The translations under genes were made by a program, and so were the position numbers. From contig CAWHUW010000006.1 in NCBI GenBank assembly GCA_963832655.1, positions 252,403-316,402 on the forward strand: DNA of 64,000 nucleotides, read 5' to 3'. The notes under the pieces were generated by a model that was not told where the DNA came from, searched no databases, and saw only the letters and a program-made list of their open reading frames with translations. This document shows, in pieces, positions 1-64,000 of this stretch (positions within the stretch are counted from its first letter, which is position 1; every line of letters begins with the position of its first letter). The stretch is from an uncultured Thermoleophilia bacterium. Lineage in GTDB: Bacteria > Actinomycetota > Thermoleophilia > UBA2241.

Positions 1-34
1 CCGGTCCCGTCTGCGCCGCGTCACCGGGCCGACC

Positions 35-1241
35 TCAGCTCGCCCCGCCGAGCACCAGCATCGGCGCGAGCTCGAGGGCCGTGTACCGTGGGACGATAGC
101 GCTCGCGTGTCGTAGTAACGCTCAACGTCAACGACCTTCTTCGTGGCGACCACCTCGTCGATCGGGCACCGAGCCGTAGCGCCCGTCGCGCAGGGCCACC
201 ATGCGCCCGGTCTCGCCGCGCAGGAGCAGGTCGACGGCGAGGTTGCCGTACGCCGTCGGGACGATGCAGTCGATCGCGTCCGGCGCGCCGCTGCGCACCA
301 GATAGCCGAGGTTCATGCTGATCATGTCGATCTTGCGGCCGCCGTTGAAGCGTGGCGCACAGCTCCTTCACGGCCCTGCTCACCTGGTCGCCGATGCCGC
401 CCAGCTTGGCGTGCCCGTACTGGTCCTTCTCGCCGCCCGTGAACGACATCTCGCCGCCCTCCGGAGCGGCGCCCTCGCTCACGAGGCAGACCGCCAGCCG
501 GTCAGGGCTGGCGTTGCGGTCCGCGACGAGCAGCTCCGCGAGCTGCTCGACGGAGAACGGGCTGCTCGGGGATCACGCAGCGCTGCGCAGCGCCGGCGAA
601 CGTCGGCAGCAGGGCCGTGAACCCGGCGTAGCGGCCGAACACCTCGAGTACCACGATGCGCTCGTGCGAGGCGGCCGACGACGTCACCTGGCGCGCCAGC
701 TGGATCGTGCGGCTCACGCAGGTGCCGAACCCCATGCAGTAGTCGGTGCCGGGCACGTCGTTGTCCATCGTCTTGGGCAGGGCCACGACCGGGAAGCCGG
801 CGCGCCCGAGCTCGACGCCGTAGCTGAGCGTGTCGTCGCCGCCGATCGGCACCAGGGCGTCGATGCCGAGGAACTCGAGGTTCGCGAGGACCTCGGGCGT
901 GAGGTCGTTCTTCTCGCGCGGAGTAGCGGTCGCGCGCGTGCGCCGGGACCTCCTTGAGCGGCACCGCGCTGGGCCGCGTCCGCGACGAGTGCAGGAACGT
1001 CCCCCCGGTGTACGCCTCGCGCTCGACCATTTCCCTCGTCAGCGGGAAGGCCCACTCGCTGTTGTCGGCGCCTTCCTCGCGCACCAGATGTCACCAGCCC
1101 GGCCCAGCCGCGGCGGATGCCGACGACCTCGTACCCCTCGCTCAGGGCGCGCACCGTGACGGCGCGGATCGCGGGGTTGAGACCGGGGACGTCACCGCCG
1201 CCGGTGAGGATGCCGATGCGACCCTTCTCGCCCTTGCCCAT
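35..1241 (-). CDS. pfkA: 6-phosphofructokinase (PFK family), frame broken at >=5 places
   Basis: N-terminus [28 protein letters not shown] is in ORF 714..1241. PFK-like segments then continue in other frames: [29 protein letters not shown] (502..852), [18 protein letters not shown] (21..482) and [16 protein letters not shown] (128..325). The 3' end was inferred by hand translation. Confidence 0.7.
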
Positions 1242-1250
1242 GTCGCCCTC

Positions 1251-2519
1251 CTACTCCTCGACCCGGATGACCCCGGGGTCACCCTGGACCTCGTCCAGGG
1301 CCAGCAGCCGCTTCAGCGCGGCGAAGAAGCGCGCCTCGGGCGCCCGATGCAGCAGAAAGACGAGCTCGGCCGCGTCGCCGCCGCCCTCCTGCACCATCGA
1401 GCGGATGCTCACGCCCTCCTCGCCGAACACCGCCGCGACGCGCGCGAGTACGCCGGGGCGGTCGACGACGTGGATGCGCAGGAAGAAGCGCGAGGCCACG
1501 TCGTCACTCGGGAAGAAGGGCAGGTCCTTGTAGCACAGGCAATTGTGCGTGAAGCTGCCCTTGGCGGTGTTCACGACCGAGATGACGTCGCCGATCACGG
1601 CCGAGGCGGTCGGCACGCTGCCGGCGCCGGGGCCGTAGAGCATGATCTTGTCGAAGGCCTCGCTCTCGAGGAAGACGGCGTTGTAGGCGCCGGACACGCC
1701 GGCGAGCGGGTGCGACGCCGGGATGAAGGCCGGGTACACGCGCACGTTCATGGCGCCGTCGATGAGGCGGGCGACGCCGAGCAGCTTGCAGACGAGGCCG
1801 AGGCGTCGCCCGTGGGCGATGTCGACGGCGGTGACCTTGGTGATGCCCTCGAAGGCGACGTCGGCGAGGTTGACGCGGCTGTGGAAGGCGATCGAAGCCA
1901 TGATCGCCATCTTGGCGGCCGCGTCCTTGCCGCCGACGTCGTCGGTCGGGTCGGCCTCGGCGTAGCCCAGGCGCTGCGCCTCGGCGAGCACGTCGGCGTA
2001 GTCGGCGCCGGTCTCGGTCATCGCGCTCAGCATGTAGTTGGTCGTGCCGTTGACGATGCCGAAGATCGTCCGCACCTCGGCGGCGACCAGCGACTCGCGC
2101 AGCACCTTGATGATCGGCACGGCGCCGACGGCGCTGGCCTCGAAGCGCAGGTGGACGCCGTTCTGCTCCGCCGTCTCGAGCAGCTCGGCGCCGTGCTGCC
2201 CGAGGAGCTGCTTGTTGGCCGTCACGACGTGCTTGCCGGCGCGCAGGGCGCGGAGCTGGAAGTCGCGCGCCGCGCCCGTCCCGCCGATCAGCTCGATGAC
2301 GACGTCGATGTCGGGGTCGCCGACGATGTCCTCGAAGTCGCTGGTGACGAGCGCCGGGTCGAGGTCCGGGCTGCTGAAGCCCGGCAGCTCGAGCACGCGG
2401 CGCAGCTCGACGGGACGGCCCGTCGCGAGCGCGATGTCCTCGGCGTTCTCCTTCAGGAGCTTGCCGACCCCGGAACCCACGGTCCCGTAGCCCAGCAGCC
2501 CGATGCCTATCTTCTCCAC
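1251..2519 (-). CDS. hom: homoserine dehydrogenase
   Basis: ORF 1251..2594. Carries IGIGLLGYGTVGSGV NAD-binding motif, GAVPIIKVLRESL, NGTTNYMLS and a C-terminal ACT-like domain. GTG at 2519 is preceded by GGAGGG. TAG stop. Confidence 0.9.
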   Translation of the reverse strand: MEKIGIGLLGYGTVGSGVGKLLKENAEDIALATGRPVELRRVLELPGFSSPDLDPALVTSDFEDIVGDPDIDVVIELIGGTGAARDFQLRALRAGKHVVTANKQLLGQHGAELLETAEQNGVHLRFEASAVGAVPIIKVLRESLVAAEVRTIFGIVNGTTNYMLSAMTETGADYADVLAEAQRLGYAEADPTDDVGGKDAAAKMAIMASIAFHSRVNLADVAFEGITKVTAVDIAHGRRLGLVCKLLGVARLIDGAMNVRVYPAFIPASHPLAGVSGAYNAVFLESEAFDKIMLYGPGAGSVPTASAVIGDVISVVNTAKGSFTHNCLCYKDLPFFPSDDVASRFFLRIHVVDRPGVLARVAAVFGEEGVSIRSMVQEGGGDAAELVFLLHRAPEARFFAALKRLLALDEVQGDPGVIRVEE

Positions 2520-2544
2520 GGTGCCCTCCAGGTACGTGGCGTTC

Positions 2545-2847
2545 TCACTGATGAAGGGGACGCTGCAGACGAAGCACGTCCTCCCACGTCTCACGCGCGA
2601 CGATCTGCCGCGCCCGGCCGTCGCGGACGAGCACGTCGCCCGACTCGCAGTGCTTGCCGGCGACGGTCACCACGACGTCCGGTTGCACCGTCGCCTTGTT
2701 GGCGAGCATGGCCTCGTAGCGTGAGTCGCAGAGCATGGGGCGCATGTTGTCGCTCATGCCGCCGTCGACGGCGGCGTCGTGGCGGGCGGTCTCGGGGTAG
2801 ATCAGCGTGTGCGTCACGCTCGCGATAGTATCACCCGCAAGCAGCAC
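2545..2847 (-). pseudogene. lysA: diaminopimelate decarboxylase remnant (C-terminal ~100 codons only, with an internal gap)
   Basis: ORF 2545..2847 reads ..VDGGMSDNMRPMLCDSRYEAML..VTVAGKHCESGDVLVRD then jumps to GRARQIVARETWEDVL. The GDLLAV..TGAY..SNYN block expected between these is absent. The N-terminal ~300 codons are missing because a divergent SDR gene starts at 2877. Confidence 0.6.
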
Positions 2848-2876
2848 CCCTCATGCGCGCGACACGGGAGGTGGCG

Positions 2877-3596
2877 ATGGGCCTCAAGGACAAGGCGGCG
2901 TTCGTCGCCGGCGGCGGTGACGGCGTCTGGCCGGCGATCGCCCGCCGGCTGGCCGACGACGGCGCCGGCGTGGTCGTGTGCACACCGGACGAGGAGCAGG
3001 CGCGGCTGGCCGAGGCCGAGCTCGAGGCCGCCGGCGCCCCCGCCTACTGCATCGCCGCCGACCCCGTGCGGCCGCGCGAGGTCGAGGCGGCGCTGGGCGA
3101 GCTGCTGCGCGTGTTCGGCGGTCTCGACATCGCCGTCGCCGACCTCACGAGCCGCCCTGCCGGCTCGCTGCTCGGGAGCGACGAGGCGACGTTCGACGCC
3201 GCGCTCGGCGGCGACCTGCGGGCGGCCTTCGGCGTCGCCCAGCGCGCCGCCCGTCTCATGGTCGCTCGCGGCCGCGGCGGCAGCATCGTCCTCGTCGCCG
3301 ACTCCCTCGTCGACGACGAGGCCGGCCGGCGCAGTCTGGCCGGCGATGCCTGCGGCGGCGCGCTCGAGCGCATGACGCGGGCGATGGCCCACGAGCTTGG
3401 CCCGCACGGCGTGCGCGTCAACCTCGTGCGCTGCCAGACCGGACCCGCGCACCAACCCCTGCCGCCCTTCCCGCTCGGCCGCCCTGCGCGAGCGGAGGAG
3501 GTCGCCGCCGCGGTCGCCTTCCTGGCCGGGGACGGCGCCTCATACGTCAGCGGGGCGACGCTCGTCGTCGACGGCGGCCTGGAGGCAGTGCGATGA
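2877..3596 (+). CDS. short-chain dehydrogenase/reductase-like protein with degenerate cofactor and catalytic motifs
   Basis: ORF 2853..3596. ATG at 2877 follows GGGAGG. SDR fold-like sequence, but the glycine motif reads AGGGDGVW and the YxxxK position reads C-G-G-A-L. The C-terminus ..SYVSGATLVVDGG is typical of SDRs. Confidence 0.6.
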   Translation: MGLKDKAAFVAGGGDGVWPAIARRLADDGAGVVVCTPDEEQARLAEAELEAAGAPAYCIAADPVRPREVEAALGELLRVFGGLDIAVADLTSRPAGSLLGSDEATFDAALGGDLRAAFGVAQRAARLMVARGRGGSIVLVADSLVDDEAGRRSLAGDACGGALERMTRAMAHELGPHGVRVNLVRCQTGPAHQPLPPFPLGRPARAEEVAAAVAFLAGDGASYVSGATLVVDGGLEAVR

Positions 3597-4354
3597 CGGC
3601 GCGCGCGGAAGCGTCGTTCGCCGGCAAGGTGGCCCTCGTCACCGGCGGCACCCGCGGCATCGGCTTGGCCGTCGCCCAGGCGCTGGCGCGCCAGGGCGCC
3701 GGCCTCGTCGTCTGCGGCCGCGACGCGGAGCGCGTGGAGGCGGCGGCGGCCGAGCTCGAGAGCCGGGGGGCGACCGTCGCGGGCTTCGCCTGCGACGTCA
3801 CCGACCCGGCCCAGATCCTCGCCCTCGCCGCCGACACCGAGCGCCTCTTCGGCCGCCTCGACATCTGCGTCGCCGACGCCGGCGTCTGCCCGGAGGCGCC
3901 GCTCGACGACCTCGACGCGGACTTCATCGACGAGGTGCTCGCGGTCAACGTGCGCGGCCTGCTCCTGACGACCCAGGCGGCGGCGCGGCTCATGGACGCC
4001 GGGGGCAGCATCGTCCACCTCGGCTCGGTGAGCGGCTACGTCACCGGACCCGAGGGCGGCGAAGCGGTCTACGAGGCGAGCAAGGCGGCGGTGCACGCGC
4101 TCACCCGGGCGTGTGCGGTCGAGCTCGCGCCGCGCGGCATCCGCGTGAACGCCGTGGCGCCCGGCTGGGTCGAGACGGACATGACCGCCGGCATCGAGGA
4201 CGACCTGCGCGCGACCTACCTTCGCGGCGTCCCCCTGGGGCGGTTCGGCCGTCCCGAGGAGATCGCCGACGTCGTGCTCTTCCTCGCCGGCGCCGACGCC
4301 TCCGGCATCACGGGGACCGCGCTGGTCGTCGACGGGGGCCTGCTCGCGGTGTAA
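3593..4354 (+). CDS. SDR family oxidoreductase (3-oxoacyl-ACP reductase-like)
   Basis: In frame with ORF 2978..4354. Its ATG overlaps the upstream TGA (ATGA). Motifs: VALVTGGTRGIGLA, NVRG, YEASKAAV, VNAVAPGWVETDM, ITGTALVVDGG. Confidence 0.85.
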   Translation: MTARAEASFAGKVALVTGGTRGIGLAVAQALARQGAGLVVCGRDAERVEAAAAELESRGATVAGFACDVTDPAQILALAADTERLFGRLDICVADAGVCPEAPLDDLDADFIDEVLAVNVRGLLLTTQAAARLMDAGGSIVHLGSVSGYVTGPEGGEAVYEASKAAVHALTRACAVELAPRGIRVNAVAPGWVETDMTAGIEDDLRATYLRGVPLGRFGRPEEIADVVLFLAGADASGITGTALVVDGGLLAV

Positions 4355-4389
4355 CGGCGCGCCGCCATCGCGGAGCTACGCAGCCAGCC

Positions 4390-4926
4390 TCAGTACTCGA
4401 TCCCCTCGCGCGCCTCGACGCCGGCGTCGTAGTAGTGCTTGCGCGGCACCATCTCGGTGACGAGGTCGGCGGCGGCGAGGAGCTCAGCCGGGGCGCGCCG
4501 CCCGGTGATGACGAGCTCCACGTGCGCCGGCTTGTCGCGCAGGAGCGCGAGGACGTCGTCCAGGGGGACGAGCTCGAAGAAGAGCGCCGTCACGAGCTCG
4601 TCGAGCACGACGACGTCGTACTCGCCACCCATGACGAGGGCGCGGCCGCGAGCGAAGCCGTCGGCCGCGGCGGCGAGGTCCTCTTCCGTCGCCTCGCCCT
4701 TGATCACCCAGTGGTCGAGGCCGCACTGCACGACCTCCACGCCGAGCCCCCGCAGCATGACGATCTCACCCCAGGTAGGGTCGGCCTTCATGAACTGCAG
4801 GACGGCGGCGCGCAGGTCGTGGCCGAGGGCGCGCAGGACGAGGCCGAGGGCGGCGGTCGTCTTGCCCTTGCCGTCGCCGGTGTAGACCTGGACGAACCCT
4901 TCGCGCTCCCCGCGCGCGTCAGCCAT
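4390..4926 (-). CDS. cobO: cob(I)yrinic acid a,c-diamide / cob(I)alamin adenosyltransferase
   Basis: ORF 4390..4926: [44 protein letters not shown]; CobO/BtuR family signature. Confidence 0.85.
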
Positions 4927-5771
4927 ACGTGTAGAAGCCCGCGCCGCTCTTGCGCCCGAGCTTGCCTGCGGCGATGAGCTCGTCGAAGAGCGCGCACGGC
5001 GCGTACTTCGCGTCGCCGAGGTCGCGATACAGCGTGGCGAGGATCGCCTGCGTCGTGTCGAGACCGACGAGGTCGGCGAGGGCGAGCGGGCCCATCGGGA
5101 AGTTCGCCCCGAGCTTCATGCCGGTGTCGATGTCTTCGGCGCTGGCCACGCCTTCGGCGAGCGCGGCGACGGCCTCGTTGATCATCGGGAAGAGGATGCG
5201 GTTGACGACGAAGCCCGGCGAGTCCTTGACCGTGATCGGCGTCTTGCCGACCGCCTCGGCGAAGGCGCGCGCCGTGGCGACCGTCGCCTCGGACGTCGCC
5301 GCGCCGCGGACCACCTCGACGAGCGCCATCAGCGGCACCGGGTTGAAGAAGTGGATGCCGACGAAGCGCTCGGCGCCGTCGACGTACTCCGCCAGCGACG
5401 TGATCGAGAGGCTCGAGGTGTTGGTGGCGATGACGGCGTCCTTGCGCAGCGTCGCGGAGACCCGCTGCAGCAGATCGCTCTTGAGCTCGAGCGACTCGGG
5501 CGCCGCCTCGATGAAGAGGTCGGCGTCGGCGCCGGCATCGACGGTCAGGCCCGGTGGAGATGCGCCCCAGGGCGGCGTCGCGGTCGGCGGCCCCCATGCG
5601 GCCCTTCTCGACGAGTCGCGCGTAGCCCTTCTCGATGCCGGCCATGCCCCGGGCGACGAACTCGTCGGCCACGTCGATCATGACGACCTCGAGGCCGGCC
5701 TGAGCCGAGACCTGGACGATGCCGGCGCCCATCTGGCCGGCGCCGGCCACGAGCAGCTTCCTGACGCTCAC
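4919..5771 (-). CDS. hbd: 3-hydroxybutyryl-CoA / 3-hydroxyacyl-CoA dehydrogenase, one frame break near 5545-5560
   Basis: N-terminus [26 protein letters not shown] (ORF 4788..5771 frame; GTG at 5771 after GAAGGAGG). The C-terminal 2/3 is in the ORF 4919..5338 frame: [50 protein letters not shown]. Confidence 0.8.
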
Positions 5772-5898
5772 GTGCTCCTCCTTCGCTGCTGCGACCCGCG
5801 GCCGCGCGGCCCACCGTCGGTGTCGATCGCGCTTGGTCCGGAGGGCGACATTGCTTATGTTTCGTCAGCCTCGGGTCGATACCCGTTGCAGAAAACCG

Positions 5899-7577
5899 AT
5901 GCCGACGATGGCCGACACCAATGCTACTGTAGCGCCGCCCATGGAGTGCAAGTTCCTCGACAGCTACGAGGCCGAGATGGGTGGAGCGACGGTGCCTATC
6001 TGGCACTGCCGCAAACGCGACCCGTTCGTCCTCGGCGACAGCAAGGAGATGGCGCTCGCGACCTGCGCCTCGTGCCGGCTCGGCGACTTCACGCGCCCGC
6101 CGGCGGAGCTCGCCGCGGAGGTCGAGCGCCGCAACCAGGAGCTGGTCGCGCTCAACGCCATCGTCACCGCCGTCAACGCCTCGCTCGACCTCGACACGGT
6201 GCTGCGGATGGGCCTCGACAAGGTCATCGAGATCCTGCAGGTCGACGCCGGCTGGGTGTCGCTCGCCGTGGACGACAGGTACGAGATCGCCGGCTCCCGC
6301 GGGCTGTCGAGGACGTTCGAGCAGGCGAACGAGGTGCGGCACCTCGGCGAGGGCTTCATCGGCGCCGTCGCGCAGCAGCAGGAGACGATCGTGCTCGAGG
6401 ACACGGCGGGGCTGATGGACATCCGCCGCGACGGCCTCGTGACGCTGATCGGCGTGCCTCTCAAGGCGCAGGGCGAGATGCTCGCCGTGCTCGCCGTGGG
6501 CACGCGCACGCCGCGAAGCTACTCGGCCGACGACATCTACTTCGCGACCGCCGCCGGGGCGCAGCTCGCGGCGGCGATCGAGCGCGCCCTTCTCTTCCGC
6601 GAGCAGAGCGCGCGCATCGAGCGCGAACGTCGCCTGCTCGAGGCGTCCGAGACCGTCAACCGCAACCTCGACTCGCCCTCGCTGCGCATGGTGATCCTGA
6701 GCGAGGCGGCGCGCCTGGTCGAGGCCGACAAGTCGGCCCTGCTCCAGGTCCGCGGCGACCACCTCGTCGCCGACACCGTCTACCGACTCCGGACGACTAC
6801 GCGGGCCTCTTCGTCGTCCCCATCGCCGATTCGCTCTCGGGCCGCGCGGTCACGGACGGCACGACCGTCGCCGTCGAGGACGTCGACCAGGAACCGCTGG
6901 CCGACGCCGTGCTGGTCCGCGCCGGCGGCTTCAGGGCGTTCATGACCGCCCCGCTGCAGAGCTATCGCGGCACCGACGGCGCGCTGAGCGTCTTCTTCGA
7001 TGAGCCCCGGTCGCTGAGCGAGGACATCCAGACGCTGCTGCGCACCTTCGCCGTCCAGGCCGCGGTGGCGCTCGACAACCAGCGCCTCATGCGCGAGAAG
7101 GACCAGCTCGCGGCCCACGACGGCCTCACCGGCGTCTTCAACCGCACCTACCTCGAGATGGCCCTCGAGCGTACGAGCAAGGACCTGCGGCGCCAGGGTG
7201 GCACGGCCAGCGTCCTCTTTCTCGACGTCGACGACCTCAAGAAGACCAACGACGGCAGCGGCCACGCGGCCGGCGACCTTCTGTTGAGCGACATGGCCGG
7301 CGTGCTGCTCGAGACCTGCCGCGAGAGCGACATCGTCGCGCGGTACGGCGGCGACGAGTTCGTCGTCCTCATGCCCACCACCGACGAGGAGGGCGCGCAG
7401 CGCGTCGCCGACAAGATCATCGAGGGCATGCTGCGACGCAACGGCCGCCGGCCCGACGGGCCGCGACTCTCGGCGAGCCTCGGAGTCCACACGGCCGACG
7501 GGGCCGGCGTCGGGACCCTCCTGCGCGAGGCCGACCGGCGCATGTACGCCATGAAGCGCGCCCGTCAGCGCGACTGA
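5899..7577 (+). CDS. diguanylate cyclase (Cys-rich N-terminal region, two GAF-like domains, GGDEF), one frame break near 6780
   Basis: ORF 5719..6945 carries ..MECKF..WHC..CASC.. then GAF-like sequence. This continues in the ORF 4950..7577 frame with a second GAF-like region and LTGVFNRTY..LFLDVDDLKKTNDGSGHAAGD..RYGGDEFVVLM. The choice of start (5899 or 5908) is uncertain. Confidence 0.75.
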
Positions 7578-7672
7578 GCACGGCCTTCGCCGGCCTGTCC
7601 GAACGCCTCCGCCGCCCTTGCCTCTCGAGCGTTCCGGACGACGCCGCGCCCGGCGGCTGCTACCATTCACTC

Positions 7673-8338
7673 ATGGACGCGCGCCCCAAGATCATCAGCT
7701 GCGAGGTCCTGCGCGACGAGATCGAGCGCGTGAACCCCGGCTACGAGATCGACTTCGTCGAGGGCGCCCTCCACGACTACCCCGACAGACTGCGCGCCCG
7801 TCTGCAGGAGCGCATCGACGCCACCCCCGGGGACTGCCCTGTCCTGCTCAGCTGCGCGCGCTGCAGCAACGGCACCGTCGGCCTGCGCGGCGGCGACCAC
7901 CGGCTCGTGGTGCCGGCCACCGACGACTGCATCTCGATCCTGCTCGGCTCGCGCGCCCGCTACCTCGACGAGCACGGCAGGCACCCCGGCACCTACTACT
8001 ACACGCGCGGATGGATCGACTACATCGAGGACCCGTATCAGGAGTACCTCAAGATGATCCCGAAGTACGGTGAAGAGAGGGCGGCTCAGCTCGAGCGCAT
8101 GATCCTCGCCAACTACACGCGTGTCGCGGTGATCGACACCGGCACGTACGACCTCGAGAAGCTGCGCGACTACCTCGAGACCGCGGCGTCCTTCTACGGC
8201 CTGCCCATCGAGTACCTGCCGGGCTCGCTGCGCTACCTCGAGAAGCTGGTCAGCGGGCGACACGACGACGAGTTCATCGTGGTCGAACCGGGAGACGAGC
8301 TCGAGGAGCGCCGCTTCTGGGCCCTCGCCGAGGCCTGA
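7673..8338 (+). CDS. DUF1638 domain protein
   Basis: ORF 7673..8338: KIISCEVLRDEIE..DFVEGALHDYPDRLR..LLSCARCSNG..TRGWIDY; resembles the DUF1638 family. Confidence 0.6.
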   Translation: MDARPKIISCEVLRDEIERVNPGYEIDFVEGALHDYPDRLRARLQERIDATPGDCPVLLSCARCSNGTVGLRGGDHRLVVPATDDCISILLGSRARYLDEHGRHPGTYYYTRGWIDYIEDPYQEYLKMIPKYGEERAAQLERMILANYTRVAVIDTGTYDLEKLRDYLETAASFYGLPIEYLPGSLRYLEKLVSGRHDDEFIVVEPGDELEERRFWALAEA

Positions 8339-8392
8339 GCGGCCGGCGCGGGACCGCTGCGAGATCCGGCCGGACCCCAGCGCCGCGCTCGG

Positions 8393-8861
8393 CTACTCGC
8401 CCTCTGAGCGCCCGGCGCCCGGCTCGGATCCCGCTGCAGGCTCGTCCGCGCCGTCCGCGCTCGGGCTCCGCTCCGGGCGCAGCCCCGTCGCCCTGCTCCT
8501 CGGCGACCACCCTCGCGAAGTTGAGCTGCATCGCCGCGAGCGTGCCCCGCAGATCGCCCAGGCCAGACGCGCCGCGCTCGCGTTCGAGCACGTCGAGACA
8601 GGCGCGCAGCAGCTCGATGGACAGCCGGGCGCCGTCGAGGTCACGCAGCTCGCGCGTCTGCTCGGTGAGTCCGAGCTTCTGGTAGCCCACCGTCACAAGG
8701 CTGACCGCCATATCGAACGCAAGGTCCTCGACCTTCAGGCGGCGCAACTCGTCGACCACCCTGCGGACGCGCTCCTCGTCGTCCTCGGCGCTCGCGGCCC
8801 GCCCCGTCGCCGGCGTCCTCCGGCTCCGGCGACGTCGCCGCTCTCGTCGCTCCTCGCTCAC
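8393..8861 (-). CDS. DUF1844-like small acidic protein (3' end uncertain, possible frame break near 8455)
   Basis: GTG at 8861 after GGGAGG, overlapping the upstream TGA (GTGA). Core is VEDLAFDMAVSLVTVGYQKLGL..DLDGARLSIELLRACLDVLE..MQLNFARVV. An acidic tail ending at the TAG at 8393 is in another frame. Confidence 0.5.
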
Positions 8862-10056
8862 CGGGCCTCCCGCTCTTCGGCCGCCGCCGAGGGGACCAGC
8901 GAGGAGGCGCGCGCCCGGGCGACCGTCCCCGCGTACACCTCCGCGAGCGGTCGCCCCGGCCGCGTGCGCCCGCGCCTGGCGCTGGGCGCCGTTGCCCTCG
9001 CGCAGCATCCGCTCGACGCCGTCGAGGTGCGGAGACGAGGCCGAGTCCGTCGGCGAAGGGCGCCGCACGCTCGACCAGCGCGCCGGATCGCGTCCGCCGC
9101 CGGCAGCTCCCGCCGCGCGGCCCAGTCGACCAGCTTGCCGTCGAGGCCGAAGCGGATCGCGCGCCAGAGGTTCTCCTCGATGTAGCGCGAGCCTTCCGGC
9201 GCCGCGCGGCCGGCCCTCGTCGTAGGCGCGCGCGAGGTCGGCCGTGAGGCCCACGGCGAGCGCCGTCACGGCGAGCGCCTGCCAAGGTTCGGTCTGCACG
9301 TCGCAGATGCGCACCTCGACCGTCCCGAAGCGGTGGTGCGGCCGGATCGACCACCAGACCTGGGTGAACTCCTCGATGCAGTTCGTCTCGACCAGGGTCT
9401 CGTAGAAGCGCCGATGCTCCGCCCAGTCGCCGAACGTGTCGGGTACCCCGCAGCGCGGGAACATGCGCACGAAGGTCTGCGTGCGCGCGGAGTGAAGCTG
9501 CGTCCACACGCCCTCGATGAAGGGCGAGTTGGCCGAGAGTGCGAGCAGGTGCGGCAGGTACCCGCGCAGACCGTCGCAGACGGCGACCGCGCGGTCCTTG
9601 CCGCGCACGCCGATGTGGACGTGACCGCTCCACGTGTTGTTGCGCCAGGCGACGTACTTGAGGCGCTCCTCGACGAGCCGATAGTGCGGGGTGTCGATGA
9701 TCTCCTGGTCGTGCCAGCTCGAGAACGGGTGGGTGCCCGTGGCCCCCAGCGCGAACCCGTGCGCGTCGGCGAGCCTGAAGAGCTCGTCGCGGTTCAGGAG
9801 CAGGTGGCGCGCGGCCTGGGCGAAGTGAAGCGGTGCGCGGCGTGCGGACCTCGATCTCGGAGCGGATGAGCTCGCCGGCGATGCGCTCCGCCAGCCGGGA
9901 GCCGGCGGCGTCGCGCAGCTCCTCGAACCCGGGGGTGAGCTCGAGTGTCTCCGGGGCGAGGATCTGGAACTCCTCCTCGAGCCCCACGGTGAAGTCGAGC
10001 GCCCCGTCGAAGCGCGCCTCGACCTCGTCGAAGTAGGCCTTCAGGTCAGCGGTCAT
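8858..10056 (-). CDS. carboxylate-amine ligase (glutamate-cysteine ligase family 2, YbdK-like), several frame breaks
   Basis: N-terminus DFTVGLEEEFQILAPETLEL..GELIRSEIEV (ORF 8641..10056). Middle part GTHPFSSW..WRNNTWSGHVHIGV..LLALSANSPF..WWSIRPHHRFGTVEVRICD (ORF 8274..9608 frame). The end was reconstructed by hand. Confidence 0.7.
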
Positions 10057-10211
10057 GGGCGCTCACTGTACCGCAACCCGCGGCAGTGCGCCGGGCGTCG
10101 CCGACCTGCGGGCACCAGACGCGGCGGGGTCTCATCCCGGCGCCCGAGGCGCGAACGGCGACGGGGCGGCCCGTCGGGCCGCCCCGTCGCCGTTCGTCCT
10201 GTCGGGCGCGC

Positions 10212-10865
10212 TCACCCCACCCCGAGGAGCCCCTTGGCCGTGGCGACGGCCTCGATCGCGTCCTCGGCGTAGCCGTCGGCGCCGATCTCGTCGGCCCAGG
10301 CGCGGGTCGTCGGGGCGCCGCCGATCATGACCTTGACGGAGTCCCTGCAGGCCGGCGGCCTTGAGGGCCTCGATCGTCTTCTGCTGGTTGGGCATCGTCG
10401 TCGTCAGCAGAGCGGAGAGGAGGAGCAGGTCGGGCGTGAGCTCCTTGCACCTTGCTCGACGAAGGTCTCGACGGGGACGTCGCAGCCCACGTCGGTGACC
10501 GTGAAGCCGGCGGCGCTGAGCATGCTGCAGACGATCGTCTTGCCGATCTCGTGGATGTCGCCGGCGACGGTGCCGGCGACGGCGACGCCGAGCGCCCGGC
10601 TCGCCCCGCCGGCGGCGTCGATGGCGGGCTGCAGGACGGCCACGGCGGCCTTCATCGCCTCGGCGCCCTGGACGAGCTCGGGGAGGAAGAACTCGCCGCG
10701 GGCGAAGAGGTCGCCGACCTCCTCGATGCCCTTGACGAAGCCCTCGTCGAGGATGTCGACCGCGGCAAGGCCGGCGTCGAGGCCTTTCTGGGCGAGCTCG
10801 GCCGCGAGCTCGGCCTCGCCGTCGAGCACGGTCTGCTTCATCTGGGCGTAGAGATCCTCGGTCAC
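10212..10865 (-). CDS. corrinoid (cobalamin-binding) methyltransferase-partner protein, two 1-nt frame breaks (~10450 and ~10345)
   Basis: GTG at 10865 after AAGGAGG. ORF 10404..11024 carries FVKGIEEVGDLFARGEFFLPELV and the B12-binding motif GTVAGDIHEIGKTIV. It continues as KELTPDLLLLSALLTTTM (frame of ORF 10132..12084) and then DSVKVMIGGAPTTRAWADEIGADGYAEDA (hand translated). Confidence 0.8.
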
Positions 10866-11068
10866 CGCTTCCTCCTTGCGCGACTGTCGTCCGCAGCACG
10901 AGCTCTGACTGCCGGGCCGGCACGGCGTCGAGTGCGTCCGTCGGTCCCCCACGGCCCCGACTGGTGACGGCGTCGCCCGGTGCTGGCCACAGGCTACCCG
11001 AAGCGCGTCTGGGGTGGCAAGCACGCGGCCGGCGCGCCGACGGGGTCCCTGCGCCAGGGGCCGGCCCC

Positions 11069-11108
11069 GACAAGAAGGGCGGGGTCCCGCTGTCGCGGGA
11101 CCCCGCCC
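11069..11108 (-). terminator. rho-independent terminator after potC-like gene
   Basis: Perfect 14-bp hairpin GGGCGGGGTCCCGC/GCGGGACCCCGCCC at 11077..11108, followed on the minus strand by TTCTTG. Confidence 0.6.
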
Positions 11109-11138
11109 ACCCGGCCAGGGGACGGCTGGGGGTGGAGC

Positions 11139-12084
11139 TCAGAGGACCTCGGAGACCCTCGCCTTGAGCTCGAGGAACACGATGATGATCATGCTGAAGC
11201 CCATCATGAAGGTCGAGATCGCGTTGATCTCGGGCGTGATGCCCATGCGCACCATCGACCAGATCTTCACCGGCAGCGTGTTGTAGTCCTGGCCGATGAC
11301 GAAGAAGGTCGTCACGAAGTCGTCGAACGACAGGGTGAAGGCCAGCAGCGACGCCGCCAGGATGCCGGGGAAGATGACCGGCAGGGTGATCCTGAAGAAC
11401 ACCGACACCGGGTTGGCGCCGAGGTCGGCGCCCGCCTCCTCGATCGACCTGTCGAAGCCCAGCAACCGGGCCCTGACGATGACCACCACGAACGGGATGT
11501 TCCACGCGATGTGGGCGATCACCACCGTCCAGAAGCCCGGCAGGAAGATGTTGAAGAAGTCGAAGCCGACGTACTGGTCGAGGAAGTCGTTGAGGGTCGT
11601 GAAGAAGAGCAGCGTGGACACGCCGGCGACGATCTCGGCGATGATGATCTTGGTGTAGTTCAGCCCGTCCCACACGTTCTTCGTGCGGAAGTCGAAAACG
11701 GACCAGCGCGAAGGCGCCGAGGACGCCGATGGCCACCGACGCGATCGTCGAGAGGAGCGCGATCTCCATGCTCGTGACGAAGGCCGAGATGAGCGCCGGG
11801 TCGCGAATGACGCCGATCACTCGCGGGTCCTGGCCGGGTGCCCCCTGCTCGGCGATGTACCAGTCGAACGTGAACCCCTCCCAGGTGATGTTCAGGACCT
11901 GCTTGTTGAACGAGAAGACCACGAGCACCACGATGGGCAGGTAGAAGAAGACGTACACGAGGATCGCCCAGGTCGCGATGCCGATGTCGCTGTGGGCCAT
12001 GATGCGGTCCCACAGCGTGAGCCTGGCCTTCTTGCGGTGCGGCGCGCCGGCCGGCGCGCTCTGAAGGACGGTCGCGTCAGCCAT
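11139..12084 (-). CDS. potC: ABC transporter permease (PotC/spermidine-putrescine type), one frame break near 11690
   Basis: ORF 10132..12084 N-terminal part: WAILVYVFFYLPIVVLVVFSFN. ORF 11139..11675 holds IIAEIVAGV..EEAGADLGANPVSVFFRITLPVIFPGI (EAA-loop type). Confidence 0.75.
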
Positions 12085-12980
12085 CAGAAGTCCTCCGTCC
12101 CGACGGCCTTGATGTAGAGGACGATGATCCCCAGCATCACCAGCAGCAGCACGTTGGACAGGGCCGACCCCATGGGCCAGTTCCGTCCGGCCGTGAACGA
12201 CTCATAGATCAGCCACCCCCAGACGACCACCTTGCCCCCGCCGAGGATCGCCGGGACGACGAACTCGCCGGTCGTCGGCACGGCGGTGAGCATGCAGCCG
12301 GCGAAGATGCCGGGGAGGCTCAACGGCACGGTGACCTTCATGAGGGTCGTCCACTTGCCGGCGCCCAGGTCCTTCGACGCCTCGTAGAGCGACTTGTGGA
12401 TCTTCTCGATGCCCACGAACAGCGGCAGCACCATGAACGGCAGGTAGTCGTAGATCAGACCGATGTACACCGCCTTCTGCGTGTACATGAAGTTCAGGTT
12501 CCCGTCCAAGATACCCAGCGAGTTCAGCCATCCGTTGAGCAGGCCCCCGTTGCCGAGGATCGTGATCCACGCGTACGTGCGGATCAGGAAGCTGGTCCAG
12601 AACGGGAGCATGACGAGGAGCACGAAGAGGGTCTTGCGGCGACCGGACTTGACCGAGATGAAGTAGGCGAGAGGGTAGCCGATGATGAGACAACCCACGG
12701 TGTTGAGGATCACCATCTGGGCGGTCAGCAGGAACGCCTTGCGGTTGGCGGGCTCGCTGAAGATGCGCTGGTACCATTCGGTGTTGAATCCGAGACTCAC
12801 GCCGGTCTGGTAGACCGACTGGGAGCCGAAGCTGTACAGGACGATCAGGACCAGTGGGACGAGGAAGAAGGCGATCATCCAGAAGGCCATCGGCGAGACC
12901 AGCAGCGGCCCGGCCATGGCACGGGGGATGTACCGCCGGTGCTTGCCGGCGTCCTCGCGCACCGTTGCGACTTCAGTCAA
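12084..12980 (-). CDS. potB: ABC transporter permease (PotB type)
   Basis: ORF 12084..13160: LLVSPMAFWMIAFFLVPLVLIV..EASKDLGAGKWTTLMKVTVPLSLPGIF. TTG at 12980 lies 9 nt after GGAGG. The stop overlaps the potC ATG. No ATPase or binding-protein gene is adjacent. Confidence 0.75.
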   Translation of the reverse strand: MTEVATVREDAGKHRRYIPRAMAGPLLVSPMAFWMIAFFLVPLVLIVLYSFGSQSVYQTGVSLGFNTEWYQRIFSEPANRKAFLLTAQMVILNTVGCLIIGYPLAYFISVKSGRRKTLFVLLVMLPFWTSFLIRTYAWITILGNGGLLNGWLNSLGILDGNLNFMYTQKAVYIGLIYDYLPFMVLPLFVGIEKIHKSLYEASKDLGAGKWTTLMKVTVPLSLPGIFAGCMLTAVPTTGEFVVPAILGGGKVVVWGWLIYESFTAGRNWPMGSALSNVLLLVMLGIIVLYIKAVGTEDF

Positions 12981-13059
12981 TGTGGGAGACCTCCAGCGTC
13001 GCGTTCGACGGGAAACGACCGACTGTCGTGCGCGGGCCGGGCTCGGCGAAGGCGACGAC

Positions 13060-13200
13060 AGGAACGACGGAACGTGCGCTCGGAGAGCTGGTGCAGTCGG
13101 AGACGCCGTCGACGTCTCCCCGACGGCCGGCGCAGCTTCGGCGCGCCACCCCACACCCATGACGACACTGCATTGCTCCCCCTCTTCACGATGGCGGGGC
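13060..13200 (-). promoter_or_regulatory. candidate ydaO/c-di-AMP-riboswitch-like leader upstream of potB-like gene
   Basis: The minus strand reads CGCCATCGTGAAGAGGGGGAGCAA .. GGGGTGGCGCGCCGAAGC .. (hairpin GGAGACG/CGTCTCC) .. CCGACTGCACCAGCTCTCCGAGCGC. Order and wording resemble the GGGGA-CC / GGGGUG / CCGA..CAGCU..CC blocks of the ydaO motif as I remember it. Confidence 0.35.
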
Positions 13201-13611
13201 GCCCGAGCCGCCGTGCGGCGGGCCCGAACGTCCCACTCGTGCCGGCATCGGCGGACGGCGAGACACCCCCATACCGCATCCGGTGCCGAGATGAAGTTTG
13301 TCTAATTGTCGCCGCCGGTCGATGCAAGACGGCGCACAGTACCGCCGGGCACCGGCCGGGCGCGCTCACGAGGCAGCGGGCGCACCCGCCGCAGGTCCCG
13401 GAACGCCGCGCAAGGCGTCACATAACTCCTGCTCACAGCGTCCTTCTGGGGCCGCGGCCCCAGCGGCGCGGAGGACGCCGGCCGGGGCCGCGCACGCGCC
13501 TCCACCGCCGTCGCGCCGGTCACATATCTTAGAGCTCTTAACGAAACTGCGGCCGGGCGCCGGCGCCCGGCCGGCCGGACCGCGGGCGGCGCCGGCCGAC
13601 CCGGCACGGGG

Positions 13612-13639
13612 TTGCGCAGGCCCCGGCGTGGGATAGCAT
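13612..13639 (+). promoter_or_regulatory. possible sigma70-type promoter for the DUF47-PiT operon
   Basis: TTGCGC (13612..13617), 16-nt spacer, TAGCAT (13634..13639), about 40 nt upstream of the GTG at 13678. Confidence 0.3.
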
Positions 13640-13677
13640 TACCCGCGGCATCGGGCCGGTAGGGAAAGGAGCCCGCC

Positions 13678-14295
13678 GTGAGACTCAGCCTCGTCCCGAA
13701 AGAGCAGCACTACTTCCGCCTGTTCTCGGACCTTGCGGCCAACCTCGACGAGGCGGCGCAGTTGCTGGTCAAGTTCATGGACCACTACGACGACGCCAAG
13801 TCGATCGGCGCCGCGATCCTCGAGCGCGAGCACGTCGGCGACAAGATCCTCCACGACATCGTCCAGCGCCTGAACAAGTCGTTCATCACCCCGATCGACC
13901 GCGAGGACATCTACGACCTCGTGGCGACCATGGACGAGGTCCTCGACAACATCGAGGAGGCGACCGACGCCATGGTGCTCTACAGGGTCGCCGCCCCGAC
14001 CGACTACGCCCGCCGCCAGGCGAAGGTCATCGCCGAGGCCGCCGCCGTGCTCCACCAGATCATCGACGACCTCGAGAAGCGCACCGACCTCATGGAACGC
14101 GTGATCAGCGTGAACAGCCTCGAGAACGAGGGCGACCGTATCGTCCGCGATGCCATCGCCGCGCTGTTCGACGACGACATGGACGCCAAGGACATCATCA
14201 AGTGGAAGGACATCTACGAGGTCCTCGAGTCGGCGATCGACGAGTGCGAGCACGTGGCCAACGTGATCGAGAGCATCGTGCTCAAGCACAAGTGA
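13678..14295 (+). CDS. DUF47 / PhoU-like phosphate transport regulator
   Basis: ORF 13678..14295. GTG after GGAAAGGAG. Sequence FRLFSDLAANL..EREHVGDKILHDIVQRLNKSFITPIDREDI..ENEGDRIVRDAI is typical of the partner of PiT transporters. Confidence 0.85.
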   Translation: MRLSLVPKEQHYFRLFSDLAANLDEAAQLLVKFMDHYDDAKSIGAAILEREHVGDKILHDIVQRLNKSFITPIDREDIYDLVATMDEVLDNIEEATDAMVLYRVAAPTDYARRQAKVIAEAAAVLHQIIDDLEKRTDLMERVISVNSLENEGDRIVRDAIAALFDDDMDAKDIIKWKDIYEVLESAIDECEHVANVIESIVLKHK

Positions 14296-14308
14296 CCTGA
14301 CGGCGCCG

Positions 14309-15292
14309 GTGTTTCTCCTCCTCACGATCATCGCGGTCGCGCTGGTCTTCGACTACACGAACGGCTTCCACGACACCGCCAACGCGATCGCCACGTCCGT
14401 GTCGACGCGCGCCCTTTCACCCCGCACCGCCGTGCTCATGGCGGCAGGCCTCAACCTCCTCGGCGCGCTGCTCTACACCGGCGTCGCGAAGACGGTCGGC
14501 GAAGGCCTCGTGGACACCGACCTCGTGACCCTGCCGCTCGTGCTGGCGGCGCTCATCGGCGCGGTGGTCTGGAACTTCACGACCTGGTACTTCGGCATCC
14601 CCTCGAGCTCGTCCCACGCGCTGTTCGGGGGGCTCATCGGCGCCATGATCGCCGCCGTCGGTGTCTCCGGCGTCGAATGGGGCGGCGTGGTCGACAAGGT
14701 CATCCTCCCCATGGTCGGCTCCCCGCTGCTCGGCTTCGTGTGCGCCTGGATCCTCATGACCTCGCTCACATGGCTCGTGCGCCGGTGGCCGCCGACGCCT
14801 GTCAACCGCTGGTTCCGCGGATTGCAGCCGGTCTCGGCCGGGTTCATGGCCTTCTCGCACGGTGGCAACGACGCCCAGAAGACCATGGGCATCATCACCC
14901 TGGCGCTCTACGCCAGCGGCGAGATCGAGACGTTCACGATCCCCACCTGGGTGAAGGTGGCCTGCGCCCTGGCCATGGCGGCGGGGACGTACTCCGGCGG
15001 CTGGCGCATCATCCACACCCTGGGTTCCAAGGTCATCAAGCTCGACCCCATCCACGGCTTCGCCGCCGAGACGAGTGCCGCCTCGGTGATCCAGCTCGCG
15101 ACGCATTTCGGCATCCCCGTGTCGACGACCCACACGATCACGGCGGCGATCATGGGCGTCGGCTCGACGCAGCGCCTCTCGGCCGTCCGCTGGGGGGTCG
15201 CCGGCAACATCGTCACCGCCTGGGTGCTCACGCTGCCTGCGGCCGGACTTCTCGCCGGCCTCGCCTACCTGGTGCTCGACCTGTTCATCTGA
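14309..15292 (+). CDS. pit: inorganic phosphate transporter (PiT family)
   Basis: ORF 14309..15292: FDYTNGFHDTANAIATSVSTRAL .. FSHGGNDAQKTMGII .. PVSTTHTITAAIMGVG. Confidence 0.9.
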   Translation: MFLLLTIIAVALVFDYTNGFHDTANAIATSVSTRALSPRTAVLMAAGLNLLGALLYTGVAKTVGEGLVDTDLVTLPLVLAALIGAVVWNFTTWYFGIPSSSSHALFGGLIGAMIAAVGVSGVEWGGVVDKVILPMVGSPLLGFVCAWILMTSLTWLVRRWPPTPVNRWFRGLQPVSAGFMAFSHGGNDAQKTMGIITLALYASGEIETFTIPTWVKVACALAMAAGTYSGGWRIIHTLGSKVIKLDPIHGFAAETSAASVIQLATHFGIPVSTTHTITAAIMGVGSTQRLSAVRWGVAGNIVTAWVLTLPAAGLLAGLAYLVLDLFI

Positions 15293-15369
15293 CGCAGAGC
15301 TGCTCGTCCCTCGCGCGCGGGCGGCGCCGCGACGCCGTCGCGAAGTCGATCGCCGGATCGCATGCGACG

Positions 15370-15397
15370 TTCACCTTCGTCGCTCGTGCGGTAGAAT
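15370..15397 (+). promoter_or_regulatory. possible sigma70-type promoter for radical SAM gene
   Basis: TTCACC (15370..15375), 16-nt spacer, TAGAAT (15392..15397), upstream of the ATG at 15472. Confidence 0.35.
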
Positions 15398-15471
15398 CAG
15401 CCAGCGACCGCGCCCCCACGCGCCGCCCGCTGCTTCTGTGTGGCCGGGCCCTTGGCGCTCGAAGGAGACTC

Positions 15472-16884
15472 ATGAAGATCCGCCTGATCGAACCCGAACC
15501 TCCCGGTATGCACGTCTATGCCAAGGTCATCCTGCCGCGCCTCGGCCTGCCGATCATCGCCGCGACCCTCAAGGAACACGGCCACGACGTGCTCATCTAC
15601 AGCCCGCAGATGGCGCCGATCGACTGGGACGACGTCAACGGCGCCGACCTCGTGGGTCTGTCGAGCACCACGTCGACGGTCCCGACGGCGTACCAGTTCG
15701 CCGACGACCTGCGTGAGCGCGGTGTCCCCGTCGTCATCGGCGGCTCGCACGTGACCTTCATGGCCGACGAGGCGCTCGAGCACGCCGACTACGTCGCCCG
15801 CGGCGAGGGCGGCGAGGAGCTCATGCTCGAGCTCATCGAGGTCCTCGAGGGCACCCGCGAGCCGGAGACGGTGGCGGGCCTCTCCTTCCTTCGCGAAGGC
15901 GAGGCCGTGCACAACGGGCTGCGCGAGCGCTGCGCCGACCTCGACACGCTGCCCTTCCCCGATCTCAAGGCTCTCGTCGGCAACGAGCGCCTCACCACGA
16001 TCCCGATCATGACCAGCTGGGGCTGCCCCTTCGCCTGCAACTTCTGCTCGGTGACCGCCATGTTCGGGCGCAAGTACCGCTTCCGCAGCGCCGAGAGCGT
16101 GATCGCCGAGCTCAAGGACAAGCGCCCGAGACGGATCTTCTTCTACGACGACAACATGGCCGCCGACCAGAAGCGCCTCAAGACGCTCCTTCGGATGATG
16201 ATCGACGAGGACCTCGTCATCCCGTGGTCGTCGCAGGTGCGCACGGACGTCACGCGCGACCCCGAGCTGCTCGAGCTCATGCGCCGCTCAGGCTGCGAGC
16301 TCGTCTACCTCGGTCTCGAGTCCGTCAGTCAGGCGACACTGGACGGGTTCCACAAGGCGCAGACCGTCGAGGACATCGAAGTGGCGATCAAGAAGCTGCA
16401 CGAGTACGGCATCCGCAGTCACGGCATGTTCGTGCTCGGCGCCGACACCGACACCGTGCAGACCGTGCGCGACACGGTCAAGTTCGCGATGAAGAACCAC
16501 ATCGACACCGTCATGCTCAACATCCTCACGCCGCTTCCCGGCACGCCCCAGTTCGAGGACCTGGAGGCCGCCGGCCGCATCTTCGAGAAGCGCTGGGAGC
16601 TCTACGACGCCCACCACGTCGTCTTCGAGCCCAAGCTCATGACGCCTTACGAGCTGCAGACCGAGGTCATGCGCGCGTACATACGCTTCTACTCGCTGCG
16701 CCAGTGGCTGGGCTACGTGTTCACCTTCCGGTTCACGAAGCAGCTGCTCTTCCACGGCTGGGGCATGGTGATCATCCGCAACTGGCGCCGCGACGAGCGC
16801 AACAAGGCGTTCATCAAGGCGCTCAAGCGGCTGCCGCGGCCGCGTCCGACGAGCCCCGCGCAGAGCGTCACGACGCGCCACTAG
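15472..16884 (+). CDS. B12-binding domain radical SAM protein (class B)
   Basis: In frame with ORF 14677..16884; ATG after GAAGGAG. N-terminal Rossmann-like B12-binding domain (LGLPIIAATLKEHGHDVLIY..DLVGLSSTT), radical SAM cluster motif SWGCPFACNFCS, and YLGLES. TAG stop. Confidence 0.85.
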   Translation: MKIRLIEPEPPGMHVYAKVILPRLGLPIIAATLKEHGHDVLIYSPQMAPIDWDDVNGADLVGLSSTTSTVPTAYQFADDLRERGVPVVIGGSHVTFMADEALEHADYVARGEGGEELMLELIEVLEGTREPETVAGLSFLREGEAVHNGLRERCADLDTLPFPDLKALVGNERLTTIPIMTSWGCPFACNFCSVTAMFGRKYRFRSAESVIAELKDKRPRRIFFYDDNMAADQKRLKTLLRMMIDEDLVIPWSSQVRTDVTRDPELLELMRRSGCELVYLGLESVSQATLDGFHKAQTVEDIEVAIKKLHEYGIRSHGMFVLGADTDTVQTVRDTVKFAMKNHIDTVMLNILTPLPGTPQFEDLEAAGRIFEKRWELYDAHHVVFEPKLMTPYELQTEVMRAYIRFYSLRQWLGYVFTFRFTKQLLFHGWGMVIIRNWRRDERNKAFIKALKRLPRPRPTSPAQSVTTRH

Positions 16885-17045
16885 CGCACCGCGCGAGTTG
16901 CCGCACGGGGCGCCCCGTGCTATGGTTCCGAACCGTTGTGTGACGGGTCGCGCCCAGTCGGCGCGACCCGCACGTGCGCCAACCGACCGCTCACCTCGAC
17001 GCGGGCGCGCAGGTACCGCCGCGACGCCCGAAGGGAGGCGATGCA

Positions 17046-18077
17046 GTGAACGGCACGAGACGGGCCATCGCCCCGTTCCTCCTTCTCGCCAGCATCCTCA
17101 TCCTCTTTCTCACGGCCGCCCCGGTCGCGGGCGCCACGCCGATCTCGGACAAGCAGGCTCGCGCGCGCGAGATCGCCGCCAAGCTCGAGGCGCTGTATCC
17201 CAAGGTCTCCCTTGCCGTCGAGCGCTACAACCAGGCCATGGACAGCCTCGCCACGGTGAGACAGCAGATCAGCGACAACCAGCGCATGCTCAAGGTCGCG
17301 GAGTACAACCTGGCCCTGGCGCGCAAGCAGCTCGAGACGCGCGCCGTCACCATGTACAAGACCCGCGACGTCGGGTTCGTCGACGTCCTCTTCGCCACCA
17401 ACAGCTTCGACGAGCTGGTGACCCAGCTCGACCTCATGGAGCGCCTGGGCCAGAGCGACGTCGACACGGTCAAGTCCATCGCCTCCTACAAGCGCGACGT
17501 CAACGACCGCCGCATCAAGCTCGAGGCCGACAAGAAGGCCGCGGTCGAGCTCGTCGCCGAGGCGAAGGCCGAGAAGGACGAGGTCCAGACCCTCGAGGCC
17601 AAGCTCGAGCGCATGGTGCGCGGCGTCAAGGCCGAGATCCGCCGCCTGCGCGAGGAGCAAGAACAACGAGACAAGCAGAACGCGGAGAACTCGTGGGGCG
17701 GCGGGTCCGTCCCGATCGTCGACCCCGGCGGCCCCGGCCACCCCGAGATCGTGGCCCTCGCCCAGCGCGAGCTCGGCGACCCGTACGTCTTCGCCGCCGC
17801 CGGACCGAGCGCGTTCGACTGCTCGGGGTTGACGATGTACTGCTACGCGCAGATCGGGATCTTCATGCCTCACGCCGCGACCGCCCAGCAGCAGATGAGC
17901 ACGCCGGTGCCCATCAACGCGCTGCTGCCCGGCGACCTCGTCTTCTTCGGCGGCCCCGGCGCCAGCTACCACGTCGGCATCTACGCCGGCGGCGGCTCCA
18001 TGATCCACGCCCCCCACACCGGCGACGTGGTCCGTTACGGCTCCATCAGCGGCGCCTGGATCGGCGGCCGCTTCTAG
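17046..18077 (+). CDS. secreted NlpC/P60 (C40) peptidoglycan endopeptidase with coiled-coil N-terminal region
   Basis: ORF 16974..18077. GTG at 17046 after GGGAGG. Signal/TM RRAIAPFLLLASILILFLTAAPVAG, long coiled-coil region, then catalytic GDPYVFAAAGPSAFDCSGLTMYCY..YHVGIYAGGGSMIHAPHTG. TAG stop. Confidence 0.85.
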   Translation: MNGTRRAIAPFLLLASILILFLTAAPVAGATPISDKQARAREIAAKLEALYPKVSLAVERYNQAMDSLATVRQQISDNQRMLKVAEYNLALARKQLETRAVTMYKTRDVGFVDVLFATNSFDELVTQLDLMERLGQSDVDTVKSIASYKRDVNDRRIKLEADKKAAVELVAEAKAEKDEVQTLEAKLERMVRGVKAEIRRLREEQEQRDKQNAENSWGGGSVPIVDPGGPGHPEIVALAQRELGDPYVFAAAGPSAFDCSGLTMYCYAQIGIFMPHAATAQQQMSTPVPINALLPGDLVFFGGPGASYHVGIYAGGGSMIHAPHTGDVVRYGSISGAWIGGRF

Positions 18078-18092
18078 CCCCGCGAAGCTCCG

Positions 18093-18137
18093 AAAGGCCG
18101 GGAGACCGCCGTCGCGGTCTCCCGGCCTTTCGTTTTG
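18093..18137 (+). terminator. rho-independent terminator
   Basis: 17-bp perfect stem AAAGGCCGGGAGACCGC/GCGGTCTCCCGGCCTTT (18093..18130), 4-nt loop, followed by CGTTTTG. Confidence 0.8.
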
Positions 18138-18419
18138 CCACGCGGGCCGCCGCCCGCGGCGCGAAGTAGACCGCCACCCGAGACTCGCGGCGCCGGCGCG
18201 CGACGTTGCTTGCCCGGGCAGCGCTTGTGCCGCCCAGCCCTTGCGCCCGGAGGCGTCATCGTTTATGCAAGACACCGACGCGGGCCACGGGCGGGACCGT
18301 GCGCCGGCGAGCGAGCGTCCAGACAGCAGCGACTCCCGAGTGACGCGCAGGGGTAAGGCTTTTGCGCCTCGCGTCGAATAGAGGGTTGAAGAACTGTCGT
18401 CGAGCCACGGGGTTGTGAC

Positions 18420-19511
18420 GTGAAACCGATCGATGAACTGCTCAGCGAGATGATGACGCGCAACGCGTCGGACCTCCACCTGAAGGCCGGGAGTCCGCCC
18501 GTTATGCGCGTCGACGGCGAGCTCTCCCTCATGGACCAGCCGCCTCTGACGCCCGAGGACACCAAGGACGTCGCCGCCTCGATCATGACCGACAAGCAGA
18601 TCCGGCGGTTCTCGGAACACAACGAGATCGACTTCGCCTACTCGGCGCCGAACCTGGGGCGCTTCCGTGTCAACGTCTTTCGCCAGCGCGGCAGCATCAG
18701 CATCGCCATGCGTCAGGTGACCACCAAGATCCCCACCTTCGAGGAGCTGCACCTTCCCGAGATCATCAAGCGCATCTCGCTCGAGCCGCGCGGGCTGACG
18801 CTCGTCACGGGGACCACCGGTTCGGGCAAGACGACCACCCTGGCGGCGATGATCGACCACATCAACCAGCAGATGCGGCGGCACGTCGTCACCGTCGAGG
18901 ACCCGATCGAGGTGCTGCACAAGGACCGCAAGGCGATCATCAACCAGCGCGAGATCGGCCTCGACACCGACTCCTACGCCACGGCGCTCAAGTACGTGCT
19001 GCGCCAGGACCCGGACGTGATCCTCATCGGCGAGATGCGCGACACCGAGACCGTGCAGGCGGCGCTCACGGCCGCCCAGACCGGTCACTTCGTGATGAGC
19101 ACGCTGCACACGATCGACGCGACCGAGACGATCAACCGCATCATCGACTTCTTCCCGCTGCACCAGCAGAAGCAGATCCGCATCATGCTCGCCGGCACGC
19201 TCAAGGCGATCATCTCGCAGCGCCTCCTGGTGCGGGCGGACGGCGAAGGCCGCGTCCCGGCGGTCGAGGTCATGATCTGCACGAACCGTATCCGCGACTT
19301 CGTCCTCGACCCCGAGCAGGCGCACCTCGTGCACGACGCCATCAGGGAAGGCGACTTCTACGGCATGCAGACCTTCGACCAGGCCCTGCTCAAGCTCTAC
19401 GAGGAGGGCATGATCACGCTGAGCGACGCCGCTTCGGTGGCCGCCAACCCGCACGACTTCAAGCTGCTCGTGCAGGCGCAGGGACACGACGTCAGCCTGA
19501 TGACCTTCTGA
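18420..19511 (+). CDS. pilT: type IV pilus twitching motility ATPase PilT
   Basis: ORF 18420..19511: ASDLHLKAGSPPVMRVDGEL, Walker A GTTGSGKTTTLAAM, VVTVEDPIE, ILIGEMRD, TGHFVMSTLHT. Confidence 0.9.
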   Translation: MKPIDELLSEMMTRNASDLHLKAGSPPVMRVDGELSLMDQPPLTPEDTKDVAASIMTDKQIRRFSEHNEIDFAYSAPNLGRFRVNVFRQRGSISIAMRQVTTKIPTFEELHLPEIIKRISLEPRGLTLVTGTTGSGKTTTLAAMIDHINQQMRRHVVTVEDPIEVLHKDRKAIINQREIGLDTDSYATALKYVLRQDPDVILIGEMRDTETVQAALTAAQTGHFVMSTLHTIDATETINRIIDFFPLHQQKQIRIMLAGTLKAIISQRLLVRADGEGRVPAVEVMICTNRIRDFVLDPEQAHLVHDAIREGDFYGMQTFDQALLKLYEEGMITLSDAASVAANPHDFKLLVQAQGHDVSLMTF

Positions 19512-19532
19512 GTGCTCGCGGGCAGCACGTCA

Positions 19533-19573
19533 GAGACGCGGCGGGCGGCCCTGGGGGCCGCCCGCCGCGTCTC
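19533..19573. terminator. bidirectional hairpin terminator between convergent pilT and sigH-like genes
   Basis: 18-bp perfect stem GAGACGCGGCGGGCGGCC/GGCCGCCCGCCGCGTCTC with a 5-nt loop; GTTGTT follows on the plus strand. Confidence 0.6.
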
Positions 19574-19615
19574 GTTGTTCGACAGGTGACCAGCGCCCGT
19601 CGCCGTGGCCCACCC

Positions 19616-20299
19616 TCAGTAGACGACCTTGCGCGCCTCCAGGTGCAGGTCGACCTTGCGCTTGATGCGCTGCAGGGCGTTGTCGACGGTCTTGCAGTCG
19701 CAGCCCAGCTGGTTGGCGATGCGTTCGTAAGACAGCCCCTGCAGGTACAGGCGCAGGACGCGGCCCTCGAGGTCCGAGAGCATCCCCGTCAGGCACGCGG
19801 TGAGGCTCTCCACCTCCTCCGAAGAGATCACCTGGTTGACGGGGTCGTGGGTGCTCGGCCCCGGCAGGACGTCGGCGAGCGAGCAGTCGCCGTCGTCGGA
19901 AGCGTCGTTCGGCGACTGGCTGAAGGAGAGGTAGCCGTTGAGCGGCACGTGCTTCTGCCGCGTCGCCGTCTTGATCGCGGTGATGATCTGCCGCGTGATG
20001 CACAGCTCGGCGAAGCTTCGGAAGGAGGCCTGCCTGTCGTCGCGATAGTCGCGCACGGCCTTGTAGAGGCCCAGGAGTCCCTCCTGGATGAGGTCCTCGG
20101 CGTCGCCGCCGGCGAGGAAGTACGAACTCGCCTTGAGGCGCACGAACTGGTGGTAGCGCAGCATCAGCGCGTCGAGCGCCGCCTGACTGCCCCGCCGGTA
20201 CGCGTGGACGAGGGCAAGGTCTGAACTCTCAGCAAAGGGTTGAGGGTTGTGCGCGTGGCTGGCGCTGCGTCCGGACTCCGCCTGACGCGTCCCTTTCAT
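19616..20299 (-). CDS. sigH: RNA polymerase sigma factor, SigH (Spo0H)-type
   Basis: ORF 19616..20320. ATG at 20299 after GGAGGTGGGGGG. FRSFAELCITRQIITAIKTATRQKHVPLN and DNALQRIKRKV closely match the Bacillus SigH signature. Confidence 0.8.
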   Translation of the reverse strand: MKGTRQAESGRSASHAHNPQPFAESSDLALVHAYRRGSQAALDALMLRYHQFVRLKASSYFLAGGDAEDLIQEGLLGLYKAVRDYRDDRQASFRSFAELCITRQIITAIKTATRQKHVPLNGYLSFSQSPNDASDDGDCSLADVLPGPSTHDPVNQVISSEEVESLTACLTGMLSDLEGRVLRLYLQGLSYERIANQLGCDCKTVDNALQRIKRKVDLHLEARKVVY

Positions 20300-20356
20300 C
20301 CCCCCACCTCCAGTCGACACCCCTGCAAAACGGGCCTTTGCCCCGTCGGGGGCGGC

Positions 20357-20882
20357 TCAGACCGGCTTGTTCCTGAGATCCTCCAGTTTGCGCAAAGTCT
20401 CAGGGTCTACTTTATCCTCAAGCCGTGAGGGCATTCTAGTGAAGTCTCGGGCAGAGTCAAGTGCCTGCGCGGATCTTTCGTCGCCGGCGCCCGAATCGAG
20501 CGCAGCGCCGAGCTCGGACGGAGTCATCCGGCTCACGCCGGCGCGGGCCGCCGTGCGCTGGACCTCGCCGTCGGCGCTGACGACGACGACCGAGACGTCC
20601 GCGGGCTGCTCCGGCGATGCGGCGGGCGATCAGCGTGTCGGCGGTGAAGCGCCCGCCGGCGAAGCACACCTCGACGGGAGCGCCCGGGATCGGCCGGCTG
20701 CTCGTGCTGGACGCGCCGTGCCCGTCGAAGACGAGCACGGCGCCGGCGCCGACCGTCGCCACGTAGCTCGCCAGGCGGTCGGCCAGCCAGTCGCGACGGG
20801 CGAAGAGCTCGTCTCCGGACGACCCGGGGAACAGCGCGTGCAGCACGTTGTAGCCGTCGACGATGTACAGCGTCCGCGTCAT
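20357..20882 (-). CDS. yacP: NYN-domain RNase YacP/Rae1-like, one frame break near 20608
   Basis: MTRTLYIVDGYNVLHA..LVFDG in the ORF 20457..21587 frame. The C-terminal part VVVVSADGEVQRTAARAGVSRMTPSEL..ETLRKLEDLRNKPV was recovered by hand in another frame. Confidence 0.7.
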
Positions 20883-21595
20883 GGCACACCCCCCCGTGCG
20901 GCGCTGGCGCACGACCTCGAAGAGGATGAGCGCCGCGGCCACGCTCACGTTGAGGCTCTCGACCGGCGGCCTCATGGGGATCGTGGCGAGCGCATCGCAC
21001 GTGCGCGCCACGAGCGGTCGCAGGCCGCGTCCCTCGGCGCCGAGGACGAGCGCGACGCGGTCGCGCAGGTCGAGACCCGAGTACTCGACACCCCCCTCGC
21101 CGGCAGCGCCGTAGACCCAGAAGCCCGCGGCCTTCGCGTCCTGCAGAAAGCGCGTCACGTTGGCGACCTGCGCCACCGGCAGGTGCTCGAGCGTGCCGGC
21201 GGACGCCTTGACCGCAGCTGGTGTCACGTGCGCGGCGCGGTGGCGAGGCACGACCAGGCCGGCACAGCCGGCGGCCAGGGCGCTGCGCGCCACCGCGCCG
21301 AGGTTGTGCGGGTCGCTCACCTCGTCGAGGACGACGAGGAGGTCGGCGCCCAGCAGCTCGTCGGCGTCGGCGTACGGGTACGCCGGCACCTCGAGGGCGA
21401 CGCCCTGGTGCTCGCGCGAGCCCGTGAGCGCTCGAGCGCTTCGGCGTCGACGACCTCGCGCCGGAGGCCGGCGGGGAGGTCGGCGCGGAGGGCGCGGAGA
21501 GCCGGCGCGGTCGCGGCGAGCCGCACGGCTCGCCGCCGGGCGCCGGCCGCCAAGGCCAGGCGCGCGACCTGGCGTCCGTAGATCCACTCGCCCAT
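20879..21595 (-). CDS. rlmB: TrmH/SpoU family 23S rRNA 2'-O-methyltransferase (RlmB/YacO-like), frame break(s)
   Basis: MGEWIYGRQV (ORF 21317..22180 frame), then LVVLDEVSDPHNLGAVARSA..LVLGAEGRGLR..IPMRPPVESLNVSVAAALILFE (ORF 20457..21587). It appears fused in frame to yacP across a C7 run at 20889..20895. An ATGA overlap stop is restored by a 1-nt change there. Confidence 0.7.
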
Positions 21596-21638
21596 CGTCT
21601 CGCTCGTCCCCCCGTCCGCCCCGGCTCGGCGACGCGCC

Positions 21639-23176
21639 TCAGCCGTGCTCCACGACCTGCGTGCCCTGCTTCGTGTCGCGGACCTCGAAGCCGGCCGCCT
21701 GAAGCGCGTCGCGGACCTCGTCGGCGCGCGCCCAGTCCTTCTCGGCGCGGAAGTGGTCGCGCAGCGCGCAGGCGTAGGTCGCGTCGCCACAGGCGAGCCG
21801 CTCCCCGGAGAGCGAGTTCGAGGTCCGCCCAGCGGCCCTCGCCGGCCAGGCGAGCCGCCGGCGGCAGAGTCACGTTCTCGGTCGTGCAGGTCTGGTCGGC
21901 GCCCGCCTCGCCCTCGCCGCTGCCGCTCCGGCATGCCGATGAGCAGCGTCTCGAGACCGTCGACGATGGCGTCCTCGACCTCCTCGAGCACCGTCGACGT
22001 CGACCGCCGCGCCGACCGCGTCGGCGGCGCCGACGTAGCGGAACAGACCACGCGCCAGAGCGAACAGCTCACCGAGCGCGCCGGCGGTGTTGAGGTCGTC
22101 GTCCATGTGCTCGGCGAAGGCGCTGCGCGCCGCCTCCACGGCGGCGCACAGCTCGGCCGCCGGCAGCGGGTCGCCCTCACCGGGATGGTCGATACGGAAG
22201 TGCGCCGTGCGCACCGCCTCGACCAGGCGGTCGTGCGCCGCCTTCGCCTCGTCGAGCTTCTCGACCGAGAACTCCAGCGGGCTGCGGTAGTGCGTCGTCA
22301 GGAAGTACATGAGCACCACGGCCGGCGGAGTACCTGTCGAGCACCTCGCGCAGGAGGAAGATGTTGCCGACCGACTTGGCCATCTTCTCGCCGCCGGAGC
22401 GGATCATGCCGTTGTGCATCCAGACGCGCGCGAAGGGCAGACCGGCGGCCTCGCTCTGCGCGATCTCGTTCTCGTGATGCGGGAAGATGAGGTCGCGCCC
22501 GCCGCCGTGGATGTCGAAGCCGGCCCCGAGGTAGCGCAGACCCATCGCCGAGCACTCGATGTGCCAGCCGGGGCGGCCCATGCCCCACGGGCTCTCCCAG
22601 GCAGGCTCCCCGGGCTTGGCCGCCTTCCAGATCGCGAAGTCGAGCGGGTCCTCCTTGCCGGGCTCGCCCTCGACCCGTGCGCCCTCCTCGAGATCCTCGA
22701 TGCGCTGGCCGGAGAGCTTGCCGTACCCGGCGAAGCTGCGCACACGGAAGTAGACGCTGCCCTGCGCCTCGTAGGCGTGACCCGACGGAGGTCAGCTGGC
22801 AGCACAGGTCGACGATCTCGGGGATCGTCTCGGTGGCGAGCGGCTCGACGTCGGGGCGCAGCTCGTCGCCGAGCCGCCCCATGTCCTCGTGATAGGCGGC
22901 CGTGAACTCGCTCGGCGACCTCGGCGGAGGTGCGCCCTTCGGCGTTCGCAGCGTTGATGATCTTGTCGTCGACGTCGGTGATGTTCTCGACGAGGGTCAC
23001 GTCGTACCCGCGGCGCCGCAGCCACGAGCGCAGGACGGCGAACGTGACGTAAGGCCGCGCGTTGCCGACGTGCACGAGGTTGTAGACCGTGGGGCCGCAG
23101 CAGTAGATACCGGCCTTGCCCTCCTCGCGGGGGACGAAGTCCTCCTTCGATCGGGTGAGCGAGTTGTAGAGGCGGA

Positions 23177-23180
<4 letters not shown>
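21639..23180 (-). CDS. cysS: cysteine--tRNA ligase, frame broken at >=6 places
   Basis: GTG at 23180 (GTGA overlap with the gltX stop). Fragments [33 protein letters not shown] (22404..23180), [49 protein letters not shown] (22177..23743 frame set) and [13 protein letters not shown] (21870..22319). C-terminal end [16 protein letters not shown] by hand. Confidence 0.8.
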
Positions 23181-24699
<1,519 letters not shown>

Positions 24700-24854
24700 T
24701 CAGTGTACCACCTGGATCCCGGCCGCCCGCCGCGCCGCGAAGCGGCATGCGGCGGGCGGCTGATACACTCGGCCCCGGCGGCCGCGGCCAGGCCGCCTCG
24801 CCGGACGAGGCCGCGTCGTCTCGCCGGACCGACGGCGTGACGAGAGGAGGCTCC

Positions 24855-26337
24855 ATGCCCCACGACCAGCGGGAGACCCCGTATCTCGACGCCGTCCTCG
24901 CCTACCGTCGGCGCGGCTACACGCCGTTCCACACCCCCGGCCACAAGCTCGGCAAGGGGGCGCCGGCCGAAGCTCCGCGAGCTTCTCGGCGACGACCTGC
25001 CTTCAGGTCGACCTCGCGATGGCCGGGGCGGTCGAGGACACGCGCGAGTCGACCGGCCTCATCCACCTCGCCGAGGAGTACGCGGCCGAGGCGTGGGGCG
25101 CGGACCGCTGCCACTTCCTCGTCAACGGCTCGACGAGCGGCGTCCACGCTCTGGTCCTCACGCTGGCCGGCCCCGGCGAGACCGCTCATCGTGCCGCGCA
25201 ACGCCCACAAGTCGCTGCTCGCGGCGCTGATCTACTCCGGGGCGACGCCGTTCTACGTCGAGCCGCCAGATCGAGCCCGACATGGGGCATCCCGCTCAAC
25301 GTCGACCGTCGCCCAGGCCGACGCAAGCCCTGCGCGCCCATCCCGAGGCCAAGGCGCTGTTCGTCACGTCCCCGACCTACAACGGCCTGTGCGCGGACCT
25401 GCCCGCCATCGCCGCCGCGCGCTCACGCGGCCGGGGTCCCGTTCGTCGTCGACCAGGCCTGGGGACCGCATCTGCGCTTCTGCCCCGAGCTGCCGGTCGA
25501 CGCCATGACCGCCGGCGCCGACGCCTGCGTGGTGAGTACGCACAAGCTCATCAGCGGCATCACCCAGTCCGCCGTGCTTCTGGCCCGCAGCGAGCGCCTC
25601 AATCTCGCCCGCCTCGAGGGCATGGTCAAGATGACCCAGAGCACGAGCCCCCAGGTGCTGATGTACGCGTCGATCGACGCCGCGCGCCAGCAGATGGCGA
25701 CGCGAAGGCGCCGAGCTCTGGCGCGGGGCCATCGCTGAGGCGGAGTGGGCACGCGAGCGCATCAACGAGATCCCCGGGTTGCGCTGCCTCGGCCGCGAGG
25801 TGCTCGGGGCCGAGGGGGTGGCCGAGTTCGATCCGACGCGGCTGACGATCTCGGCCCTCGACCTCGGCCACAGCGGCACCGAGCTCGAGACGATCCTGCG
25901 CGACGACTACGCCGTCGCCGTCGAGGCGGCCGATCCGCTGGCCATCATCCTCAACGTGACGTTCGGCGACACGATGGACGACCTGCGCACGCTCGTGGAC
26001 TCGCTGCGCGACTACGCGGCGCGCCACGCCGACGCCTCGGGTCGGCAGGAGGCGGCCGCACGCTGGCTGCGCCTTCGGCCGCCGCCCTTCACGCGCCAGG
26101 TCCTCATCCCGCGGGAGGCCTTCTTCGCCCCGTCGGTCGCGCTGCCGCTGCCAAGACTGCGTCGGCAGGGTCAGCGCCGAGATCGTCACGCCCTATCCGC
26201 CGGGGATCCCGGCCCTGGGCCCGGGCGAGGAGATCGCCGCCGAGACCGTCACGTACCTCGTTGAGGCGGCCGCGGTACGGCTCAAGGTGCACGGCCCCGA
26301 GGACCTGAGCCTGCGCACCCTCCGCGTGGTCGCCTGA
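24855..26337 (+). CDS. Orn/Lys/Arg decarboxylase family 1 (PLP-dependent), frame broken at >=6 places
   Basis: ATG at 24855 after GAGAGGAGG. Fragments [14 protein letters not shown] (24747..25508), [53 protein letters not shown] (25019..25738) and [22 protein letters not shown] (25779..26264 and a third frame). Confidence 0.7.
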
Positions 26338-26351
26338 GACGGCGCGGCCCG

Positions 26352-27057
26352 ATGGCGCACCGCGAGGACCCAGTCCCGGCCGGCCGACGCCGGGCGGTCC
26401 CGCTCGCCCTGCTGGCGGCGCTGGCGCTCGTCCCGCTCGCGGCCGCCTGCGGCGGCGCGCAGACCGAGCGCTACGACGACAACGCGCACGGCGTCTCGAT
26501 CACCTACGACGCGAGCCGGTTCGGGCCGGGGACGCTGACGGCGGGCGGCTCGATCGCCGCCGCCGAGAACGCCGTGGGCGCGGAGCCGCTCGCGACGATC
26601 GAGATCACGGGAGCGCGCCCGGCGCCGAGGCGACCGGGATGCGCGTCGCGGTCTTCGAGGCGCCGGCCCAGAGTGGGCTCCCTCGGCTTCTGGCGCGTGA
26701 CCGAGCAGTTGCTCGACAGCGCGCTGCCCAGAGGCCCGCGAGGCGCTGGCTCCGGGAGTCACCGTCGGCGATCCCTTTCGGGTCACCGTGGCGGGACTCG
26801 AGGGGTACGCGGCGGCGTTCACCCTCGACAGCCCGCTCGAGCCGGGCGCCGGGATCGGACTGGCGTTGTGGCGCGACCCGTTCGTCTACGAGGTGGTCGT
26901 GCTCTGCAGGACCGCTGACCGGCGCCTCCTCGACGGGCTCACGCGCATGCTGGTCGACCTGCGGCTCGGCAGCGGCCTCGCAGGTCGCCGACGCCCTGAC
27001 GCCGGAGCGGCGTCAGGGGGCCCCCGAGGGGGCGACCGCGTCAGCCCGGCTTCTTGA
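26352..27057 (+). CDS. hypothetical lipoprotein, frame breaks, 3' end uncertain
   Basis: ORF 26352..26918 starts with a signal peptide plus lipobox LALVPLAAACGG. Plausible continuation fragments are in ORFs 26639.. and 26788..27057. Confidence 0.35.
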
Positions 27058-27572
27058 TCCCCAGCGACGTGGCCGTGAAGAGCGGGTCGAAGCGCACGCC
27101 GGCCGCCTCGAAGGCGGCGCGGCCGCCCTCCTCGCGGTCGACGACGCAGAGCAGCCCGGCGACCTCGAGCCCGGCGTCGCGCAGCTTGTCGACCGCCTGC
27201 AGGGCGGCGCCGCCCGACGTGACGACGTCCTCGACGATGACGACCCGCTGTCCGCCTCGGCGCGACCCTCCATCGCCTTCTTCGTGCCGTACTCCTTCTC
27301 GCCCTTGCGCACGATGACGAACGGCTTTCCGCTCGCCAGCGACAGCGCAGCGACGATCGCCACGGCGCCCAGCTCCGGGCCGGCGAGCAGGTCGAACGGC
27401 TCGTGGAGCGGCGAGCTTCGCCGCCAGGCCCGCCGGCGATGTCGCCCAGCAGGTCGGGGCGCGTCTCGAACAGGTACTTGTCGAGGTAGAAGCGGCTGCG
27501 CCGCCCGGAGCGCAGGATGAAGTCGCCCTCCAGGTAGCTCGCCTCGAGGAGCCGGTCGCCGAGCTCGGTCAC
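27050..27572 (-). CDS. pyrE: orotate phosphoribosyltransferase, >=2 frame breaks
   Basis: GTG at 27572 after GGAGGG: LEASYLEGDFILRSGRRSRFYLDKYLFETRPDLL. Then GPELGAVAIVAALSLASGKPFVIVRKGEKEYG (ORF 27013..27882). The PRPP motif VVIVEDVVTSGGAAL was recovered by hand. Confidence 0.75.
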
Positions 27573-27649
27573 GATCGTTCCCTCCTGGTCTCCGATGTTG
27601 TCGCGGCTGCGCGCCGGAGCGCGGACGCACGGCCGCGGACATCGCGCGC

Positions 27650-29002
27650 TCAGGACCCGCCGATCGACATCCCTTCGATGGCCACGGACGGCGTGTACAC
27701 GCTGCCGCCGGGCACCCAGCGCGCGTCGTCGCCCGAGAGCGCGGATGCCCTTGAGCATGCCGATGATGTCGCCGGCCAGCGTGACCTCGCGCACCGGCGT
27801 CGTCAACCGCGCCGCCCTCGATGAGCACGCCGCTGATGCCGACCGAGAACTCCCCGAGATGCGGGTTGGCGCCCGAGTGCACGCCGACGGCATCGGTGAC
27901 GAGGACGCCGCGGTCGATGCCGGCGACGATCTCGTCGCGCGCCGTCGTCCGCCCCGCGACGACAGGTTCGTCGGGCGCACTGCCGGCGGCGCCTGGTACC
28001 CGCGCGCGCAGGCCGTTGCCCGTGGAGCCGCGACCCGCCTTGCGCGCCGTGTAGGTGTCGTGCAGGTAGCTCGTGCAGGACGCCCTCCTCGATCAGCGGC
28101 GTGCGCTGGCACGGCGTCCCTTCGCCGTCGAAGGGCGCGCTGTCGAGGCCGTCGGGATGGGTGCCGTCGTCGATCAGGGAGAAGCCGCTGGTCGGCGACG
28201 CTCTCGCCCTCGCGGCCGGCGAAGAGCGAGCGCCCCTTCTGCACGGCCTCCGCGGTCAGCGCCGCGGAGAGCACGCCGAAGAAGGCGGCGGCGACGAACG
28301 GGTCGAGCACGACCGTCGCCTTCATCGACGGACAGCGGCGGGCGCCGAGCAGGCGGCACGCACGTGCCGCGGCCTCGGCGCCGCAGGCCGGCCCGTCGAG
28401 GTCCTCGAGCGCCCGGCCGACGGCGTACGAGACGCCGGTCTCGACCTGGCCGTCCTGCTCGGCGAGCACGTAGGCGAAGGCGTAGCACTGGTTGGCGCGG
28501 TAGCTGCCGCGCACGCCGGCCGAGCTGGCAAGGAAGACCTCGCGCGTCGCCGTCGACGTACACCGTGTCCTCCACGGTCTTGACGCGCGCGGTCGGCGGC
28601 CGAGCGCCGCCGCCTCGACCGACGAGGGCAAGCTCGATCTGTCGCGCGTCGGTCGCCGCCGCGAGCCGGGGAGTCGAAGGGCGTGACCGCGGCAGGCGGG
28701 CCGCGCGCCCGGCGGAAGGACGCGGTGAGGGTCGGGGTCGGCCGCGGCGGCGAGGCCGACCGCCCTCGCGACGGCGGCGTCGAGAGCGTCGAGGCTCGAG
28801 TCGCGAGGTCGAGGCGTAGCCCACGGCGCCGTCGCTGAAGACGCGCACCCCGACCCCGCGCCGCCGGGCGGCGACGAGCTGCTCGACCTCGCCCTGATAC
28901 ACCTTGATCCGGCGCGACACGCCGCGCTCGGCGTACGCCTCGACGTCGTGCGCGCCGCGCGCCGCGGCCAGCTCCAGGACGCGGTCCGACGACGTCGAAC
29001 AT
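27650..29002 (-). CDS. pmbA: metalloprotease PmbA/TldE family, multiple frame breaks
   Basis: ATG at 29002 shares one nucleotide with the tldD stop (TGATG). Fragments GVSRRIKVYQGEVEQLV..GVGVRVFSDGAVGYAST (28174..28920), VLDPFVAAAFFGVLSAALTAEAVQKGRSLF (26886..28631). C-terminus REVTLAGDIIGMLKGI..SIGGS by hand. Confidence 0.65.
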
Positions 29003-30403
29003 CAGCCCGTGCCCCCGACGGTCATCGCGCTGATGCGCAGCGACGCCTGCCCGGTCCCGACCGGCACGCCTTGACCGTCCTTGCCGCAGATCCCCGACTT
29101 GACGTCGAAGTCGCGCGGCGATCATGTCGATCTTCTCGAGGACGTCGATGCCGCTGCCGACCAGCGTCGCGCCGCGCAGCGGCGCGGTCACCCGCCCTTC
29201 TCGATAAGGTACCCCTCGGCGACGCCGAAGACGAAGTCGCCGCTCGCCGGCTCGACCTGCCCGCCGGCGAAGCTCTTCGCGTAGAAGCCGTGCGGCGTCG
29301 CGGCGACGATGTCGTCCGGGGTCGCCTCGCCCGGGGCGATGAACGTCGTCGTCATGCGCGGGATGGGGACGTGCCGGAACGACTGGCGGCGGCCGTTGCC
29401 GGACGGCGCGGCGCCGAGCTGGCGGGCGCGCAGGCGATCGTAGAGATAGCCCGTCAACCTGCCGTCGCGTATCAGCTCCGTCCTCTGGGTGGGCACGCCC
29501 TCGTCGTCGAAGGCCTGCGAGCCCCAGCCGTTCGGCAGCGTGCCGTCGTCGTAGGCGCTCACGATCGGGGCCGCGACGCGCTCGCCCAACTTGCCCGCGT
29601 AGATGCTCGCGCCCTTGGAGACCGCGTCGGCCTCGAGCCCGTGACCGCAGGCCTCGTGGAAGAGCACCCCGCCGAACCCGTTGGCGACGACCACGGGCAT
29701 CGTGCCCGCGGGGGCGGGTCGCGCGTCGAGCATGACGAGCGCCCTGTCCGCGGCGCTGCGCGCCACGTCCAGCACCCTGGCTTCGTCGAGCAGCTCGAAG
29801 CCGCTGCTCGCGCCCGCGGTCTCGTGCCCGGTCTGGATGACGCCGTCGCGGCGCGCGACCACCTGCACGCTGAGACGCGTGCGCGTGCGCGTGTCCCGCA
29901 CGACCTCGCCGAGGGAGTTGACGATGAGGACGTCCTGGCGCGCGTCGGCGTAGCCGGCGATGACCTGCGCCACGTCGGCCCCGGCGGCCCGCGCCTCGTC
30001 GTCGGCGGCGTGGACGAGCGCGGCCTTGCGCGCCACGTCCACCTCGCCGGGCGAAACGACGACCGGGTGCCGCGCGGCATCGCGCCGCACCGGGCCCAGC
30101 TCGACGAGCGTGGAGCCGGCATCCGCGGCGCGAAGGCCGGCGGCGACGGCGTCGGCGGCCGCCGCGAGCGCCGCCTCGTCGATCTCGTCGGTGTACGCGT
30201 AGTAGGTGTGCTCGCCGCGAGAGCAGCCGGACACCGGCGCCCTGCTCCCGACCGCCGTTCACCTGCTCGAGGCGCCGGTCCTCGAGACGCAGGGTGAGCC
30301 CGTCGCGGTCCTCGACGAAGACCTCGGCGAAGTCCCCGCCGCGCGCAAGCGCGCGGGCGAGCGTCGCCTCGATCAGGGAAAGGTCGAGCGCGTCGAGATC
30401 CAC
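29002..30403 (-). CDS. tldD: metalloprotease TldD, frame breaks near both ends
   Basis: GTG at 30403. GGDFAEVFVEDRD (28322..30853 frame); core in ORF 29188..30234 (GGVLFHEACGHGLEAD..DDEGVPTQRTELI..FRHVPIPRMTTTF); the end ..RISAMTVGGTG by hand. Confidence 0.75.
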
Positions 30404-30404
30404 G

Positions 30405-30617
30405 TCAGCCGGCGGTCTCGAGGACGGCGCGGAGGTCCATGGCGCGTGCGCGAAGCTCCGCGAGACGAGGATCGTCGGCGGCCAGGCGCAGGAGAGTACC
30501 GTCGCCGCGACCGAGCTGACGCGGGCGCGGGCGCTGCGCGGCGCCGGCGGCGCAGCACTGCCGCACCGGTGACGGCCGCGGCAAGGCCGACGACGGCGAC
30601 GGTACGCAGTCGCATCA
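30405..30617 (-). CDS. small hypothetical membrane-anchored protein, one frame break
   Basis: ATG overlaps the upstream stop (TGATG). MRLRTVAVVGLAAAVTGAAVL (ORF 30373..30615), then ..LLRLAADDPRLAELRARAMDLRAVLETAG in another frame, ending 1 nt before the tldD GTG. Confidence 0.35.
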
Positions 30618-31032
30618 GGAGTCCTGCTCCGCGTCGGACCTCGCCGCGGCGCCCGTCGGGGCAGCCGGCGCCTGCTCGCCGGGGAAGGCGTCGGCGAGGC
30701 AGGTGCGCAGGTCGAAGAGGACGAGGCCATGTGGCGCGTCGGCCGCGATGAGAGCGACGATGCGCCGCCCGCCGCCCTCGAGCGCGACGACGGCGGCGTC
30801 GCCGAGGTCGACGACCACGTGCTCGAGCGGCGCGACCGCCGGTGCGCCCTCATCGCGCCCGACCGCCGCGACCGCCGCGTTCCAGAGGGACTCCGCCGCG
30901 GTTCCTACCTCAGCGACCGGCCCGTCCGGGGCCCGCGCCGAGCACGACGCCCCCCACATCGAGCACGGCCAGCCGGCGGATGTCGGTGGAGACGGCGAGC
31001 AGGTCGCTGATGGCCTCATCGACGCTCATCAT
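30615..31032 (-). CDS. Roadblock/LC7 (MglB-like) domain protein, one frame break near 30930
   Basis: MMSVDEAISDLLAVSTDIRRLAVLDVGG by hand, then ORF 30615..31019 ..AAESLWNAAV..VVVDLGDAAVVALEGGGRRIVALIAADAPHGLVLFDLR. Confidence 0.5.
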
Positions 31033-31053
31033 CGCGTCCTTGCGCCGGCGCCG

Positions 31054-31785
31054 TCAACGCGCGGCACTCAGGCCGTCCGCTGCCGGGCGCGCCGGGGCGC
31101 ACACGAGCTCGCAGCAGTCGGCGCCACAACTGATCGACTTCTCGGCGACCGAGAACGTGACAGGGCCCAGGCCGGCCATGACGACCTCGACCACGCCCTC
31201 GAGAAACGAGCGGTGCATGCCGCACACGAGGTCCGGGTCGGTGCCCGAGAGCTCGCGGAAGGCGCAGTTGTGCACGGTGACGTGGAGGCCGTCGTCGCGC
31301 CAGGCGAGCTCGGGCAGCAGGCCCTGGTCCTCGGCGACGCGGCGCACGAGCGTCATGACCTCGTCCGGCGTGCGCGGCGGGCGCCGCTCGCCGGCGACGA
31401 CGCGGCGGCCTTCGGAGAGCCCGGCGTCGCGGGCTGCCTGATCGGCCTTCGAGAGCGAGCCGTTCGCCTCGAGGGCGCCGAGGGCCAGCCGGGCGAGGAG
31501 CTCGTAGCGACGCGGCGGAAAACCGAAGGTGACGACCTTGTCGCTCAGCCGGTAGAGCCGCGCCGGCCGGCCGCCACCGCTCGTCTTGCGCAGGTCGGTG
31601 GCGAGGAAGCCGGCCTGCTCGAGCTTGGAGAGGTGCATGCGGGCCACGTTCGGATGGAGGTGGAAGCGCGCCGCGACGTCGGCGACGGTGACGTCGGTAC
31701 GCGGCCGCTCGGCGATCGCGCGGTAGATGTTGTAGCGCGTGTCGTCGGCGAGTACCGCCGAGAGCTCGTGATCGCGGTCCACCAC
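31054..31785 (-). CDS. winged-helix transcriptional regulator (ArsR/COG2345-like) with Cys-containing C-terminal domain
   Basis: ORF 31054..31785: TRYNIYRAIAERP..VADVAARFHLHPNVARMHLSKLEQAGFL..GGGRPARLYRL. The C-terminal part has CAFREL..LVCGMH..SCGADCCELVC. Confidence 0.7.
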   Translation of the reverse strand: MVDRDHELSAVLADDTRYNIYRAIAERPRTDVTVADVAARFHLHPNVARMHLSKLEQAGFLATDLRKTSGGGRPARLYRLSDKVVTFGFPPRRYELLARLALGALEANGSLSKADQAARDAGLSEGRRVVAGERRPPRTPDEVMTLVRRVAEDQGLLPELAWRDDGLHVTVHNCAFRELSGTDPDLVCGMHRSFLEGVVEVVMAGLGPVTFSVAEKSISCGADCCELVCAPARPAADGLSAAR

Positions 31786-31912
31786 CGCTCCTCCCGTCAG
31801 CTCCTTGCTGGATACTACAGGCGGAGGCTAACCCTGTAAACACGGTGGGCGTAGTGCGAACCGCGCCGGTGGCAAGGCCGGGCGCCGGCGACGGCGGCCG
31901 GCGCGGCCGGCC

Positions 31913-32335
31913 TCAACGCTCGATGTCGAACGCGCGAGGTGATCGGGACGCCGGGGCGCAGCGTCGCCTCGACGCTGCAGTACCGGGTCTCCGAGAGCTC
32001 GATCGCGCGCGCGACCTTCGCCTCGTCGAGGTCGCCCTTGAGACCGATAGACGACCTCGAGCGACGTGTAGCGCTTGGGGTGCTCCTCCGCTCTCGTGCC
32101 GCCGACCTCGATGCTGAACGCCTCGACCGGCTGGCGCATCTTCTTCAGGATCGAGAGCACGTCCATGGCAGTGCACCCTCCAAGCGCGACCGCGAGCAGC
32201 TCCATCGGCCTGACGCCCTCGACGCCGGTGTCGAGGCCCGAGACGAGATCGACCGTTCCGCTCGAGGTCCTCCCCTCGAAGAGGAGACCCTCGCCCTTCC
32301 ATGTCACGGTGGCCGGATCGCTCACGTCGTCCCTC
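31913..32335 (-). CDS. OsmC/Ohr family peroxiredoxin-like protein, one frame break near 32050
   Basis: GTG at 32335 after GGGAGGG. Sequence VTWKGEGLLFEGRTSSG..RPMELLAVALGGCTAMDVLSILKK.. (frame of ORF 31828..33456). The end ..YCSVEATL..AFDIER is in other frames. Confidence 0.7.
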   Translation of the reverse strand, partial: EGRRERSGHRDMEGRGSPLRGEDLERNGRSRLGPRHRRRGRQADGAARGRAWRVHCHGRALDPEEDAPAGRGVQHRGRRHESGGAPQALHVARGRLSVSRATSTRRRSRARSSSRRPGTAASRRRCAPASRSPRAFDIER

Positions 32336-32418
32336 CCGACGGTCCTGGTGCGTTGCCACGGCGCCGACGGCCTGCGCTCCTGCGCCGCCGTCATGCCGTG
32401 CGCTAGACTTGCACCTCG

Positions 32419-33267
32419 ATGACCGTTCTTCAAGCCATCATCCTGGGCATCGTCCAGGGTCTCACCGAGTTCCTGCCCATCTCCAGCTCGGGGCACCTCA
32501 TCCTCGTGCCGTGGCTCTTCAACTGGCACGTGCTCCTCGAGGACCCGGAGCTCAACAAGACCTTCGACGTCGCCCTGCACCTCGGAACGTTCTTCTCGCT
32601 GCTCGTCTACTTCTGGCGCGACATCGGTCGCCTGCTCGCGGCTTGGGGGCGGACCATCTCGCGACGGCGCGTCGACTCGACCGAGGGCAAGCTGGCGTGG
32701 CTGATCGTCCTCAGCACCATCCCCGCCGCGATCGTCGGCGTCGCCCTCGAGGACGTGATCGTCAACACGCTCGGCAAGCCCTGGATGATCGCCGTGCTCA
32801 TGATCGTCTTCGCCGGCGTGATGTACGCGATCGACCGGCTGGCGCGCCACGAACGCGAGATGGCGCAGATGGGCTGGGTCGACGCCCTGCTCATCGGCGC
32901 CGCCCAGGCGCTCTCGCTGGCCCCGGGCGTCTCCCGCTCCGGGGTGACGATGGTGACCGGCCTGGCACTGCGCCTCAAGCGCGAGGCGGCGGCCCGCTAC
33001 TCCTTCCTCATGAGCATCCCGGTCGTCGGCGGGGCCGCCCTCTACAAGGGCCTCGAGGTCGCCGGGGACGGATTGCCTGAGGGTTCGGCGGTCCCGTTCG
33101 CCGCCGGCATCGCGTCGGCGGCGCTGTCGGGCTTCGCCGCGATATGGTTCCTGCTCGCCTACCTGCGCCGCCACGACTTCACGCCGTTCGTGGTCTATCG
33201 GCTCGCCGTCGGCGTCGGGGCCCTGATCCTGATGGCCGTCGGGACCCGCTCGGCCTTCGGCATCTGA
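32419..33267 (+). CDS. uppP: undecaprenyl-diphosphate phosphatase
   Basis: ORF 32419..33267: ILGIVQGLTEFLPISSSGHLIL .. APGVSRSGVTMVTGL .. FLMSIP. Confidence 0.9.
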   Translation: MTVLQAIILGIVQGLTEFLPISSSGHLILVPWLFNWHVLLEDPELNKTFDVALHLGTFFSLLVYFWRDIGRLLAAWGRTISRRRVDSTEGKLAWLIVLSTIPAAIVGVALEDVIVNTLGKPWMIAVLMIVFAGVMYAIDRLARHEREMAQMGWVDALLIGAAQALSLAPGVSRSGVTMVTGLALRLKREAAARYSFLMSIPVVGGAALYKGLEVAGDGLPEGSAVPFAAGIASAALSGFAAIWFLLAYLRRHDFTPFVVYRLAVGVGALILMAVGTRSAFGI

Positions 33268-33339
33268 CGGGCGACGCTCCCAGGGCCTCGTGTAGACTGA
33301 CGACGGGTCTCCCCCTCGTCCCCGCCAGGAGCGGCAGCG

Positions 33340-34435
33340 GTGCGCAACCTTACCCTCGGTGATCGCGGCAGAGAAGTCTCGGACGTGCAGAAGCGCCTGC
33401 GCGCCCAGGGCTTCGTGCTCGGCAACGAGGGCGTCGACGGCTTCTACGGCCCCCACACGCGAGCTCGCCGTGTGCGCCTTTCAGCAGCGCCGCGACCTGC
33501 TGGTCGACGGCGAGGTCGGCGACAACACGTGGCGCGAGCTGGTCGAGACCGGGTACACGCTCGGCGACCGCCTCCTCTACCTGCGCGAGCCGCAGTTCCG
33601 CGGCGACGACGTCCTCGCCCTGCAGGTCAAGCTCAACCTGCTCGGCTTCAACGCAGGTCCCGAGCGCGGCGTCCACGACGAGGACGTCGAGCGGGCCGTC
33701 CTCGACTTCCAGCGCAACGCGGGGCTTGTCGCCGACGGCATCGTCGGACCGACGACCCTGCGACAAGCTCAGAGCGTTGCGCAAGGCCGAGTCGGGCCGC
33801 GAAGGCAAGAAGATCCCCGACCGCCACGGCGGCTACGTCGAGGCGCGCGACCCTGGCGGGGCAGGTGGTCGCCGTTGGACCCCGGCCATGGCGGCGCCGA
33901 CAGTGGCGTCGTGTCGGCGCGCGGCGTCGCCGAGAAGGACGTCGACGCTGACCGTGGCCCGGCGGCTGGAGGAGCTGCTGCGCGCCGAAGGCTGCCAGGT
34001 CGTCGCTGACCCGCACCGGCGACAGGGACGTGCCTCTCTACGAGCGGACCGAGACGGTCTTGGCCGCCGACGCCGACTTCATGTTCTCGCTGCACGCGAA
34101 CGGCCACGAGTCGCCGGCGGCGACGGGCGCCGCGTGCTACTTCTTTCAGCGCAGCCACTACTTCTCGGAACACGGACACCGGCTGGCGCAGCACGTCGGC
34201 GCCCGCCTCGCCGCGCTGGGGACACCGCTTCCTCGGCAGCTTCGGGCGCAACTACGGCATCCTGCGCGAGCCGCGTGCGATCGGCGCTGCTCGTCGAACC
34301 GGTGTTCCTGAGCAGCCCGGCGGACGAGGCTGGGCCGCGAGAGCGGACTTCGACGACCGCGTCGCCGCGGCGATCGCGCCGGGCTGGCCTCGTACCTGCA
34401 GCGGGCGCCGCTCGGACGGGGACGATGCCGTGTGA
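33340..34435 (+). CDS. peptidoglycan-binding-domain N-acetylmuramoyl-L-alanine amidase, multiple frame breaks
   Basis: GTG at 33340. Two PG_binding_1-like repeats: GDRGREVSDVQKRLRAQGF..VDGFYGP and GDDVLALQVKLNLLGF..VADGIVGPTT. Amidase_3 segments follow: VVAVDPGHGGADSG, ADADFMFSLHAN, NYGILREPRA. The TGA overlaps the pylS GTG. Confidence 0.65.
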
Positions 34436-35287
34436 GCCCCGACGCGCCCGACGTGATGAGGCTGACGCCGACGCAGATCCAGCGCCTGCGCGAGCTCGGC
34501 GCCGATCCGGCGCAGCTGGACGAGGACTTCCCGACGGCGGCGGCGCGCGACACCGCCTTCAAGAAGCTCGAGGAGGACTTCGTGCGCGCCGGCAGGGCGC
34601 AGCTCGACGAGCTGCGCCGGACCCGGCGCGCGCCCCGACTGCTCGAGCTCGAGGCGGCGCTGCGCGCCGCCCTCATCGACGCGGGCTTCGTCGAGGTCGT
34701 GACGCCGCACATCATCGCCGGCGAGGCGCTGGCGAAGATGGGCGTCGGGCACGGCCACCCGCTGCGCGAGCAGGTCTTCTGGCTCGAGGACGGAGCCTGC
34801 CTGCGGCCCATGCTGGCCCCGAACCTCTACACGCTCCTGCGCAAGCTCGGCCGCATCTGGAGCCGGCCCTTCGGGATCTTCGAGATCGGCACGTGCTTTC
34901 GCCGCGACAGCAAGGGCAGCCAGCACCTGAACGAGTTCACGATGCTCAACCTCGTCGAGCTCGGGCTGCCCCGGGAGGCGTGCCGGCCGCGCCTCGACGA
35001 GCTCGCCGAGCTCGTCGTGCACGGCGGCAGGCATCGAGGAGTACCAGCTCGTGCGCACGGTGTCGGAGGTCTACGGCGAGATGCTCGACGTGGAGGTCGA
35101 CGGGCAGGAGGTCTGCTCGGCCGCGGTCGGCCCTCTCCCCATGGACGACAACTGGGGCATCGTGGAACCATGGGTCGGGCTCGGCTTCGGCCTCGAGCGC
35201 CTCCTCATGGCGCGCGAGGGGTACCCCAACATCGAGCGCGCCGGCCGCAGCCTCACCTACGTCGACGGCATCCGCCTGAACATCTGA
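34432..35287 (+). CDS. pylS: pyrrolysine--tRNA(Pyl) ligase, catalytic C-terminal-type protein (bacterial split PylSc), one frame break near 35020
   Basis: ORF 34432..35385 gives LRPMLAPNLYTLLRKLGRIWSRPFGIFEIGTCFRRDSKGSQHLNEFTMLNLVELG. Frame +1 (ORF 35051..35287, open from ~35021) gives AAGIEEYQLVRTVSEVYGEMLDVEVDG..VGPLPMDDNWGIVEPWVGLGFGLERLLMAREG..RSLTYVDGIRLNI. Both blocks match remembered PylS sequences of Methanosarcina and Desulfitobacterium nearly motif for motif. Confidence 0.9.
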
Positions 35288-35333
35288 GGCGCGGCCGGTG
35301 GTCTGGCTGCCGCCTGCCGCGAGCGGCCGGAGG

Positions 35334-35984
35334 TCAGGGCAGCCTGGCCGCCTTCACGATCAGCTTGGCGTCGAGCCATGCCTGACCGCCCGGCTCCGTC
35401 ACGTGCGCGAGAAGCTCGCGCACGCGGGCGGCCGTCTCTCCCTCGCACCGGGTGCATGACAACCACTCAGCGAAGACGTGACGGCGCGGGTGCTGCGCCA
35501 GGTCGACGACCCGGAGCCCCGCTGCCGAGAGCATCGCGACCCACTCCGTCTTCGTGTAGGCGCGCACGTGCGTCACGTCGCGCAACCGCTCGGCCTCTTC
35601 CACGCGCTCGTCGTTGTGCAGACCGTCCTCGATCACCACGAGGCGACGGCTGACTCGCGCCATCTCTTGGACGGCACCGGCCGGGTCATCGAAGTGGTGC
35701 GCGGCGAGGCGGCAGACGACGACGTCGAAGGACCGGTCCGCGAAGGGCAGCGCCTCGGCCGGGCAGACGACGTCGGGCTCCATGCCGGCGGAGGCGTCGC
35801 ACGTCGTCACCGTGCAGCCGCGCTCACGCAGGCGCCGCGCGACGTGACCCCCGCCCGTGGCGACGTCGAGCGCCGTCACGCCCTGCACCGGCTCGCACCA
35901 CTCGACCACGAGGTCGAGGTCGGCGCCGGCGCGATGCACGGCGCTGCGCTCGTACGCCTCGCGGCGCTCGTCCCACTCGTTCAC
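35334..35984 (-). CDS. class I SAM-dependent methyltransferase (Methyltransf_11-like)
   Basis: ORF 35334..35984, GTG start. ALDVATGGGHVARRL (motif I) and FDVVVCRLAAHHF. Confidence 0.75.
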   Translation of the reverse strand: MNEWDERREAYERSAVHRAGADLDLVVEWCEPVQGVTALDVATGGGHVARRLRERGCTVTTCDASAGMEPDVVCPAEALPFADRSFDVVVCRLAAHHFDDPAGAVQEMARVSRRLVVIEDGLHNDERVEEAERLRDVTHVRAYTKTEWVAMLSAAGLRVVDLAQHPRRHVFAEWLSCTRCEGETAARVRELLAHVTEPGGQAWLDAKLIVKAARLP

Positions 35985-36055
35985 GACACGAGTCTACGCG
36001 AAGCCGACGCGGGTCGCCCCGTCCTGCCCCCGACGCCGCCCTGAACGTAACGTGA

Positions 36056-36083
36056 GAGGGGCGGGCCTCACGGCCCGCCCCTC
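36056..36083 (-). terminator. hairpin terminator downstream of corrinoid protein gene
   Basis: 12-bp stem GAGGGGCGGGCC/GGCCCGCCCCTC with a 4-nt loop, about 50 nt after the TAG stop at 36131. Confidence 0.5.
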
Positions 36084-36130
36084 GGGAGTCTCGCAAAGGT
36101 CCGGGGCGTCGCCCCGCGAAGGCGTCTTCC

Positions 36131-36769
36131 CTACTTGCCCAGCAGCGCGTCGATCTTCTTGACGCCGTCGTTGGCGTCCTCGGCGTAGGCGTCGGCGCCG
36201 ATCTGGTCGGCCCAGCGCTGGGTGGCGGGAGCGCCGCCCACCACGGTCTTGAAGGAGAGGCCCTCGTCCTTGATGACCTTGATGACCTTCTTCTGCTCCT
36301 CCATCGTCGTCGTCAGCAGAGCGCTCATGCCGATGATGTCGGCGTTCCCTTCCTTGGCCTTGGCGATGAAGGTCTGCGCGGGGACGTCGCGGCCCAGGTC
36401 GGTGACCTCGTAGCCGTTGGCCTTGAGGTAGGCGATCACGATCGCCTTGCCGATGTCGTGCACGTCGCCCTGCACGGTGCCGATGACGACGCGCCCCTTG
36501 GTGGTCGCCGCGCCGGCCTCGAGGGCGGCGTTGGTGACCTCGGTCGCCCCCGCCATCGCGTCGGCGGCCATCATCAGCTCGGGGAGGAACATCTCGCCGC
36601 TCTCGAAGAGCTCGCCGACCTCCTGGATGCCCTTCACGAAGCCGTTCTGCATGATGTCGGCTGGGGTCATGCCCGCGGCCAACGCACGCTTGGCGATGTC
36701 TTCGGCGGCCGCGCGGTCGGCGTTGACGATCGCCTCGCTGGCTTCCTGGTAGAGCTCTTCGTTCCCCAT
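36131..36769 (-). CDS. corrinoid (cobalamin-binding) methyltransferase-partner protein (MtbC/MttC/MtmC-like)
   Basis: ORF 36131..36811; ATG at 36769 after GGGAGGAG. FVKGIQEVGELFESGEMFLPELMMAADAM, B12-binding motif GTVQGDVHDIGKAIV, MSALLTTTM, VGGAP. TAG stop. Confidence 0.9.
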   Translation of the reverse strand: MGNEELYQEASEAIVNADRAAAEDIAKRALAAGMTPADIMQNGFVKGIQEVGELFESGEMFLPELMMAADAMAGATEVTNAALEAGAATTKGRVVIGTVQGDVHDIGKAIVIAYLKANGYEVTDLGRDVPAQTFIAKAKEGNADIIGMSALLTTTMEEQKKVIKVIKDEGLSFKTVVGGAPATQRWADQIGADAYAEDANDGVKKIDALLGK

Positions 36770-36917
36770 GGCCTCGCACTCCTCCCAACGTCGTTCGCAG
36801 CCGTAGATCATACTGCAGCCGTCGCCGACGACCTCGCTCGCGGCAGGGCAAGGCTTTCATCCGATTGGATGACTGTCAAGGACGAGCCGCCGCGCACGCC
36901 TCTGCTAGACTCGGGCC

Positions 36918-37797
36918 ATGAGGTATCACGGCGCCGTCATCCGACCCCCGAGCGAGGCCACCAGCCTCATCCTGCAGGTGACCTACGGGTGCTCCAACAA
37001 CACCTGCGACTTCTGCGGGACGTACCTGGACAAGCCGTTCGCGGTCCGGCCGTTCGGCGAGGTCGCCGAGGACGTGACCGGGCTTCCGGCGGCGGTCAAG
37101 GCGCGCGCCCAGCGCGTCTTTCTCGCCGACGGCGATGCGCTCGCGCTGTCGGCCCGCCGGCTGCTCGAGATCCTCGACCTGCTGCACGCGGAGCTCCCCA
37201 ACCTCGAGCGCGTGAGCTCGTACGCCAACGCGAAGAACCTGCTCGACATGCAGGTCGACGAGCTGCGCCAGCTCAGCGAGCGGGGGCTCGACCTCCTGTA
37301 CCTCGGGCTCGAGTCGGGCGACGACCAGACGCTCGCCGCCATCCACAAGGGCATGACGGTGAGCCGAGCAGGTCGAGGGCTGCCGGCGGGCGAAGGCGGC
37401 CGGCATGAAGCTCTCGGTCACGGCGATCCTCGGCCTCGCCGGCACCGCCCGCTCTCTCGAGCACGGGCGGGCGACGGGCGAGGCCCTCTCGGCCATCGAC
37501 CCCGCCTACATCGGCATCCTCACCCTCATGCTCGTGCCGGGCACGGGCATGCACCACAAGGTCGAGAGCGGCGAGATCGCGCTGCCGGACTCCGTCGGCA
37601 TGCTGCGGGAGCTTCGCGAGATCGTCGCCCACACGGACGTCACCGACTGCCTCTTCCGCTCGAACCATGCCTCCAACTACCTGCCCGTCGGCGGCCGCCT
37701 GCCACAGGACAAGGCGGCCATGCTGACGCGGCTCGACAAGGTGCTCCAGGCGCCCGAGGCCGTGCAGTTGCGGCCCGAGACCTGGCGCGCCCTCTAG
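36918..37797 (+). CDS. radical SAM protein (Cx4Cx2C cluster motif), one frame break near 37360
   Basis: ORF 36918..37916 gives MRYHGAVIRPPSEATSLILQVTYGCSNNTCDFCGTY..FLADGDAL..YLGLESGDD. It continues in the ORF 37405..37797 frame (open from 37363): AEQVEGCRRAKAAGMKLSVTAILGLAG..LTLMLVPGT..FRSNHASNY. TAG stop. Confidence 0.8.
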
Positions 37798-37836
37798 GGA
37801 CGGCGCCGTGCGCGGGCCAGGGGCGCTTCGCTCGTC

Positions 37837-38422
37837 ATGGTCGTCGCCGTGGTGCTGGTCGGGGCTCGCGGTCTGGACGTGGCTGCCGCCGACCGAGTCC
37901 TCGCAGGAGGCGATGAAGCAGAGCATCGTGCGCTACGACACGGCTTCCCTCATCGCCTGGCCCGAGGACCGTCCCGGGCAGACGTCGCTCCCGCAGGCGG
38001 CGAAGGACGAACTGCGTGCGAAGTGGCACACGACGCTCGCCGCAGTATCGGAGGGTGACGCCCTGACGAGGACACTTCAGTTCGATGCGGTCGACCAGAT
38101 GCTGGGCGATCGCCGCCGCCAGCCGGACCGGGTAGTGGTGGCGTGCGGCGGCGAGGTCGTGTACTTCGACGTGCGCCGCCGCACCCTGCGGGGCACGGTG
38201 ATCGTCCGCGCCGCCGTCGCCGAGTGGGTCGAGGCAGGGACGTGGGACGCGGACAGCGGCGCGGTGGTGCGCGTCACGCGCGAGAAGCGCACCAGCGTCC
38301 CGCTGTGTGACTACACCCTGCGCCAGCGCGGCGACGTGTGGAAGGTCGTCGACCGCGCCGCACCGAAAGGCGGGCCGTTCTTCTTCGACACCGAGACCGG
38401 AGAGACGTCGAGCGGGCTGTGA
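37837..38422 (+). CDS. hypothetical membrane-anchored protein, frame break at the G4 run 37861..37864
   Basis: ATG at 37837 gives MVVAVVLVG (ORF 37837..38058). The ORF 37808..38422 frame continues LAVWTWLPPTESSQEAMKQ... Removing one G joins them into one TM helix. I recognise no family. Confidence 0.5.
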
Positions 38423-38480
38423 CGGGCGCCCGCCCGTGCCGCCTTCATCATGCGCCCCAGACGCCCAGCGTGAAGGTTCC

Positions 38481-38825
38481 TCAGCCCGCCGGCATGTCCT
38501 CGTCCCTGAGGAACGAGCCGTAGTCGCGGCGGAACTTCGTCGCCGCGTACTTCTGCAGCTTCCACTCGGGGATGCGGCACTGCGGACAGGCCTCGATGAA
38601 CCACTTGTTGCGCAGCCAGCGGGCGGAGCGGCTGGTCTTCGAATCGCGAACGACCATGCGCTTGCCGCAATGCGTGATGACGATCGCGTGCAGGCCGCGA
38701 GGCTCGAAGTCGCGCACCCCGTGCAGGATACCGCGACGCGACGGCCAGAGCTTCATCTTCTCGACCAGGCGGAAGAGAGGCACCTGCTTGCGGTAGTAGC
38801 GCGCCTTGTTCGGGTCGGTGGGCAT
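38481..38825 (-). CDS. pylSn: pyrrolysyl-tRNA synthetase N-terminal domain protein (PylSn, tRNA(Pyl)-binding)
   Basis: ORF 38481..38825: KLWPSRRGILHGVRDFEPRGLHAIVITHCGKRMVVRDSKTSRSARWLRNKWFIEACPQCRIPEWKLQKY. This aligns with the M. mazei PylS N-terminus [61 protein letters not shown] (LW.SR.G..H, CG, VV..S..SR.AR.LR, C..CR). Confidence 0.85.
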   Translation of the reverse strand: MPTDPNKARYYRKQVPLFRLVEKMKLWPSRRGILHGVRDFEPRGLHAIVITHCGKRMVVRDSKTSRSARWLRNKWFIEACPQCRIPEWKLQKYAATKFRRDYGSFLRDEDMPAG

Positions 38826-38826
38826 G

Positions 38827-40501
38827 TCAGGGCGTCGCGGCCCGGTAGAAGGGCAGGAAGTCGTAGACCGCCCTGGTGGCCACGCCGTCGAGGACGGTGT
38901 CGACCGTCAGCCTGTCAGGGCGCCACTCCTCCGGACCCACACGGAACGAGCCGTCGCCCAGCGGCACGAGCTCGAGCTCGCCGGCCGGCTCGTCGAGCCA
39001 CGGGGCGATCAGCCACAGGCTGCCGGCGCGCTCGACGACGCGCAGGTGGCTCATCCAGGGGTTCCAGCAGTGGTAGTGGCCGCAGACGGCGGATGCGCCG
39101 GGGATCGGGGGGAACTCCGTCGGGCCGCCGTAGGCGGGCCCGGCGTACCAGTCCGCGCCGTGCGTCACCTGCGTGACGCGTCCCTGCTCGTCACGCCAGA
39201 AGCGCAGCGGGAAGCGGTCGAGGTCGGCGTGCGGGACGAGGAAGACGTCCTCGTCGTCGCGCTCGAGGACGACGTCGGCGCCCTGGTGGCGCAGAAGGAG
39301 ACGTCCGCCGGCGGCCGCGAGCGTCAGCGAGCGGCCCGACGCCGGCCCGCCCGGGGGCGCCGCGTACACGCCGGCGTACTCCCCGGCCGCGCCGCCCGAG
39401 GTCGGCGGGCGGCGGCGGCGGCGGCGCAGGCATGGCCTGCCCGGCCGCCGCCGCCCGCCCCGCCTCCAGCACGTACTTGACGAGGTCCTTGCGCTCCTCG
39501 TTGCCGTTCATGAGGACGACGACGCCCAGACCCGCGTCGGGATCGACCATCAGGTACGAGCTGAAACCCACCATGCCGCCCGAGTGACCCACGAGCGTGC
39601 GGCCTTCGTCGTCGTAGACCCCGAGTCCGTACCCGTACCAGTCGTCCTCGGTCGGATCCTCGACGTGCCGCCCCGTCAGCAGGCGGAACGCTTCGGCGCT
39701 GAGCGACCGGCCGTCGGGTCCCTCGCCGCCGTTGAGCAGCAGCCGCGCGTACGCGCACATGTCGGCGGCCGTCGACACGATGCTGCCGTCGGCGCTGGCG
39801 GTCTCGTACCAGGGACTCGCCACCAGAGGGTGCCCCCCGTGCCGGGGCCTGTCGTCGTACATGCGCTGGTGCGGCGTCGCCGTCGACGCCCTCGTGGCCA
39901 GAGCGATCATGGGGTCGCTGTCGTCCATCCCCAGCGGCAACAGCAGTCTCTCGGCGAGCAGCTCCGGGAACGGTGCGCCGGTCACCTCCTCGAGCACGAC
40001 GCCGAGCAGCTTGTAGCCGTCGTTCGAATACAGGAAGCGCTCGCCGGGCGCGTACGTGCACTCGCTCTCGCGCATGAGCCACAGCTCGTGGCGCGCGTCC
40101 AGGCTGACGTCCGTGCCGGTGATGAGGCCGGAGGTGTGGGTGAGCAGGTGGTGGAGCGTGATCGGGGCGAAGCGCGAGCGCACGGTGAACCACGGGACGT
40201 AGTCGGTGACGGGGGCGTGCAGATCGAGGTTCCCGCGTTCCCATTCCTGGAGAACGATGATCGCCGTGAACGACTTGCTGATCGAGCCGATCTGGAAGCG
40301 GTCGGTCGCAGTCATCGGGCGTCGCGCGGCAAGGTCGGCCCAACCACACGCGACGGCGCCGAGAGACCTGTCGCGGTCGGTGAGGCCGACGACCGCGCCG
40401 GGCGTGTGCCACCGCGGCAGACGTGCGTCGATGAAGGCGCCGACCTGCTCGAGCAGGGGCGTCGCATCCATGCGCGCGGTCGAGTCGAGTGAGCCCGTCA
40501 T
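38827..40501 (-). CDS. serine hydrolase (beta-lactamase/PBP4*-like) with C-terminal extension domain, one frame break near 39395
   Basis: ORF 39191..40900 carries DRFQIGSISKSFTAII (SxxK), YSNDGY and GHSGGMVGF. ORF 38827..39369 forms the C-terminal domain. The stop lies 1 nt before the pylSn ATG. Confidence 0.75.
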
Positions 40502-40609
40502 CGCCCGCCCATGATAGCCGTTCGGAGGGCGCCGCATCGGGGAGGCGCAGGAGGGCGGACGGCGCGCGCGAAGATGAAGGTTCCCGCCCGCCGAACGAGG
40601 GAGAGACCG

Positions 40610-41509
40610 ATGAAACGTGCCGGCATCGTCGTCGCCGCCCTGGCCATCCCGGTAGCCGTCGTCCTCGCTCTCGCCTTTGGCCTCGCCTCCTGCGGCGACG
40701 ACGGGACCGCTGGACCCACGCCGACCAAGACGGTGACCGTCACGGCGACCCCTTCCGCCTCGCCGTCGCCCTCCCCAAGCCCGACGGGGACGATGACGGT
40801 CTCCATCTACCTCATGCGCGGCGAGACGCTGGGCGTCGCCCACCGCGAGGTGCCGGCCTCCGTCGCCGTGGCGAAGGCGGCGATGACCGCGCTGCTCCAA
40901 GGGCCGAACGCGCGCGAGAAGGCCGCCGGCCTGACCACGACGATCCCCGCCGGCACGACGCTCAACGAGGTGACGATCGAGGACGGCACGGCGCGCGTGG
41001 ACCTGAGCGACGACTTCGCGAGCGGTGGCGGTTCGCTCTCGATGCAGGCACGGGTCGCCCAGGTCGTCTATACGCTCACGCAGTTCAGGACGGTCAATCG
41101 CGTCGACTTCTGGATCGACGGCGGGCTCGTCGAGACGCTCGGGGGCGAAGGGCTCGACCTGAGCGCCGGACAGACCCGCGCCGACTGGGAGGAGATGCTG
41201 CCGGCGATCTTCGTCGAGACGCCGGCCGTCGGCGACGTCATCACCGGCTCTCGCCTCGCCGTCCGCGGCAGCGCCTCCGTGTTCGAGGCGACCTTCGTGG
41301 TCGAAGTCCTCGGCGCCGACGGTGCGATCGTCGCCGACAAGACGGTGACCGCCACGGAGGGCGCCCCGGGGCGCGGCGTCTTCGCGGTACGCCTCGGCCT
41401 GCCGCCGATGAGCGGCAAGGGCAAGCTGGTCGCCTACGAGGTCTCGATGGAGGACGGCTCGCGCATGAACCAGGTGAGGATCCCGCTGCGCTTCGCCGTC
41501 GAGGACTGA
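40610..41509 (+). CDS. GerMN-domain plus Gmad2-like Ig-domain lipoprotein
   Basis: In ORF 40511..41509; ATG at 40610 after GAGGGAGAG. Signal plus lipobox LALAFGLASCGDD, then VSIYLMRGE..ALLQGPN..GLTTTIPAGT..VDLS.. (GerMN), then IFVETPAVGDVITG..VRGSASVFEATF. Confidence 0.7.
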   Translation: MKRAGIVVAALAIPVAVVLALAFGLASCGDDGTAGPTPTKTVTVTATPSASPSPSPSPTGTMTVSIYLMRGETLGVAHREVPASVAVAKAAMTALLQGPNAREKAAGLTTTIPAGTTLNEVTIEDGTARVDLSDDFASGGGSLSMQARVAQVVYTLTQFRTVNRVDFWIDGGLVETLGGEGLDLSAGQTRADWEEMLPAIFVETPAVGDVITGSRLAVRGSASVFEATFVVEVLGADGAIVADKTVTATEGAPGRGVFAVRLGLPPMSGKGKLVAYEVSMEDGSRMNQVRIPLRFAVED

Positions 41510-41528
41510 CGGCGGGCGAGAGGACGGC

Positions 41529-41601
41529 TGGCGGGGACTGCGGGAGTCACACCCGCCTGCGTGGGTTTAGAGCCCACGCTGATCCTTTCGATCGAGCCCC
41601 C
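41529..41601 (-). tRNA. pylT: tRNA-Pyl (anticodon CUA), CCA encoded
   Basis: The minus strand reads GGGGGCT C GATC GAAAG GATC AG CGTGGG CTCTAAA CCCACG CAG GCGGG TGTGACT CCCGC AGTCCCC G CCA. Features: 7-bp acceptor stem (one G-U pair), a single nucleotide between the acceptor and D stems, 5-nt D loop without GG, 6(-7)-bp anticodon stem, CUCUAAA loop, 3-nt variable loop, T loop without TTC, and G73 discriminator. Confidence 0.92.
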
Positions 41602-41764
41602 GCGCCGACGACGATGATACCTCCGTCACGGCCGCGCCGCTCCTGGAACTGGCAGAGCAGCGGCGCGTCGGGATAGAGTTGCGCATCACCCGGCGCCGCC
41701 GTATGCCACTCGACGTGCGGTGTCGACGACGATCTCACGGCCACTCACACGAACGGGGGTACTC

Positions 41765-42811
41765 ATGGGCAAGGGACTGAGCTGGGCCCTGACCATCATC
41801 GGCGTCCTGCTGCTCGCCGCCGGGCTCGTCCTCATGCTGGCGATCGTGCCCGGCATGAAGAAGATGCCGGCCGACACCGACACGACGCGAGACTACGAGG
41901 GCACCATGGTGGTGTTGCTGAACCCGGCCGACTTCACCTTCCAGAAGATGCTGCCCATCACCCTCCAGCGGCACTTCGCCGTCACGGAGACCGACGGTGA
42001 CCTCGCCCTTGTGAAGGAAGAGAAGACCATGATGACCGGCAGCACGCCGCTCCAGCAGGTCGTCACCAACTACGCCGTCGACCGGGTCACCATGCTGGCC
42101 ACGGACCAATACCCCGAGGAGTGGGCGACGAGCGAGGGCTTCATCCCGCGCGAGGGCATCGTGCTGAGCTGGCCGATGGACACCGAGCAGAAGGACTACA
42201 CGGGCTGGAGCGACGACTACATGAGCACCGTGCCGCTCACTTTCGCCGAGGAAGCCACGCACGAGCGCAGCGGCATGACGCTCTACAAGTTCACGTCCAG
42301 CAGCGACCCGAAGCCCATCGTCCCCGAGATGGTGACGGCCATGGGCCTGCCGACCGAGCTGCCCAAGGCGCAGGTCCAGCAACTCCTCGGGCAGATCGAC
42401 CTGTCGGCGCTGCCCGGCGACGTCCTGACGACGCTGTTCGCGAAGCTGCCGGACCCGGTGCCGCTGGGCTACTACTACGGCTATGACGGCACCTACTGGA
42501 TCGACCCCGCGACGGGGATCATCGTGGACGTCGAGAAGACCGAGAAGCGCAGCGTGTCCCTCAGCCCCGACCTCCTCGAAGGCACGCCGCTGGCGCTGCT
42601 TCCGGAGGACCAGATGGCGGTGCTCCGGGTCCCGGTCTCGGACTTCAAGTACACCGCCACCGACGCCTCGGTCGAGGCCGCAAAGACCGACGCCGAGGAC
42701 GGGGCGAGCAAGCTTCAGCTCTACGGCACGACGCTGCCGTGGATCGGGATCATCGCCGGCGCCGTGCTGCTGGTGATCGGCCTCGTCCTGATGAGGCGCA
42801 AGACGGCCTGA
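41765..42811 (+). CDS. DUF3068 (PorA-like) membrane protein with N- and C-terminal TM helices
   Basis: In ORF 41720..42811; ATG at 41765. GKGLSWALTIIGVLLLAAGLVLMLAIVP at the N-terminus and WIGIIAGAVLLVIGLVLMRRK at the C-terminus. Family assignment is from general resemblance only. Confidence 0.55.
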   Translation: MGKGLSWALTIIGVLLLAAGLVLMLAIVPGMKKMPADTDTTRDYEGTMVVLLNPADFTFQKMLPITLQRHFAVTETDGDLALVKEEKTMMTGSTPLQQVVTNYAVDRVTMLATDQYPEEWATSEGFIPREGIVLSWPMDTEQKDYTGWSDDYMSTVPLTFAEEATHERSGMTLYKFTSSSDPKPIVPEMVTAMGLPTELPKAQVQQLLGQIDLSALPGDVLTTLFAKLPDPVPLGYYYGYDGTYWIDPATGIIVDVEKTEKRSVSLSPDLLEGTPLALLPEDQMAVLRVPVSDFKYTATDASVEAAKTDAEDGASKLQLYGTTLPWIGIIAGAVLLVIGLVLMRRKTA

Positions 42812-42925
42812 GCTACGCGACAAGGCTCGACGTCGCGGCACGAGCGCGCGCCGCGGAGTGCGACGAGGGGCGGGCGGCACCAGTGCCGCCCGCCCCTCGC
42901 TCGCGTGCGTGGCTTAGCTTCGCCG

Positions 42926-43810
42926 TCAGGCGAGCGCCCGTGCCGCCATGACGGCGACGCCGACCGCGAGAGGGTCGTGGATGTGACGCGGCCCCAGCGC
43001 GGCGCGAGCACCGGCGTCGAGCGCCGGAGGCACCCCCGGCGCCGCGACGATGGCGCCCGGGCAAAGGTCGCCGGCGGTGACGATGTCGGCCACCGGTGTC
43101 GCGTCGAAGAGCAGGTCGCAGCGTGCGAGCCCATCCGCCAGGTCGGTGCGGGCGAACGGGAGTCCGTCGGCCGTCGCCCTCGCCACGGCACCATCGTCGG
43201 GGTCCACGGCGAGCAGGTCGGCGCCCATGGCCGTCAGGCGCCGGCCGGCGGCGCGGCCGACCGGACCGAGGCCGAGCAGCAGGACGGACCGGCCGGCGAG
43301 ACCGCCGGCCGCCGCCGCGAGCGCCGTGACGTACCCGTCGGCCGTCGCCGGGTCGTCGTCGACGCACAGACCCGTGTGGATGTTCAGCGCGATGAACCGG
43401 AAGTCGTCGGCGACGAAGACGACTTCGTCACCCCCTTCGGCCGCCGCCTGCAGACCACGCACGTCGGGCTGCGTCGTGACGTGGGCGTCGCACCCCAGGT
43501 GCCGAAGGATCGTGACGACGCACTCGCAGAAGCCGGGGATGAAGCCCTCGCCGCTGCTCACCGGCACGGCGGCGACGCGGGCGCCGGCGAAGGGCACTGC
43601 TGTCGTCGGCGCCGCCCCTGGCAAGACCGTCGCGTCTGAGCGCTCCGCTCGTGACGCCAGCGCACGGTCGACGTCCACCGTGCGTTGAGCGAGTCCGAGG
43701 AGCGTGAGACCGCAGACCGCGACGAGATCGCGCTCGAACGCGCCGAGGCGCGCGCTCAGCTCCCGGACGTCGTGCTCGGTCAACCTGGTCACCGCGTCAC
43801 CGTCCTTCAC
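42926..43810 (-). CDS. pylD: pyrrolysine biosynthesis dehydrogenase PylD
   Basis: ORF 42926..43810: VAAVPVSSGEGFIPGF, VVFVADDFRFIALN, Rossmann motif LLLGLGPVGRAAG, FDATP, VAAPGVP. These parallel the Methanosarcina PylD blocks VGIVPVTSGNGIIGNF, ILMADDRTFLAHN, VVGLGKVG, FEATP, STPGIP. Confidence 0.85.
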   Translation of the reverse strand: MKDGDAVTRLTEHDVRELSARLGAFERDLVAVCGLTLLGLAQRTVDVDRALASRAERSDATVLPGAAPTTAVPFAGARVAAVPVSSGEGFIPGFCECVVTILRHLGCDAHVTTQPDVRGLQAAAEGGDEVVFVADDFRFIALNIHTGLCVDDDPATADGYVTALAAAAGGLAGRSVLLLGLGPVGRAAGRRLTAMGADLLAVDPDDGAVARATADGLPFARTDLADGLARCDLLFDATPVADIVTAGDLCPGAIVAAPGVPPALDAGARAALGPRHIHDPLAVGVAVMAARALA

Positions 43811-43852
43811 TTGCGGTCCGCGTCGCTCTCGGGCCCGCGGTCGCCGATGTCC

Positions 43853-45070
43853 TCACAGAGTCTCACCCTCAGGGAGAACTTCAAGGTTCTCCTCCGCGGC
43901 CAGCGCGGCGACCACGTCGTCTGCCGTGCGCTGCGCCTCGGCCACGCTCGCTCCCAGTGTGATCAGCGTCGCCGACCACGCTGACCGCCCCGGTCCGTAG
44001 TCGGTCAGCGCCTCGTGGGCACCGAAGAACCCGGGCGCCAAGGTGAGCGGCCGGGCGCCGCCCATGACGTGCTCGCCCGCGACCGCCAGCCTGCCGTCTT
44101 GTGCGTGGACGTGCTGATAGACGCAGGCTCTCGAAGACGTCCTGTCGACCTTCGGCGGACGGCCGTCGGCGATCGTACGCCGCAGCAGCTCGACGATGTT
44201 GAGACCGCTCGACCAGTAGACCGCCGTCGGGGTCTGGCTCGGCAGCCGGGCGTCGATCTCCAGCACCTTGGGCTGCGCCTCGTGGACCATCACTTCGACG
44301 TCCATGAGCCCACGTAGGCCAAGACTTTCCGCGAGCCGCACGGATACCGCGTCGAACGCTTCGAGAACGCCAGGCGCCACGGCCTGCCCCCACGCCTCGC
44401 CCGTGACGCGCTCGTCGGCGGGCGTCGCGCCGGCGGCCTCGCTGACCGGGGCGACGACACGCCGGCAGTCGTAATCGGCGTCGAACTCGAGCCCGGTGAC
44501 CTGCAGGGGCACGGCGTGGCCGTCCCAGCAGAGCACCTCGAGCGAGAGCGACGGGCCGGCGACGTACTCCTCGACTATGGCGTCGTGCCCCTCGGCCTCG
44601 AGCGCGGCGCGCGCCGCGGCGAGCTCATGCTCGTCGGCGGCGAGCCGCACGCCCTCGCTGCCGCTCGCGGCGCTGGGCTTGACGACCACCGGGAACGCAC
44701 AGCCGGGCCACGGTATCGGTCGCGGCACATCAAGCCGCGCGAAGAGCTCGTTCGAGGCGAGCTTGGAGGAGGTCACCGCATACGCGGCGAGGTCGAAGAG
44801 CAGCGGCACGTCCCAACGCGGCACGTGCGCGTCGAGCCAGGCGAGCGTGGCGTCGTCCTCGCAGGCGGGCAGCACGGCGTCGCAGGTGTCCAGCACGGCG
44901 CGGCTCCGCGCCTCGTCGGCGGTCACGTCCATGACCACGTGGACGTCGGCGAGGCCGGCGGCCGGCGGTGCCTCGCGACGGTCGATCAGGACCGTCTCGT
45001 ACCCCGCCTTGGCGGCGAGGTAGACGGCCTCCGTCCCCTGCAGCTTGCCGCCGACGATCGCCAGCCTCAC
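43853..45070 (-). CDS. pylC: pyrrolysine biosynthesis ATP-grasp ligase PylC
   Basis: ORF 43853..45184. GTG at 45070 after GGGGGAG, overlapping the upstream TGA (GTGA). VRLAIVGGKLQGTEAVYLAAKAGYETVLID, VVVKPSAASGSEGV, SLEVL, MDVEV, EIDARLPSQTPTAVYWSSGLNIVELL matches remembered PylC (EIDARFPSQTPTVVYYSSGINLIELL). Confidence 0.88.
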   Translation of the reverse strand: MRLAIVGGKLQGTEAVYLAAKAGYETVLIDRREAPPAAGLADVHVVMDVTADEARSRAVLDTCDAVLPACEDDATLAWLDAHVPRWDVPLLFDLAAYAVTSSKLASNELFARLDVPRPIPWPGCAFPVVVKPSAASGSEGVRLAADEHELAAARAALEAEGHDAIVEEYVAGPSLSLEVLCWDGHAVPLQVTGLEFDADYDCRRVVAPVSEAAGATPADERVTGEAWGQAVAPGVLEAFDAVSVRLAESLGLRGLMDVEVMVHEAQPKVLEIDARLPSQTPTAVYWSSGLNIVELLRRTIADGRPPKVDRTSSRACVYQHVHAQDGRLAVAGEHVMGGARPLTLAPGFFGAHEALTDYGPGRSAWSATLITLGASVAEAQRTADDVVAALAAEENLEVLPEGETL

Positions 45071-45300
45071 GTCGACTCCCCCGTCCGCGGCGGAGCGGCG
45101 GCGCCGGCGACGCGCAGACGCTCCAGCGTCTCTCGGTAGGCCGCGACCCCGGCCGGGCGCAGGCCGCGACGCTCGAGGGCGCACACCCCCAGCCGCGCGC
45201 CTTCCAGCGCGGCCGCGCAGAGTGCGCGCACGGTCTCCCTCGACGGTGTCGTCTGCATGTCCGTCTGTCCGAGCATCACGTCAGCGGCGATCGCGTCGGC
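45067..45300 (-). pseudogene. short ORF translationally coupled to pylC; possible 3' remnant of pylB
   Basis: Tail of ORF 45067..45447 downstream of the nitroreductase stop: ..ADAIAADVMLGQTDMQTTPSRETVRALCAAALEGARLGVCALERRGLRPAGVAAYRETLERL... The stretch LERRGLRPAGVAAYRETL resembles the PylB C-terminal LEIMGMKPARQADFEAVL of Methanosarcina. No radical SAM core is present. Confidence 0.3.
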
Positions 45301-45307
45301 GACCGGC

Positions 45308-46021
45308 TCAGCGCCAGTCGAGCACCTCGTCAAGGGGGCGCCGTCCGCTGCGCCGCGGGCGCCCGGCGGATCGCCCGATCGGGACCAGCGCCGCGAGACG
45401 AGCATCGGCCGGCGCGCCGAGGAGTCCTTCGAGCGCCGGCGCCGCAAGCACCGGCGCCGTCATCCAGCACGACCCGTACCCCATCGCGTGTGCCGCCGTG
45501 ACGAGCAGCTGCACGGCGGCGCCGATACTCTGCAGGTCGGGTCGCTGACGGACGCGGTCCCTCTCATCGGTCGAGAGGCCGCGCGCCGCGAGCAGCTCAT
45601 CGCTGCGCGACGAATACGGCGTCGCGAACACCGCGATCACCACGGGGGCCTCGGCGAAGAACGTCGCGTACGCGCGGATCGCGCGGATGTCGCGTCCGCG
45701 CCCCTGGCACTCCGGCAGGCCGGCCATGACGTCGAGTGCGGCGTGGACCGCCTCCGCCATCTCGCGCCGCAGCGCCTCGTCCTGGACAGCGACGAACCGC
45801 CACGGCTGGGAGTTGCCGGCGTTGGCGGCGCGCACGGCGAGCGCGACCATGGCCTCGATGTCTGCGCGGGGTACCGGGTCGGGAAGGAAGCGGCGGACGC
45901 TGCAGCGTTCCTCCACAGTCGCCGCGAAGCTCGCCTGGCTCAGACGCTCGCGCGCGTCGGAGGCATCACCGGGGACCGCGGGCAGCCGTCCGTCGCTGGT
46001 CTCGTCGCGTCTCCTCGGCAT
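45308..46021 (-). CDS. nitroreductase family flavoprotein
   Basis: In ORF 45308..46303; ATG at 46021. RCSVRRFLPDPVPRADIEAMVALAVRAANAGNSQPWRFVAV .. GAAVQLLVTAAHAMGYGSCWM. Confidence 0.8.
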   Translation of the reverse strand: MPRRRDETSDGRLPAVPGDASDARERLSQASFAATVEERCSVRRFLPDPVPRADIEAMVALAVRAANAGNSQPWRFVAVQDEALRREMAEAVHAALDVMAGLPECQGRGRDIRAIRAYATFFAEAPVVIAVFATPYSSRSDELLAARGLSTDERDRVRQRPDLQSIGAAVQLLVTAAHAMGYGSCWMTAPVLAAPALEGLLGAPADARLAALVPIGRSAGRPRRSGRRPLDEVLDWR

Positions 46022-46098
46022 GTGCGCACCCCGGAAGAAGAGGGGCGGCGCGGGCGCCCTCCGGGCGCCCGCGCCGCCCCGTCGTGTCGCGTTCTTCG

Positions 46099-46368
46099 TC
46101 AGCCGCCCGAGATCGGCGGGACGACGTTCATCTTGTCGCCGTCCTCGAGCTCTGTCTTCACACCCTCGCGGGCATTGATGTTGCGCCCGTTGAGGAAGAC
46201 GCCCGCCCACATGCGCCCGTCCTCGCGGTAGATCCGCGGGCGCAGCCGTGGCTCGATGGCGATCGCGCTGTCGAGCGCCTCGCCGACGGTCGCCGCGTCG
46301 CATTCGACGTCGCGACGGCCGTCGCCCGTCGTCATCCCGACCGGCAGCTTGACGGAGACCTTGGCCAT
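46099..46368 (-). CDS. MoaD/ThiS family ubiquitin-like sulfur-carrier protein (C-terminal GG)
   Basis: ORF 46099..46368, 89 aa, ..NGRNINAREGVKTELEDGDKMNVVPPISGG. Confidence 0.75.
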   Translation of the reverse strand: MAKVSVKLPVGMTTGDGRRDVECDAATVGEALDSAIAIEPRLRPRIYREDGRMWAGVFLNGRNINAREGVKTELEDGDKMNVVPPISGG

Positions 46369-46372
46369 GACC

Positions 46373-46870
46373 TTACGCCTGCAGCTCCTTGTCCATCTTG
46401 TCGACCTTGAGGTCGACGGCGAGGACGTGGGGGTTCTGGCAGAAGGCGATGCACTGGGGCTCGCCGTCGCAGAGGTCGCACTTGAAGGCGACCTCGCGGT
46501 CGGGGTGCTCGTGGATGACGTCGGTGGGACAGACGTCGTAGCACTCGCCGCAGTTGGTGCAGAGGTCGTCGACGACGACGAGCACGTAGCCCTTGACGGT
46601 GTCGCCGAGCTTCTCGCGGCCGGCGAAGTCGCCCTTGACCTTGACGGTGATCTCCTTCGTCACGATGGCGTCGTTGGGGCAGGCCTCCTGGCACTTGGCG
46701 CAGCCGGTCTGCAGGCAGGTGTGGCCCTTGATGGCGCCCGTGGTCGGGTTGACCTCCGCCCAGAGCCGCGCGACGCTGGGACGGAAGGCGCCCTCGTGGT
46801 AGGCGCTGCAGGCGAGCTCGCACTGGTGGCAGCCGGTGCACTTCTTGCTTGAGATCATCACGTGGGGCAT
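46373..46870 (-). CDS. 4Fe-4S dicluster ferredoxin-domain protein (AOR-associated electron transfer subunit)
   Basis: ORF 46373..46870. Cys motifs: CTGCHQCELAC, CAKCQEACP, CTNCGECYDVCP, CDLCDGEPQC. TAA stop. Confidence 0.8.
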   Translation of the reverse strand: MPHVMISSKKCTGCHQCELACSAYHEGAFRPSVARLWAEVNPTTGAIKGHTCLQTGCAKCQEACPNDAIVTKEITVKVKGDFAGREKLGDTVKGYVLVVVDDLCTNCGECYDVCPTDVIHEHPDREVAFKCDLCDGEPQCIAFCQNPHVLAVDLKVDKMDKELQA

Positions 46871-46901
46871 CGTTCTCCCTTTCCTGAGAGCCAGCCGCCG
46901 T

Positions 46902-48707
46902 CTAGAGGCGCACGTCGACGCCGAGCTCGGCGAGCTTGGCCTCGGTCGGGACGCCGTTCTCGTCCCAGCCGCGCAGGGCGTAGTACTTCTGGATCGACTC
47001 GTGGAAGAGGTCGTCGCCCACGACCTTGCCGGCGGACGGACCCTCGGTGTGGGCGACCTCGTACAGCTTCTTCGGCAGGTCGTCCTTCTCCACGCCCTCG
47101 CGCAGGTTGAAGAGACGGGCGAGGTTCCAGATGCGCTCGCCCATCGTCATGACCTCCTCCTCGGCGACGTCGCGCCCGAGCACCAGCGGGAACATGACGG
47201 TGAGCTGCTCGGGGGTGACGGCCCAGAAGTCGCACCAGATGCCGCTGAACTTGATCGAGCTGAAGTTCTGCCCGATGAAGCCGTTCGCCGTGTTGCCGGC
47301 GATGATCTGCTCGACCTTGCCCTCCATCGTGTCGGCCGGCAGCGTGCCCGCGGCGAGCTCGTCGCCCGGCGGGAAGGCCCGCATGTGGCAGCCGCCCCGG
47401 TCGCTGGTCGCGTAGCTGATGGCGCTGCCGAACGAGCCGCGCGGGTCGTAGCCCGGCACCTCCAGTCCCTTGACCTGGATGGCGAGCTCAGGATGGCCGT
47501 ACTGGGCGGCGAGCGCTCTTGTGCCCTTGGCAAGGTCGGCGCCGATGCCCTCGCGCTTCGCGATGAGCGTCGGCGCCGCGACGTAGCCCTCGACCTCGCC
47601 GAAGTGCAGACCGAAGTCCTTGATGCCCTTTTCGGTCATGTCCATGGCGAGACCCACGACGGCGCCCGAGGAGATCGTGTCGAGGCCGAGCTCGTCGCAG
47701 AGCTCGTTGAACTTCATCAGCGCGTCGATGTCGTCGATGCCGCAGTTCGCCCCGCAGAGGGCGATGGTCTCGTACTCGGGGCCCTCGCCGTGCACCTCGG
47801 CGCCGGCGAACGTGGTGACGTGGAAGTTGCGGCAGCTGATCGAGCATTGGTAGCAGCCGCGCTTCTTCAGGCGGATCTTCTGAAAGGCCTCGGAGTTGAT
47901 CTTCTCGGCGCCCTCGAACTCGCCCGCCGACCAGTTGCGGGTCGGCAGCGCGCCGCCGCCGTTGACCACGTCGACCAGGGTCGGCGTGCCCTCCTCGTGA
48001 GCCCACATGTTGTCGTCGGTCAGCACGTAGTCGGTGTGTATCTTGTAGAGCAGGTCGAGGAAGGCCTTGGCGTCGCCGACCGGGACGCTGCCGGTGCCGC
48101 GCACTACGACCGCCTTGAGGTTCTTGTCGCCCATGAGGGCGCCGTGACCCGCCCGGCCGGCCTTGTGGTACTGGTCGGTGGAGATGCAGGCGAAGGCGAC
48201 CTTGTGCTCGCCGGCCGGCCCGATCGAGAGCGTCTTGGCGTTCTTGTCGACGTCCTGGCGCATGGCCTCCTCGATCTCGGAGGTCTTCATGCCCCAGTAC
48301 TTGGCGGCGGGCATGAACTCGACGACGTCATCCTTGATGACGACGATCGTCGGCTCCGCCGCCTTGCCTTTGATGATCACCGCGTCGTACCCGGCGAACT
48401 TGAGCTCGGGGGCGAACGATCCGCCGACGTAGCTGTCGTTGAGGATGCCGGTGATCGGGCTCTTGCAGCCCACCACGAGGCGCGACGCGGTGCTGACCGT
48501 CGTGCCGGCGAACGGGCCCGTCATGAGGATGAGCGGAGCCTGCGGGGACCACGGGTCCATCTTCGGCTCCACCTCCTCCCACAAGTACCTCAGAAGGAGG
48601 CCCTTGCCACCGAGGTACTTCTCGGCCCACGCCATGTTGAGCGGCTCGACGGCGGTGGTGCCGGCGCTCAGGTCGATCCTGAGCACTCTGCCCTTGTAGA
48701 AGTCCAA
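46902..48707 (-). CDS. aor: aldehyde:ferredoxin oxidoreductase (tungstopterin AOR family)
   Basis: ORF 46902..48761. TTG at 48707, 5 nt after AGGAGG. Colinear with remembered P. furiosus AOR: GGKGL, GPFAGT, SPITG, LKFAGYDA, GPAGE, KAGRAGHGALMG, CYQCSISC, GPEYET, CDELGLDT, YATSDRGGCH. TAG stop. Confidence 0.9.
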   Translation of the reverse strand: MDFYKGRVLRIDLSAGTTAVEPLNMAWAEKYLGGKGLLLRYLWEEVEPKMDPWSPQAPLILMTGPFAGTTVSTASRLVVGCKSPITGILNDSYVGGSFAPELKFAGYDAVIIKGKAAEPTIVVIKDDVVEFMPAAKYWGMKTSEIEEAMRQDVDKNAKTLSIGPAGEHKVAFACISTDQYHKAGRAGHGALMGDKNLKAVVVRGTGSVPVGDAKAFLDLLYKIHTDYVLTDDNMWAHEEGTPTLVDVVNGGGALPTRNWSAGEFEGAEKINSEAFQKIRLKKRGCYQCSISCRNFHVTTFAGAEVHGEGPEYETIALCGANCGIDDIDALMKFNELCDELGLDTISSGAVVGLAMDMTEKGIKDFGLHFGEVEGYVAAPTLIAKREGIGADLAKGTRALAAQYGHPELAIQVKGLEVPGYDPRGSFGSAISYATSDRGGCHMRAFPPGDELAAGTLPADTMEGKVEQIIAGNTANGFIGQNFSSIKFSGIWCDFWAVTPEQLTVMFPLVLGRDVAEEEVMTMGERIWNLARLFNLREGVEKDDLPKKLYEVAHTEGPSAGKVVGDDLFHESIQKYYALRGWDENGVPTEAKLAELGVDVRL

Positions 48708-48905
48708 TGCGTCCTCCTGAGGCCGTGCTGGAACGTGCCCCCGTACGTCTCGCGCACACACCGCAGCGGCGCGAAGAGGGGATGACAGGCTCGGTCATTC
48801 TATGGGAGCCGGCGCGGGCGGGCAACACCTCGGCGAGCCCGCCGACTCGGATGAGCGTCCGAAAACGCCAGCAAAAAGAGGACGGCGGCCGGCCTCAGCG
48901 CGGCG

Positions 48906-49196
48906 TCAGTCGCGACCGGGCGCCTCCGGGAGGTTCTTGATGTTCTCGGCCGCGAGCCACTTGCTGTAGTTGTCCTGCATCGCGTCCATGAGCTCCTTCA
49001 TGAAGCGCGCCGACATGCTGACGCGCGACACGACGACGCCCTGGAGCTGCTCGCCCTCGCTGCCCTCATGATCGAGACGCACGAAGGTGATCGAGAACTC
49101 GTAGTCGGAGTGGCTCACGTTGGCGAAGTTGGCGTAGACGCCCGCCATCTGCTCGGGCGTGGCGTGCAGGTTGATGTGCCTCTCGCGGTCGTCCAT
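48906..49196 (-). CDS. DUF3467-like small protein
   Basis: In ORF 48906..49271; ATG at 49196 after GAGGAGGAG. INLHATPEQMAGVYANFANVSHSDYEFSITFVRLD. Confidence 0.6.
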   Translation of the reverse strand: MDDRERHINLHATPEQMAGVYANFANVSHSDYEFSITFVRLDHEGSEGEQLQGVVVSRVSMSARFMKELMDAMQDNYSKWLAAENIKNLPEAPGRD

Positions 49197-49295
49197 GTGC
49201 TCCTCCTCGCACCCGGCGGCCGAGGGTCGGCGGCCGCGCTGGGCGTCGGTGTGGGTGGCGCTTCGGCTCACCCTGCGTTGACCTGACTGTGTCGG

Positions 49296-50300
49296 TCAGG
49301 CCTGGATGCGGTCCGCGATCGCGGCGGCCATGGCCTGCGTCCCGGCGCTGCCGCCGAGGTCGTAGGTGACGTCGCGGCCCTCGGCGATGACGGCGGCGAT
49401 CGCGTCGTCCATCCGCCGCGCCGCCTCGGACTCGCCAAGGTGGTCCAGCATCAGGACGCCGCTGCGCAGCAGCGCCGTCGGGTCCACCTTGTCCTGCCCG
49501 GCGTACTTTGGCGCGCTGCCGTGCACCGGTTCGAACACGGCGGCCTCGGCGCCGATGTTCGCCCCCGGGGCGACGCCGAGGCCGCCGACCAGCCCGGCGC
49601 AGAGGTCGCTGACGATGTCGCCGTAGAGGTTGGGCAGCACGAGCACGTCGTACAGCTCGGGCTTCTGCACGAGCTGCATGCACATGTTGTCGACGATGCG
49701 GTCCTCGAACTCGATGTCCGGGTATGCTTCGGCGACCTCGCCGGCCACGCGCAGGAAGAGGCCGTCGGTGCACTTCATGATGTTGGCCTTGTGCACCGCC
49801 GTGACCTTGCGGCGCCCGTGCCGGCGGGCGTACTCGAAGGCGAAGCGCACGATGCGCTCGGTGCCGCGGCGGGTGATGATCTTGATGCTCTCCGCGGCGT
49901 CTTCCCCGACCATGTGCTCGATGCCCGCGTAGAGGTCCTCGGTGTTCTCGCGCACGACCACCAGGTCGATGCCCTCGAAGCGGCTGCGCACGCCGACGAG
50001 CGACTTCGCCGGCCGCAGGCAGGCGTACAGGTCGAGCTCCTTGCGCAGCGCCACGTTGACGCTGCGGAACCCGGTGCCGACCGGGGTCGTGATAGGGCCC
50101 TTGATGGCGACGCGGTTACGGCGCACCGAGGCGAGCACGTGCTCGGGCAGCGGCGTGCCGTAGTGCGCCATCACGTCGAGGCCGGCGTCCTGCCGGTCCC
50201 ACTCGATCGGCACGCCGGTCGCGGCGAGGACGGTCTCGAGCGCCTTGGCGAGCTCGGGCCCCGTGCCGTCGCCGGGGATCAGGGTCACGGTGTGGGTCAT
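49296..50300 (-). CDS. isocitrate/isopropylmalate dehydrogenase family enzyme (closest by eye to NAD-dependent IDH3-type)
   Basis: ORF 49296..50300: [100 protein letters not shown]. Confidence 0.8.
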
Positions 50301-50301
50301 G

Positions 50302-50820
50302 TCATCCCTCCGGCAGGGCGAAGCCGCCGTGCTTCTTGACGTGGGCCACGAGGCCGCCGTCCTCGAGGATCGTGACCATGACGGGGGGCAACGGCACGAA
50401 GGGGACGACGGCGCCCGTCGTCAGGTCGCGCACCTCGCCGGCGGTCAAGTCGACCTCGAGCTCGTCGCCCTGGGCGATGGCGCTCGTGTCGCACTGCAGG
50501 GCGGGGAGCCCGACGTTGATCGCGTTGCGAAAGAAGATGCGCGCGAACGACTGCGCGAGGACGGCGCCGGCGCCGGCGAGCTTGATGATGCGCGGCGCGT
50601 GTTCACGGCTCGAGCCCAGTCCGAAGTTGCGTCCGCCGACGATGAAGTCGCCGGCGCGCATGCGCGCGGCGAAGTCCGGGTCGGCGTCCTCCATGACGTG
50701 CTTGGCCAGCGCGGGCAGATCCGTGCGCAGGTGGAAGAGGCGGCCGGGGGCGATGTGATCGGTCGAGATGTCGTCGCCGAAGGTCCAGGCGCGACCGCGC
50801 AAGGATGACGCGGAGGTCAC
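50302..50820 (-). CDS. leuD: 3-isopropylmalate/(homo)aconitate hydratase small subunit (LeuD-like)
   Basis: ORF 50302..50829; GTG at 50820 overlaps the PPIase stop (GTGA). [43 protein letters not shown]. Confidence 0.8.
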
Positions 50821-51338
50821 AGGGCCCACTCCTCCTCGACGATCGTGACGTTGTTCATCGCGACGCCCGGTTCCCGTGCGGCCATGGGGTCGCGCTCGGG
50901 GATCGCCATGACCACGTCGAGCCCGTCGACGACGCGCCCGAAGACGGCATGCCGGCCGTCCAGGTGCGGGGTCGCCACGTGGGTGATGAAGAACTGCGAC
51001 CCGTTGGTGTCGGGCCCGGCGTTGGCCATCGAGAGCACACCCGCCCCGTCGTGCTTGAGGTGAGGGTGGAACTCGTCGGCGAACCGGTAGCCGGGACCGC
51101 CACGGCCGGTGCCCGTCGGGTCGCCGCCCTGCACCATGAAGTCCTTGATGACACGGTGGAAGGTGCAGCCGTCGTAGAAGCCATCACGGGCGAGGAAGAC
51201 GAAGTTGTTCACCGTGTGCGGCACCTTGTCGGCGTACAGCTCGAGGACGATATCGCCCAGGTCGGTGGCGATCGTCGCCACGTAGCGCTTCGACGGGTCG
51301 ATCGTCAGCGATGGCGGGGCTTCATACTGCTTGGCCAC
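50817..51338 (-). CDS. ppiB: cyclophilin-type peptidyl-prolyl cis-trans isomerase
   Basis: ORF 50817..51338: [63 protein letters not shown]. Confidence 0.9.
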
Positions 51339-51353
51339 GGGAGTCCTCCTTGC

Positions 51354-52615
51354 CTAGAGCAGCTCGCGTGGGTCACGGATGGCGCCGGCGATCGCCGTCG
51401 CGGCGGCCGTCGCCGGTGATGCGAGATAGATGGACGCCTCGGGGTTGCCCATGCGTCCCTTGAAGTTGCGGTTCGCGGTGCTGACGCAGACCTCGCCGTC
51501 ACCGAGGATGCCTTCGTGGATGCCGACGCAGGCGCCGCACCCGGGGTTGGTCACCACGGCGCCGGCCTCCCAGAAGACCTCGAGCAGGCCCTCACGCGCG
51601 GCGGCTCGGACGACGTCGCGCGAGGCGGGCGTCACGATGAGACGGGTGGATGGCGCGCGGCGGCGCCCGCGCAGCACGTCCGCCGCCGCGCGCAGGTCCT
51701 CGAGGCGTCCGTTGGTGCACGTCCCGATCAGCACCTGGTCGACGCGCACGTCGCCGAGCGATCCAGCCGGAGCGACGTTGTCGACGGCGTGCGGACGCGC
51801 CACCGTCGGCACGACGGCGGCGGCGTCGAAGGGGGCGACGCGCGCGCAGGCGGCACCGGGGTCGGCCGCGAGAGGCCGCCAGTCGGCCTCGCGGCCCTGC
51901 GCGGCGAGAAAGGCGCGCGTCGTCTCGTCGCTGGCGATGAGGCCGGCCTTGGCGCCGGTCTCGACGGCCATGTTCGCGAGCGTGAGCCGGCCGGCCATGC
52001 CGAGGGCATCGATGGCCGGCCCGCCGAACTCGAGCGCCTGGTACGTCGCGCCGTCGGCGCCAAGCGCGCCGATGATGCGTCAGCATGAGGTCCTTGGCGG
52101 CGACGCCCTCGGTCGAGCGCGCCGGCTACCTCGACACGCACCGTCTCGGGCACGCGCAACCAGGTCTTGCCGCTCACCATGCCGACCGCGACGTCGGTGG
52201 AGCCCATGCCGGTCGCGAAGGCGGCGAGCGCCCCCGCAGTGCACGTGTGCGAGTCGGCGCCGATCACGAGGTCGCCGGGCTTGGCGTAGCTCTCGGCGAC
52301 GCGCTGATGACAGATGCCCATCTCGACGTCGGAAAGCGTCGCTCCGGACTCGGCGCAGAAGGCGCGGATCGTGCGCTGCGCGTTGGCGAGCTCGCTGCGC
52401 GGGGCCGGCGCCGCGTGATCGATGAAGAACACGCACGTCGGCGCCTTGACCCGCGCCGCGCCGAGCTCCTCGATCTGCTGGATCGCGAGGGGACCCGGTC
52501 CCGTCCTGGGCGATGCGCCACGTCGACGTCGGCGACGACGATCTGACCAGGCACGACGGCGTCGAGGCCGGCGTGCGCGGCGATGCAGCTTCTCGGCGAG
52601 GGTGAGGCCGCTCAC
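51354..52615 (-). CDS. leuC: 3-isopropylmalate/(homo)aconitate hydratase large subunit (LeuC-like), several frame breaks
   Basis: GTG at 52615 overlaps the upstream stop (GTGA). FIDHAAPAP..GICHQRVAESYAKPGDLVIGADSHTCTAGALAAFATGMG (51728..52915 frame). ORF 51354..51998: RLTLANMAVETGAKAG..IGTCTNGR..NPGCGACVG..STANRNFKGRMG. TAG stop. Confidence 0.8.
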
Positions 52616-53879
52616 GCGTCGCCCTTCTCTGCCGCCTGGTCGGCCACCGCGGCCGCATCCGCCGCCGCCGCGGCCGCGCGCCCGCCGTTGCCCACGGGCA
52701 CCGCCTCGCCGAGGCGCACGAGGTAGTCGTGGTAGATGTACATGAGCTCCTTGTCGAAGAGCGCACGCTTGAGCTCGACGGCGGTCTTGCGCACCAGCTC
52801 GAGGATGCCGTCGCAGTCCGCCTTGGTCGAGCTCGATGCCGAACTCCTGGAACTTGCGGTAGATGGTGCGCGAGCCGGAGTGCTTGCCGACGACGATCTG
52901 GCGCTCGAGCCCCACGTCCTCGGGAGCGAAGGCCTCGTAGTTGAGCGGGTTCTTGATGACGCCGTCGGCGTGGATGCCCGGACTCGTGCGCGAACACGTT
53001 GGTGCCGACGATCGACTTCCACGCCGGGATCGAGCGCGCGGAGGCGGCGGCGACGTACTCGCTGAGCTCGCGGAAGCGCGCCGTCTGCAGGCCCAGGTCC
53101 ACCTTGCCGAGGTGCTTGAGCGCCATGACGACCTCTTCGAGGGCGGCGTTGCCGGCGCGCTCGCCGAGGCCGTTGACGGTCGTGTTCACGTAGGTCGCCC
53201 CCGCCTTGATGCCGGCGAGCGCGTTGGCCGTCGCCATGCCGAAGTCGTTGTGCGTGTGCATCTCGATGGTCAGGCCGTGGCGCTTGAGGAAGCTGATGAC
53301 GTTGAAGGTGTCGAACGGGTCGAGGATGCCGAGCGTGTCGCAGAAGCGCAGGCGGTCGGCGCCCTCCTCTTTGGCCGCCTGGCCGAAGCGCAGCAGGAAC
53401 TCGAGGTCGGAGCGCGAGGCGTCCTCGGCGTTCACCGAGACGTAGAGGTCCTTCGACTTGGCGAAGGCGACGCACTCCCTGATCTGGTCGAGGACCCACT
53501 GACGCGACTTCTGCAGCTTGTGCTCGATGTGGATGTCGCTCGCCGACATCGAGATCGCGACCGCGTCCACCCCGCAGTCCATGGAGTGCTGGATGTCGGC
53601 GGCCACGGCCCGGTTCCAGGCCAGGATCGAGGTGTCGAGCCCGAGGTCGACGATCTGCGCGATCGTCGCCTTCTCGTCGCCGCCCATCGCCGGGATGCCC
53701 ACCTCGATCTGGTGGACCCCGACCTCGTCGAGCAGCTTGGCGATGCGGATCTTCTCGTGGTTCGAGAAGACGACGCCGGCCGTCTGCTCGCCGTCGCGCA
53801 GCGTGGTGTCGTCGATGTAGACCGCCGGCTCTGCCGGCTGGACCGGCTCGATGACGAAGCTCCTGAGGTCGCTGGTCAT
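52612..53879 (-). CDS. LeuA/NifV family acetyl-CoA:2-oxoacid condensing enzyme (2-isopropylmalate / citramalate / homocitrate / Re-citrate synthase family), frame breaks in the 3' third
   Basis: ORF 52080..53885; ATG at 53879 after GAGAGG. DTTLRDGEQTAGVVFS, IEVGIPAMG, EMHTHNDFGMATANALAGI, VNGLGERAGNAALEEV, FAHESG. Continues as IHADG../GLERQIVVGKHSG (51728..52915 frame) and a C-terminus in the 52612..53499 frame. About 420 aa, with no long LeuA regulatory domain evident. Confidence 0.75.
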
Positions 53880-53919
53880 GTTCACCTCTCTGCCACGAAT
53901 GAACGCCCCGCGCGACGGG

Positions 53920-55405
53920 CTACCCGTCCAGCGCCTTGCGCAGGAGCTCGTTGACGAGCTTGGGGTTGGCGCGGCCGCCGGTCACCTTCATCACCTGTCC
54001 GACGAGATACCCGATGACCTGCTGCTTGCCGCCGCGGTACTGCTCGACCTGGGCCGGATTGCCGGCGACGACCTCGGCGACGGCCGCCTCGAGCTGCGCG
54101 CTGTCGGAGATCTGGCCGAGCCCGTGGCTCTCGACGATCGCCTCGGGCTCGGCCCGCTCGGCGATCATCTTCGCGAACACGTCCTTGGCGGCGCTCGTGG
54201 ACACAGCCCCGTCGGCCACCAGTCGAACGAGCTTCGCGAGGCGCTCCGGGGTCACGTGGCCGTGGCCGGGCTCGAGGCCGGCGGCGTTGAGGTGGGCGAG
54301 GTACTCGCCCATCGTCCAGTTGGCGGCCAGCTTGGGGTCGACGCCCTGGGCGACGACCCCCTCGTAGAAGCGCGCCAGAGCGCCGGCCCCGCCGAGCACG
54401 ACGGCATCGGCGCGCGAGAGCCCGTATTGCTCCGTGAAGCGGGCGATGCGCGCGCCGGGCAGCTCGGGCAGGCCGGCGCGCACGCTCTCGACCCAGTCCG
54501 GGTCCATCACCAGCGGCACCAGATCGGGCTCGGGGAAGTAGCGGTAGTCGTGCGCCTCCTCCTTGGAGCGCAGCGGTGTCGTCGTGCCGGTCGCGGGATC
54601 GAAGTGGAGGGTCTCCTGGTCGATCCTGCCGCCGGCCTCGAGGATCTCGACCTGGCGCGGCAGCTCGCTCTCGAGGGCCTGCTGCAGGTAGCGGAAGCTG
54701 TTCATGTTCTTGAGCTCGGTGCGCGTGCCGAGCTCGGCGCTGCCCGACCGGGCGGACGCTGATGTTGGCGTCCCAGCGCACCTGGCCCTCCTCCATGTTG
54801 CACTCGCTCACGCCGAGCTCGATCACGAGGTCGCGGAGCTGCTGGAGGAACTCGCGCGCCGCCGCCGGCGAGGGGATGTCGGGCTCGCTGACGATCTCGA
54901 TCAGCGGCGTGCCGCCGCGATTGAAGTCGACGACCGAGTAGTCCGAGCCGGCGATGCGGCCGGTCTCGCCGCCGGCGTGGACCAGCTTGGCGGCGTCCTC
55001 CTCCATGTGCACACGGCTGATGCGGCAGCGCAGCTTCTCGTCGCCGGCCCAGTACTCGAACCAGCCGTCCACGGCGAGCGGCTCGTCGAACTGCGAGATC
55101 TGGTACGCCTTCGGGAGGTCGGGATAGAAGTAGTTCTTGCGGTGGAACACGTTGCGCGGCCGCACCGTGCAGTTGAGCGCCAGCGCGATGCGCGTCGCGT
55201 ACTCGACGGCGCGCTGGTTGACGACGGGCAGCGCGCCCGGGTGCGCGAGGCAGACCGGGCAGGTGTGCGTGTTCGGCGGGTCGCCCTTGGTCACCGCGCA
55301 GGCGCAGAACATCTTCGTCGCGGTGTCGAGCTCGACGTGGACCTCGAGGCCGATCACCGGCTCCCAGGCGCGGGTCGTGCCTTGCAGGACCGCCGTCGTG
55401 CCCAT
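53920..55405 (-). CDS. gatB: Asp-tRNA(Asn)/Glu-tRNA(Gln) amidotransferase subunit B, one frame break near 54745
   Basis: N-terminal half in the ORF 53882..56500 frame: WEPVIGLEVHVEL..CPVCLAHPGALPV..FHRKNYFYPDLPKAYQISQ..MEEDAAK..DFNRGGTPLIEIV. C-terminal half in ORF 53920..54705: MNSFRYLQ..YRYFPEPDL... TAG stop. Confidence 0.85.
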
Positions 55406-56934
55406 CACTGCCCCCCTCGCCGGCCGGGCCGGAGCTCGCCGTCCGGCGCCCCGGCCGCGGCCGTCCCGGCGCTCGAGTCGCGCAAGGACGGCGTGGGCTC
55501 GAACCCGATCGCCGCCTCGAGGGCGTGCGCCGCGTTCAGGATGCGGTTCTCGCTGAACGCGGGACCGATGAGCTGGAAGCCGACCGGCAGGCCGTCGCTC
55601 AGGCCGCAGGGGACGCTGATCGCCGGCAGGCCGGCGAGGTTCACCGGGATCGTGCAGATGTCGCTCATGTACATCGCCAGCGGGTCGTCGGTCCGCGAAC
55701 CGACCTTGAAGGCCACGGTGGGCGACGTCGGCGAGGCGACGAGGTCGACCTCTTCGAACACGGTCTCGAAGTCGCGGCGCACGAGCGTGCGTACGCGCTG
55801 GGCGCGCCCGTAGTAGGCGTCGTAGTAGCCTGCCGAGAGCGCGTACGTGCCGATCATGATGCGGCGCTTGACCTCGGCCCCGAAGCCCTCGCCGCGCGTG
55901 CGCTCGTACATCGTGGTGAGGTCGTCGGCGTCGGCGGCCCGGTGGCCGTAGCGCACGCCGTCGAAGCGCGCGAGGTTCGCGCTCGCCTCGGCCGGGGCGA
56001 TGATGTAGTAGGCGGGCAGCGCGTACTGGGTGTGCGGCAGGCTCACCTCGACGCAGCGCCCGCCGAGCTCCTCGACGCGCGCCGCCGTCTCGTCGAAGCG
56101 GGCGCGCACGCCGGGCTCGATGCCGGCGGCGAGGTACTCTCGCGGGATGCCGACGCGCATGCCGTCGAGTCGCCCGGCGGTGGGCAGCTCGATCGGCGCC
56201 GGCAGCGCGACGCTCGTCGCGTCGCGGGGGTCCTTGCCGACGATGTGCTGCAGGAGCAGGGCGCAGTCGTAGACCGAGCGCGTCAGCGGCCCGATCTGGT
56301 CGAGCGAGCTGGCGAAGGCGACGAGCCCGTAGCGCGACACGGCCCCGTACGTGGGCTTCATGCCGACGATGCCGCACAGGGCGGCCGGCTGGCGGATGGA
56401 GCCGCCCGTGTCCGACCCCAGGGCCCACAGCGCCTCGCCGGCGGCCACCGCGGCGGCGGAGCCGCCGCTCGAGCCGCCGGGCACGGTGGCGAGGTCCCAC
56501 GGGTTGCGCGTCGTCTGGAAGCCCGAGTTCTCGGTGGACGAACCCATCGCGAACTCGTCCAGGTTCGTCTTGCCGAGCATGACGACGTGGTCGTCCCAGA
56601 GCTGACGCACGGCGGTGGCGGTGTACACGGGCATGTAGTTGTGCAGGATCCGCGAGGCGCAGGTCGTGGTGACGCCCTCGGTCACCATGTTGTCCTTGAC
56701 GGCGATCGGCAGTCCGGCGAGCGGGCCGCGCATCGCCTGCATCTCGCGGTCGACCTTGGTCGAGTACTTCGCCGCGTTGTCGGCGGTGACGACGATGTAG
56801 GCGTGCACCCTGTCTTCGACGGCGGCGATCTGGTCCAGATAGGCCTTGGTGAGCTCCGCCGCCGAGACCTCGCCGTCGACGAGCAGCTTCTTGGCCTCGC
56901 GCGCCGTGAGGCGCAGCGTGTCGAGCGAACCCAC
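55405..56934 (-). CDS. gatA: Glu-tRNA(Gln) amidotransferase subunit A
   Basis: ORF 55405..56934, GTG start. Amidase signature GGSSGGSAAAVAAG, KDN, GSDTGGSIRQPA. Confidence 0.92.
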   Translation of the reverse strand: MGSLDTLRLTAREAKKLLVDGEVSAAELTKAYLDQIAAVEDRVHAYIVVTADNAAKYSTKVDREMQAMRGPLAGLPIAVKDNMVTEGVTTTCASRILHNYMPVYTATAVRQLWDDHVVMLGKTNLDEFAMGSSTENSGFQTTRNPWDLATVPGGSSGGSAAAVAAGEALWALGSDTGGSIRQPAALCGIVGMKPTYGAVSRYGLVAFASSLDQIGPLTRSVYDCALLLQHIVGKDPRDATSVALPAPIELPTAGRLDGMRVGIPREYLAAGIEPGVRARFDETAARVEELGGRCVEVSLPHTQYALPAYYIIAPAEASANLARFDGVRYGHRAADADDLTTMYERTRGEGFGAEVKRRIMIGTYALSAGYYDAYYGRAQRVRTLVRRDFETVFEEVDLVASPTSPTVAFKVGSRTDDPLAMYMSDICTIPVNLAGLPAISVPCGLSDGLPVGFQLIGPAFSENRILNAAHALEAAIGFEPTPSLRDSSAGTAAAGAPDGELRPGRRGGQ

Positions 56935-56935
56935 G

Positions 56936-57217
56936 TCAGCCCATCCTGGGGACGCGGAAGGAATCGTCGGTCACGGCCGGAGCGTTGCGGAGCGCCTCTG
57001 CGCGAGGCAGCCCCTCCTCGACGCGGTCGGGGCGGGTGACGTCGACGACGTCGAGCACGTGCGCCGTCGGCGGGACCGCGTCGGTATCCAGCTCGGACAT
57101 CTTGTCGATGTGGGCGAGGATCTTGCCGAGCTCACCCGTCATGCGCTGCATCTCGTCCTGCTCGAGGTGGAGCCGGGCGAGCCTGGCGACGTAGCGGACG
57201 TCGTCTTCACCGATCAT
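56936..57217 (-). CDS. gatC: Glu-tRNA(Gln) amidotransferase subunit C
   Basis: In ORF 56936..57286; ATG at 57217 after GGGAGGAG. VRYVARLARLHLEQDEMQRMTGELGKILAHIDKMSELDT. Confidence 0.85.
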   Translation of the reverse strand: MIGEDDVRYVARLARLHLEQDEMQRMTGELGKILAHIDKMSELDTDAVPPTAHVLDVVDVTRPDRVEEGLPRAEALRNAPAVTDDSFRVPRMG

Positions 57218-57312
57218 GGTGTGCTCCTCCCTCGCGCGACGGCCGCTGGGACAGGGCCCTCGCGGCCGGGGTCGCGGGGACGGCAATCTTACCCCGAGGA
57301 GCCTGCGAGGAA

Positions 57313-57351
57313 CAAGAAAAGGGGCCCTCCGGCTGACGCCGGGGGCCCCTC
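57313..57351 (-). terminator. rho-independent terminator after the csp gene
   Basis: Minus strand GGGGCCCCCGG..CCGGAGGGCCCC hairpin (57321..57350) followed by TTTTCTTG. Confidence 0.7.
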
Positions 57352-57371
57352 GTGGTCAGACGAAGGTAGAC

Positions 57372-57575
57372 TCAGCCGACGGGCATCACGTGCGAAGCCT
57401 GCAGGCCTTTGTCGCCCTGCGTGACCTCGAACTCAACGCGCTGTCCCTGGACCAGGGTCTTGTATCCGTCCATCGTGATCTCGGAGAAGTGGACGAACAG
57501 ATCGTCGCCGTCCTCCCGCTCGATGAACCCGTAGCCCTTCTCGTTGCTGAACCACTTAACGGTCCCCTGCGCCAA
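57372..57575 (-). CDS. cspA: cold-shock protein (CspA family)
   Basis: Tail of ORF 57372..57749; TTG at 57575 after [57 protein letters not shown]. Confidence 0.9.
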
Positions 57576-57778
57576 AACCTCTCCTCCTGATGAATCAACT
57601 CGTGCCGGCCCGATATGGCCAACGGAGCCCCCCATGGCGCACCGTACGCACGCAGGGCAATGTACATCACGTGGGGAGGCTGCGGCAAGGGCGGCGTGCG
57701 CGCAAGCGGGAATGGCCGTAGACCGGGCGGGCGACGCGAGACCCCTCAAAGCGCCTCTTCGCCTGCCTCAGCCGGCCG

Positions 57779-58428
57779 TCAGGACACCTCGCCGGCCTCC
57801 TCCCCAGCCTCGGCCAGTGAGCGCTCGAGCATGCGCGCCCAGAGCCGGTACAGCGCCTCGAGATCGACGCCCGCGGGGTCGAGGAGCTTCTGCACGGCGA
57901 GGCCGTCGGTCATGGCGGCCATGAGATGGGCGTGCGCCGGCAGCGTCGGCCGCACGCCTCCGCGTCCTCGCCGTCGAGCGCGCGCACGTAGAGGGCGCGG
58001 TACCAGTCGTAGAGCCTGGCGACGCGCCGGCGCAGCTCTTCGTCGCGCAGGGCGTGGGGCAGGATAGTGAAGAAGTCGCGGAACGAACCGAGGTCCTCGG
58101 CAAGACGCCGGTCGGCGTCGACCAGGGCGCGCACGCGCTCGGCTCCGGCGGGCAGGTCGCGCGTCTTGAGCGCTCCCTCGAGGCTCTGCTCGTGCGCCAG
58201 GGCGTCGACCACGGTGGCGATGAAGGCCGCTTTGCTGCCAAAGTAGTAGCGCACCGCATCGCGGTACGCGCCCGCCTCGGCGGCCACCGCCTCGACGGTC
58301 AGCGCCTCGAACCCGCCGCGCGCCAGCAGACGGCGCGCGGCGGCCACGAGGCGCCGCGCCGTCGGCGAGAGCTCCGCCACCGGGTCGCCCGCCTGGGGAA
58401 GTGACTTCTCGACCGCGTCTTTCGTCAT
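57779..58428 (-). CDS. TetR family transcriptional regulator, one frame break near 57960
   Basis: In ORF 57910..58485; ATG at 58428. RRLVAAARRLLARGGFEALTVEAVAAEAGAYRDAVRYYFGSKAAF. The C-terminal end is in the ORF 57779..58573 frame. Confidence 0.7.
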
Positions 58429-58592
58429 GTCCCGCGCGCCCCTTTCGGCCCCGCGCGCGGTTTCCCCCGCGCCCTTGCGCACCATCGTCAGGTGAGATAT
58501 CCTGCCCTCGCGTTTTTCGGTCGGGTGTACGAACTATACCGCAAAACCAAGAGAAATGGGCTGCCGGGCCCATTCTGGAGCAGGGGGATCAA

Positions 58593-59987
58593 GTGGACGA
58601 ACAGCTTCGCCAGCAAGTCCTTGCCGAGTCCGGCAAGGCGCTCGACCTCATGCAGACGCGCGACGTGACGCCCGAGAAGCAGGAGGCCGTCATCCGCGAC
58701 TGCATCGAGAACTTCGACAAGTACGTCAACCCGGGGATCCTGGAGTACCGCAAGTCGGTCTCGACCGACTACGCGGCAGTCGAGTGGCGCGACGAGGGCA
58801 ACTGCTTCTACGACATCCACGGCAACGAGTTCATCGACTGCCTCGGCGGCTTCGGCATCTACATGCTCGGTCACCGCCACCCCACCGTGAAGGACGCCGT
58901 GCAGGCCCAGTTGCAGCACCAGGCCCTGCACTCCCAGGAGCTGCTCGACCCCATGCGCGGCTACGCCAGCAAGCTGCTCGCCATGACCACCCCGGGCAAG
59001 CTGCAGTACTCGTTCTTCTGCAACTCGGGGACCGAGGCGAACGAAGGAGCGATGAAGCTGGCGAAGCTCTACTGGAACCACAAGAAGCCGGACCACAAGA
59101 ACGGCATGATCGCCTGCACGCGCGGCTTCCACGGCAAGTCGATGGGCTCTCTCAGCGTGAGCGGCAAGGGTGAGTTCCGCGACGCCTTCTACCCGCTCCT
59201 GCCCGGCGTCCGCTTCATCCCCTACGGCGACGCCGACGCGCTCGACAAGGAGCTCGGCATCTGCGACATGATCGGCCTCGACATCGCCGCCTTCATCGTC
59301 GAGCCCGTGCAGGGCGAGGCCGGCGCCATCGTCCCGCCCGACGACTACTTCCCCACGGTGCGCGAGATCTGCGACAAGTGGGGCGTGCTGCTCATCGTCG
59401 ACGAGGTACAGACAGGCATGGGTCGCACGGGCACCCTGTGGGGCATCGAGAACTGGGACTGCCCGCCCGACATCATGACCATGGGCAAGGCGCTCGGCGG
59501 CGCCGTCATCCCGGTGGGCAACTTCATGGCCACGCCCGAGGTCTTCGAAGCGATGTTCGAGAACCCCTACATCCACACGACGACCTTCGGCGGCAACCCA
59601 ATGGCGACCGCGGCGATCATCGGCGCCCTCCACGCCACGATCGAGGAGGACATCCCGGGGCAGGCGGCGAGCAAGGGCGCCTGGCTCAAGGGGCAGTTCG
59701 AGGACCTGATGAAGCGCTACGGCGACGTCCTCGTCGACGTGCGCGGACTCGGGCTCCTCATCGGCCTCGAGTTCGTCACCCCCGAGTTCGGCTACGCGAT
59801 GAGCACCGGGCTGTTCGGCGAGGGCGTGCTCGTGGGCGGCACGCTCTTCAACGCCAAGACCTTCCGCATCGAGCCGCCGGCGACGCTCACCCGGGAGCAG
59901 ATGGACCAGATCGTCGAGCGCGTCGAGCGCGTGCTCGTGGCGACGCGCGAGAAGCACCTCAAGGGCGAGCTCGAAGCGCTGCACTGA
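58593..59987 (+). CDS. patA: class III aminotransferase, putrescine aminotransferase (PatA/YgjG)-like
   Basis: In ORF 58401..59987; GTG at 58593. Colinear with remembered E. coli PatA: NPGILEYRKSV, EFIDCLGGFGIYMLGHRHP, LHSQELLDP, PGKLQYSFFCNSGTEA, FHGKS, DEVQTGMGRTG, MGKALGGAVIP, HTTTFGGNP, FRIEPP. Confidence 0.85.
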   Translation: MDEQLRQQVLAESGKALDLMQTRDVTPEKQEAVIRDCIENFDKYVNPGILEYRKSVSTDYAAVEWRDEGNCFYDIHGNEFIDCLGGFGIYMLGHRHPTVKDAVQAQLQHQALHSQELLDPMRGYASKLLAMTTPGKLQYSFFCNSGTEANEGAMKLAKLYWNHKKPDHKNGMIACTRGFHGKSMGSLSVSGKGEFRDAFYPLLPGVRFIPYGDADALDKELGICDMIGLDIAAFIVEPVQGEAGAIVPPDDYFPTVREICDKWGVLLIVDEVQTGMGRTGTLWGIENWDCPPDIMTMGKALGGAVIPVGNFMATPEVFEAMFENPYIHTTTFGGNPMATAAIIGALHATIEEDIPGQAASKGAWLKGQFEDLMKRYGDVLVDVRGLGLLIGLEFVTPEFGYAMSTGLFGEGVLVGGTLFNAKTFRIEPPATLTREQMDQIVERVERVLVATREKHLKGELEALH

Positions 59988-60009
59988 CGGGCCCGTCAGA
60001 CGCACGAAC

Positions 60010-60049
60010 GACGACGGGGGCGGCGCCTCGCGGCGCCGCCCCCGTCGTC
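60010..60049. terminator. bidirectional hairpin terminator
   Basis: 18-bp perfect stem GACGACGGGGGCGGCGCC/GGCGCCGCCCCCGTCGTC with a 4-nt loop, followed by TTGTCTTG. It lies between convergent genes. Confidence 0.7.
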
Positions 60050-60087
60050 TTGTCTTGCTCGGGCCCGCCAGGCGGGCCTGCTGAGAT

Positions 60088-60894
60088 TCACCAGTCGGAG
60101 AAGCCCTCGTTGTACCAGATCTTCTTGGTGCCCTTCTTGGCGCGCTTCTCCCAGCCCTTGGTCTTGGGCTCGGCGTCGATGCGCGCGCGAAGCTGGTCGG
60201 CCATCGCCTTGACCTTGGCCTTCTCGTCGTCGGTCAGCGCATCGACGGTGTCGACGTGCTGTTTGACGCGGTCGAGGTTGGTCGTGGCCGTGTACCAGAA
60301 GCCCCAGTCGTCGGAGAAACGCTTGGCGATGTACGACTGGTTGATCTTGCGCTCGTCGTCGTCGCCGAACTCGGACACGATGAAGAGGAACTCGATGTCC
60401 TTGTAGTCCTTGTCGTTGATCTCCCAGATCTGCAGCTTCTGCAGCAGGATGTCGGCGAGCGGGATGCTGTACGGGTCTTTGTCGAGACGACCCTCGAACG
60501 TGACCTTGTGGCAGTAGTTGAGCTCGTCGATGAACACGTCGATCATCGGTACCTTGCCGCCGAAGTAGATGTGGCGGGTCTTGCCGGTCATCGCCATCGT
60601 CGCAAGGTCGCAGTCGTACCCCTGGGTCTTGAAGAAGTCCATGAGGTGCTTGCGCGTCTTGCCGTAGGCGGCGTAGTCGATGTCGGTGAAGTAGCGGTCA
60701 CCGAGCCGCTCGAGCCGCCCGTACAGGTCGATGTGGTCCATGAAGTAGTAGTGCAGGGCCAGGGGGCCCATGACGCGCAGGTAGATGCCCTTCTGCTGTG
60801 CCGCCTCGGTGATCCGCTTGCCCTCCTCGAGGAAGACCTCTTTGGCCGGATACTGGTCGAGCGGGATGTCCTTGGGAAGGATGAACTGTGCCAT
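60088..60894 (-). CDS. hypothetical protein, possible nucleotidyltransferase-fold (G..x..D.D-like motif)
   Basis: ORF 60088..60894, intact, visibly lower GC and K/D/E/Y-rich. VMGPLALHYYF..GDRYFTDIDYAAYG resembles the minimal NTase hG[GS]..DxD pattern. I recognise no family with confidence. Confidence 0.4.
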   Translation of the reverse strand: MAQFILPKDIPLDQYPAKEVFLEEGKRITEAAQQKGIYLRVMGPLALHYYFMDHIDLYGRLERLGDRYFTDIDYAAYGKTRKHLMDFFKTQGYDCDLATMAMTGKTRHIYFGGKVPMIDVFIDELNYCHKVTFEGRLDKDPYSIPLADILLQKLQIWEINDKDYKDIEFLFIVSEFGDDDERKINQSYIAKRFSDDWGFWYTATTNLDRVKQHVDTVDALTDDEKAKVKAMADQLRARIDAEPKTKGWEKRAKKGTKKIWYNEGFSDW

Positions 60895-60964
60895 CGGCGA
60901 TTACCGCCCCCTTTCGGGAACTCGTTTCGTGGTCGACCGGGTCATGCCCGTTTCGGCGACTGTA

Positions 60965-61899
60965 TCACCCGGAAGTGAAGACGTAGTCCTTGACCTTCTT
61001 CTTGTCGAGCATGATGAGGGCGCCCTTGAGGATGCCCTCCGAGTACTCGCTGCCGGGGTTGATGAGCAGCGTGCGGCCGGCCTTCTGGGCGCCGCGCGAC
61101 TCGTGGATGTGGCCGTGCAGGCCGAGGAGCGGCTGGTACTGCTCGATCGACCTTCTTGGCGCCGATGCTGCCGGCGTGGATCTTCTCGTCGGCGGCCATC
61201 GTCAGGTTCTCGTCCAGCTTCGGGCAGAGGTCGAGCGAGTAGCCGTTCGGCGGGACGTGGAAGTTGAAGATCGCGGTCTCGAAGTTCTTGACCAGGCCGC
61301 ACAGCTCGAAGAGGTGCCTCTCGACGTCTTCCTCGCTCATCTCGCGCGGGGTGTCCCACGGCGTCGGGTTCGAGGCCGAGCTCGTGATCACCTCGTGACC
61401 GGCCAGGTCGACGATGACGACGGTCGCACGGGTGGACGAGCTTGGCGGCGTCGATCATGTCGTCGATCACGAACCAGTCGTCGTTGCCGGGAGCCATGAA
61501 CATCTGGAAGGGCTTGCCCTCGAGGCGTTCGTCGGCAAGGTCGAGCCATTCCTGGACACGCTCGAGCACGAGTTGCTTGAACAGGGCGTCGATCTTGCCC
61601 GGGTCGGCACGCGTGGCGTCGAACTCCTCGCGCGTCTGGTGGACCCAGTAGTAGCCCGCGTTCTCGGTGATCTTCTTGATCTCGGCGAGCTGGTCCTTGG
61701 TCTCGATGAGGCGGTACTGCCCCATGAGCGTGCACTCCCAAGTGTCGTTGCCCTTCTCGACGAGCGGCACGAGCACCTTGCCGGTGAGGTCGCCCATCAG
61801 CACGGCCACGTCCACGCCGTAGATGGGCAGGGCGTTGAGGAACTTGCGATAGCACACGTTCGAGCCATGGATGTCGGTGACGAAGAACAGCTTGATCAT
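60965..61899 (-). CDS. metallophosphoesterase (calcineurin-like), two frame breaks
   Basis: ATG at 61899, 5 nt after [38 protein letters not shown] (ORF 60901..61905), ..NFHVPPNG.. (ORF 60942..61391), then [16 protein letters not shown] by hand. Confidence 0.65.
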
Positions 61900-61967
61900 T
61901 GACACTCTCCAGTTGTGGTGAGGGTGGCAGGAGCGGCAGCTCCCGCCCCCGTTGGGCCCAGCTCAGA

Positions 61968-63596
61968 TCATTCAGGCGGCAGCTCGCCGTAGGTCATGGA
62001 CACGTCCACGCCCACGCTCTTGCTGCGTCGCTTCCAGATCACGTACCAGATGATACCCGCGATCCACGTGACCGCGATGAGGATGCCGGTGTTGGTCTCG
62101 AAGCCCTCGAGGTTGGTCGGGGCGAAGAAGAAGAAGTACGCCAGGATGCCGAGGTAGACAAGGTCGACGATGGCGCCGAGCGTGACCACCGGGATGCCGG
62201 CGATGCTCCAGGTCTTGTACGGCGAGGCGTCCCAGATGCCGCGCGCCCTCTTCACGTACGGGAAGAGCAGCGCGGCGACGGCGGTGACGCCGAAGACCGA
62301 GAAGACCTCCAGGGCGGTCACGGCCAGTCCCTGCATCGCGTCGTTCTGCCAGAAGATGTACACGGCGATCATGATCTGACCGAGGACGAAGCACAGGACG
62401 TGGTTCTTGACCGGGCTCGCGAACCGCGGGTTGATGTCGGTGAACCACTTCGGCCCCATGCGGTCCATGCCCCAGGCGAAGATGATGCGTGGGAAGGCAA
62501 GGTACGACAGGGCGATCCACCACAGGTTGAACGCGAGAAACGAGAGCACCGAGATGAACAGCACGATCTTGTTCTGGTCGACCATGGCGAGCAGGCCGAG
62601 GAAGTTCGTGCTCCACGGCACGGTGTAGCCCTCAGGCAGGCCGTTGTAGTCGGCGTACATGGAGGCCGAGAAGAAGTCGAAGGGCACCATGTGATACAGG
62701 GCGGCGCCGGCCCAGATCATGAACGCGCCCGGCACCACGACGGCGAACAGGTTGGCGAGGATGATGGTCTTGTCCGGGCGCTTGACCTCGCCGGCGATGA
62801 ACGTGATGCAGTAGCTGTAGGCGAAGAGCCACGAGCCGGCCACCATGACGCCGAACGTGTCGTACCAGTTCCACGTCGTCGGCATCGCCTCGCCGGCCGA
62901 GCCGTTGACGGCGGCCACGAAGCTGTCGTAGTCGAGCGAGCCGTACGTGGCCGCGACGGCGTTCCAGCCATCTCTGAAGTCGGCTTGGTCGTAGAGACTG
63001 ATCGCCGCCAGCAGGACCGCGCAGCCGCCGATGCCGAAGAGCATGACGACCTTCTGGATGCGCGCGAACCACTTGATGCCGAACACCACGAAGAGGAACG
63101 CGACGATGTTGGCGACGGTGGCGATGGTCAGGCAGCCCCACGAGTAGCTGAGACCTCCGAAGAAGGTCTCGCTGGCGGAGTCGTAGAGCCAGTCCCAGCC
63201 CATGAACTGCGACATCATCACCATGCCGGGGTCGGCCGTCCAGGGCGCCAGCACGTAGATCCACATGATCCACACGAAGGCGTTGCCGAAGCTCTCGCCG
63301 ATGCCCACGATGGGGTGGATGATGCGCGAGTTGTAGATGTACTCGCCGCCCGACCGGGGCATGGACCCACCGAGAACGCCCCACACGAGAGGGAAGCCGA
63401 TGCCGGCGAGCACCACCGAGATGATCGTCGCCCAGATCAGGTTGCCGCCGAGGTAGACACTGACGCCCAGACCGGTCATGACCCAGATGCTCGGCGTGAG
63501 CCCCTGGTTCATGAAGCCTACGCCGAAGGCGTCCCACATCGACAGGCCGCGGACGAGACCGCTCGCCTTGCGGGCAAAGGCCAGCTCTTCAGCCAC
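61968..63596 (-). CDS. APC superfamily amino acid/polyamine permease
   Basis: ORF 61968..63596, GTG after AAGGGAG. About 12 predicted TM segments; GSMPRSGGEYIY motif typical of APC transporters. Confidence 0.8.
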   Translation of the reverse strand: MAEELAFARKASGLVRGLSMWDAFGVGFMNQGLTPSIWVMTGLGVSVYLGGNLIWATIISVVLAGIGFPLVWGVLGGSMPRSGGEYIYNSRIIHPIVGIGESFGNAFVWIMWIYVLAPWTADPGMVMMSQFMGWDWLYDSASETFFGGLSYSWGCLTIATVANIVAFLFVVFGIKWFARIQKVVMLFGIGGCAVLLAAISLYDQADFRDGWNAVAATYGSLDYDSFVAAVNGSAGEAMPTTWNWYDTFGVMVAGSWLFAYSYCITFIAGEVKRPDKTIILANLFAVVVPGAFMIWAGAALYHMVPFDFFSASMYADYNGLPEGYTVPWSTNFLGLLAMVDQNKIVLFISVLSFLAFNLWWIALSYLAFPRIIFAWGMDRMGPKWFTDINPRFASPVKNHVLCFVLGQIMIAVYIFWQNDAMQGLAVTALEVFSVFGVTAVAALLFPYVKRARGIWDASPYKTWSIAGIPVVTLGAIVDLVYLGILAYFFFFAPTNLEGFETNTGILIAVTWIAGIIWYVIWKRRSKSVGVDVSMTYGELPPE

Positions 63597-63688
63597 GTAT
63601 CTCCCTTGTACTCCGACATGGCGCTGACGAGACTCCCTCCGGCCAGCGACGCGCCACTACCAGTGATAACGACGACGGTGGATGCGGT

Positions 63689-64000
63689 TCAGCCTGACGA
63701 CCTCCCTTCCTCCGAGGCCCCTGCTGGCACATGCCATTGGTAGACGTCCTTGAGCTTCCACGGCACCATCGCCGTCTTGGTGCGCGTGACGCCCGGGACC
63801 TTGCCGACGACCTCGTTGACGAATCGAAGCAGCTCCTCGGTGTCGCGGGCGTAGACCTGGATCGACAGGTCGCCCTCGCCGAGGGAGCCGGCGACGTAGC
63901 TCACCGTGTCGAACTGCACGATCTGCGCGGCGACGTCCTGCAACTTGCCGGGGGCGACGTCGATGAGCACGTCGCCGATGACGCTGAAGCCGACCGCGTG
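63689..64000 (-). CDS. Lrp/AsnC family regulator, C-terminal (RAM/AsnC_trans_reg) part; 5' end outside the window
   Basis: ORF 63689..63970 and the open frame up to the window edge: VLIDVAPGKLQDVAAQIVQFDTVSYVAGSLGEGDLSIQVYARDTEELLRFVNEVVGKVPGVTRTKT. Confidence 0.65.
   Translation of the reverse strand, partial: HAVGFSVIGDVLIDVAPGKLQDVAAQIVQFDTVSYVAGSLGEGDLSIQVYARDTEELLRFVNEVVGKVPGVTRTKTAMVPWKLKDVYQWHVPAGASEEGRSSG

Follow-up and report, generated by a model that had tools for sequence, protein, structure and literature searches.

Does a stretch of actinobacterial DNA in which pyrrolysine (pyl) genes lie dispersed among other genes encode a genuine UAG-decoding system, and could that system, as sequenced, still make its amino acid? 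PylB, PylC and PylD convert two lysines to pyrrolysine, and PylSc, aided by PylSn, charges tRNA-Pyl(CUA). The charged tRNA would then be expected to read UAG in competition with termination. The stretch analysed here (64,000 nucleotides of contig CAWHUW010000006.1, hereafter the window) comes from an uncultured actinobacterium found in soil (class Thermoleophilia), and its pyl gene set is a genuine UAG-decoding set. The original prediction had placed five Pyl components in a very GC-rich, Gram-positive-like background; the background proved to be that of Actinomycetota, class Thermoleophilia, and all five components were confirmed at their coordinates, pylT by ARAGORN and PylSc, PylSn, PylC and PylD by scores above the NCBIfam equivalog cut-offs when the Pyl models were run on the reconstructed proteins. 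Overlooked in that gene list was a remnant, at 45067..45279 on the minus strand, of pylB, the gene that pyrrolysine synthesis requires first. We consider it very probable that the locus represents a canonical bacterial split-PylS system (pylSc and pylSn, pylT, pylC, pylD and, originally, pylB), inherited within an uncultured Thermoleophilia (Actinomycetota) clade.

Synthetase subunits and tRNA-Pyl

The catalytic subunit of pyrrolysyl-tRNA synthetase is encoded by pylSc (34432..35287, plus strand), the product of which scored 316 bits against TIGR02367 (cut-off 178) once the single surplus base at about 35019 had been taken out. The protein aligned over its full length and without gaps with D. 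hafniense PylSc (3DSQ/2ZNI; E 3e-93) and is 93 % identical to P0001, an intact protein of 284 aa. At 71 % identity or above there are more than 100 PylSc clusters; a source organism is named for only a few of these, the labels being Thermoleophilia or Actinobacteria, and some of the relatives' proteins are already named 'pyrrolysine--tRNA(Pyl) ligase large subunit' by NCBI. The predicted identity and coordinates of pylSc stand, but the gene is not a single open frame: a frame change is needed near 35019, where there is one extra base compared with the related loci L001, L002 and L003. This 1-nt frameshift most probably stems from an indel error of long-read sequencing, and hence from assembly noise, because about two dozen such breaks (approximately one per 3 kb) are found in the window, including those in cysS and gltX as well as in PFK and gatB. 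The tRNA-binding small subunit is encoded by pylSn (38481..38825, minus strand; TIGR03912 120.8 bits, cut-off 51), and its product matches 5UD5, the structure of the N-terminal domain of M. mazei PylRS.

Over the entire 64 kb ARAGORN reported one tRNA only, tRNA-Pyl with the anticodon CUA (pylT, 41529..41601, minus strand). It has an encoded CCA, G1:C72, G73, a 5-nt D-loop and a short variable region, and a single base lies between its acceptor stem and its D stem. As expected for so atypical a tRNA, pylT was not matched by the general Rfam tRNA model. The pylT sequence is identical in L011, and an alignment of eight loci contains compensatory changes at 8 of the 23 stem pairs of the cloverleaf, with 99.4 % of cells paired.

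pylC, pylD and the pylB remnant

The genes pylC (43853..45070, minus strand; TIGR03909 353.3 bits, cut-off 248) and pylD (42926..43810, minus strand; TIGR03911 177.6 bits, cut-off 150) are separated by about 40 nt. The spacer between pylD and the convergent PorA gene (42812..42925) is a GC-rich hairpin with a ViennaRNA fold of -74.3 kcal/mol, including a perfect stem of 16 bp and no T-run, and is likely to act as a bidirectional terminator.

Directly upstream of pylC, the GTG start of which overlaps its stop (GTGA), the pylB remnant consists of 70 codons, approximately 29 from the N-terminal end joined in frame to approximately 40 from the C-terminal end. The window is about 92 % identical to, and colinear over 30 kb with, CAVPRQ010000013.1 (L011), a Nanopore MAG from an uncultured member of the Thermoleophilia in which PylB is intact (TIGR03910 454.7 bits, cut-off 348). 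What is missing from the window is 918 bp, or exactly 306 codons, and the two flanks meet at about 45172 to 45178; by blastn, L011 positions 8982..9892 have no counterpart in the window. The remnant, which is all of pylB that the 64-kb window contains, matched no NCBIfam family, while pylB is intact upstream of pylC in all ten relatives (10/10). The locus as sequenced is thus unable to supply 3-methyl-D-ornithine and therefore pyrrolysine. The organism may nevertheless have a second pylB outside the 64 kb, since the pylB of Ca. M. alvus is 0.7 Mb away from the rest of its pyl set (PMC3941956).

One explanation that has to be weighed is that the deletion is an artefact of assembly or population, either a minority structural variant or a mis-assembly or collapse in a noisy long-read MAG, in which case the organism would have a full working pylBCD-T/pylS set like its relatives. 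The assembly is evidently error-prone, given its frame-breaking indels, and the nearest relatives are Nanopore-only MAGs (PMC12313526), polished once; the retention of pylB in every relative and the selected appearance of the other pyl genes point the same way, as does the absence of the deletion junction from a second dataset, the JGI metagenome contigs. Nanopore errors, however, are indels on the scale of 1 nt and not clean losses of 918 bp, and the pylB deletion is the only large indel in the 30 kb aligned to L011. Moreover, the loss is in frame and the 7-bp direct repeat CCTCGAG is found at both deletion ends in L011, a combination characteristic of biological deletions through microhomology. 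We therefore regard an artefact as possible but rather doubtful, and it is more likely that the pylB deletion is real and recent.

Layout of the locus and intervening genes

The prediction that the pyl genes occupy both strands over some 11 kb and are interrupted by other genes is borne out: the five components span 34432..45070, are interspersed with eight non-pyl genes and do not form a compact, co-oriented cassette. As also predicted, pylT is downstream of pylD, both being on the minus strand. The view of this scattered layout as an oddity did not survive comparison, as about ten related Thermoleophilia loci share it. In the Aminicenantes locus L010, which served as a control, the order is the canonical pylT-Sc-B-C-D-Sn, and the method therefore does detect compact cassettes.

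Within the clade the pyl genes are loosely grouped in an island of some 9 to 11 kb, bounded by two conserved housekeeping blocks, from which two arms point towards each other. In the first, pylSc adjoins, at its 3' end, the gene of a cell-wall amidase (33376..34435, plus strand; Pfam PG_binding_1 and Amidase_3), which is split into several frames in the present assembly; the amidase lies directly upstream of pylSc, a conserved junction, in L001, L002, L014, L015 and L016. In the second, a nitroreductase-family gene is followed by pylB, pylC and pylD and then by pylT, and in the relatives this pylB-C-D(-T) portion has stayed compact. The nitroreductase (45308..46021, minus strand) is weakly BluB/FbiB-C-like (NCBIfam BluB 69 bits, cut-off 150) and is directly 5' of pylB in L003, L004, L005, L007, L008, L011, L015 and L016; L006 gave no above-threshold match and the L009 locus is too short for a call. 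Between the arms are pylSn, a methylamine-type corrinoid gene and, divergent from it, a radical SAM gene, as well as a GerM lipoprotein gene and lineage-specific inserts, those in the window being the methyltransferase, serine hydrolase and PorA genes. The full island is present in L003, L011, L015 and L016, and its pylBCD-pylT half in L004 to L009. Start/stop coupling to a non-Pyl gene, claimed for each protein gene, holds for pylSc, whose start overlaps the amidase stop (GTGA), and for pylSn, which starts 1 nt past the serine hydrolase stop, but not for pylC or pylD.

The intervening genes belong to the families originally proposed, but not all are unrelated to the Pyl system. The exception is the corrinoid protein (36131..36769, minus strand; MtbC/MttC/MtgC-like), which at 222.6 bits exceeds the cut-off of 215.3 for TIGR02370 (pyl_corrinoid), the 'methyltransferase cognate corrinoid protein' family associated with Pyl, and is therefore not unrelated to Pyl biology. 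Its gene is kept between pylSc and pylSn in L002, L003, L011, L015 and L016 and ends in a TAG that is conserved as a stop, whereas the read-through extension is not conserved. The radical SAM gene divergent from it (36918..37797, plus strand; frame break near 37355) is its conserved partner in the relatives; with weak NCBIfam matches only (HpnJ 42 bits, MnmL 36 bits) and no match to PylB, its product was ruled out as PylB.

Among the inserts, the class I SAM-dependent methyltransferase (35334..35984, minus strand) has generic NCBIfam methyltransferase matches only, and was rejected as CpaM at 20.8 bits, far under the cut-off of 180; the gene is present in L011, L015 and L016 and absent from L002 and L003. 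The beta-lactamase-family serine hydrolase upstream of pylSn (38827..40503, minus strand; frame break near 39400) resembles class C beta-lactamases and D-aminopeptidases, all under the NCBIfam cut-offs, and is present in L003 and L011 and absent from L015 and L016. The PorA/DUF3068 (PgfA-like) membrane protein (41765..42811, plus strand; NF053601 PgfA 147 bits, cut-off 160) is encoded by a lineage-specific insert between pylD and pylT, present in L004, L005, L008 and L011 and absent from L003, L006, L007, L015 and L016. The GerM/Germane-type lipoprotein gene (40610..41509, plus strand; Pfam Germane/Gmad2 on the L001 and L002 orthologues) adjoins pylT in L003, L015 and L016. The product of 37808..38422 (plus strand) has no NCBIfam match or assigned function and is poorly conserved, with dN/dS of about 0.57 to 0.60 against relatives.

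UAG decoding and possible clients

TAG is still an ordinary stop, closing 6 of the 34 genes in the window. MttB, MtbB and MtmB domains were absent from the 64-kb window (Pfam) and from the gene lists of the fetched loci of relatives, and no convincing gene with an in-frame TAG was seen in either; the candidates from a TAG read-through scan of the window were antisense-frame artefacts only. This counts against the reading that we prefer, and use of the system in this lineage is thus presumptive.

With two lesions in two essential components and client genes absent nearby, the system might be in the course of being lost, the pylB deletion and the pylSc frameshift both being real and the locus an early-stage pseudogene cluster without UAG decoding. 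Erosion does seem to occur in the clade, as L014 retains pylSc alone within 10 kb. Against this, breaks like that in pylSc affect the clearly essential cysS, gltX, gatB and PFK and deprive it of specific weight, while pylC, pylD, pylSn and pylT are intact, pylT being the same as in L011. Nor is dN/dS raised: against L011 the remaining pyl genes have values of 0.07 to 0.38, which resemble those of neighbouring genes, and although indel errors in the two assemblies blur these figures, they suggest that the genes are under purifying selection. We consider such decay unlikely.

A further alternative is a natural pylB-less lineage in which the deletion is real and decoding persists, with selection maintaining pylC, pylD, pylSc/Sn and pylT. 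In such a lineage D-ornithine would serve PylC and PylD as substrate, or else 3-methylornithine or pyrrolysine would be scavenged from the community, and UAG would be decoded as desmethylpyrrolysine or imported Pyl. PylC and PylD do make desmethylpyrrolysine from D-ornithine and lysine, which PylRS can use in E. coli (PMC11467909), and in the window pylC, pylD, pylS and pylT have been kept and are conserved. Natural precedent is lacking, however, the locus has no link to a source or transporter of D-ornithine, a very recent deletion explains gene retention equally well, and activity of desmethyl-Pyl in methylamine methyltransferases is not established here. We think this highly improbable; if true, pylB-less decoding would mean that a soil actinobacterium uses a 22nd amino acid that is altered or for which it is auxotrophic.

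Comparison with known systems

The reading that we prefer, an inherited split-PylS system, can be set beside three known types. PylRS has been counted in Actinobacteria previously (PMC9630628), and both bacterial pyl clusters with interruptions and a pylB at a remote site have already been described (PMC3941956). Compared with the bacterial pylTScBCDSn cassette of the Desulfitobacterium hafniense and Acetohalobium arabaticum type, the locus has the same six components, with PylRS split into PylSc and PylSn, the same tRNA-Pyl features (CUA, G1:C72, G73, 5-nt D-loop) and TAG still in use as a stop. It differs in that its genes are non-contiguous and on both strands, with pylSc and pylSn each attached to a non-Pyl gene, in that pylT follows pylD and does not precede pylS, and in its high-GC actinobacterial host, its deleted pylB and its lack of adjacent mtt/mtb/mtm genes. 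The Methanomassiliicoccales (Ca. Methanomethylophilus alvus and M. luminyensis) offer a precedent for pyl genes outside one cassette, M. luminyensis having extra isolated copies of pylC and pylT (PMC3941956). Those organisms, however, are archaea, their PylRS has no N-terminal domain and their tRNA-Pyl is atypical, whereas the window encodes PylSn and a bacterial-type tRNA, and its dispersal is confined to about 11 kb and is syntenic across the clade. The closest likeness is to public Thermoleophilia MAG loci (for example CAVPRQ010000013.1 and JAKPOQ010000028.1), which share gene order and flanks at identities from 92 % (L011) to about 75 % and have an intact pylB where the window has only the 70-codon remnant. 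The type of split-PylS system and the loci of the Thermoleophilia relatives are already known; among the compared loci that carry pylC, the pylB remnant is particular to the window.

Identity and lineage of the Pyl components

The G+C content of the window is about 70 %, which makes plain ORF lists noisy, and genes were therefore called from third-position GC. Four Pyl proteins scored above the NCBIfam equivalog cut-offs, namely PylSc (TIGR02367, 316 bits; cut-off 178), PylSn (TIGR03912, 120.8 bits; cut-off 51), PylD (TIGR03911, 177.6 bits; cut-off 150) and PylC (TIGR03909, 353.3 bits; cut-off 248). Scores under the trusted cut-offs, which the original prediction had named as the outcome that would overturn it, were thus not found, and its observation of a Pyl set stands. 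PylSc aligned without gaps and over its full length with the crystallised PylSc of Desulfitobacterium hafniense (3DSQ/2ZNI; E 3e-93), and PylSn matched the M. mazei N-terminal domain (5UD5). ARAGORN reported a single tRNA in the whole 64 kb, a tRNA-Pyl with anticodon CUA at 41529..41601 (-), the same place at which it had been read from the sequence. Only the dedicated search of that program found it; Rfam gave no matches on the whole window, and even with E values up to 1 allowed, the general tRNA model missed the tRNA-Pyl. The Pyl components of the window are orthodox, and all are encoded except PylB.

The PylSc sequence, after repair of a frame break, matched over 100 database clusters, with identities of 71–93 %; the few with a source name came from a 'Thermoleophilia bacterium' or 'Actinobacteria bacterium', and a minority were named PylS or PylS-like, many being unnamed or called PheRS alpha chain. 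The best match (93 %), an intact protein of 284 aa, is encoded on CAVPRQ010000013.1 (640,917 bp) from MAG MFD00032.bin.2.201 of an uncultured Thermoleophilia bacterium, with which the window is colinear over about 30 kb at 92–95 % nucleotide identity. Thermoleophilia is a class within Actinomycetota, and the 'very GC-rich, Gram-positive-like' background remarked on originally fits this placement.

The tRNA-Pyl is identical to that of this closest relative (locus L011), and across eight loci 99.4 % of the cloverleaf pairs are kept; 8 of the 23 pairs show changes on both sides, far more than in shuffled and slid controls. A seventh pair, lengthening the anticodon stem in the clade, is suggested by covariation at positions 23:43 (G:C, G:U, A:U). 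Between the window and L011, dN/dS was 0.07–0.38 for pylSn, pylSc, pylD and pylC, figures that are blurred by indel errors and lie largely inside the range of the neighbouring genes (0.11–0.52).

Frame breaks in the assembly

The pylSc gene is not a single open frame: the frame shifts near 35019, where alignment with three relatives reveals one surplus base in the window, and taking this base out restores '...ELVVTAAGIEEY...'. About two dozen frame breaks, approximately one per 3 kb, occur across the window inside otherwise conserved genes, including those for phosphofructokinase (PFK), cysS, gltX, Orn/Lys decarboxylase, TldD/PmbA, gatB and a metallophosphoesterase (regions 167–1250, 21645–23183, 23768–24551, 25424–26331, 53926–55408, 60977–61899 and elsewhere). 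The closest public relative likewise carries frame breaks, and its MAG set, Microflora Danica, consists of Nanopore-only assemblies with one Medaka polish (PMC12313526). Such breaks are what long-read indel errors typically leave when they are not corrected. Because they are spread over the window and recur in the closest relative, the break in pylSc has no specific biological weight; pseudogenisation or programmed frameshifting of pylSc is unsupported, given the same breaks in cysS, gltX, gatB and PFK and the single extra base relative to three relatives. Errors of this type make any pseudogene call in the window unsafe.

Probable deletion of pylB

In L011 a radical SAM gene encoding 375 aa lies between a nitroreductase gene and pylC, and its product matches TIGR03910 (PylB) with 454.7 bits (cut-off 348). 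Positions 8982..9892 of L011 have no counterpart in the window. What the window retains is a 70-codon ORF at 45067..45279 (-), in which the first 29 or so codons of pylB are joined in frame to the last 40 or so, and which has no family match. In L011 the heptamer CCTCGAG stands at either end of the missing segment, its two copies 918 bp (306 codons) apart; one copy is left in the window. The 30-kb alignment contains no other large indel. The pylB gene is directly upstream of pylC in all ten pylC-bearing relatives (L003–L009, L011, L015 and L016). The original gene list was right in including pylC but missed the pylB remnant beside it. The radical SAM gene at 36918..37797 was considered as an alternative PylB and rejected, having only weak HpnJ/MnmL-type matches and none to TIGR03910, and the true pylB site being upstream of pylC.

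The gap has the size, the in-frame state and the microhomology at its ends that a biological deletion typically shows and long-read indel noise does not. The junction was sought in JGI metagenome contigs with an exact 26-mer and with a gapped 30-base pattern, neither of which had a match, so that the deletion is unconfirmed outside the window sequence, and an exact-protein look-up of PylSn, sought as independent evidence on this point, returned two short contigs only. Mis-assembly of the window is the less likely explanation of the gap, and we regard the deletion as probably real, with appreciable room for doubt.

Gene plan of the locus

Mapping of the window proteins onto related loci fetched for comparison, together with ARAGORN, revealed one recurring gene plan. 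In the left block, gltX, Orn/Lys decarboxylase, tldD/pmbA, an HTH regulator, OsmC, uppP and an amidase gene run into pylSc; in the right block, genes for aldehyde:ferredoxin oxidoreductase, ferredoxin, a ThiS/MoaD-like protein and nitroreductase run into pylB-pylC-pylD, followed by pylT. Between the blocks lie pylSn, a corrinoid gene with a divergent radical SAM gene, and a GerM lipoprotein gene. Loci L015 and L016 carry a 9-kb version of the plan. In L003, which is from a short-read MAG and has no frame breaks, a serine hydrolase gene is added before pylSn, and the window and L011 have in addition a methyltransferase gene and, between pylD and pylT, a gene for PorA/DUF3068. No pylS was found downstream of pylT in L004 or L008 (about 7.5 kb available) or in L005, whose sequence ends at pylT. 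In locus L002, pylSc and pylSn are present but neither pylT nor pylBCD is close by, and L014 (ena:ERZ25039545:contig_26898) has pylSc alone; both keep the amidase-pylSc pair, with pylT and pylBCD absent within 10 kb (and, in L014, pylSn as well). In these two genomes the Pyl set is either split over distant loci or partly lost. The recurrence of the plan in relatives argues that the position of pylT after pylD, and the tying of the pylS subunits to non-Pyl genes, are ancestral in the clade; the layout is not an accident of this genome.

Start/stop coupling of every Pyl protein gene to a non-Pyl gene had been proposed. It holds for pylSc, which overlaps the stop of the amidase gene (GTGA), and for pylSn, which starts 1 nt past the stop of the serine hydrolase gene, but not for pylC, which overlaps the stop of the pylB remnant, or for pylD, which begins about 40 nt after pylC. 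The pylC and pylD genes share a reading frame, with just TGA and 14 sense codons between them in the window (43811–43855) and L011, and a TAG and a longer spacer in L006; stop read-through would give a PylC-PylD fusion, although the shared frame is probably coincidental. A strong hairpin lies between the convergent pylD and PorA genes, from which we infer that pylT must here be transcribed from a promoter of its own; a promoter and terminator consensus scan around pylT was uninformative.

The corrinoid protein (36131..36769) cannot be grouped with unrelated genes, as its score of 222.6 bits exceeds the cut-off (215.3) of TIGR02370, 'methyltransferase cognate corrinoid protein', a family built around partners of methylamine methyltransferases. 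The nitroreductase-family gene at 45308–46021 (-) has weak similarity to BluB (dimethylbenzimidazole synthase) and FbiB-C (69 bits, below cut-off). It lies downstream of the ThiS/MoaD-like, ferredoxin and tungsten-type aldehyde:ferredoxin oxidoreductase genes and is found immediately 5' of pylB in eight relatives (L003, L004, L005, L007, L008, L011, L015 and L016); in L006 it gave no match above threshold.

UAG usage and candidate clients

TAG ends 6 of the 34 confidently called genes, including the island's corrinoid and radical SAM genes. Read-through of these two was rejected, since the downstream in-frame extensions are not conserved; UAG therefore still acts as an ordinary stop codon, as it does in other bacteria with Pyl, and the two TAGs look like true stops inside a UAG-suppressor locus. 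The corrinoid gene stop (36131–36133) is TAG in the window, L002, L003 and L011; that of the radical SAM gene is TAG in the window, L002, L007 and L011, and TAA in L003.

Neither MttB, MtbB nor MtmB domains were detected in the window (Pfam, all called genes) or in any fetched locus. When the window and 10 loci were scanned for in-frame TAG with GC3 as a guide, all candidates were antisense-frame artefacts or ordinary stops, and no convincing UAG-interrupted gene was found in the window or any fetched locus. At a distance of 18–30 kb from the Pyl island, the window has further cobamide-related genes, encoding a CobA/BtuR-type corrinoid adenosyltransferase (4393–4920, -), a DUF1638 protein (7670–8332, +), a second corrinoid protein (10218–10886, -), which is MtgC/MtbC-like, frame-broken and adjoins ABC permeases, and a B12-binding radical SAM enzyme (15508–16833, +; BchE/HpnJ-like); no cognate MT1 methyltransferase was seen. 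The segment 60001–64000, with 63–64 % G+C against 68–75 % across most of the rest, carries genes for an unknown 265-aa protein, the frame-broken metallophosphoesterase, an amino-acid permease and an Lrp/AsnC regulator, and may have been laterally acquired.

Discussion

PylB converts lysine to (3R)-3-methyl-D-ornithine, PylC ligates this to a second lysine, and PylD oxidises the product, ring closure giving pyrrolysine; tRNA-Pyl, charged by PylRS, then reads UAG (PMC11467909). The Thermoleophilia relatives encode this whole pathway, PylB included. The most likely reading is that the lineage has a working, vertically kept Pyl system, of which the present genome would be a recent pylB-deletion variant. 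In E. coli, PylC and PylD make desmethylpyrrolysine from D-ornithine (PMC11467909), so a PylB-independent mode is conceivable, although nothing in this analysis supports it in the window. If real, the deletion would offer a snapshot of genetic-code expansion being lost or modified. As this error-prone assembly lacks pylB and has a break in the pylSc frame, the genome would be mis-scored by a presence/absence pipeline.

To our knowledge, Pyl biology is known almost wholly from methanogens, Firmicutes and Deltaproteobacteria. Here, the full pyrrolysine machinery is documented in a class-level lineage of high-GC Actinomycetota from soil and sediment, with a layout that is conserved, lineage-specific and not a cassette, and the more than 100 distinct close PylSc clusters in metagenomes suggest that the lineage is a large and unstudied source of PylRS/tRNA-Pyl pairs and Pyl clients. 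The literature searched yielded no paper on Pyl or trimethylamine (TMA) methyltransferase in Thermoleophilia, and a 2022 survey included two Actinobacteria among 81 bacterial PylRS genomes (PMC9630628). The novelty lies in the host lineage, in the dispersed layout conserved within it and in the probable pylB deletion. Bacterial pyl clusters are regarded as 'variable, but compact' (PMC11467909), and the Aminicenantes control locus recovered by the same search has the textbook order pylT-Sc-B-C-D-Sn, unlike the Thermoleophilia plan; in Ca. M. alvus, about 0.7 Mb separates pylB from the other pyl genes (PMC3941956).

Follow-up and report, generated by a model that had tools for sequence, protein, structure and literature searches.

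A pyrrolysine tRNA gene in a Thermoleophilia pyl cluster from which most of pylB has been deleted

Described pyrrolysine systems and the Thermoleophilia locus

Pyrrolysine is the 22nd amino acid, and tRNA-Pyl inserts it at UAG stop codons. The locus described here lies in a stretch of 64,000 nucleotides from an uncultured Thermoleophilia bacterium; the whole of this stretch is called the window, and its features are collected in Table 1. In D. hafniense the synthetase is split into PylSc and PylSn, encoded by two genes as in the window (2ZNI, 3DSQ), and D. hafniense PylSc (3DSQ/2ZNI) is the best PDB match of the window PylSc, the two proteins aligning end to end with an E-value of 5e-93. The tRNA-Pyl of D. 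hafniense shares with that of the window the bases G73, G1:C72, G10:C25, A11:U24, G5.U68, U54.A58 and a purine at position 57, together with the same architecture, namely acceptor and D stems separated by 1 nt, a D loop of 5 nt, and neither G18G19 nor T-Psi-C. The two tRNAs differ at position 8, which is G in D. hafniense and C in the window. The genes are also arranged differently, as the window has the order pylBCD-pylT-...-pylSn-...-pylSc with unrelated genes interspersed, whereas the cluster of D. hafniense is compact, with the order pylT-Sc-B-C-D-Sn. Moreover, the host of the window has a GC content of 70% and belongs to another phylum than D. hafniense, and in the window pylB is deleted.

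The tRNA-Pyl of M. mazei and M. barkeri has in common with that of the window the cloverleaf, the GAUC/GAUC D stem, the CUCUAAA loop and the CAG variable loop, as well as G51:C63, U33, A37, G73 and the encoded CCA, and a covariance model dominated by Methanosarcina sequences gives the window tRNA a score of 72 bits. The window tRNA is however 73 nt long, compared with 72 in Methanosarcina, the extra nucleotide lying between the D and anticodon stems. This extra A is placed by the model after the D stem, and the G that follows it can pair with the C of CAG to give a seventh anticodon-stem pair. Position 8 is C in the window and U in Methanosarcina, the sequences of the acceptor stem and of the T loop differ, and PylRS, which is split in the window, is fused in Methanosarcina.

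PylRS genes have been recorded in "two Actinobacteria" by Guo et al. (2022, J Biol Chem, PMC9630628), and the phylum was thus already known to have pyrrolysine machinery. Here the system is reported from approximately 55 Thermoleophilia genomes at species level, in which the order of the genes is clade-specific. The annotation of NCBI and JGI already names PylD and PylS proteins in Thermoleophilia MAGs, and in the literature searched a single paper mentions pyrrolysine together with Thermoleophilia, and only in passing, so that the wide occurrence of the trait within the class and the gene order appear to be undescribed.

The relatives were gathered by a PylD-based scan with one genome per species, which gave 62 loci, nearly all from uncultured Thermoleophilia MAGs; many of these relatives are long-read "MFD" MAGs. 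ARAGORN reports a tRNA-Pyl in 55 of 60 related loci. The order typical of the clade, common to about 55 species-level Thermoleophilia genomes, is nitroreductase, pylB, pylC, pylD, pylT, about 1.1 kb, pylSn, a further 1.1 kb or so, the corrinoid protein and pylSc on the opposite strand, and a position of pylT downstream of pylD is therefore typical of the lineage. Only the distant locus L061 has the compact order pylT-Sn-Sc-B-C-D. In most relatives pylD is followed directly by pylT, 50-150 nt apart. The PorA/DUF3068 gene is an opposite-strand insertion between the two that is restricted to a sub-clade (the window, L001, L002, L038, L040, L045, L048, L052 and L070). In an earlier note, made from the letters of the window alone, the tRNA gene had been described as standing alone. 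This holds locally, but pylSn and pylSc follow at distances of 2.7 kb and 6.2 kb, and this order is conserved in the clade.

Table 1. Position and supporting evidence of the features of the pyl locus (coordinates in the window)
Feature	Coordinates	Strand	Evidence and remarks
pylSc, catalytic PylRS subunit	34432..35287	+	tblastn match split over two frames; broken by an extra G at 35019
Methyltransferase-cognate corrinoid protein	36131..36811	-	TIGR02370 pyl_corrinoid, 222.6 bits (cut-off 215.3); between pylSn and pylSc
pylSn, small tRNA-binding PylRS subunit	38481..38825	-	TIGR03912, 120.8 bits (cut-off 51); tblastn match to the N-terminus of M. mazei PylRS
pylT, tRNA-Pyl gene, anticodon CUA	41529..41601	-	73 nt including encoded CCA; ARAGORN, fold, covariance model, covariation
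Predicted -10 hexamer of pylT, TATCAT	41614..41619	-	Last base 12 nt before the mature 5' end; conservation
PorA/DUF3068 (PgfA-like) membrane protein gene	41765..42811	+	PF11271, 179 bits; alternative GTG start at 41720
pylD, 3-methylornithyl-N6-L-lysine dehydrogenase	42926..43810	-	TIGR03911, 177.5 bits (cut-off 150); PF21455 PylD_N
pylC, 3-methylornithine--L-lysine ligase	43853..45070	-	TIGR03909, 353 bits (cut-off 248)
pylB remnant, 70-codon ORF	45067..45279	-	About 29 N-terminal codons joined in frame to about 40 C-terminal codons
Nitroreductase-family gene, precedes pylB across the clade	45308..45916	-	PF00881, 114 bits; synteny in nearly all loci

Fold and identity of the tRNA

The minus strand of positions 41529-41601 reads GGGGGCUCGAUCGAAAGGAUCAGCGUGGGCUCUAAACCCACGCAGGCGGGUGUGACUCCCGCAGUCCCCGCCA (73 nt). 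ARAGORN reports a tRNA-Pyl with the anticodon cta at exactly these positions and on this strand, and it is the sole tRNA that this program finds within the 64-kb window. The check with a tRNA finder proposed in the earlier note thus returned the same gene at the same coordinates. The cloverleaf is both the MFE and the centroid structure computed with ViennaRNA (-38.9 kcal/mol, z -4.13), and none of 200 shuffled sequences was equally stable. The window, L001 and L070 agree at 73/73 positions of the gene, whereas the flanks of the three assemblies are 92-98% identical.

The generic tRNA model of Rfam (RF00005, gathering threshold 29 bits) gave no match at 41529-41601, even at E<=10. Taken by itself this could favour a chance cloverleaf, or an amber suppressor tRNA that is unrelated to pyrrolysine. 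The miss was nevertheless discarded as a refutation of pylT after a control on genuine pylT genes, in which RF00005 also missed the pylS-adjacent pylT of three Methanosarcina genomes (L065-L067) and the pylT of L061, while the ordinary tRNA-Gly and tRNA-Cys of L061 scored 64-71 bits. As the generic model fails on genuine pylT genes it is blind to this class, and its silence is no evidence against pylT. The statement in the earlier note that generic finders often miss these tRNAs is therefore correct for RF00005, which misses the window tRNA and the genuine Methanosarcina genes, but not for ARAGORN, which finds all of these.

A model specific for tRNA-Pyl (R1) was built from the three Methanosarcina pylT genes and from that of L061 (Soudan_30, a distant actinobacterial locus), with none from the clade of the window. 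With the filters off it matches 41529-41601 on the minus strand over model positions 1-72 of 72 with 72.3 bits and an E-value of 6.8e-18, which is only a rough figure owing to a shortened calibration and to few effective sequences, but the gap in bit score to the second-best match, which reaches 16.7 bits in the 128 kb searched, is decisive. A Pyl-aware covariance search had been named beforehand as a check, and it placed the tRNA at the exact coordinates.

The helices are also supported by covariation. In an alignment of 57 pylT genes, 18 of them distinct, 99.0% of the cells pair in the cloverleaf, compared with 37-56% in slid registers. Changes on both sides were found in 10 of the 23 pairs, with at least one such pair in each helix. 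The covariation score is 0.266, as against 0.115 in shuffled alignments, and 0/500 shuffles reach 0.266; this control overstates the significance because the sequences are related, a weakness that is shared neither by the count of double changes nor by the slid control, in which the score is at most 0.083 with partners displaced by 1-3 columns. Even when the comparison is limited to L002, compensatory exchange of two anticodon-stem pairs and of two T-stem pairs can be seen. Comparison with other pylT genes, which could have spoken against the helices drawn by hand in the earlier note, thus supports all four of them.

The sequence was compared with the features published for tRNA-Pyl by Herring et al. 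2007 (PMC1851642), with the 2020 review of non-canonical tRNAs (PMC7609411) and with the printed pylT of M. mazei (PMC5980078). Every hallmark listed in the earlier note is present. The acceptor stem has 7 bp with G1:C72 and a G5.U68 wobble, and it is separated from the D stem by a single nucleotide, C8, as described for tRNA-Pyl (PMC1851642). The D stem consists of 4 bp (GAUC/GAUC) and closes a 5-nt D loop, GAAAG, that lacks G18G19; the relatives have GGAAG, GCAAG or GTAAG at this place, with 5 nt throughout. The anticodon loop is CUCUAAA, of 7 nt, with U33 and A37, and it is invariant in the 57 homologues. Its stem CGUGGG/CCCACG has 6 bp, four of them covarying, and a seventh pair G:C is possible; this seventh position is pairable in every distinct sequence of the clade (G:U in 9, G:C in 8 and A:U in 1). 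The variable loop is CAG (3 nt) in the model alignment to Methanosarcina and AG (2 nt) if the seventh pair forms. Finally, the T loop UGUGACU (U54, G55, U56, G57, A58) is without T-Psi-C and keeps U54.A58 and the purine at position 57.

Concerning identity elements, both of the universal ones, G73 and G1:C72, are found. G1:C72 is invariant in the clade, and position 73 is U in L061 alone. The secondary elements are present as well, these being G10:C25 and A11:U24 in the D stem and G51:C63 in the T stem (GCGGG/CCCGC). From the literature, G10:C25 and A11:U24 are elements of the D. hafniense pair, and U33, A37 and G51:C63 are elements of the M. barkeri pair (PMC1851642, PMC7609411). All published hallmarks and identity elements are thus present save for base 8, which is C and near-invariant in the clade where G8 or U8 would be expected, G8 being an identity element for D. 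hafniense PylSc and U8 occurring in Methanosarcina (PMC1851642, PMC7609411). As base 8 is a pair-specific and not a universal element, C8 marks a variant and membership in the family stands. The window PylSc retains both arginines that are reported to read G8, but has other residues in place of the acidic ones next to them (E141K, E143G); judged from the protein sequence these replacements would be compatible with a changed contact to the tRNA, which is only suggestive.

The window tRNA is thus a standard member of the known tRNA-Pyl family and its structural differences are minor. Its identity as pylT, proposed in the earlier note, is borne out by ARAGORN, by the Pyl-specific covariance model and by covariation with pylT genes. 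A chance cloverleaf or an unrelated amber suppressor is effectively refuted and hardly credible: besides the gap of 72 to 16.7 bits and the failure of RF00005 on genuine Methanosarcina genes, there are compensatory changes in every helix, the PylRS identity elements are all there apart from base 8, and about 55 genomes have pylT linked to pylS, pylC and pylD.

Transcription, charging and decoding

The hexamer TATCAT, noticed in the earlier note as resembling a -10 element, is present on the minus strand at 41614-41619, and it does not vary between the window, L001 and L002 despite their diverging flanks. In 56 of 59 distinct upstream regions the last base of a TAnnnT hexamer lies 8-13 nt ahead of the mature 5' end of pylT, where 0.9 would be expected from shuffled sequences; the hexamer is TACAAT in 31, TATGAT in 8, TAGAAT in 7, TATCAT in 6, TAGGAT in 3 and TAGTAT in 1. 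It is kept where pylT directly follows pylD and also where it lies behind the inserted 1.1-kb gene of the opposite strand. The earlier note had found no convincing -35 element, and indeed no conserved -35 is seen among the 59 upstream regions and a simple sigma-70 scan upstream of pylT found nothing. Extended (TGn) -10 elements were considered and rejected, as they occur in only two of the 59 regions. Actinobacterial promoters are usually without a conserved -35.

The alternative is that pylT lacks its own promoter and depends on transcripts reading through from pylC-pylD in antisense to the PorA/DUF3068 gene. Such read-through can be considered on account of the shared strand of pylT and pylCD, the short distance of 50-150 nt after pylD in most relatives, and the missing -35 together with the empty sigma-70 scan. 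It is quite unlikely, as TAnnnT at a fixed distance in 56 of 59 relatives far exceeds the 0.9 expected by chance, the hexamer is kept with and without the intervening 1.1-kb opposite-strand gene, and in the window the transcript would have to cross a convergent gene. The fixed distance of TAnnnT in these relatives therefore favours the other option left open earlier, a promoter belonging to pylT itself, and the promoter question may be regarded as largely settled; the promoter function of TATCAT and the position of the transcription start are what we infer from this conservation. Transcribed from its own promoter, pylT would carry a leader only a few nucleotides long, to be cleaved off by RNase P, the CCA being encoded in the gene, and the transcript would fold into the compact tRNA-Pyl cloverleaf whose pairing is shown by covariation.

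By homology to the D. hafniense system, charging is proposed to be performed by a split synthetase of the bacterial type. Its small subunit PylSn, whose gene is 2.7 kb downstream of pylT, would contact the T arm together with the short variable loop, and recognition of G73, of G1:C72 and of the D stem would fall to PylSc, from a gene 6.2 kb downstream. The two genes were located by tblastn with an M. mazei PylRS query that is 100% identical to database entries. Like PylC and PylD, PylSn exceeds its NCBIfam equivalog cut-off, and so does the window PylSc after removal of one base, matching TIGR02367 along its whole length with 314 bits (cut-off 178). The base in question is an extra G at 35019 relative to L001, which shifts the frame from +1 to +2. 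The gene is intact in L001 and in a second, 98%-identical assembly (P0366; ena:ERZ25039461:contig_24437), which encodes a PylSc of 285 aa and reads ELVVTAAGIEEYQLV through the site of the frameshift. In addition 84 indels separate the window from L001 over 20 kb (about one per 240 nt), and cysS, gltX, gatB, leuC, a phosphofructokinase gene and others are also split across frames in the window, while L001 has independent breaks in other genes. Since the frameshift is absent from the second assembly and the sequence is rich in indels it is probably an error, and it would most likely be an error of assembly or at most a private change. A pylSc pseudogene was accordingly dropped as the default interpretation, the extra G being found neither in L001 nor in the 98%-identical assembly and essential genes being split as well.

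The charged tRNA would decode selected UAG codons. UAG terminates 7 of the 38 well-supported genes in the window and is therefore still a normal stop codon. No match to a PYLIS element was obtained in the window, and tblastn with the L061 genes found no homologues of mtmB, mtbB or mttB in the window or in the loci of the main clade; with these queries, methylamine methyltransferase genes were found only in L032, L050 and L061. No credible gene with an in-frame UAG was seen in the window and 60 related loci, where the candidates were all shadow ORFs or a TAG stop followed by the next gene in frame. With no client gene in the window, the genes that use pyrrolysine would have to lie outside these 64 kb of the genome.

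The pylB deletion and the state of the remaining system

The gene pylB, which codes for the radical SAM methylornithine synthase, has undergone an in-frame deletion of about 305 codons (about 0.9 kb), so that positions 7698-8610 of L001 are absent from the window. The radical SAM CxxxCxxC core is missing from the remnant, the junction shows a short CCGGC microhomology, and the original GTGA overlap with the start of pylC is retained, the GTG start of pylC overlapping the stop of the remnant. In L001 and L002 a genuine pylB lies between the nitroreductase gene and pylC (TIGR03910, 455 and 430 bits, cut-off 348), and of the other relatives that span the locus only L005 lacks a full-length pylB. 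A query with the verified PylB of L001 found nothing else resembling PylB in the 64 kb of the window. A radical SAM gene at 36909-37797 was considered as pylB and rejected, as it shows only a weak HpnJ-like match and none to TIGR03910.

The exact 69-aa product of the remnant is also encoded on ena:ERZ25039461:contig_24437, which comes from another sample and is 98% identical to the window. Over 6.2 kb the two differ by 105 substitutions and 15 indels and are identical across the pylB remnant. The same remnant on an independent assembly shows that the deletion is real and an inherited allele, and a mis-assembly was rejected on account of the occurrence of this exact ORF on an independent and diverged contig. 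The short-read MAG L005 (UBA2241) has a pylB remnant of its own with different breakpoints, and is without pylSc at the syntenic site. As the breakpoints are different, pylB has been lost more than once, which hints that pylB independence may recur in the clade.

With pylB deleted the cluster alone cannot make pyrrolysine, and it could be argued that the locus is the relic of a decaying system in which pylT looks intact but is no longer used. This explanation can draw on the occurrence of the deletion in two independent assemblies, on the frameshifted pylSc of the window, on L005 with its independent pylB remnant and the missing pylSc, and on the absence of pyrrolysine-using genes from the window. 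Against it stands the conservation of the remaining genes. Between the two pylB-deleted assemblies 32 synonymous and 19 non-synonymous changes were counted in pylSc, pylSn, pylC and pylD taken together, a dN/dS of 0.21, and the neighbouring genes have a dN/dS of 0.19 (odds ratio of pyl genes to neighbours 1.04, no difference). The non-synonymous share of the changes in the pyl genes is 37%, compared with about 74% under neutrality (P=6e-8), and the test is conservative because sequencing errors push the ratio towards 1. Furthermore pylT does not vary at any of its 73 positions among three assemblies with flanks that diverge by 2-8%, its -10 element has been preserved, and the pylSc frameshift is not shared and lies in a sequence rich in indel errors. 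The low dN/dS and the identical pylT indicate that the remaining pyl genes have been under selection since the deletion, and a relic is accordingly improbable.

Considered as a whole, the sequence evidence makes it very probable that 41529-41601 on the minus strand is a genuine Thermoleophilia tRNA-Pyl that would be transcribed from its own promoter, charged by a split PylRS and used to decode UAG, next to a real deletion of pylB.

Given that pylB is deleted and the other pyl genes are conserved, the amino acid or its precursor 3-methyl-D-ornithine must come from elsewhere. The persistence of the pylB-less cluster can have several possible explanations, such as another pylB copy elsewhere in the genome, import of 3-methyl-D-ornithine, or a deletion too recent for visible decay. 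A further one is suggested by an engineered E. coli carrying pylTSCD without PylB, in which, when D-ornithine is fed, PylC and PylD make desmethylpyrrolysine (pyrroline-carboxy-lysine) from D-ornithine and lysine, and PylRS loads it onto tRNA-Pyl (PMC11467909). The gene set of that strain is the same as in the window, namely pylT, pylS, pylC and pylD with no working pylB, although it is an artificial system which needs added D-ornithine. By analogy, PylC and PylD of the window might turn D-ornithine into desmethylpyrrolysine; a second pylB or uptake of the precursor is at least as likely as this route. It is a tentative suggestion, and on the unlikely side, that the population runs a natural pyrrolysine system independent of pylB, by uptake of 3-methyl-D-ornithine made by neighbours or by conversion of D-ornithine into desmethylpyrrolysine. 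If the D-ornithine route were true, the 22nd amino acid would have a natural variant in desmethylpyrrolysine.

The maintained cluster without pylB is the only unusual aspect of the locus. A pylB-deleted cluster under selection might surprise a specialist, and a second copy of pylB elsewhere would explain it trivially. The tRNA itself adds a well-supported, high-GC actinobacterial branch to the small set of lineages with tRNA-Pyl, with small distinctions, these being C8, the extra nucleotide that allows a 7-bp anticodon stem, the clade-specific gene order and a conserved promoter that is probably its own. Pairs of PylRS and tRNA-Pyl are the main tools of genetic code expansion, and divergent pairs are sought as mutually orthogonal parts. 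With C8 and the altered contact residues of PylSc, the pair described here could have practical interest. The presence of the system in about 55 species-level Thermoleophilia genomes suggests that the use of pyrrolysine is common in this poorly studied class, presumably for the metabolism of methylamines.

Loss of pylB and trust in the reading frames

The pylB gene of the window has lost about 305 codons, the radical SAM core among them, and the reading frame has been kept. An independent assembly with 98% identity to the window (ena:ERZ25039461:contig_24437) carries this truncated allele too. A separate pylB remnant, cut differently and with the CRNDCAFC motif still in place, was found at positions 8462-8777 of L005, the pyl locus of the short-read MAG Thermoleophilia bacterium UBA2241. 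In this locus pylC, pylD, pylT and pylSn appear intact and pylSc was absent from its syntenic position (17300-20912).

In the window one surplus G at 35019 (+) moves pylSc (34432-35287) from frame +1 to frame +2. As this G is missing from the related pyl locus L001 and from the second assembly, the frameshift is probably an assembly error. Many genes throughout the window, among them the housekeeping genes pfk, cysS, gltX, leuC and gatB, are broken over reading frames, and comparison with L001 gave 84 indels in 20 kb. The window looks like an unpolished long-read assembly, and any lone frameshift in it is therefore unreliable as a sign of real biology.

Features of the window and of L061, a distant actinobacterial pyl locus
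Feature	Position	Strand	Remark
Split genes (examples)	131-1250, 21642-23228, 23723-24596, 51384-52534, 53923-55453, 60968-61944
Further cobalamin-related genes (four, in list order)	4390-4926, 7625-8335, 10410-10931, 15463-16878
SAM-dependent methyltransferase	35334-35984	-	between pylSn and pylSc
Corrinoid protein, 'pyl_corrinoid' type	36131-36811	-	between pylSn and pylSc
Radical SAM gene, not PylB	36909-37797	+	frameshifted; between pylSn and pylSc
Hairpin	41494-41514		7 bp, CGCCGTC/GACGGCG, 7-nt loop; just downstream of pylT
pylB remnant	45067-45279	-	70 codons, in frame
Nitroreductase-family gene, BluB/FbiB-like	45308-45916	-	directly upstream of pylB
L061: pylT, PYLIS matches, mtmB/mtbB/mttB-like genes	864, 3459, 5215-5286, 13294, 15113

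Neighbours of the pyl genes

The nitroreductase-family gene lies directly upstream of pylB clade-wide, with an equivalent position in about 50 loci, and this conserved synteny suggests that it is functionally linked to the pyl cluster. To our knowledge, such a link seems not to have been described. The place of the 'pyl_corrinoid'-type protein is likewise constant across the clade, and no methylamine methyltransferase partner was recognisable in its vicinity in the window (35334-37797). Besides these, the window has four more cobalamin-related genes. Their products are a CobO-like adenosyltransferase, a DUF1638-like protein, a methyltransferase-type corrinoid protein (the second of the window, truncated or frameshifted) and a B12-binding radical SAM protein.

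The pylT stem and its surroundings

In the alignment of 57 pylT genes (columns 26 and 40), the sole recurrent non-pair of the family is a C26/A40 mismatch in the anticodon stem, found in the relatives L013, L020, L022, L028, L030, L042 and L046. The block TAGAGTTGCGCATC (+ strand), which is conserved between the window, L001 and L002, includes the hexamer TAGAGT (41674-41679, +), which would fit a -10 element of the divergently transcribed PorA/DUF3068 gene. The convergent Germane-domain gene and the hairpin overlap at the stop codon of the former. As the hairpin has no U-tract and its stem is only incompletely kept in the related locus L070, a role as terminator is doubtful.

TAG codons in L061 and between gene pairs

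Locus L061 (Actinomycetota bacterium Soudan_30) has the compact gene order pylT-Sn-Sc-B-C-D and U73 as the discriminator base of pylT. Rfam PYLIS_1, PYLIS_2 and PYLIS_3 were strongly matched within its mtmB-, mtbB- and mttB-like genes, which contain in-frame TAG.

The aldehyde:ferredoxin oxidoreductase gene of the window ends in TAG (46902-46904, considered with 46373-46870). In nine relatives (L009, L011, L013, L017, L018, L019, L029, L037 and L060, near position 6030-6170) the corresponding TAG is the only stop that separates the gene from a downstream ferredoxin gene in the identical frame. The pairs ICDH-DUF3467, LeuC-PPIase and radical SAM-membrane protein are arranged alike. These TAGs are probably ordinary stops; read-through by Pyl-tRNA, if it occurs, would yield fused proteins.

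Follow-up and report, generated by a model that had tools for sequence, protein, structure and literature searches.

Pyrrolysine (Pyl) is the 22nd amino acid, and pylB is the first gene of its biosynthesis. The window, the 64-kb stretch of DNA analysed here, comes from a soil or sediment actinobacterium and carries a pyrrolysine cassette in which the expected site of pylB, between a nitroreductase-family gene and pylC, holds one short open reading frame (ORF). The features that enter the argument are the following:

34432..35287, plus strand: pylSc, Pyl-tRNA ligase catalytic subunit, read in two frames (TIGR02367 pieces of 191 and 110 bits)
36131..36811, minus strand: corrinoid protein of the methylamine-methyltransferase type (TIGR02370, 222 bits; cut-off 215)
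38481..38825, minus strand: pylSn, Pyl-tRNA ligase small subunit, 114 aa (TIGR03912, 120.8 bits; cut-off 51)
41529..41601, minus strand: pylT, tRNA-Pyl with anticodon CUA (ARAGORN), identical to that of the pylB-bearing relative L001
42926..43810, minus strand: pylD, 294 aa, intact (TIGR03911, 177.5 bits; cut-off 150)
43853..45070, minus strand: pylC, GTG start at 45070 (TIGR03909, 354 bits, cut-off 248; PDB 4FFL PylC, E=1.5e-47)
45067..45070, minus strand: GTGA overlap, in which the TGA stop of the short ORF (45069-45067) shares bases with the GTG start of pylC (45070-45068)
45067..45276, minus strand: predicted pylB remnant ORF, 69 codons plus stop, MLGQTDMQTTPSRETVRALCAAALEGARLGVCALE joined to RRGLRPAGVAAYRETLERLRVAGAAAPPRTGEST
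45172..45178, minus strand: putative deletion junction, the sole remaining repeat copy (CCTCGAG), where blastn segments overlap by 7 bases
45308..46021, minus strand: nitroreductase-family gene, intact, which throughout the clade is the neighbour conserved upstream of pylB

With the PylB of L001 as the tblastn query, the two halves of the short ORF are matched separately. Positions 45177-45094 correspond to PylB residues 336-363 (71% identity, E=3e-6), the C-terminal match for which an earlier note on this DNA had proposed comparing the gap translation with PylB, and positions 45252-45172 correspond to residues 5-31 (59% identity, E=0.003). The query protein is a bona fide PylB, scoring 449 bits with TIGR03910, the NCBIfam model for PylB (methylornithine synthase), whose curated cut-off of 348 bits is a whole-protein score; the PylB of L005 scores 446 bits. 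In the numbering of the PylB of L066 (P0135), the ORF consists of residues 1-35 joined to residues 342-375. Its ATG start at 45276 is homologous to the L066 start, with other in-frame starts at GTG 45279 and ATG 45258. The homology to PylB is visible only via close relatives, because direct searches are empty: versions of the remnant of 63 and 79 aa gave no NCBIfam match at E<=1 or E<=0.01, and PylB 3T7V was absent from the matches of the remnant against the PDB (phmmer, E<=10). By way of L066, the retained C-terminal piece aligns to the Methanosarcina barkeri PylB 3T7V at '...RRLEIMGMKPARQADFE', and the likeness of the last residues to the C-terminus of Methanosarcina PylB, claimed earlier from the letters of the window, is upheld through these relatives.

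Homology at both ends, colinearity with L066, and a place directly upstream of and overlapping pylC identify the short ORF, at the level of sequence comparison, as a remnant descended from pylB. It lacks the CxxxCxxC motif of radical SAM enzymes and the barrel of about 350 aa that define PylB. As judged from its sequence, the 69-codon product could not be catalytic, and the locus on its own could not make 3-methyl-D-ornithine. The earlier observation that pylB is missing from its expected site stands: all that lies between the nitroreductase gene and pylC is a short ORF, the end of which forms a GTGA overlap with the pylC start. The gap of about 240 bp does hold a single open frame, as had been said, but the frame contains both the N- and the C-terminus of PylB and not a tail alone. 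A Shine-Dalgarno-like run, GGGGGAG, can be read directly in the sequence 5 nt upstream of the GTG of pylC.

The nitroreductase-family ORF was correctly described as intact and directly upstream, but it neither replaced nor invaded pylB. The order nitroreductase-pylB-pylC-pylD is standard and intact in 51 related loci, which makes this gene the normal upstream neighbour and not an unusual one. The suggested comparison of synteny with relatives thus finds a normal gene order, in which only the interior of pylB has been lost and there is no 5' truncation. Its protein shares 81% identity with that of L001, and PF00881 is present in the orthologues of L001, L003, and L005. In NCBIfam it matches BluB (69 bits) and the FbiB C-terminal domain (54 bits), both below the equivalog cut-offs, so that its assignment stays at the level of the family.

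The closest relative is L066, a locus in a Thermoleophilia metagenome-assembled genome (MAG) that is identical at 92-95% of nucleotides over 21 kb and carries an intact PylB of 375 aa. An intact pylB is also found in L007, whose PylC is about 90% identical to that of the window. In blastn, the window and L066 are colinear on both sides of one gap, positions 10088-10998 of L066 being absent from the window. L066 has two copies of the 8-bp repeat ACCTCGAG, 918 bp apart, which sets the missing piece at 918 bp, or 306 codons (918/3); once these 918 bp are removed in silico, L066 aligns ungapped to window positions 45045-45330. The removed residues, 36-341, include the iron-sulfur/SAM motif CRNQCAFC (CxxxCxxC) at residues 77-84 of the L066 protein, plus the whole barrel. 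Beside the junction, the N-terminal piece departs from L066 to an unusual degree, with 6 mismatches in some 15 nt, so that the exact breakpoint could sit a few bases off. Remnants were compared with intact genes by local and pairwise alignments; a global MAFFT alignment misplaced the pieces.

One 918-bp deletion between the two in-phase copies of the 8-bp repeat would remove PylB residues 36-341. Such a repeat at the breakpoints points to replication slippage or to microhomology-mediated deletion, either of which may have operated here. The product would be the first 35 codons fused to the last 34, with the stop still within the GTGA overlap with pylC. The earlier proposal of a 5'-truncated pylB is wrong in this respect: the deletion is internal and in frame, spans 306 codons, and has left both the original start region and the stop. 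In all, pylB in the window is very probably a genuine null allele, made by this one repeat-flanked 918-bp deletion. By sequence divergence, the deletion is placed as a recent one on the lineage of the window, because the sister at 92-95% DNA identity keeps an intact pylB. De novo synthesis of pyrrolysine would then be shut down, except where another source provides the methylornithine moiety or a second pylB.

Comparison of junctions indicates at least three independent deletions of the pylB core in the Thermoleophilia clade, that of the window included, the other two having different junctions. In L006, L101, L105, L106, and the contigs of P0122 and P0124, pylB keeps residues about 4-53 plus the last ~10 codons, while the remnant in L003 and L004 keeps residues about 8-38 and 63-84. 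The deletion of the L006 lineage is fixed in a widespread population, across many samples, and is older than a diversification that reaches 3.7% amino acid divergence in PylC. In this lineage the ATG of the remnant has changed to ACG. PylC is an intact protein of 405 aa in all 14 full-length members among the matches listed, and the L105, L106, P0122, and P0124 contigs all keep pylC, together with pylD where the contig reaches that far. These analogous deletions come from independent short-read assemblies of several samples.

A repeat-mediated deletion in these genes is expected to be in frame because most of their direct repeats are in phase: in the intact, GC-rich pylB genes of the clade, 64-75% of the direct repeats of 7-9 bp that are separated by 300 bp or more share codon phase. 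Selection for coupling to pylC was considered as the reason why 3/3 deletions are in frame, and was rejected (p about 0.3-0.4 given the repeat-phase control). Ribosomes translating the remnant would still reach the pylC start, as a by-product of in-phase repeats and not as a preserved adaptation. Coupling to pylC, described earlier as preserved, is retained in the form of the stop/start overlap, but with so many repeats in phase the overlap cannot be taken as a sign of selection.

The rest of the cassette has fared differently from pylB. The genes pylC, pylD, pylT, and pylSn are structurally intact as predicted from their reading frames and model scores, and pylSc is probably intact too. The latter has a +1 frameshift: compared with L066, L102, and L005, it carries a single additional base near 35019-35024. 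Read as a sign of decay, this frameshift was rejected as indistinguishable from the indel noise of the assembly, which shows 92 indels relative to L066 in 21 kb, 82 of them of 1-2 bases, and frame switches also in leuC-like, HMGL-like, beta-lactamase, and other genes. The corrinoid protein gene is among those conserved around the pyl genes. Neither a Pyl-dependent methyltransferase gene such as mttB, mtbB, or mtmB nor a TAG-interrupted ORF was recognised in the window by a non-exhaustive search (a scan for TAG read-through ORFs, and Pfam on selected ORFs).

Several measures bear on constraint in pylC after the loss of pylB. Between the window and L066 its dN/dS is 0.29, like that of neighbour genes, and the pylB-bearing pair L007-L066 also gives 0.29. 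Lineage-specific PylC substitutions in the deletion lineages avoid conserved columns, as they do in the pylB-bearing L007, mean conservation being 0.60-0.68 at the substituted columns against 0.81 over all columns. In P0124, nine post-deletion changes in PylC fall in this set that avoids conserved columns (P=0.015). Polymorphism in the pylC of the L006 lineage amounts to 4 nonsynonymous and 2 synonymous changes (pN/pS about 0.7), which, with only 6 variable codons, are too few to weigh.

Another pylB was sought within the window and, beyond its 64 kb, in collections of other genomes and proteins. With the PylB of L001 as query, tblastn found no other PylB-like stretch within the 64 kb. The two radical SAM genes of the window are, in agreement with the earlier note, not PylB: that at 15472-16884 encodes a BchE/HpnJ-like B12-dependent enzyme and that at 36918-37797 a small radical SAM enzyme. 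A B12-dependent radical SAM gene is inserted near the pyl genes of L003; an alternative route to methylornithine by such an enzyme is unsupported, and the gene at 15472-16884 is unrelated to that of L003. Genomes of the GTDB were scanned with a query that fused the PylB of L001 to the PylC of the window; PylC was represented by 8-mers specific to the window, and full-length matches ranked higher. The scan returned 80 loci, all with PylB and mostly with pylC adjacent. Nine loci were PylB-only, namely eight from non-Thermoleophilia genomes and L065, a 2.6-kb Thermoleophilia contig cut at the gene. It gave no deletion locus, and with such patterns and such a ranking it says nothing on how frequent deletions are in the GTDB. 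Among the approximately 50 Thermoleophilia species genomes returned by this pattern- and word-based scan, none gave a second or unlinked pylB locus, and a database of 5.8 billion proteins gave no PylB between 87% and 100% identity to that of L066. The best non-self PylB match, P0136, was rejected as a relocated copy since it sits in a normal pylBCD operon.

What the remaining genes do can be explained in several ways. A serious possibility, falling somewhat short of an even chance, is that the whole pyrrolysine system is in early loss, pylB having been hit first while pylC, pylD, pylT, and pylS are useless and not yet decayed. Three independent deletions suggest that loss of pylB is tolerated repeatedly, and the deletion in the window, next to an intact sister at 92-95% identity, is recent. 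The change of ATG to ACG in the L006-lineage remnant would fit decay, as would a window without a recognised Pyl-dependent methyltransferase gene or TAG-interrupted ORF. The pylSc frameshift points the same way at face value, but it is just one of about 90 indels typical of the assembly; likewise, the pN/pS of about 0.7 in L006-lineage pylC comes from a 4:2 count far too small to carry weight. Against early loss stand the 14 full-length L006-lineage PylC proteins listed, intact despite up to 3.7% post-deletion divergence, the four more L006-type contigs that keep pylC (and pylD where reached), and PylC changes that spare conserved columns in the deletion lineages as in L007. An artefact of assembly, or a minority structural variant in a population whose dominant form has an intact pylB, is highly improbable. 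Indel noise in the window is heavy, with many frame switches in housekeeping genes, and the specific junction of the window has been seen once, in this one noisy assembly; the noise, however, consists of 1-2-base indels (82/92) and not of kilobase deletions, the junction is a clean direct repeat with flanks colinear with L066, and similar deletions occur in the independent short-read assemblies.

Continued constraint on pylC would also fit a second, unlinked pylB that supplies methylornithine, so that the operon copy is redundant and the pathway fully functional. There is precedent in 'Candidatus Methanomethylophilus alvus', where pylB lies about 0.7 Mb from pylTSCD (PMC3941956), and the GTDB scan found PylB-only loci in several Desulfobacterales-type genomes. 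This explanation is nonetheless unlikely: tblastn found no other PylB-like sequence in the 64 kb, the approximately 50 Thermoleophilia species genomes returned by the scan gave no unlinked copy (L065 being a contig cut at the gene), and the protein database gave no PylB between 87% and 100% identity to that of L066, the range expected for a vertically inherited, relocated copy from the abundant L006 lineage. It is decidedly doubtful, in turn, that PylC and PylD are kept for an ornithine-type precursor made without PylB, with PylS loading the product onto tRNA-Pyl. The precursor could be scavenged 3-methyl-D-ornithine, giving pyrrolysine, or D-ornithine, giving desmethylpyrrolysine. The chemistry is established in engineered Escherichia coli, in which PylC and PylD turn D-ornithine and lysine into desmethylpyrrolysine and PylRS accepts the product (PMC11467909). 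An intact remaining cassette, signs of continued PylC constraint in the deletion lineages, and repeated loss that strikes pylB only, across about 60 loci, are consistent with it. The loci, however, were collected via PylC, which makes loss of pylC unobservable; three deletions in pylB against none in pylD are not significant (about 0.17 by gene length); recency can equally account for the signals of constraint; and neither a precursor source nor a transporter was identified.

With pylB read as a null allele made in place by the 918-bp deletion, it may be proposed, with little confidence, that some free-living Thermoleophilia have shed the costly PylB step and kept PylC, PylD, PylS, and tRNA-Pyl, converting community-supplied 3-methyl-D-ornithine or D-ornithine to pyrrolysine or its desmethyl analogue. 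If true, this would amount to an expansion of the genetic code that in nature relies on cross-feeding or on an analogue, and it would account for the repeated deletion of pylB alone while other genes stay constrained. The usual criterion for the presence or absence of a pyrrolysine system is the co-occurrence of pylBCD and pylTS. The present case is a natural and recurrent intermediate state in an under-studied class, in which pylB has been destroyed at its own site but the genes for ligase, dehydrogenase, tRNA, and synthetase are still present. Should the remaining genes be used, the laboratory system 'pylTSCD plus D-ornithine' would have its first counterpart in nature, which would also hint at exchange of pyrrolysine precursors between microbes; should they be unused, the lineages would be dated snapshots of a genetic-code expansion being lost. 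In annotation, it is worth bearing in mind that a short ORF coupled to pylC may be a relic of pylB, and that a deletion which keeps the frame of a GC-rich gene should not be taken to show selection.

Among known systems, 'Ca. Methanomethylophilus alvus' resembles the window in having a pylC-pylD locus without a functional pylB alongside (PMC3941956). Its distant pylB is intact, and its pylTSCD cluster has no described remnant, whereas the remnant in the window points to destruction in situ. Engineered pylTSCD strains fed D-ornithine likewise have PylC, PylD, PylS, and tRNA-Pyl without PylB (PMC11467909); they are laboratory constructs given the precursor, and the likeness of the window to them is one of gene content. 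Ordinary bacterial pseudogenes formed by deletion between short direct repeats share the 8-bp repeat, the single copy kept, and the colinear flanks, but here the same gene has been hit independently in three related lineages and its neighbours are apparently constrained. The bacterial cassette of the Desulfitobacterium hafniense type agrees with the window in gene set (pylT, pylSc, pylB, pylC, pylD, pylSn), in the split PylS, in adjacent and overlapping pylC and pylD, in a corrinoid protein nearby, and in a CUA tRNA-Pyl. It differs in that pylB in the window is a 69-codon, predicted non-catalytic fusion of two ends, that the cassette extends across about 11 kb and is interspersed with unrelated envelope genes, and that what is conserved upstream comprises a nitroreductase, a MoaD-like gene, a ferredoxin, and an AOR block. 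The host differs as well, being a Thermoleophilia actinobacterium, and a recent survey lists just two Actinobacteria with PylRS (PMC11764691).

Between the stop codon of a nitroreductase-family gene and the start of pylC lie 240 bp that hold one open frame, whose TGA (45069–45067) overlaps the pylC GTG. The gene order, the gap and the overlapping frame end are all as the earlier note described them. The features concerned are these:

34432–35287: pylSc; TIGR02367 in two pieces around one extra base (35019–35024)
38481–38825: pylSn; TIGR03912, 121 bits
41529–41601, (−): tRNA-Pyl (CUA), ARAGORN; pylT identical to that of L001, a related locus with intact pylB
42926–43810, (−): pylD; NCBIfam TIGR03911, 177.5 bits
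43853–45070, (−): pylC, GTG start; NCBIfam TIGR03909, 354 bits
45276–45067, (−): 69-codon pylB remnant
45308–46021, (−): nitroreductase-family protein; NCBIfam
upstream of the nitroreductase gene: MoaD/ThiS-like, 4Fe-4S ferredoxin and aldehyde:ferredoxin oxidoreductase (AOR) genes; NCBIfam

Taken alone, the short frame has no NCBIfam match, and PylB 3T7V was not among the results of a phmmer search of the PDB at E ≤ 10. Close homologues of PylC number in the thousands, and in two of the related loci, L001 and L005 (PylC identity 78% and 70%), the order is AOR, ferredoxin, ThiS-like, nitroreductase, radical SAM gene, pylC and pylD. The radical SAM gene there (355–369 aa) encodes PylB, the methylornithine synthase (TIGR03910, 449 and 446 bits against a cut-off of 348). 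Both ends of a relative's PylB are matched by the window frame in protein alignment and tblastn, residues 5–31 at 59% identity (E=0.003) and residues 336–363 at 71% identity (E=3e-6), which identifies the frame as a pylB relic, as had been proposed. The likeness to the Methanosarcina PylB C-terminus, noted earlier, is borne out: the retained C-terminal piece aligns, via the related locus L066, to '...RRLEIMGMKPARQADFE' in M. barkeri PylB 3T7V. The window's two radical SAM genes, one for a B12-dependent enzyme (BchE/HpnJ-like) and the other for a small enzyme that is conserved beside the corrinoid protein, do not encode PylB, in line with the same note; tblastn with a relative's PylB found no other PylB-like match within the 64 kb. 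Comparison of synteny with close relatives places the nitroreductase gene 1071–1442 bp upstream of pylC, with pylB between, in 51 related loci; it is the usual neighbour of pylB, and its reading as an intruder was rejected. The short-gap exceptions to this spacing are deletion loci (L006 and L003 types).

L066 belongs to Thermoleophilia MAG MFD00032.bin.2.201, returned by a GTDB scan. The window is colinear with it over ~21 kb at 92–95% identity (blastn), except that L066 10088–10998 is absent from the window. The blastn segments share a 7-base overlap at window 45172–45178, and in L066 each breakpoint carries a copy of ACCTCGAG, the two lying 918 bp (306 codons) apart. When one repeat copy and the intervening DNA are removed from L066 in silico, the product aligns without gaps to window 45045–45330. 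On the 375-aa L066 PylB (P0135), residues 36–341 are lost, CRNQCAFC (77–84) included, and residues 1–35 and 342–375 are kept; the remnant opens at ATG 45276, a start homologous to that of L066. Since both ends of pylB are retained and the in-silico deletion is gapless, the loss is internal, in-frame and repeat-mediated, and not the 5′ truncation first supposed. The window thus carries a pylB null allele that arose by one recent deletion, and the locus presumably cannot make 3-methyl-D-ornithine. Over ~15 nt upstream of the junction (45180–45195), 6 positions differ from L066 (protein LGVCA vs LEPRD), a divergence far above the 5–8% background, which may be due to error in the local sequence, to weaker constraint on the remnant or to a slightly shifted breakpoint.

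Independent deletions have also struck pylB elsewhere in the clade. In L006 and L101, whose PylC is 90% identical to the window's, the gap is 238 bp and PylB residues ~4–53 are fused to the last ~10 codons at a GCCGCCGC repeat; neither this junction nor the window's can be derived from the other, because each retains part missing from the other. The same architecture (an 82–87-aa ORF before pylC) occurs in L105, where a nitroreductase gene is recognisable upstream, in L106 and in the contigs of two further PylC proteins (P0122 and P0124), from at least five samples. The L006 PylC 90% cluster has 23 members, and the 14 full-length ones among those listed are 96.3–99.8% identical to L006. L003 and L004 (PylC 72%), which were assembled independently, show a gap of 315 bp and a 94-codon remnant that keeps residues ~8–38 and 63–84, cysteine motif included, with nothing recognisable beyond. 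Intact pylB is found in L007 (PylC ~90%) and L066. By dS distances these two pair with each other, and the window and L006 branch separately. In all, this makes three independent deletions. At L006 ~610–620, and likewise in L101, L105 and L106, ACG replaces the window's ATG 45258, an early indication that the ORF of the remnant is not being kept up; the frame stays open through an upstream in-frame GTG. The left flank of L003 (1–6018) and L004 differs: directly upstream of the AOR gene it has an amino-acid permease, two short-chain dehydrogenases, a class-V aminotransferase and a 638-aa B12-binding radical SAM gene, the last unrelated to the window's B12-dependent one (15472–16884), whereas other loci have Iso_dh and DUF3467 genes in that place.

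All three remnant types keep the original stop codon, with its overlap with pylC, and the net deletions are accordingly all multiples of three. To read this preserved coupling as a sign of selection fails: under neutral expectation the chance of three of three in frame is ~0.3–0.4. Across ten of the clade's intact pylB genes, repeats at least 300 bp apart lie in the same codon phase for 64% of 7-mers, 68% of 8-mers and 75% of 9-mers, a high share owing to extreme third-position GC bias. The earlier interpretation survives as to the pylB relic, and not as to 5′ truncation.

Structurally, the other genes of the cassette are intact, pylSc probably so; the extra base in pylSc is not present in L066, L102 or L005. 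For pylC, dN/dS is 0.29 (window–L066), 0.22 (L006–L007) and 0.29 (L007–L066, both with intact pylB), and for pylD 0.26 (window–L066), neighbouring genes ranging from 0.03 to 0.49; our own three-taxon branch estimates for pylC are 0.31 (window), 0.20 (L006) and 0.25 (L066). Lineage-specific PylC substitutions sit in variable columns (mean conservation 0.60 in the window, 0.68 in L006 and 0.60 in L007, against 0.81 for all columns), as do the 9 post-deletion substitutions in P0124 (0.64, P=0.015). The 6 variable codons among four L006-lineage DNAs (4 nonsynonymous, 2 synonymous) are too few to interpret. Nothing in these figures as a whole points to a relaxation of constraint.

That Pyl use is at an early stage of being lost is a serious possibility, if somewhat short of an even chance. 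The recency of the deletion could explain the constraint seen in the window, and less easily that in the L006 lineage. A second pylB elsewhere in the genome is unlikely. 'Ca. M. alvus' does have an unlinked pylB (PMC3941956); the GTDB scan gave no unlinked pylB locus from any Thermoleophilia genome. A pylB that had moved elsewhere and was inherited vertically in the abundant L006 lineage should lie between 87% and 100% identity, and a search of 5.8 billion proteins with L066 PylB gave nothing in that range, which argues against a relocated copy, although a divergent one could exist; the top non-self match lies in an ordinary pylBCD operon. Slightly less probable still, PylC and PylD might use an outside ornithine-type precursor, for which engineered strains making desmethylpyrrolysine offer a model (PMC11467909).

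An assembly artefact is very improbable. Of the window's 92 indels against L066 in 21 kb, 69 are single-base, and frame switches occur at ~10404, 22180–22791, 35019–35024, 37363–37379, 39396–39464, 52076–52115, 52516–52584 and 52715–52978. The genes affected, each broken across two or three frames in the window and read in a single frame in short-read relatives, are those for an HMGL-like synthase, a leuC-like aconitase, the beta-lactamase, the small radical SAM enzyme, pylSc, a second corrinoid protein and CysRS. In L066, too, the frame switches within pylC, pylD and the nitroreductase gene. Many MAGs from the GTDB scan bear isolate names beginning 'MFD', the prefix of a long-read survey of soils and sediments. 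The window's frame switches thus probably stem from indel errors in the consensus, and their resemblance to long-read error means that any single frameshift there is to be distrusted. The pylSc frameshift was accordingly rejected as a sign of decay, given the indels and the frame switches in other genes.

The feature is a variant of a known system and not a new kind of system. Its interest lies mainly in a loss that has happened repeatedly, affects pylB alone and has become fixed in one widespread lineage, which makes natural pylB-independent Pyl chemistry a directly testable question. In the literature search, no paper combined 'pyrrolysine' with the phrase 'lack pylB', and no paper substantively linked pyrrolysine to Thermoleophilia; a review lists two Actinobacteria among the bacteria that have PylRS (PMC11764691).

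The pyl genes are scattered over ~11 kb (34432–48761 neighbourhood) among unrelated genes, in the order pylSc, SAM methyltransferase, corrinoid protein (TIGR02370), small radical SAM gene, 204-aa ORF (37808–38422; no Pfam or NCBIfam match), pylSn, beta-lactamase, LpqB/Germane-like gene, pylT, PgfA/PorA-like gene, pylD and pylC, and many Thermoleophilia MAGs keep this dispersed order. Within the 64-kb window, no gene for MttB, MtbB or MtmB and no ORF interrupted by TAG could be recognised. Scanning the entire window with Rfam at its gathering thresholds gave no family at all, although the ARAGORN tRNA-Pyl is conserved in all related loci. The second B12-binding corrinoid protein (10221–11024 / 11139–13160 region) is 41% identical to the first, apparently frameshifted, and adjoins ABC-transporter permease genes. 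A putative YbdK-like carboxylate-amine ligase frame, read from sequence, spans 8274–10040, and an Orn/Lys/Arg decarboxylase fragment (PF01276) lies at 24764–25735, in a 20.4–29 kb stretch with frequent frame switching.
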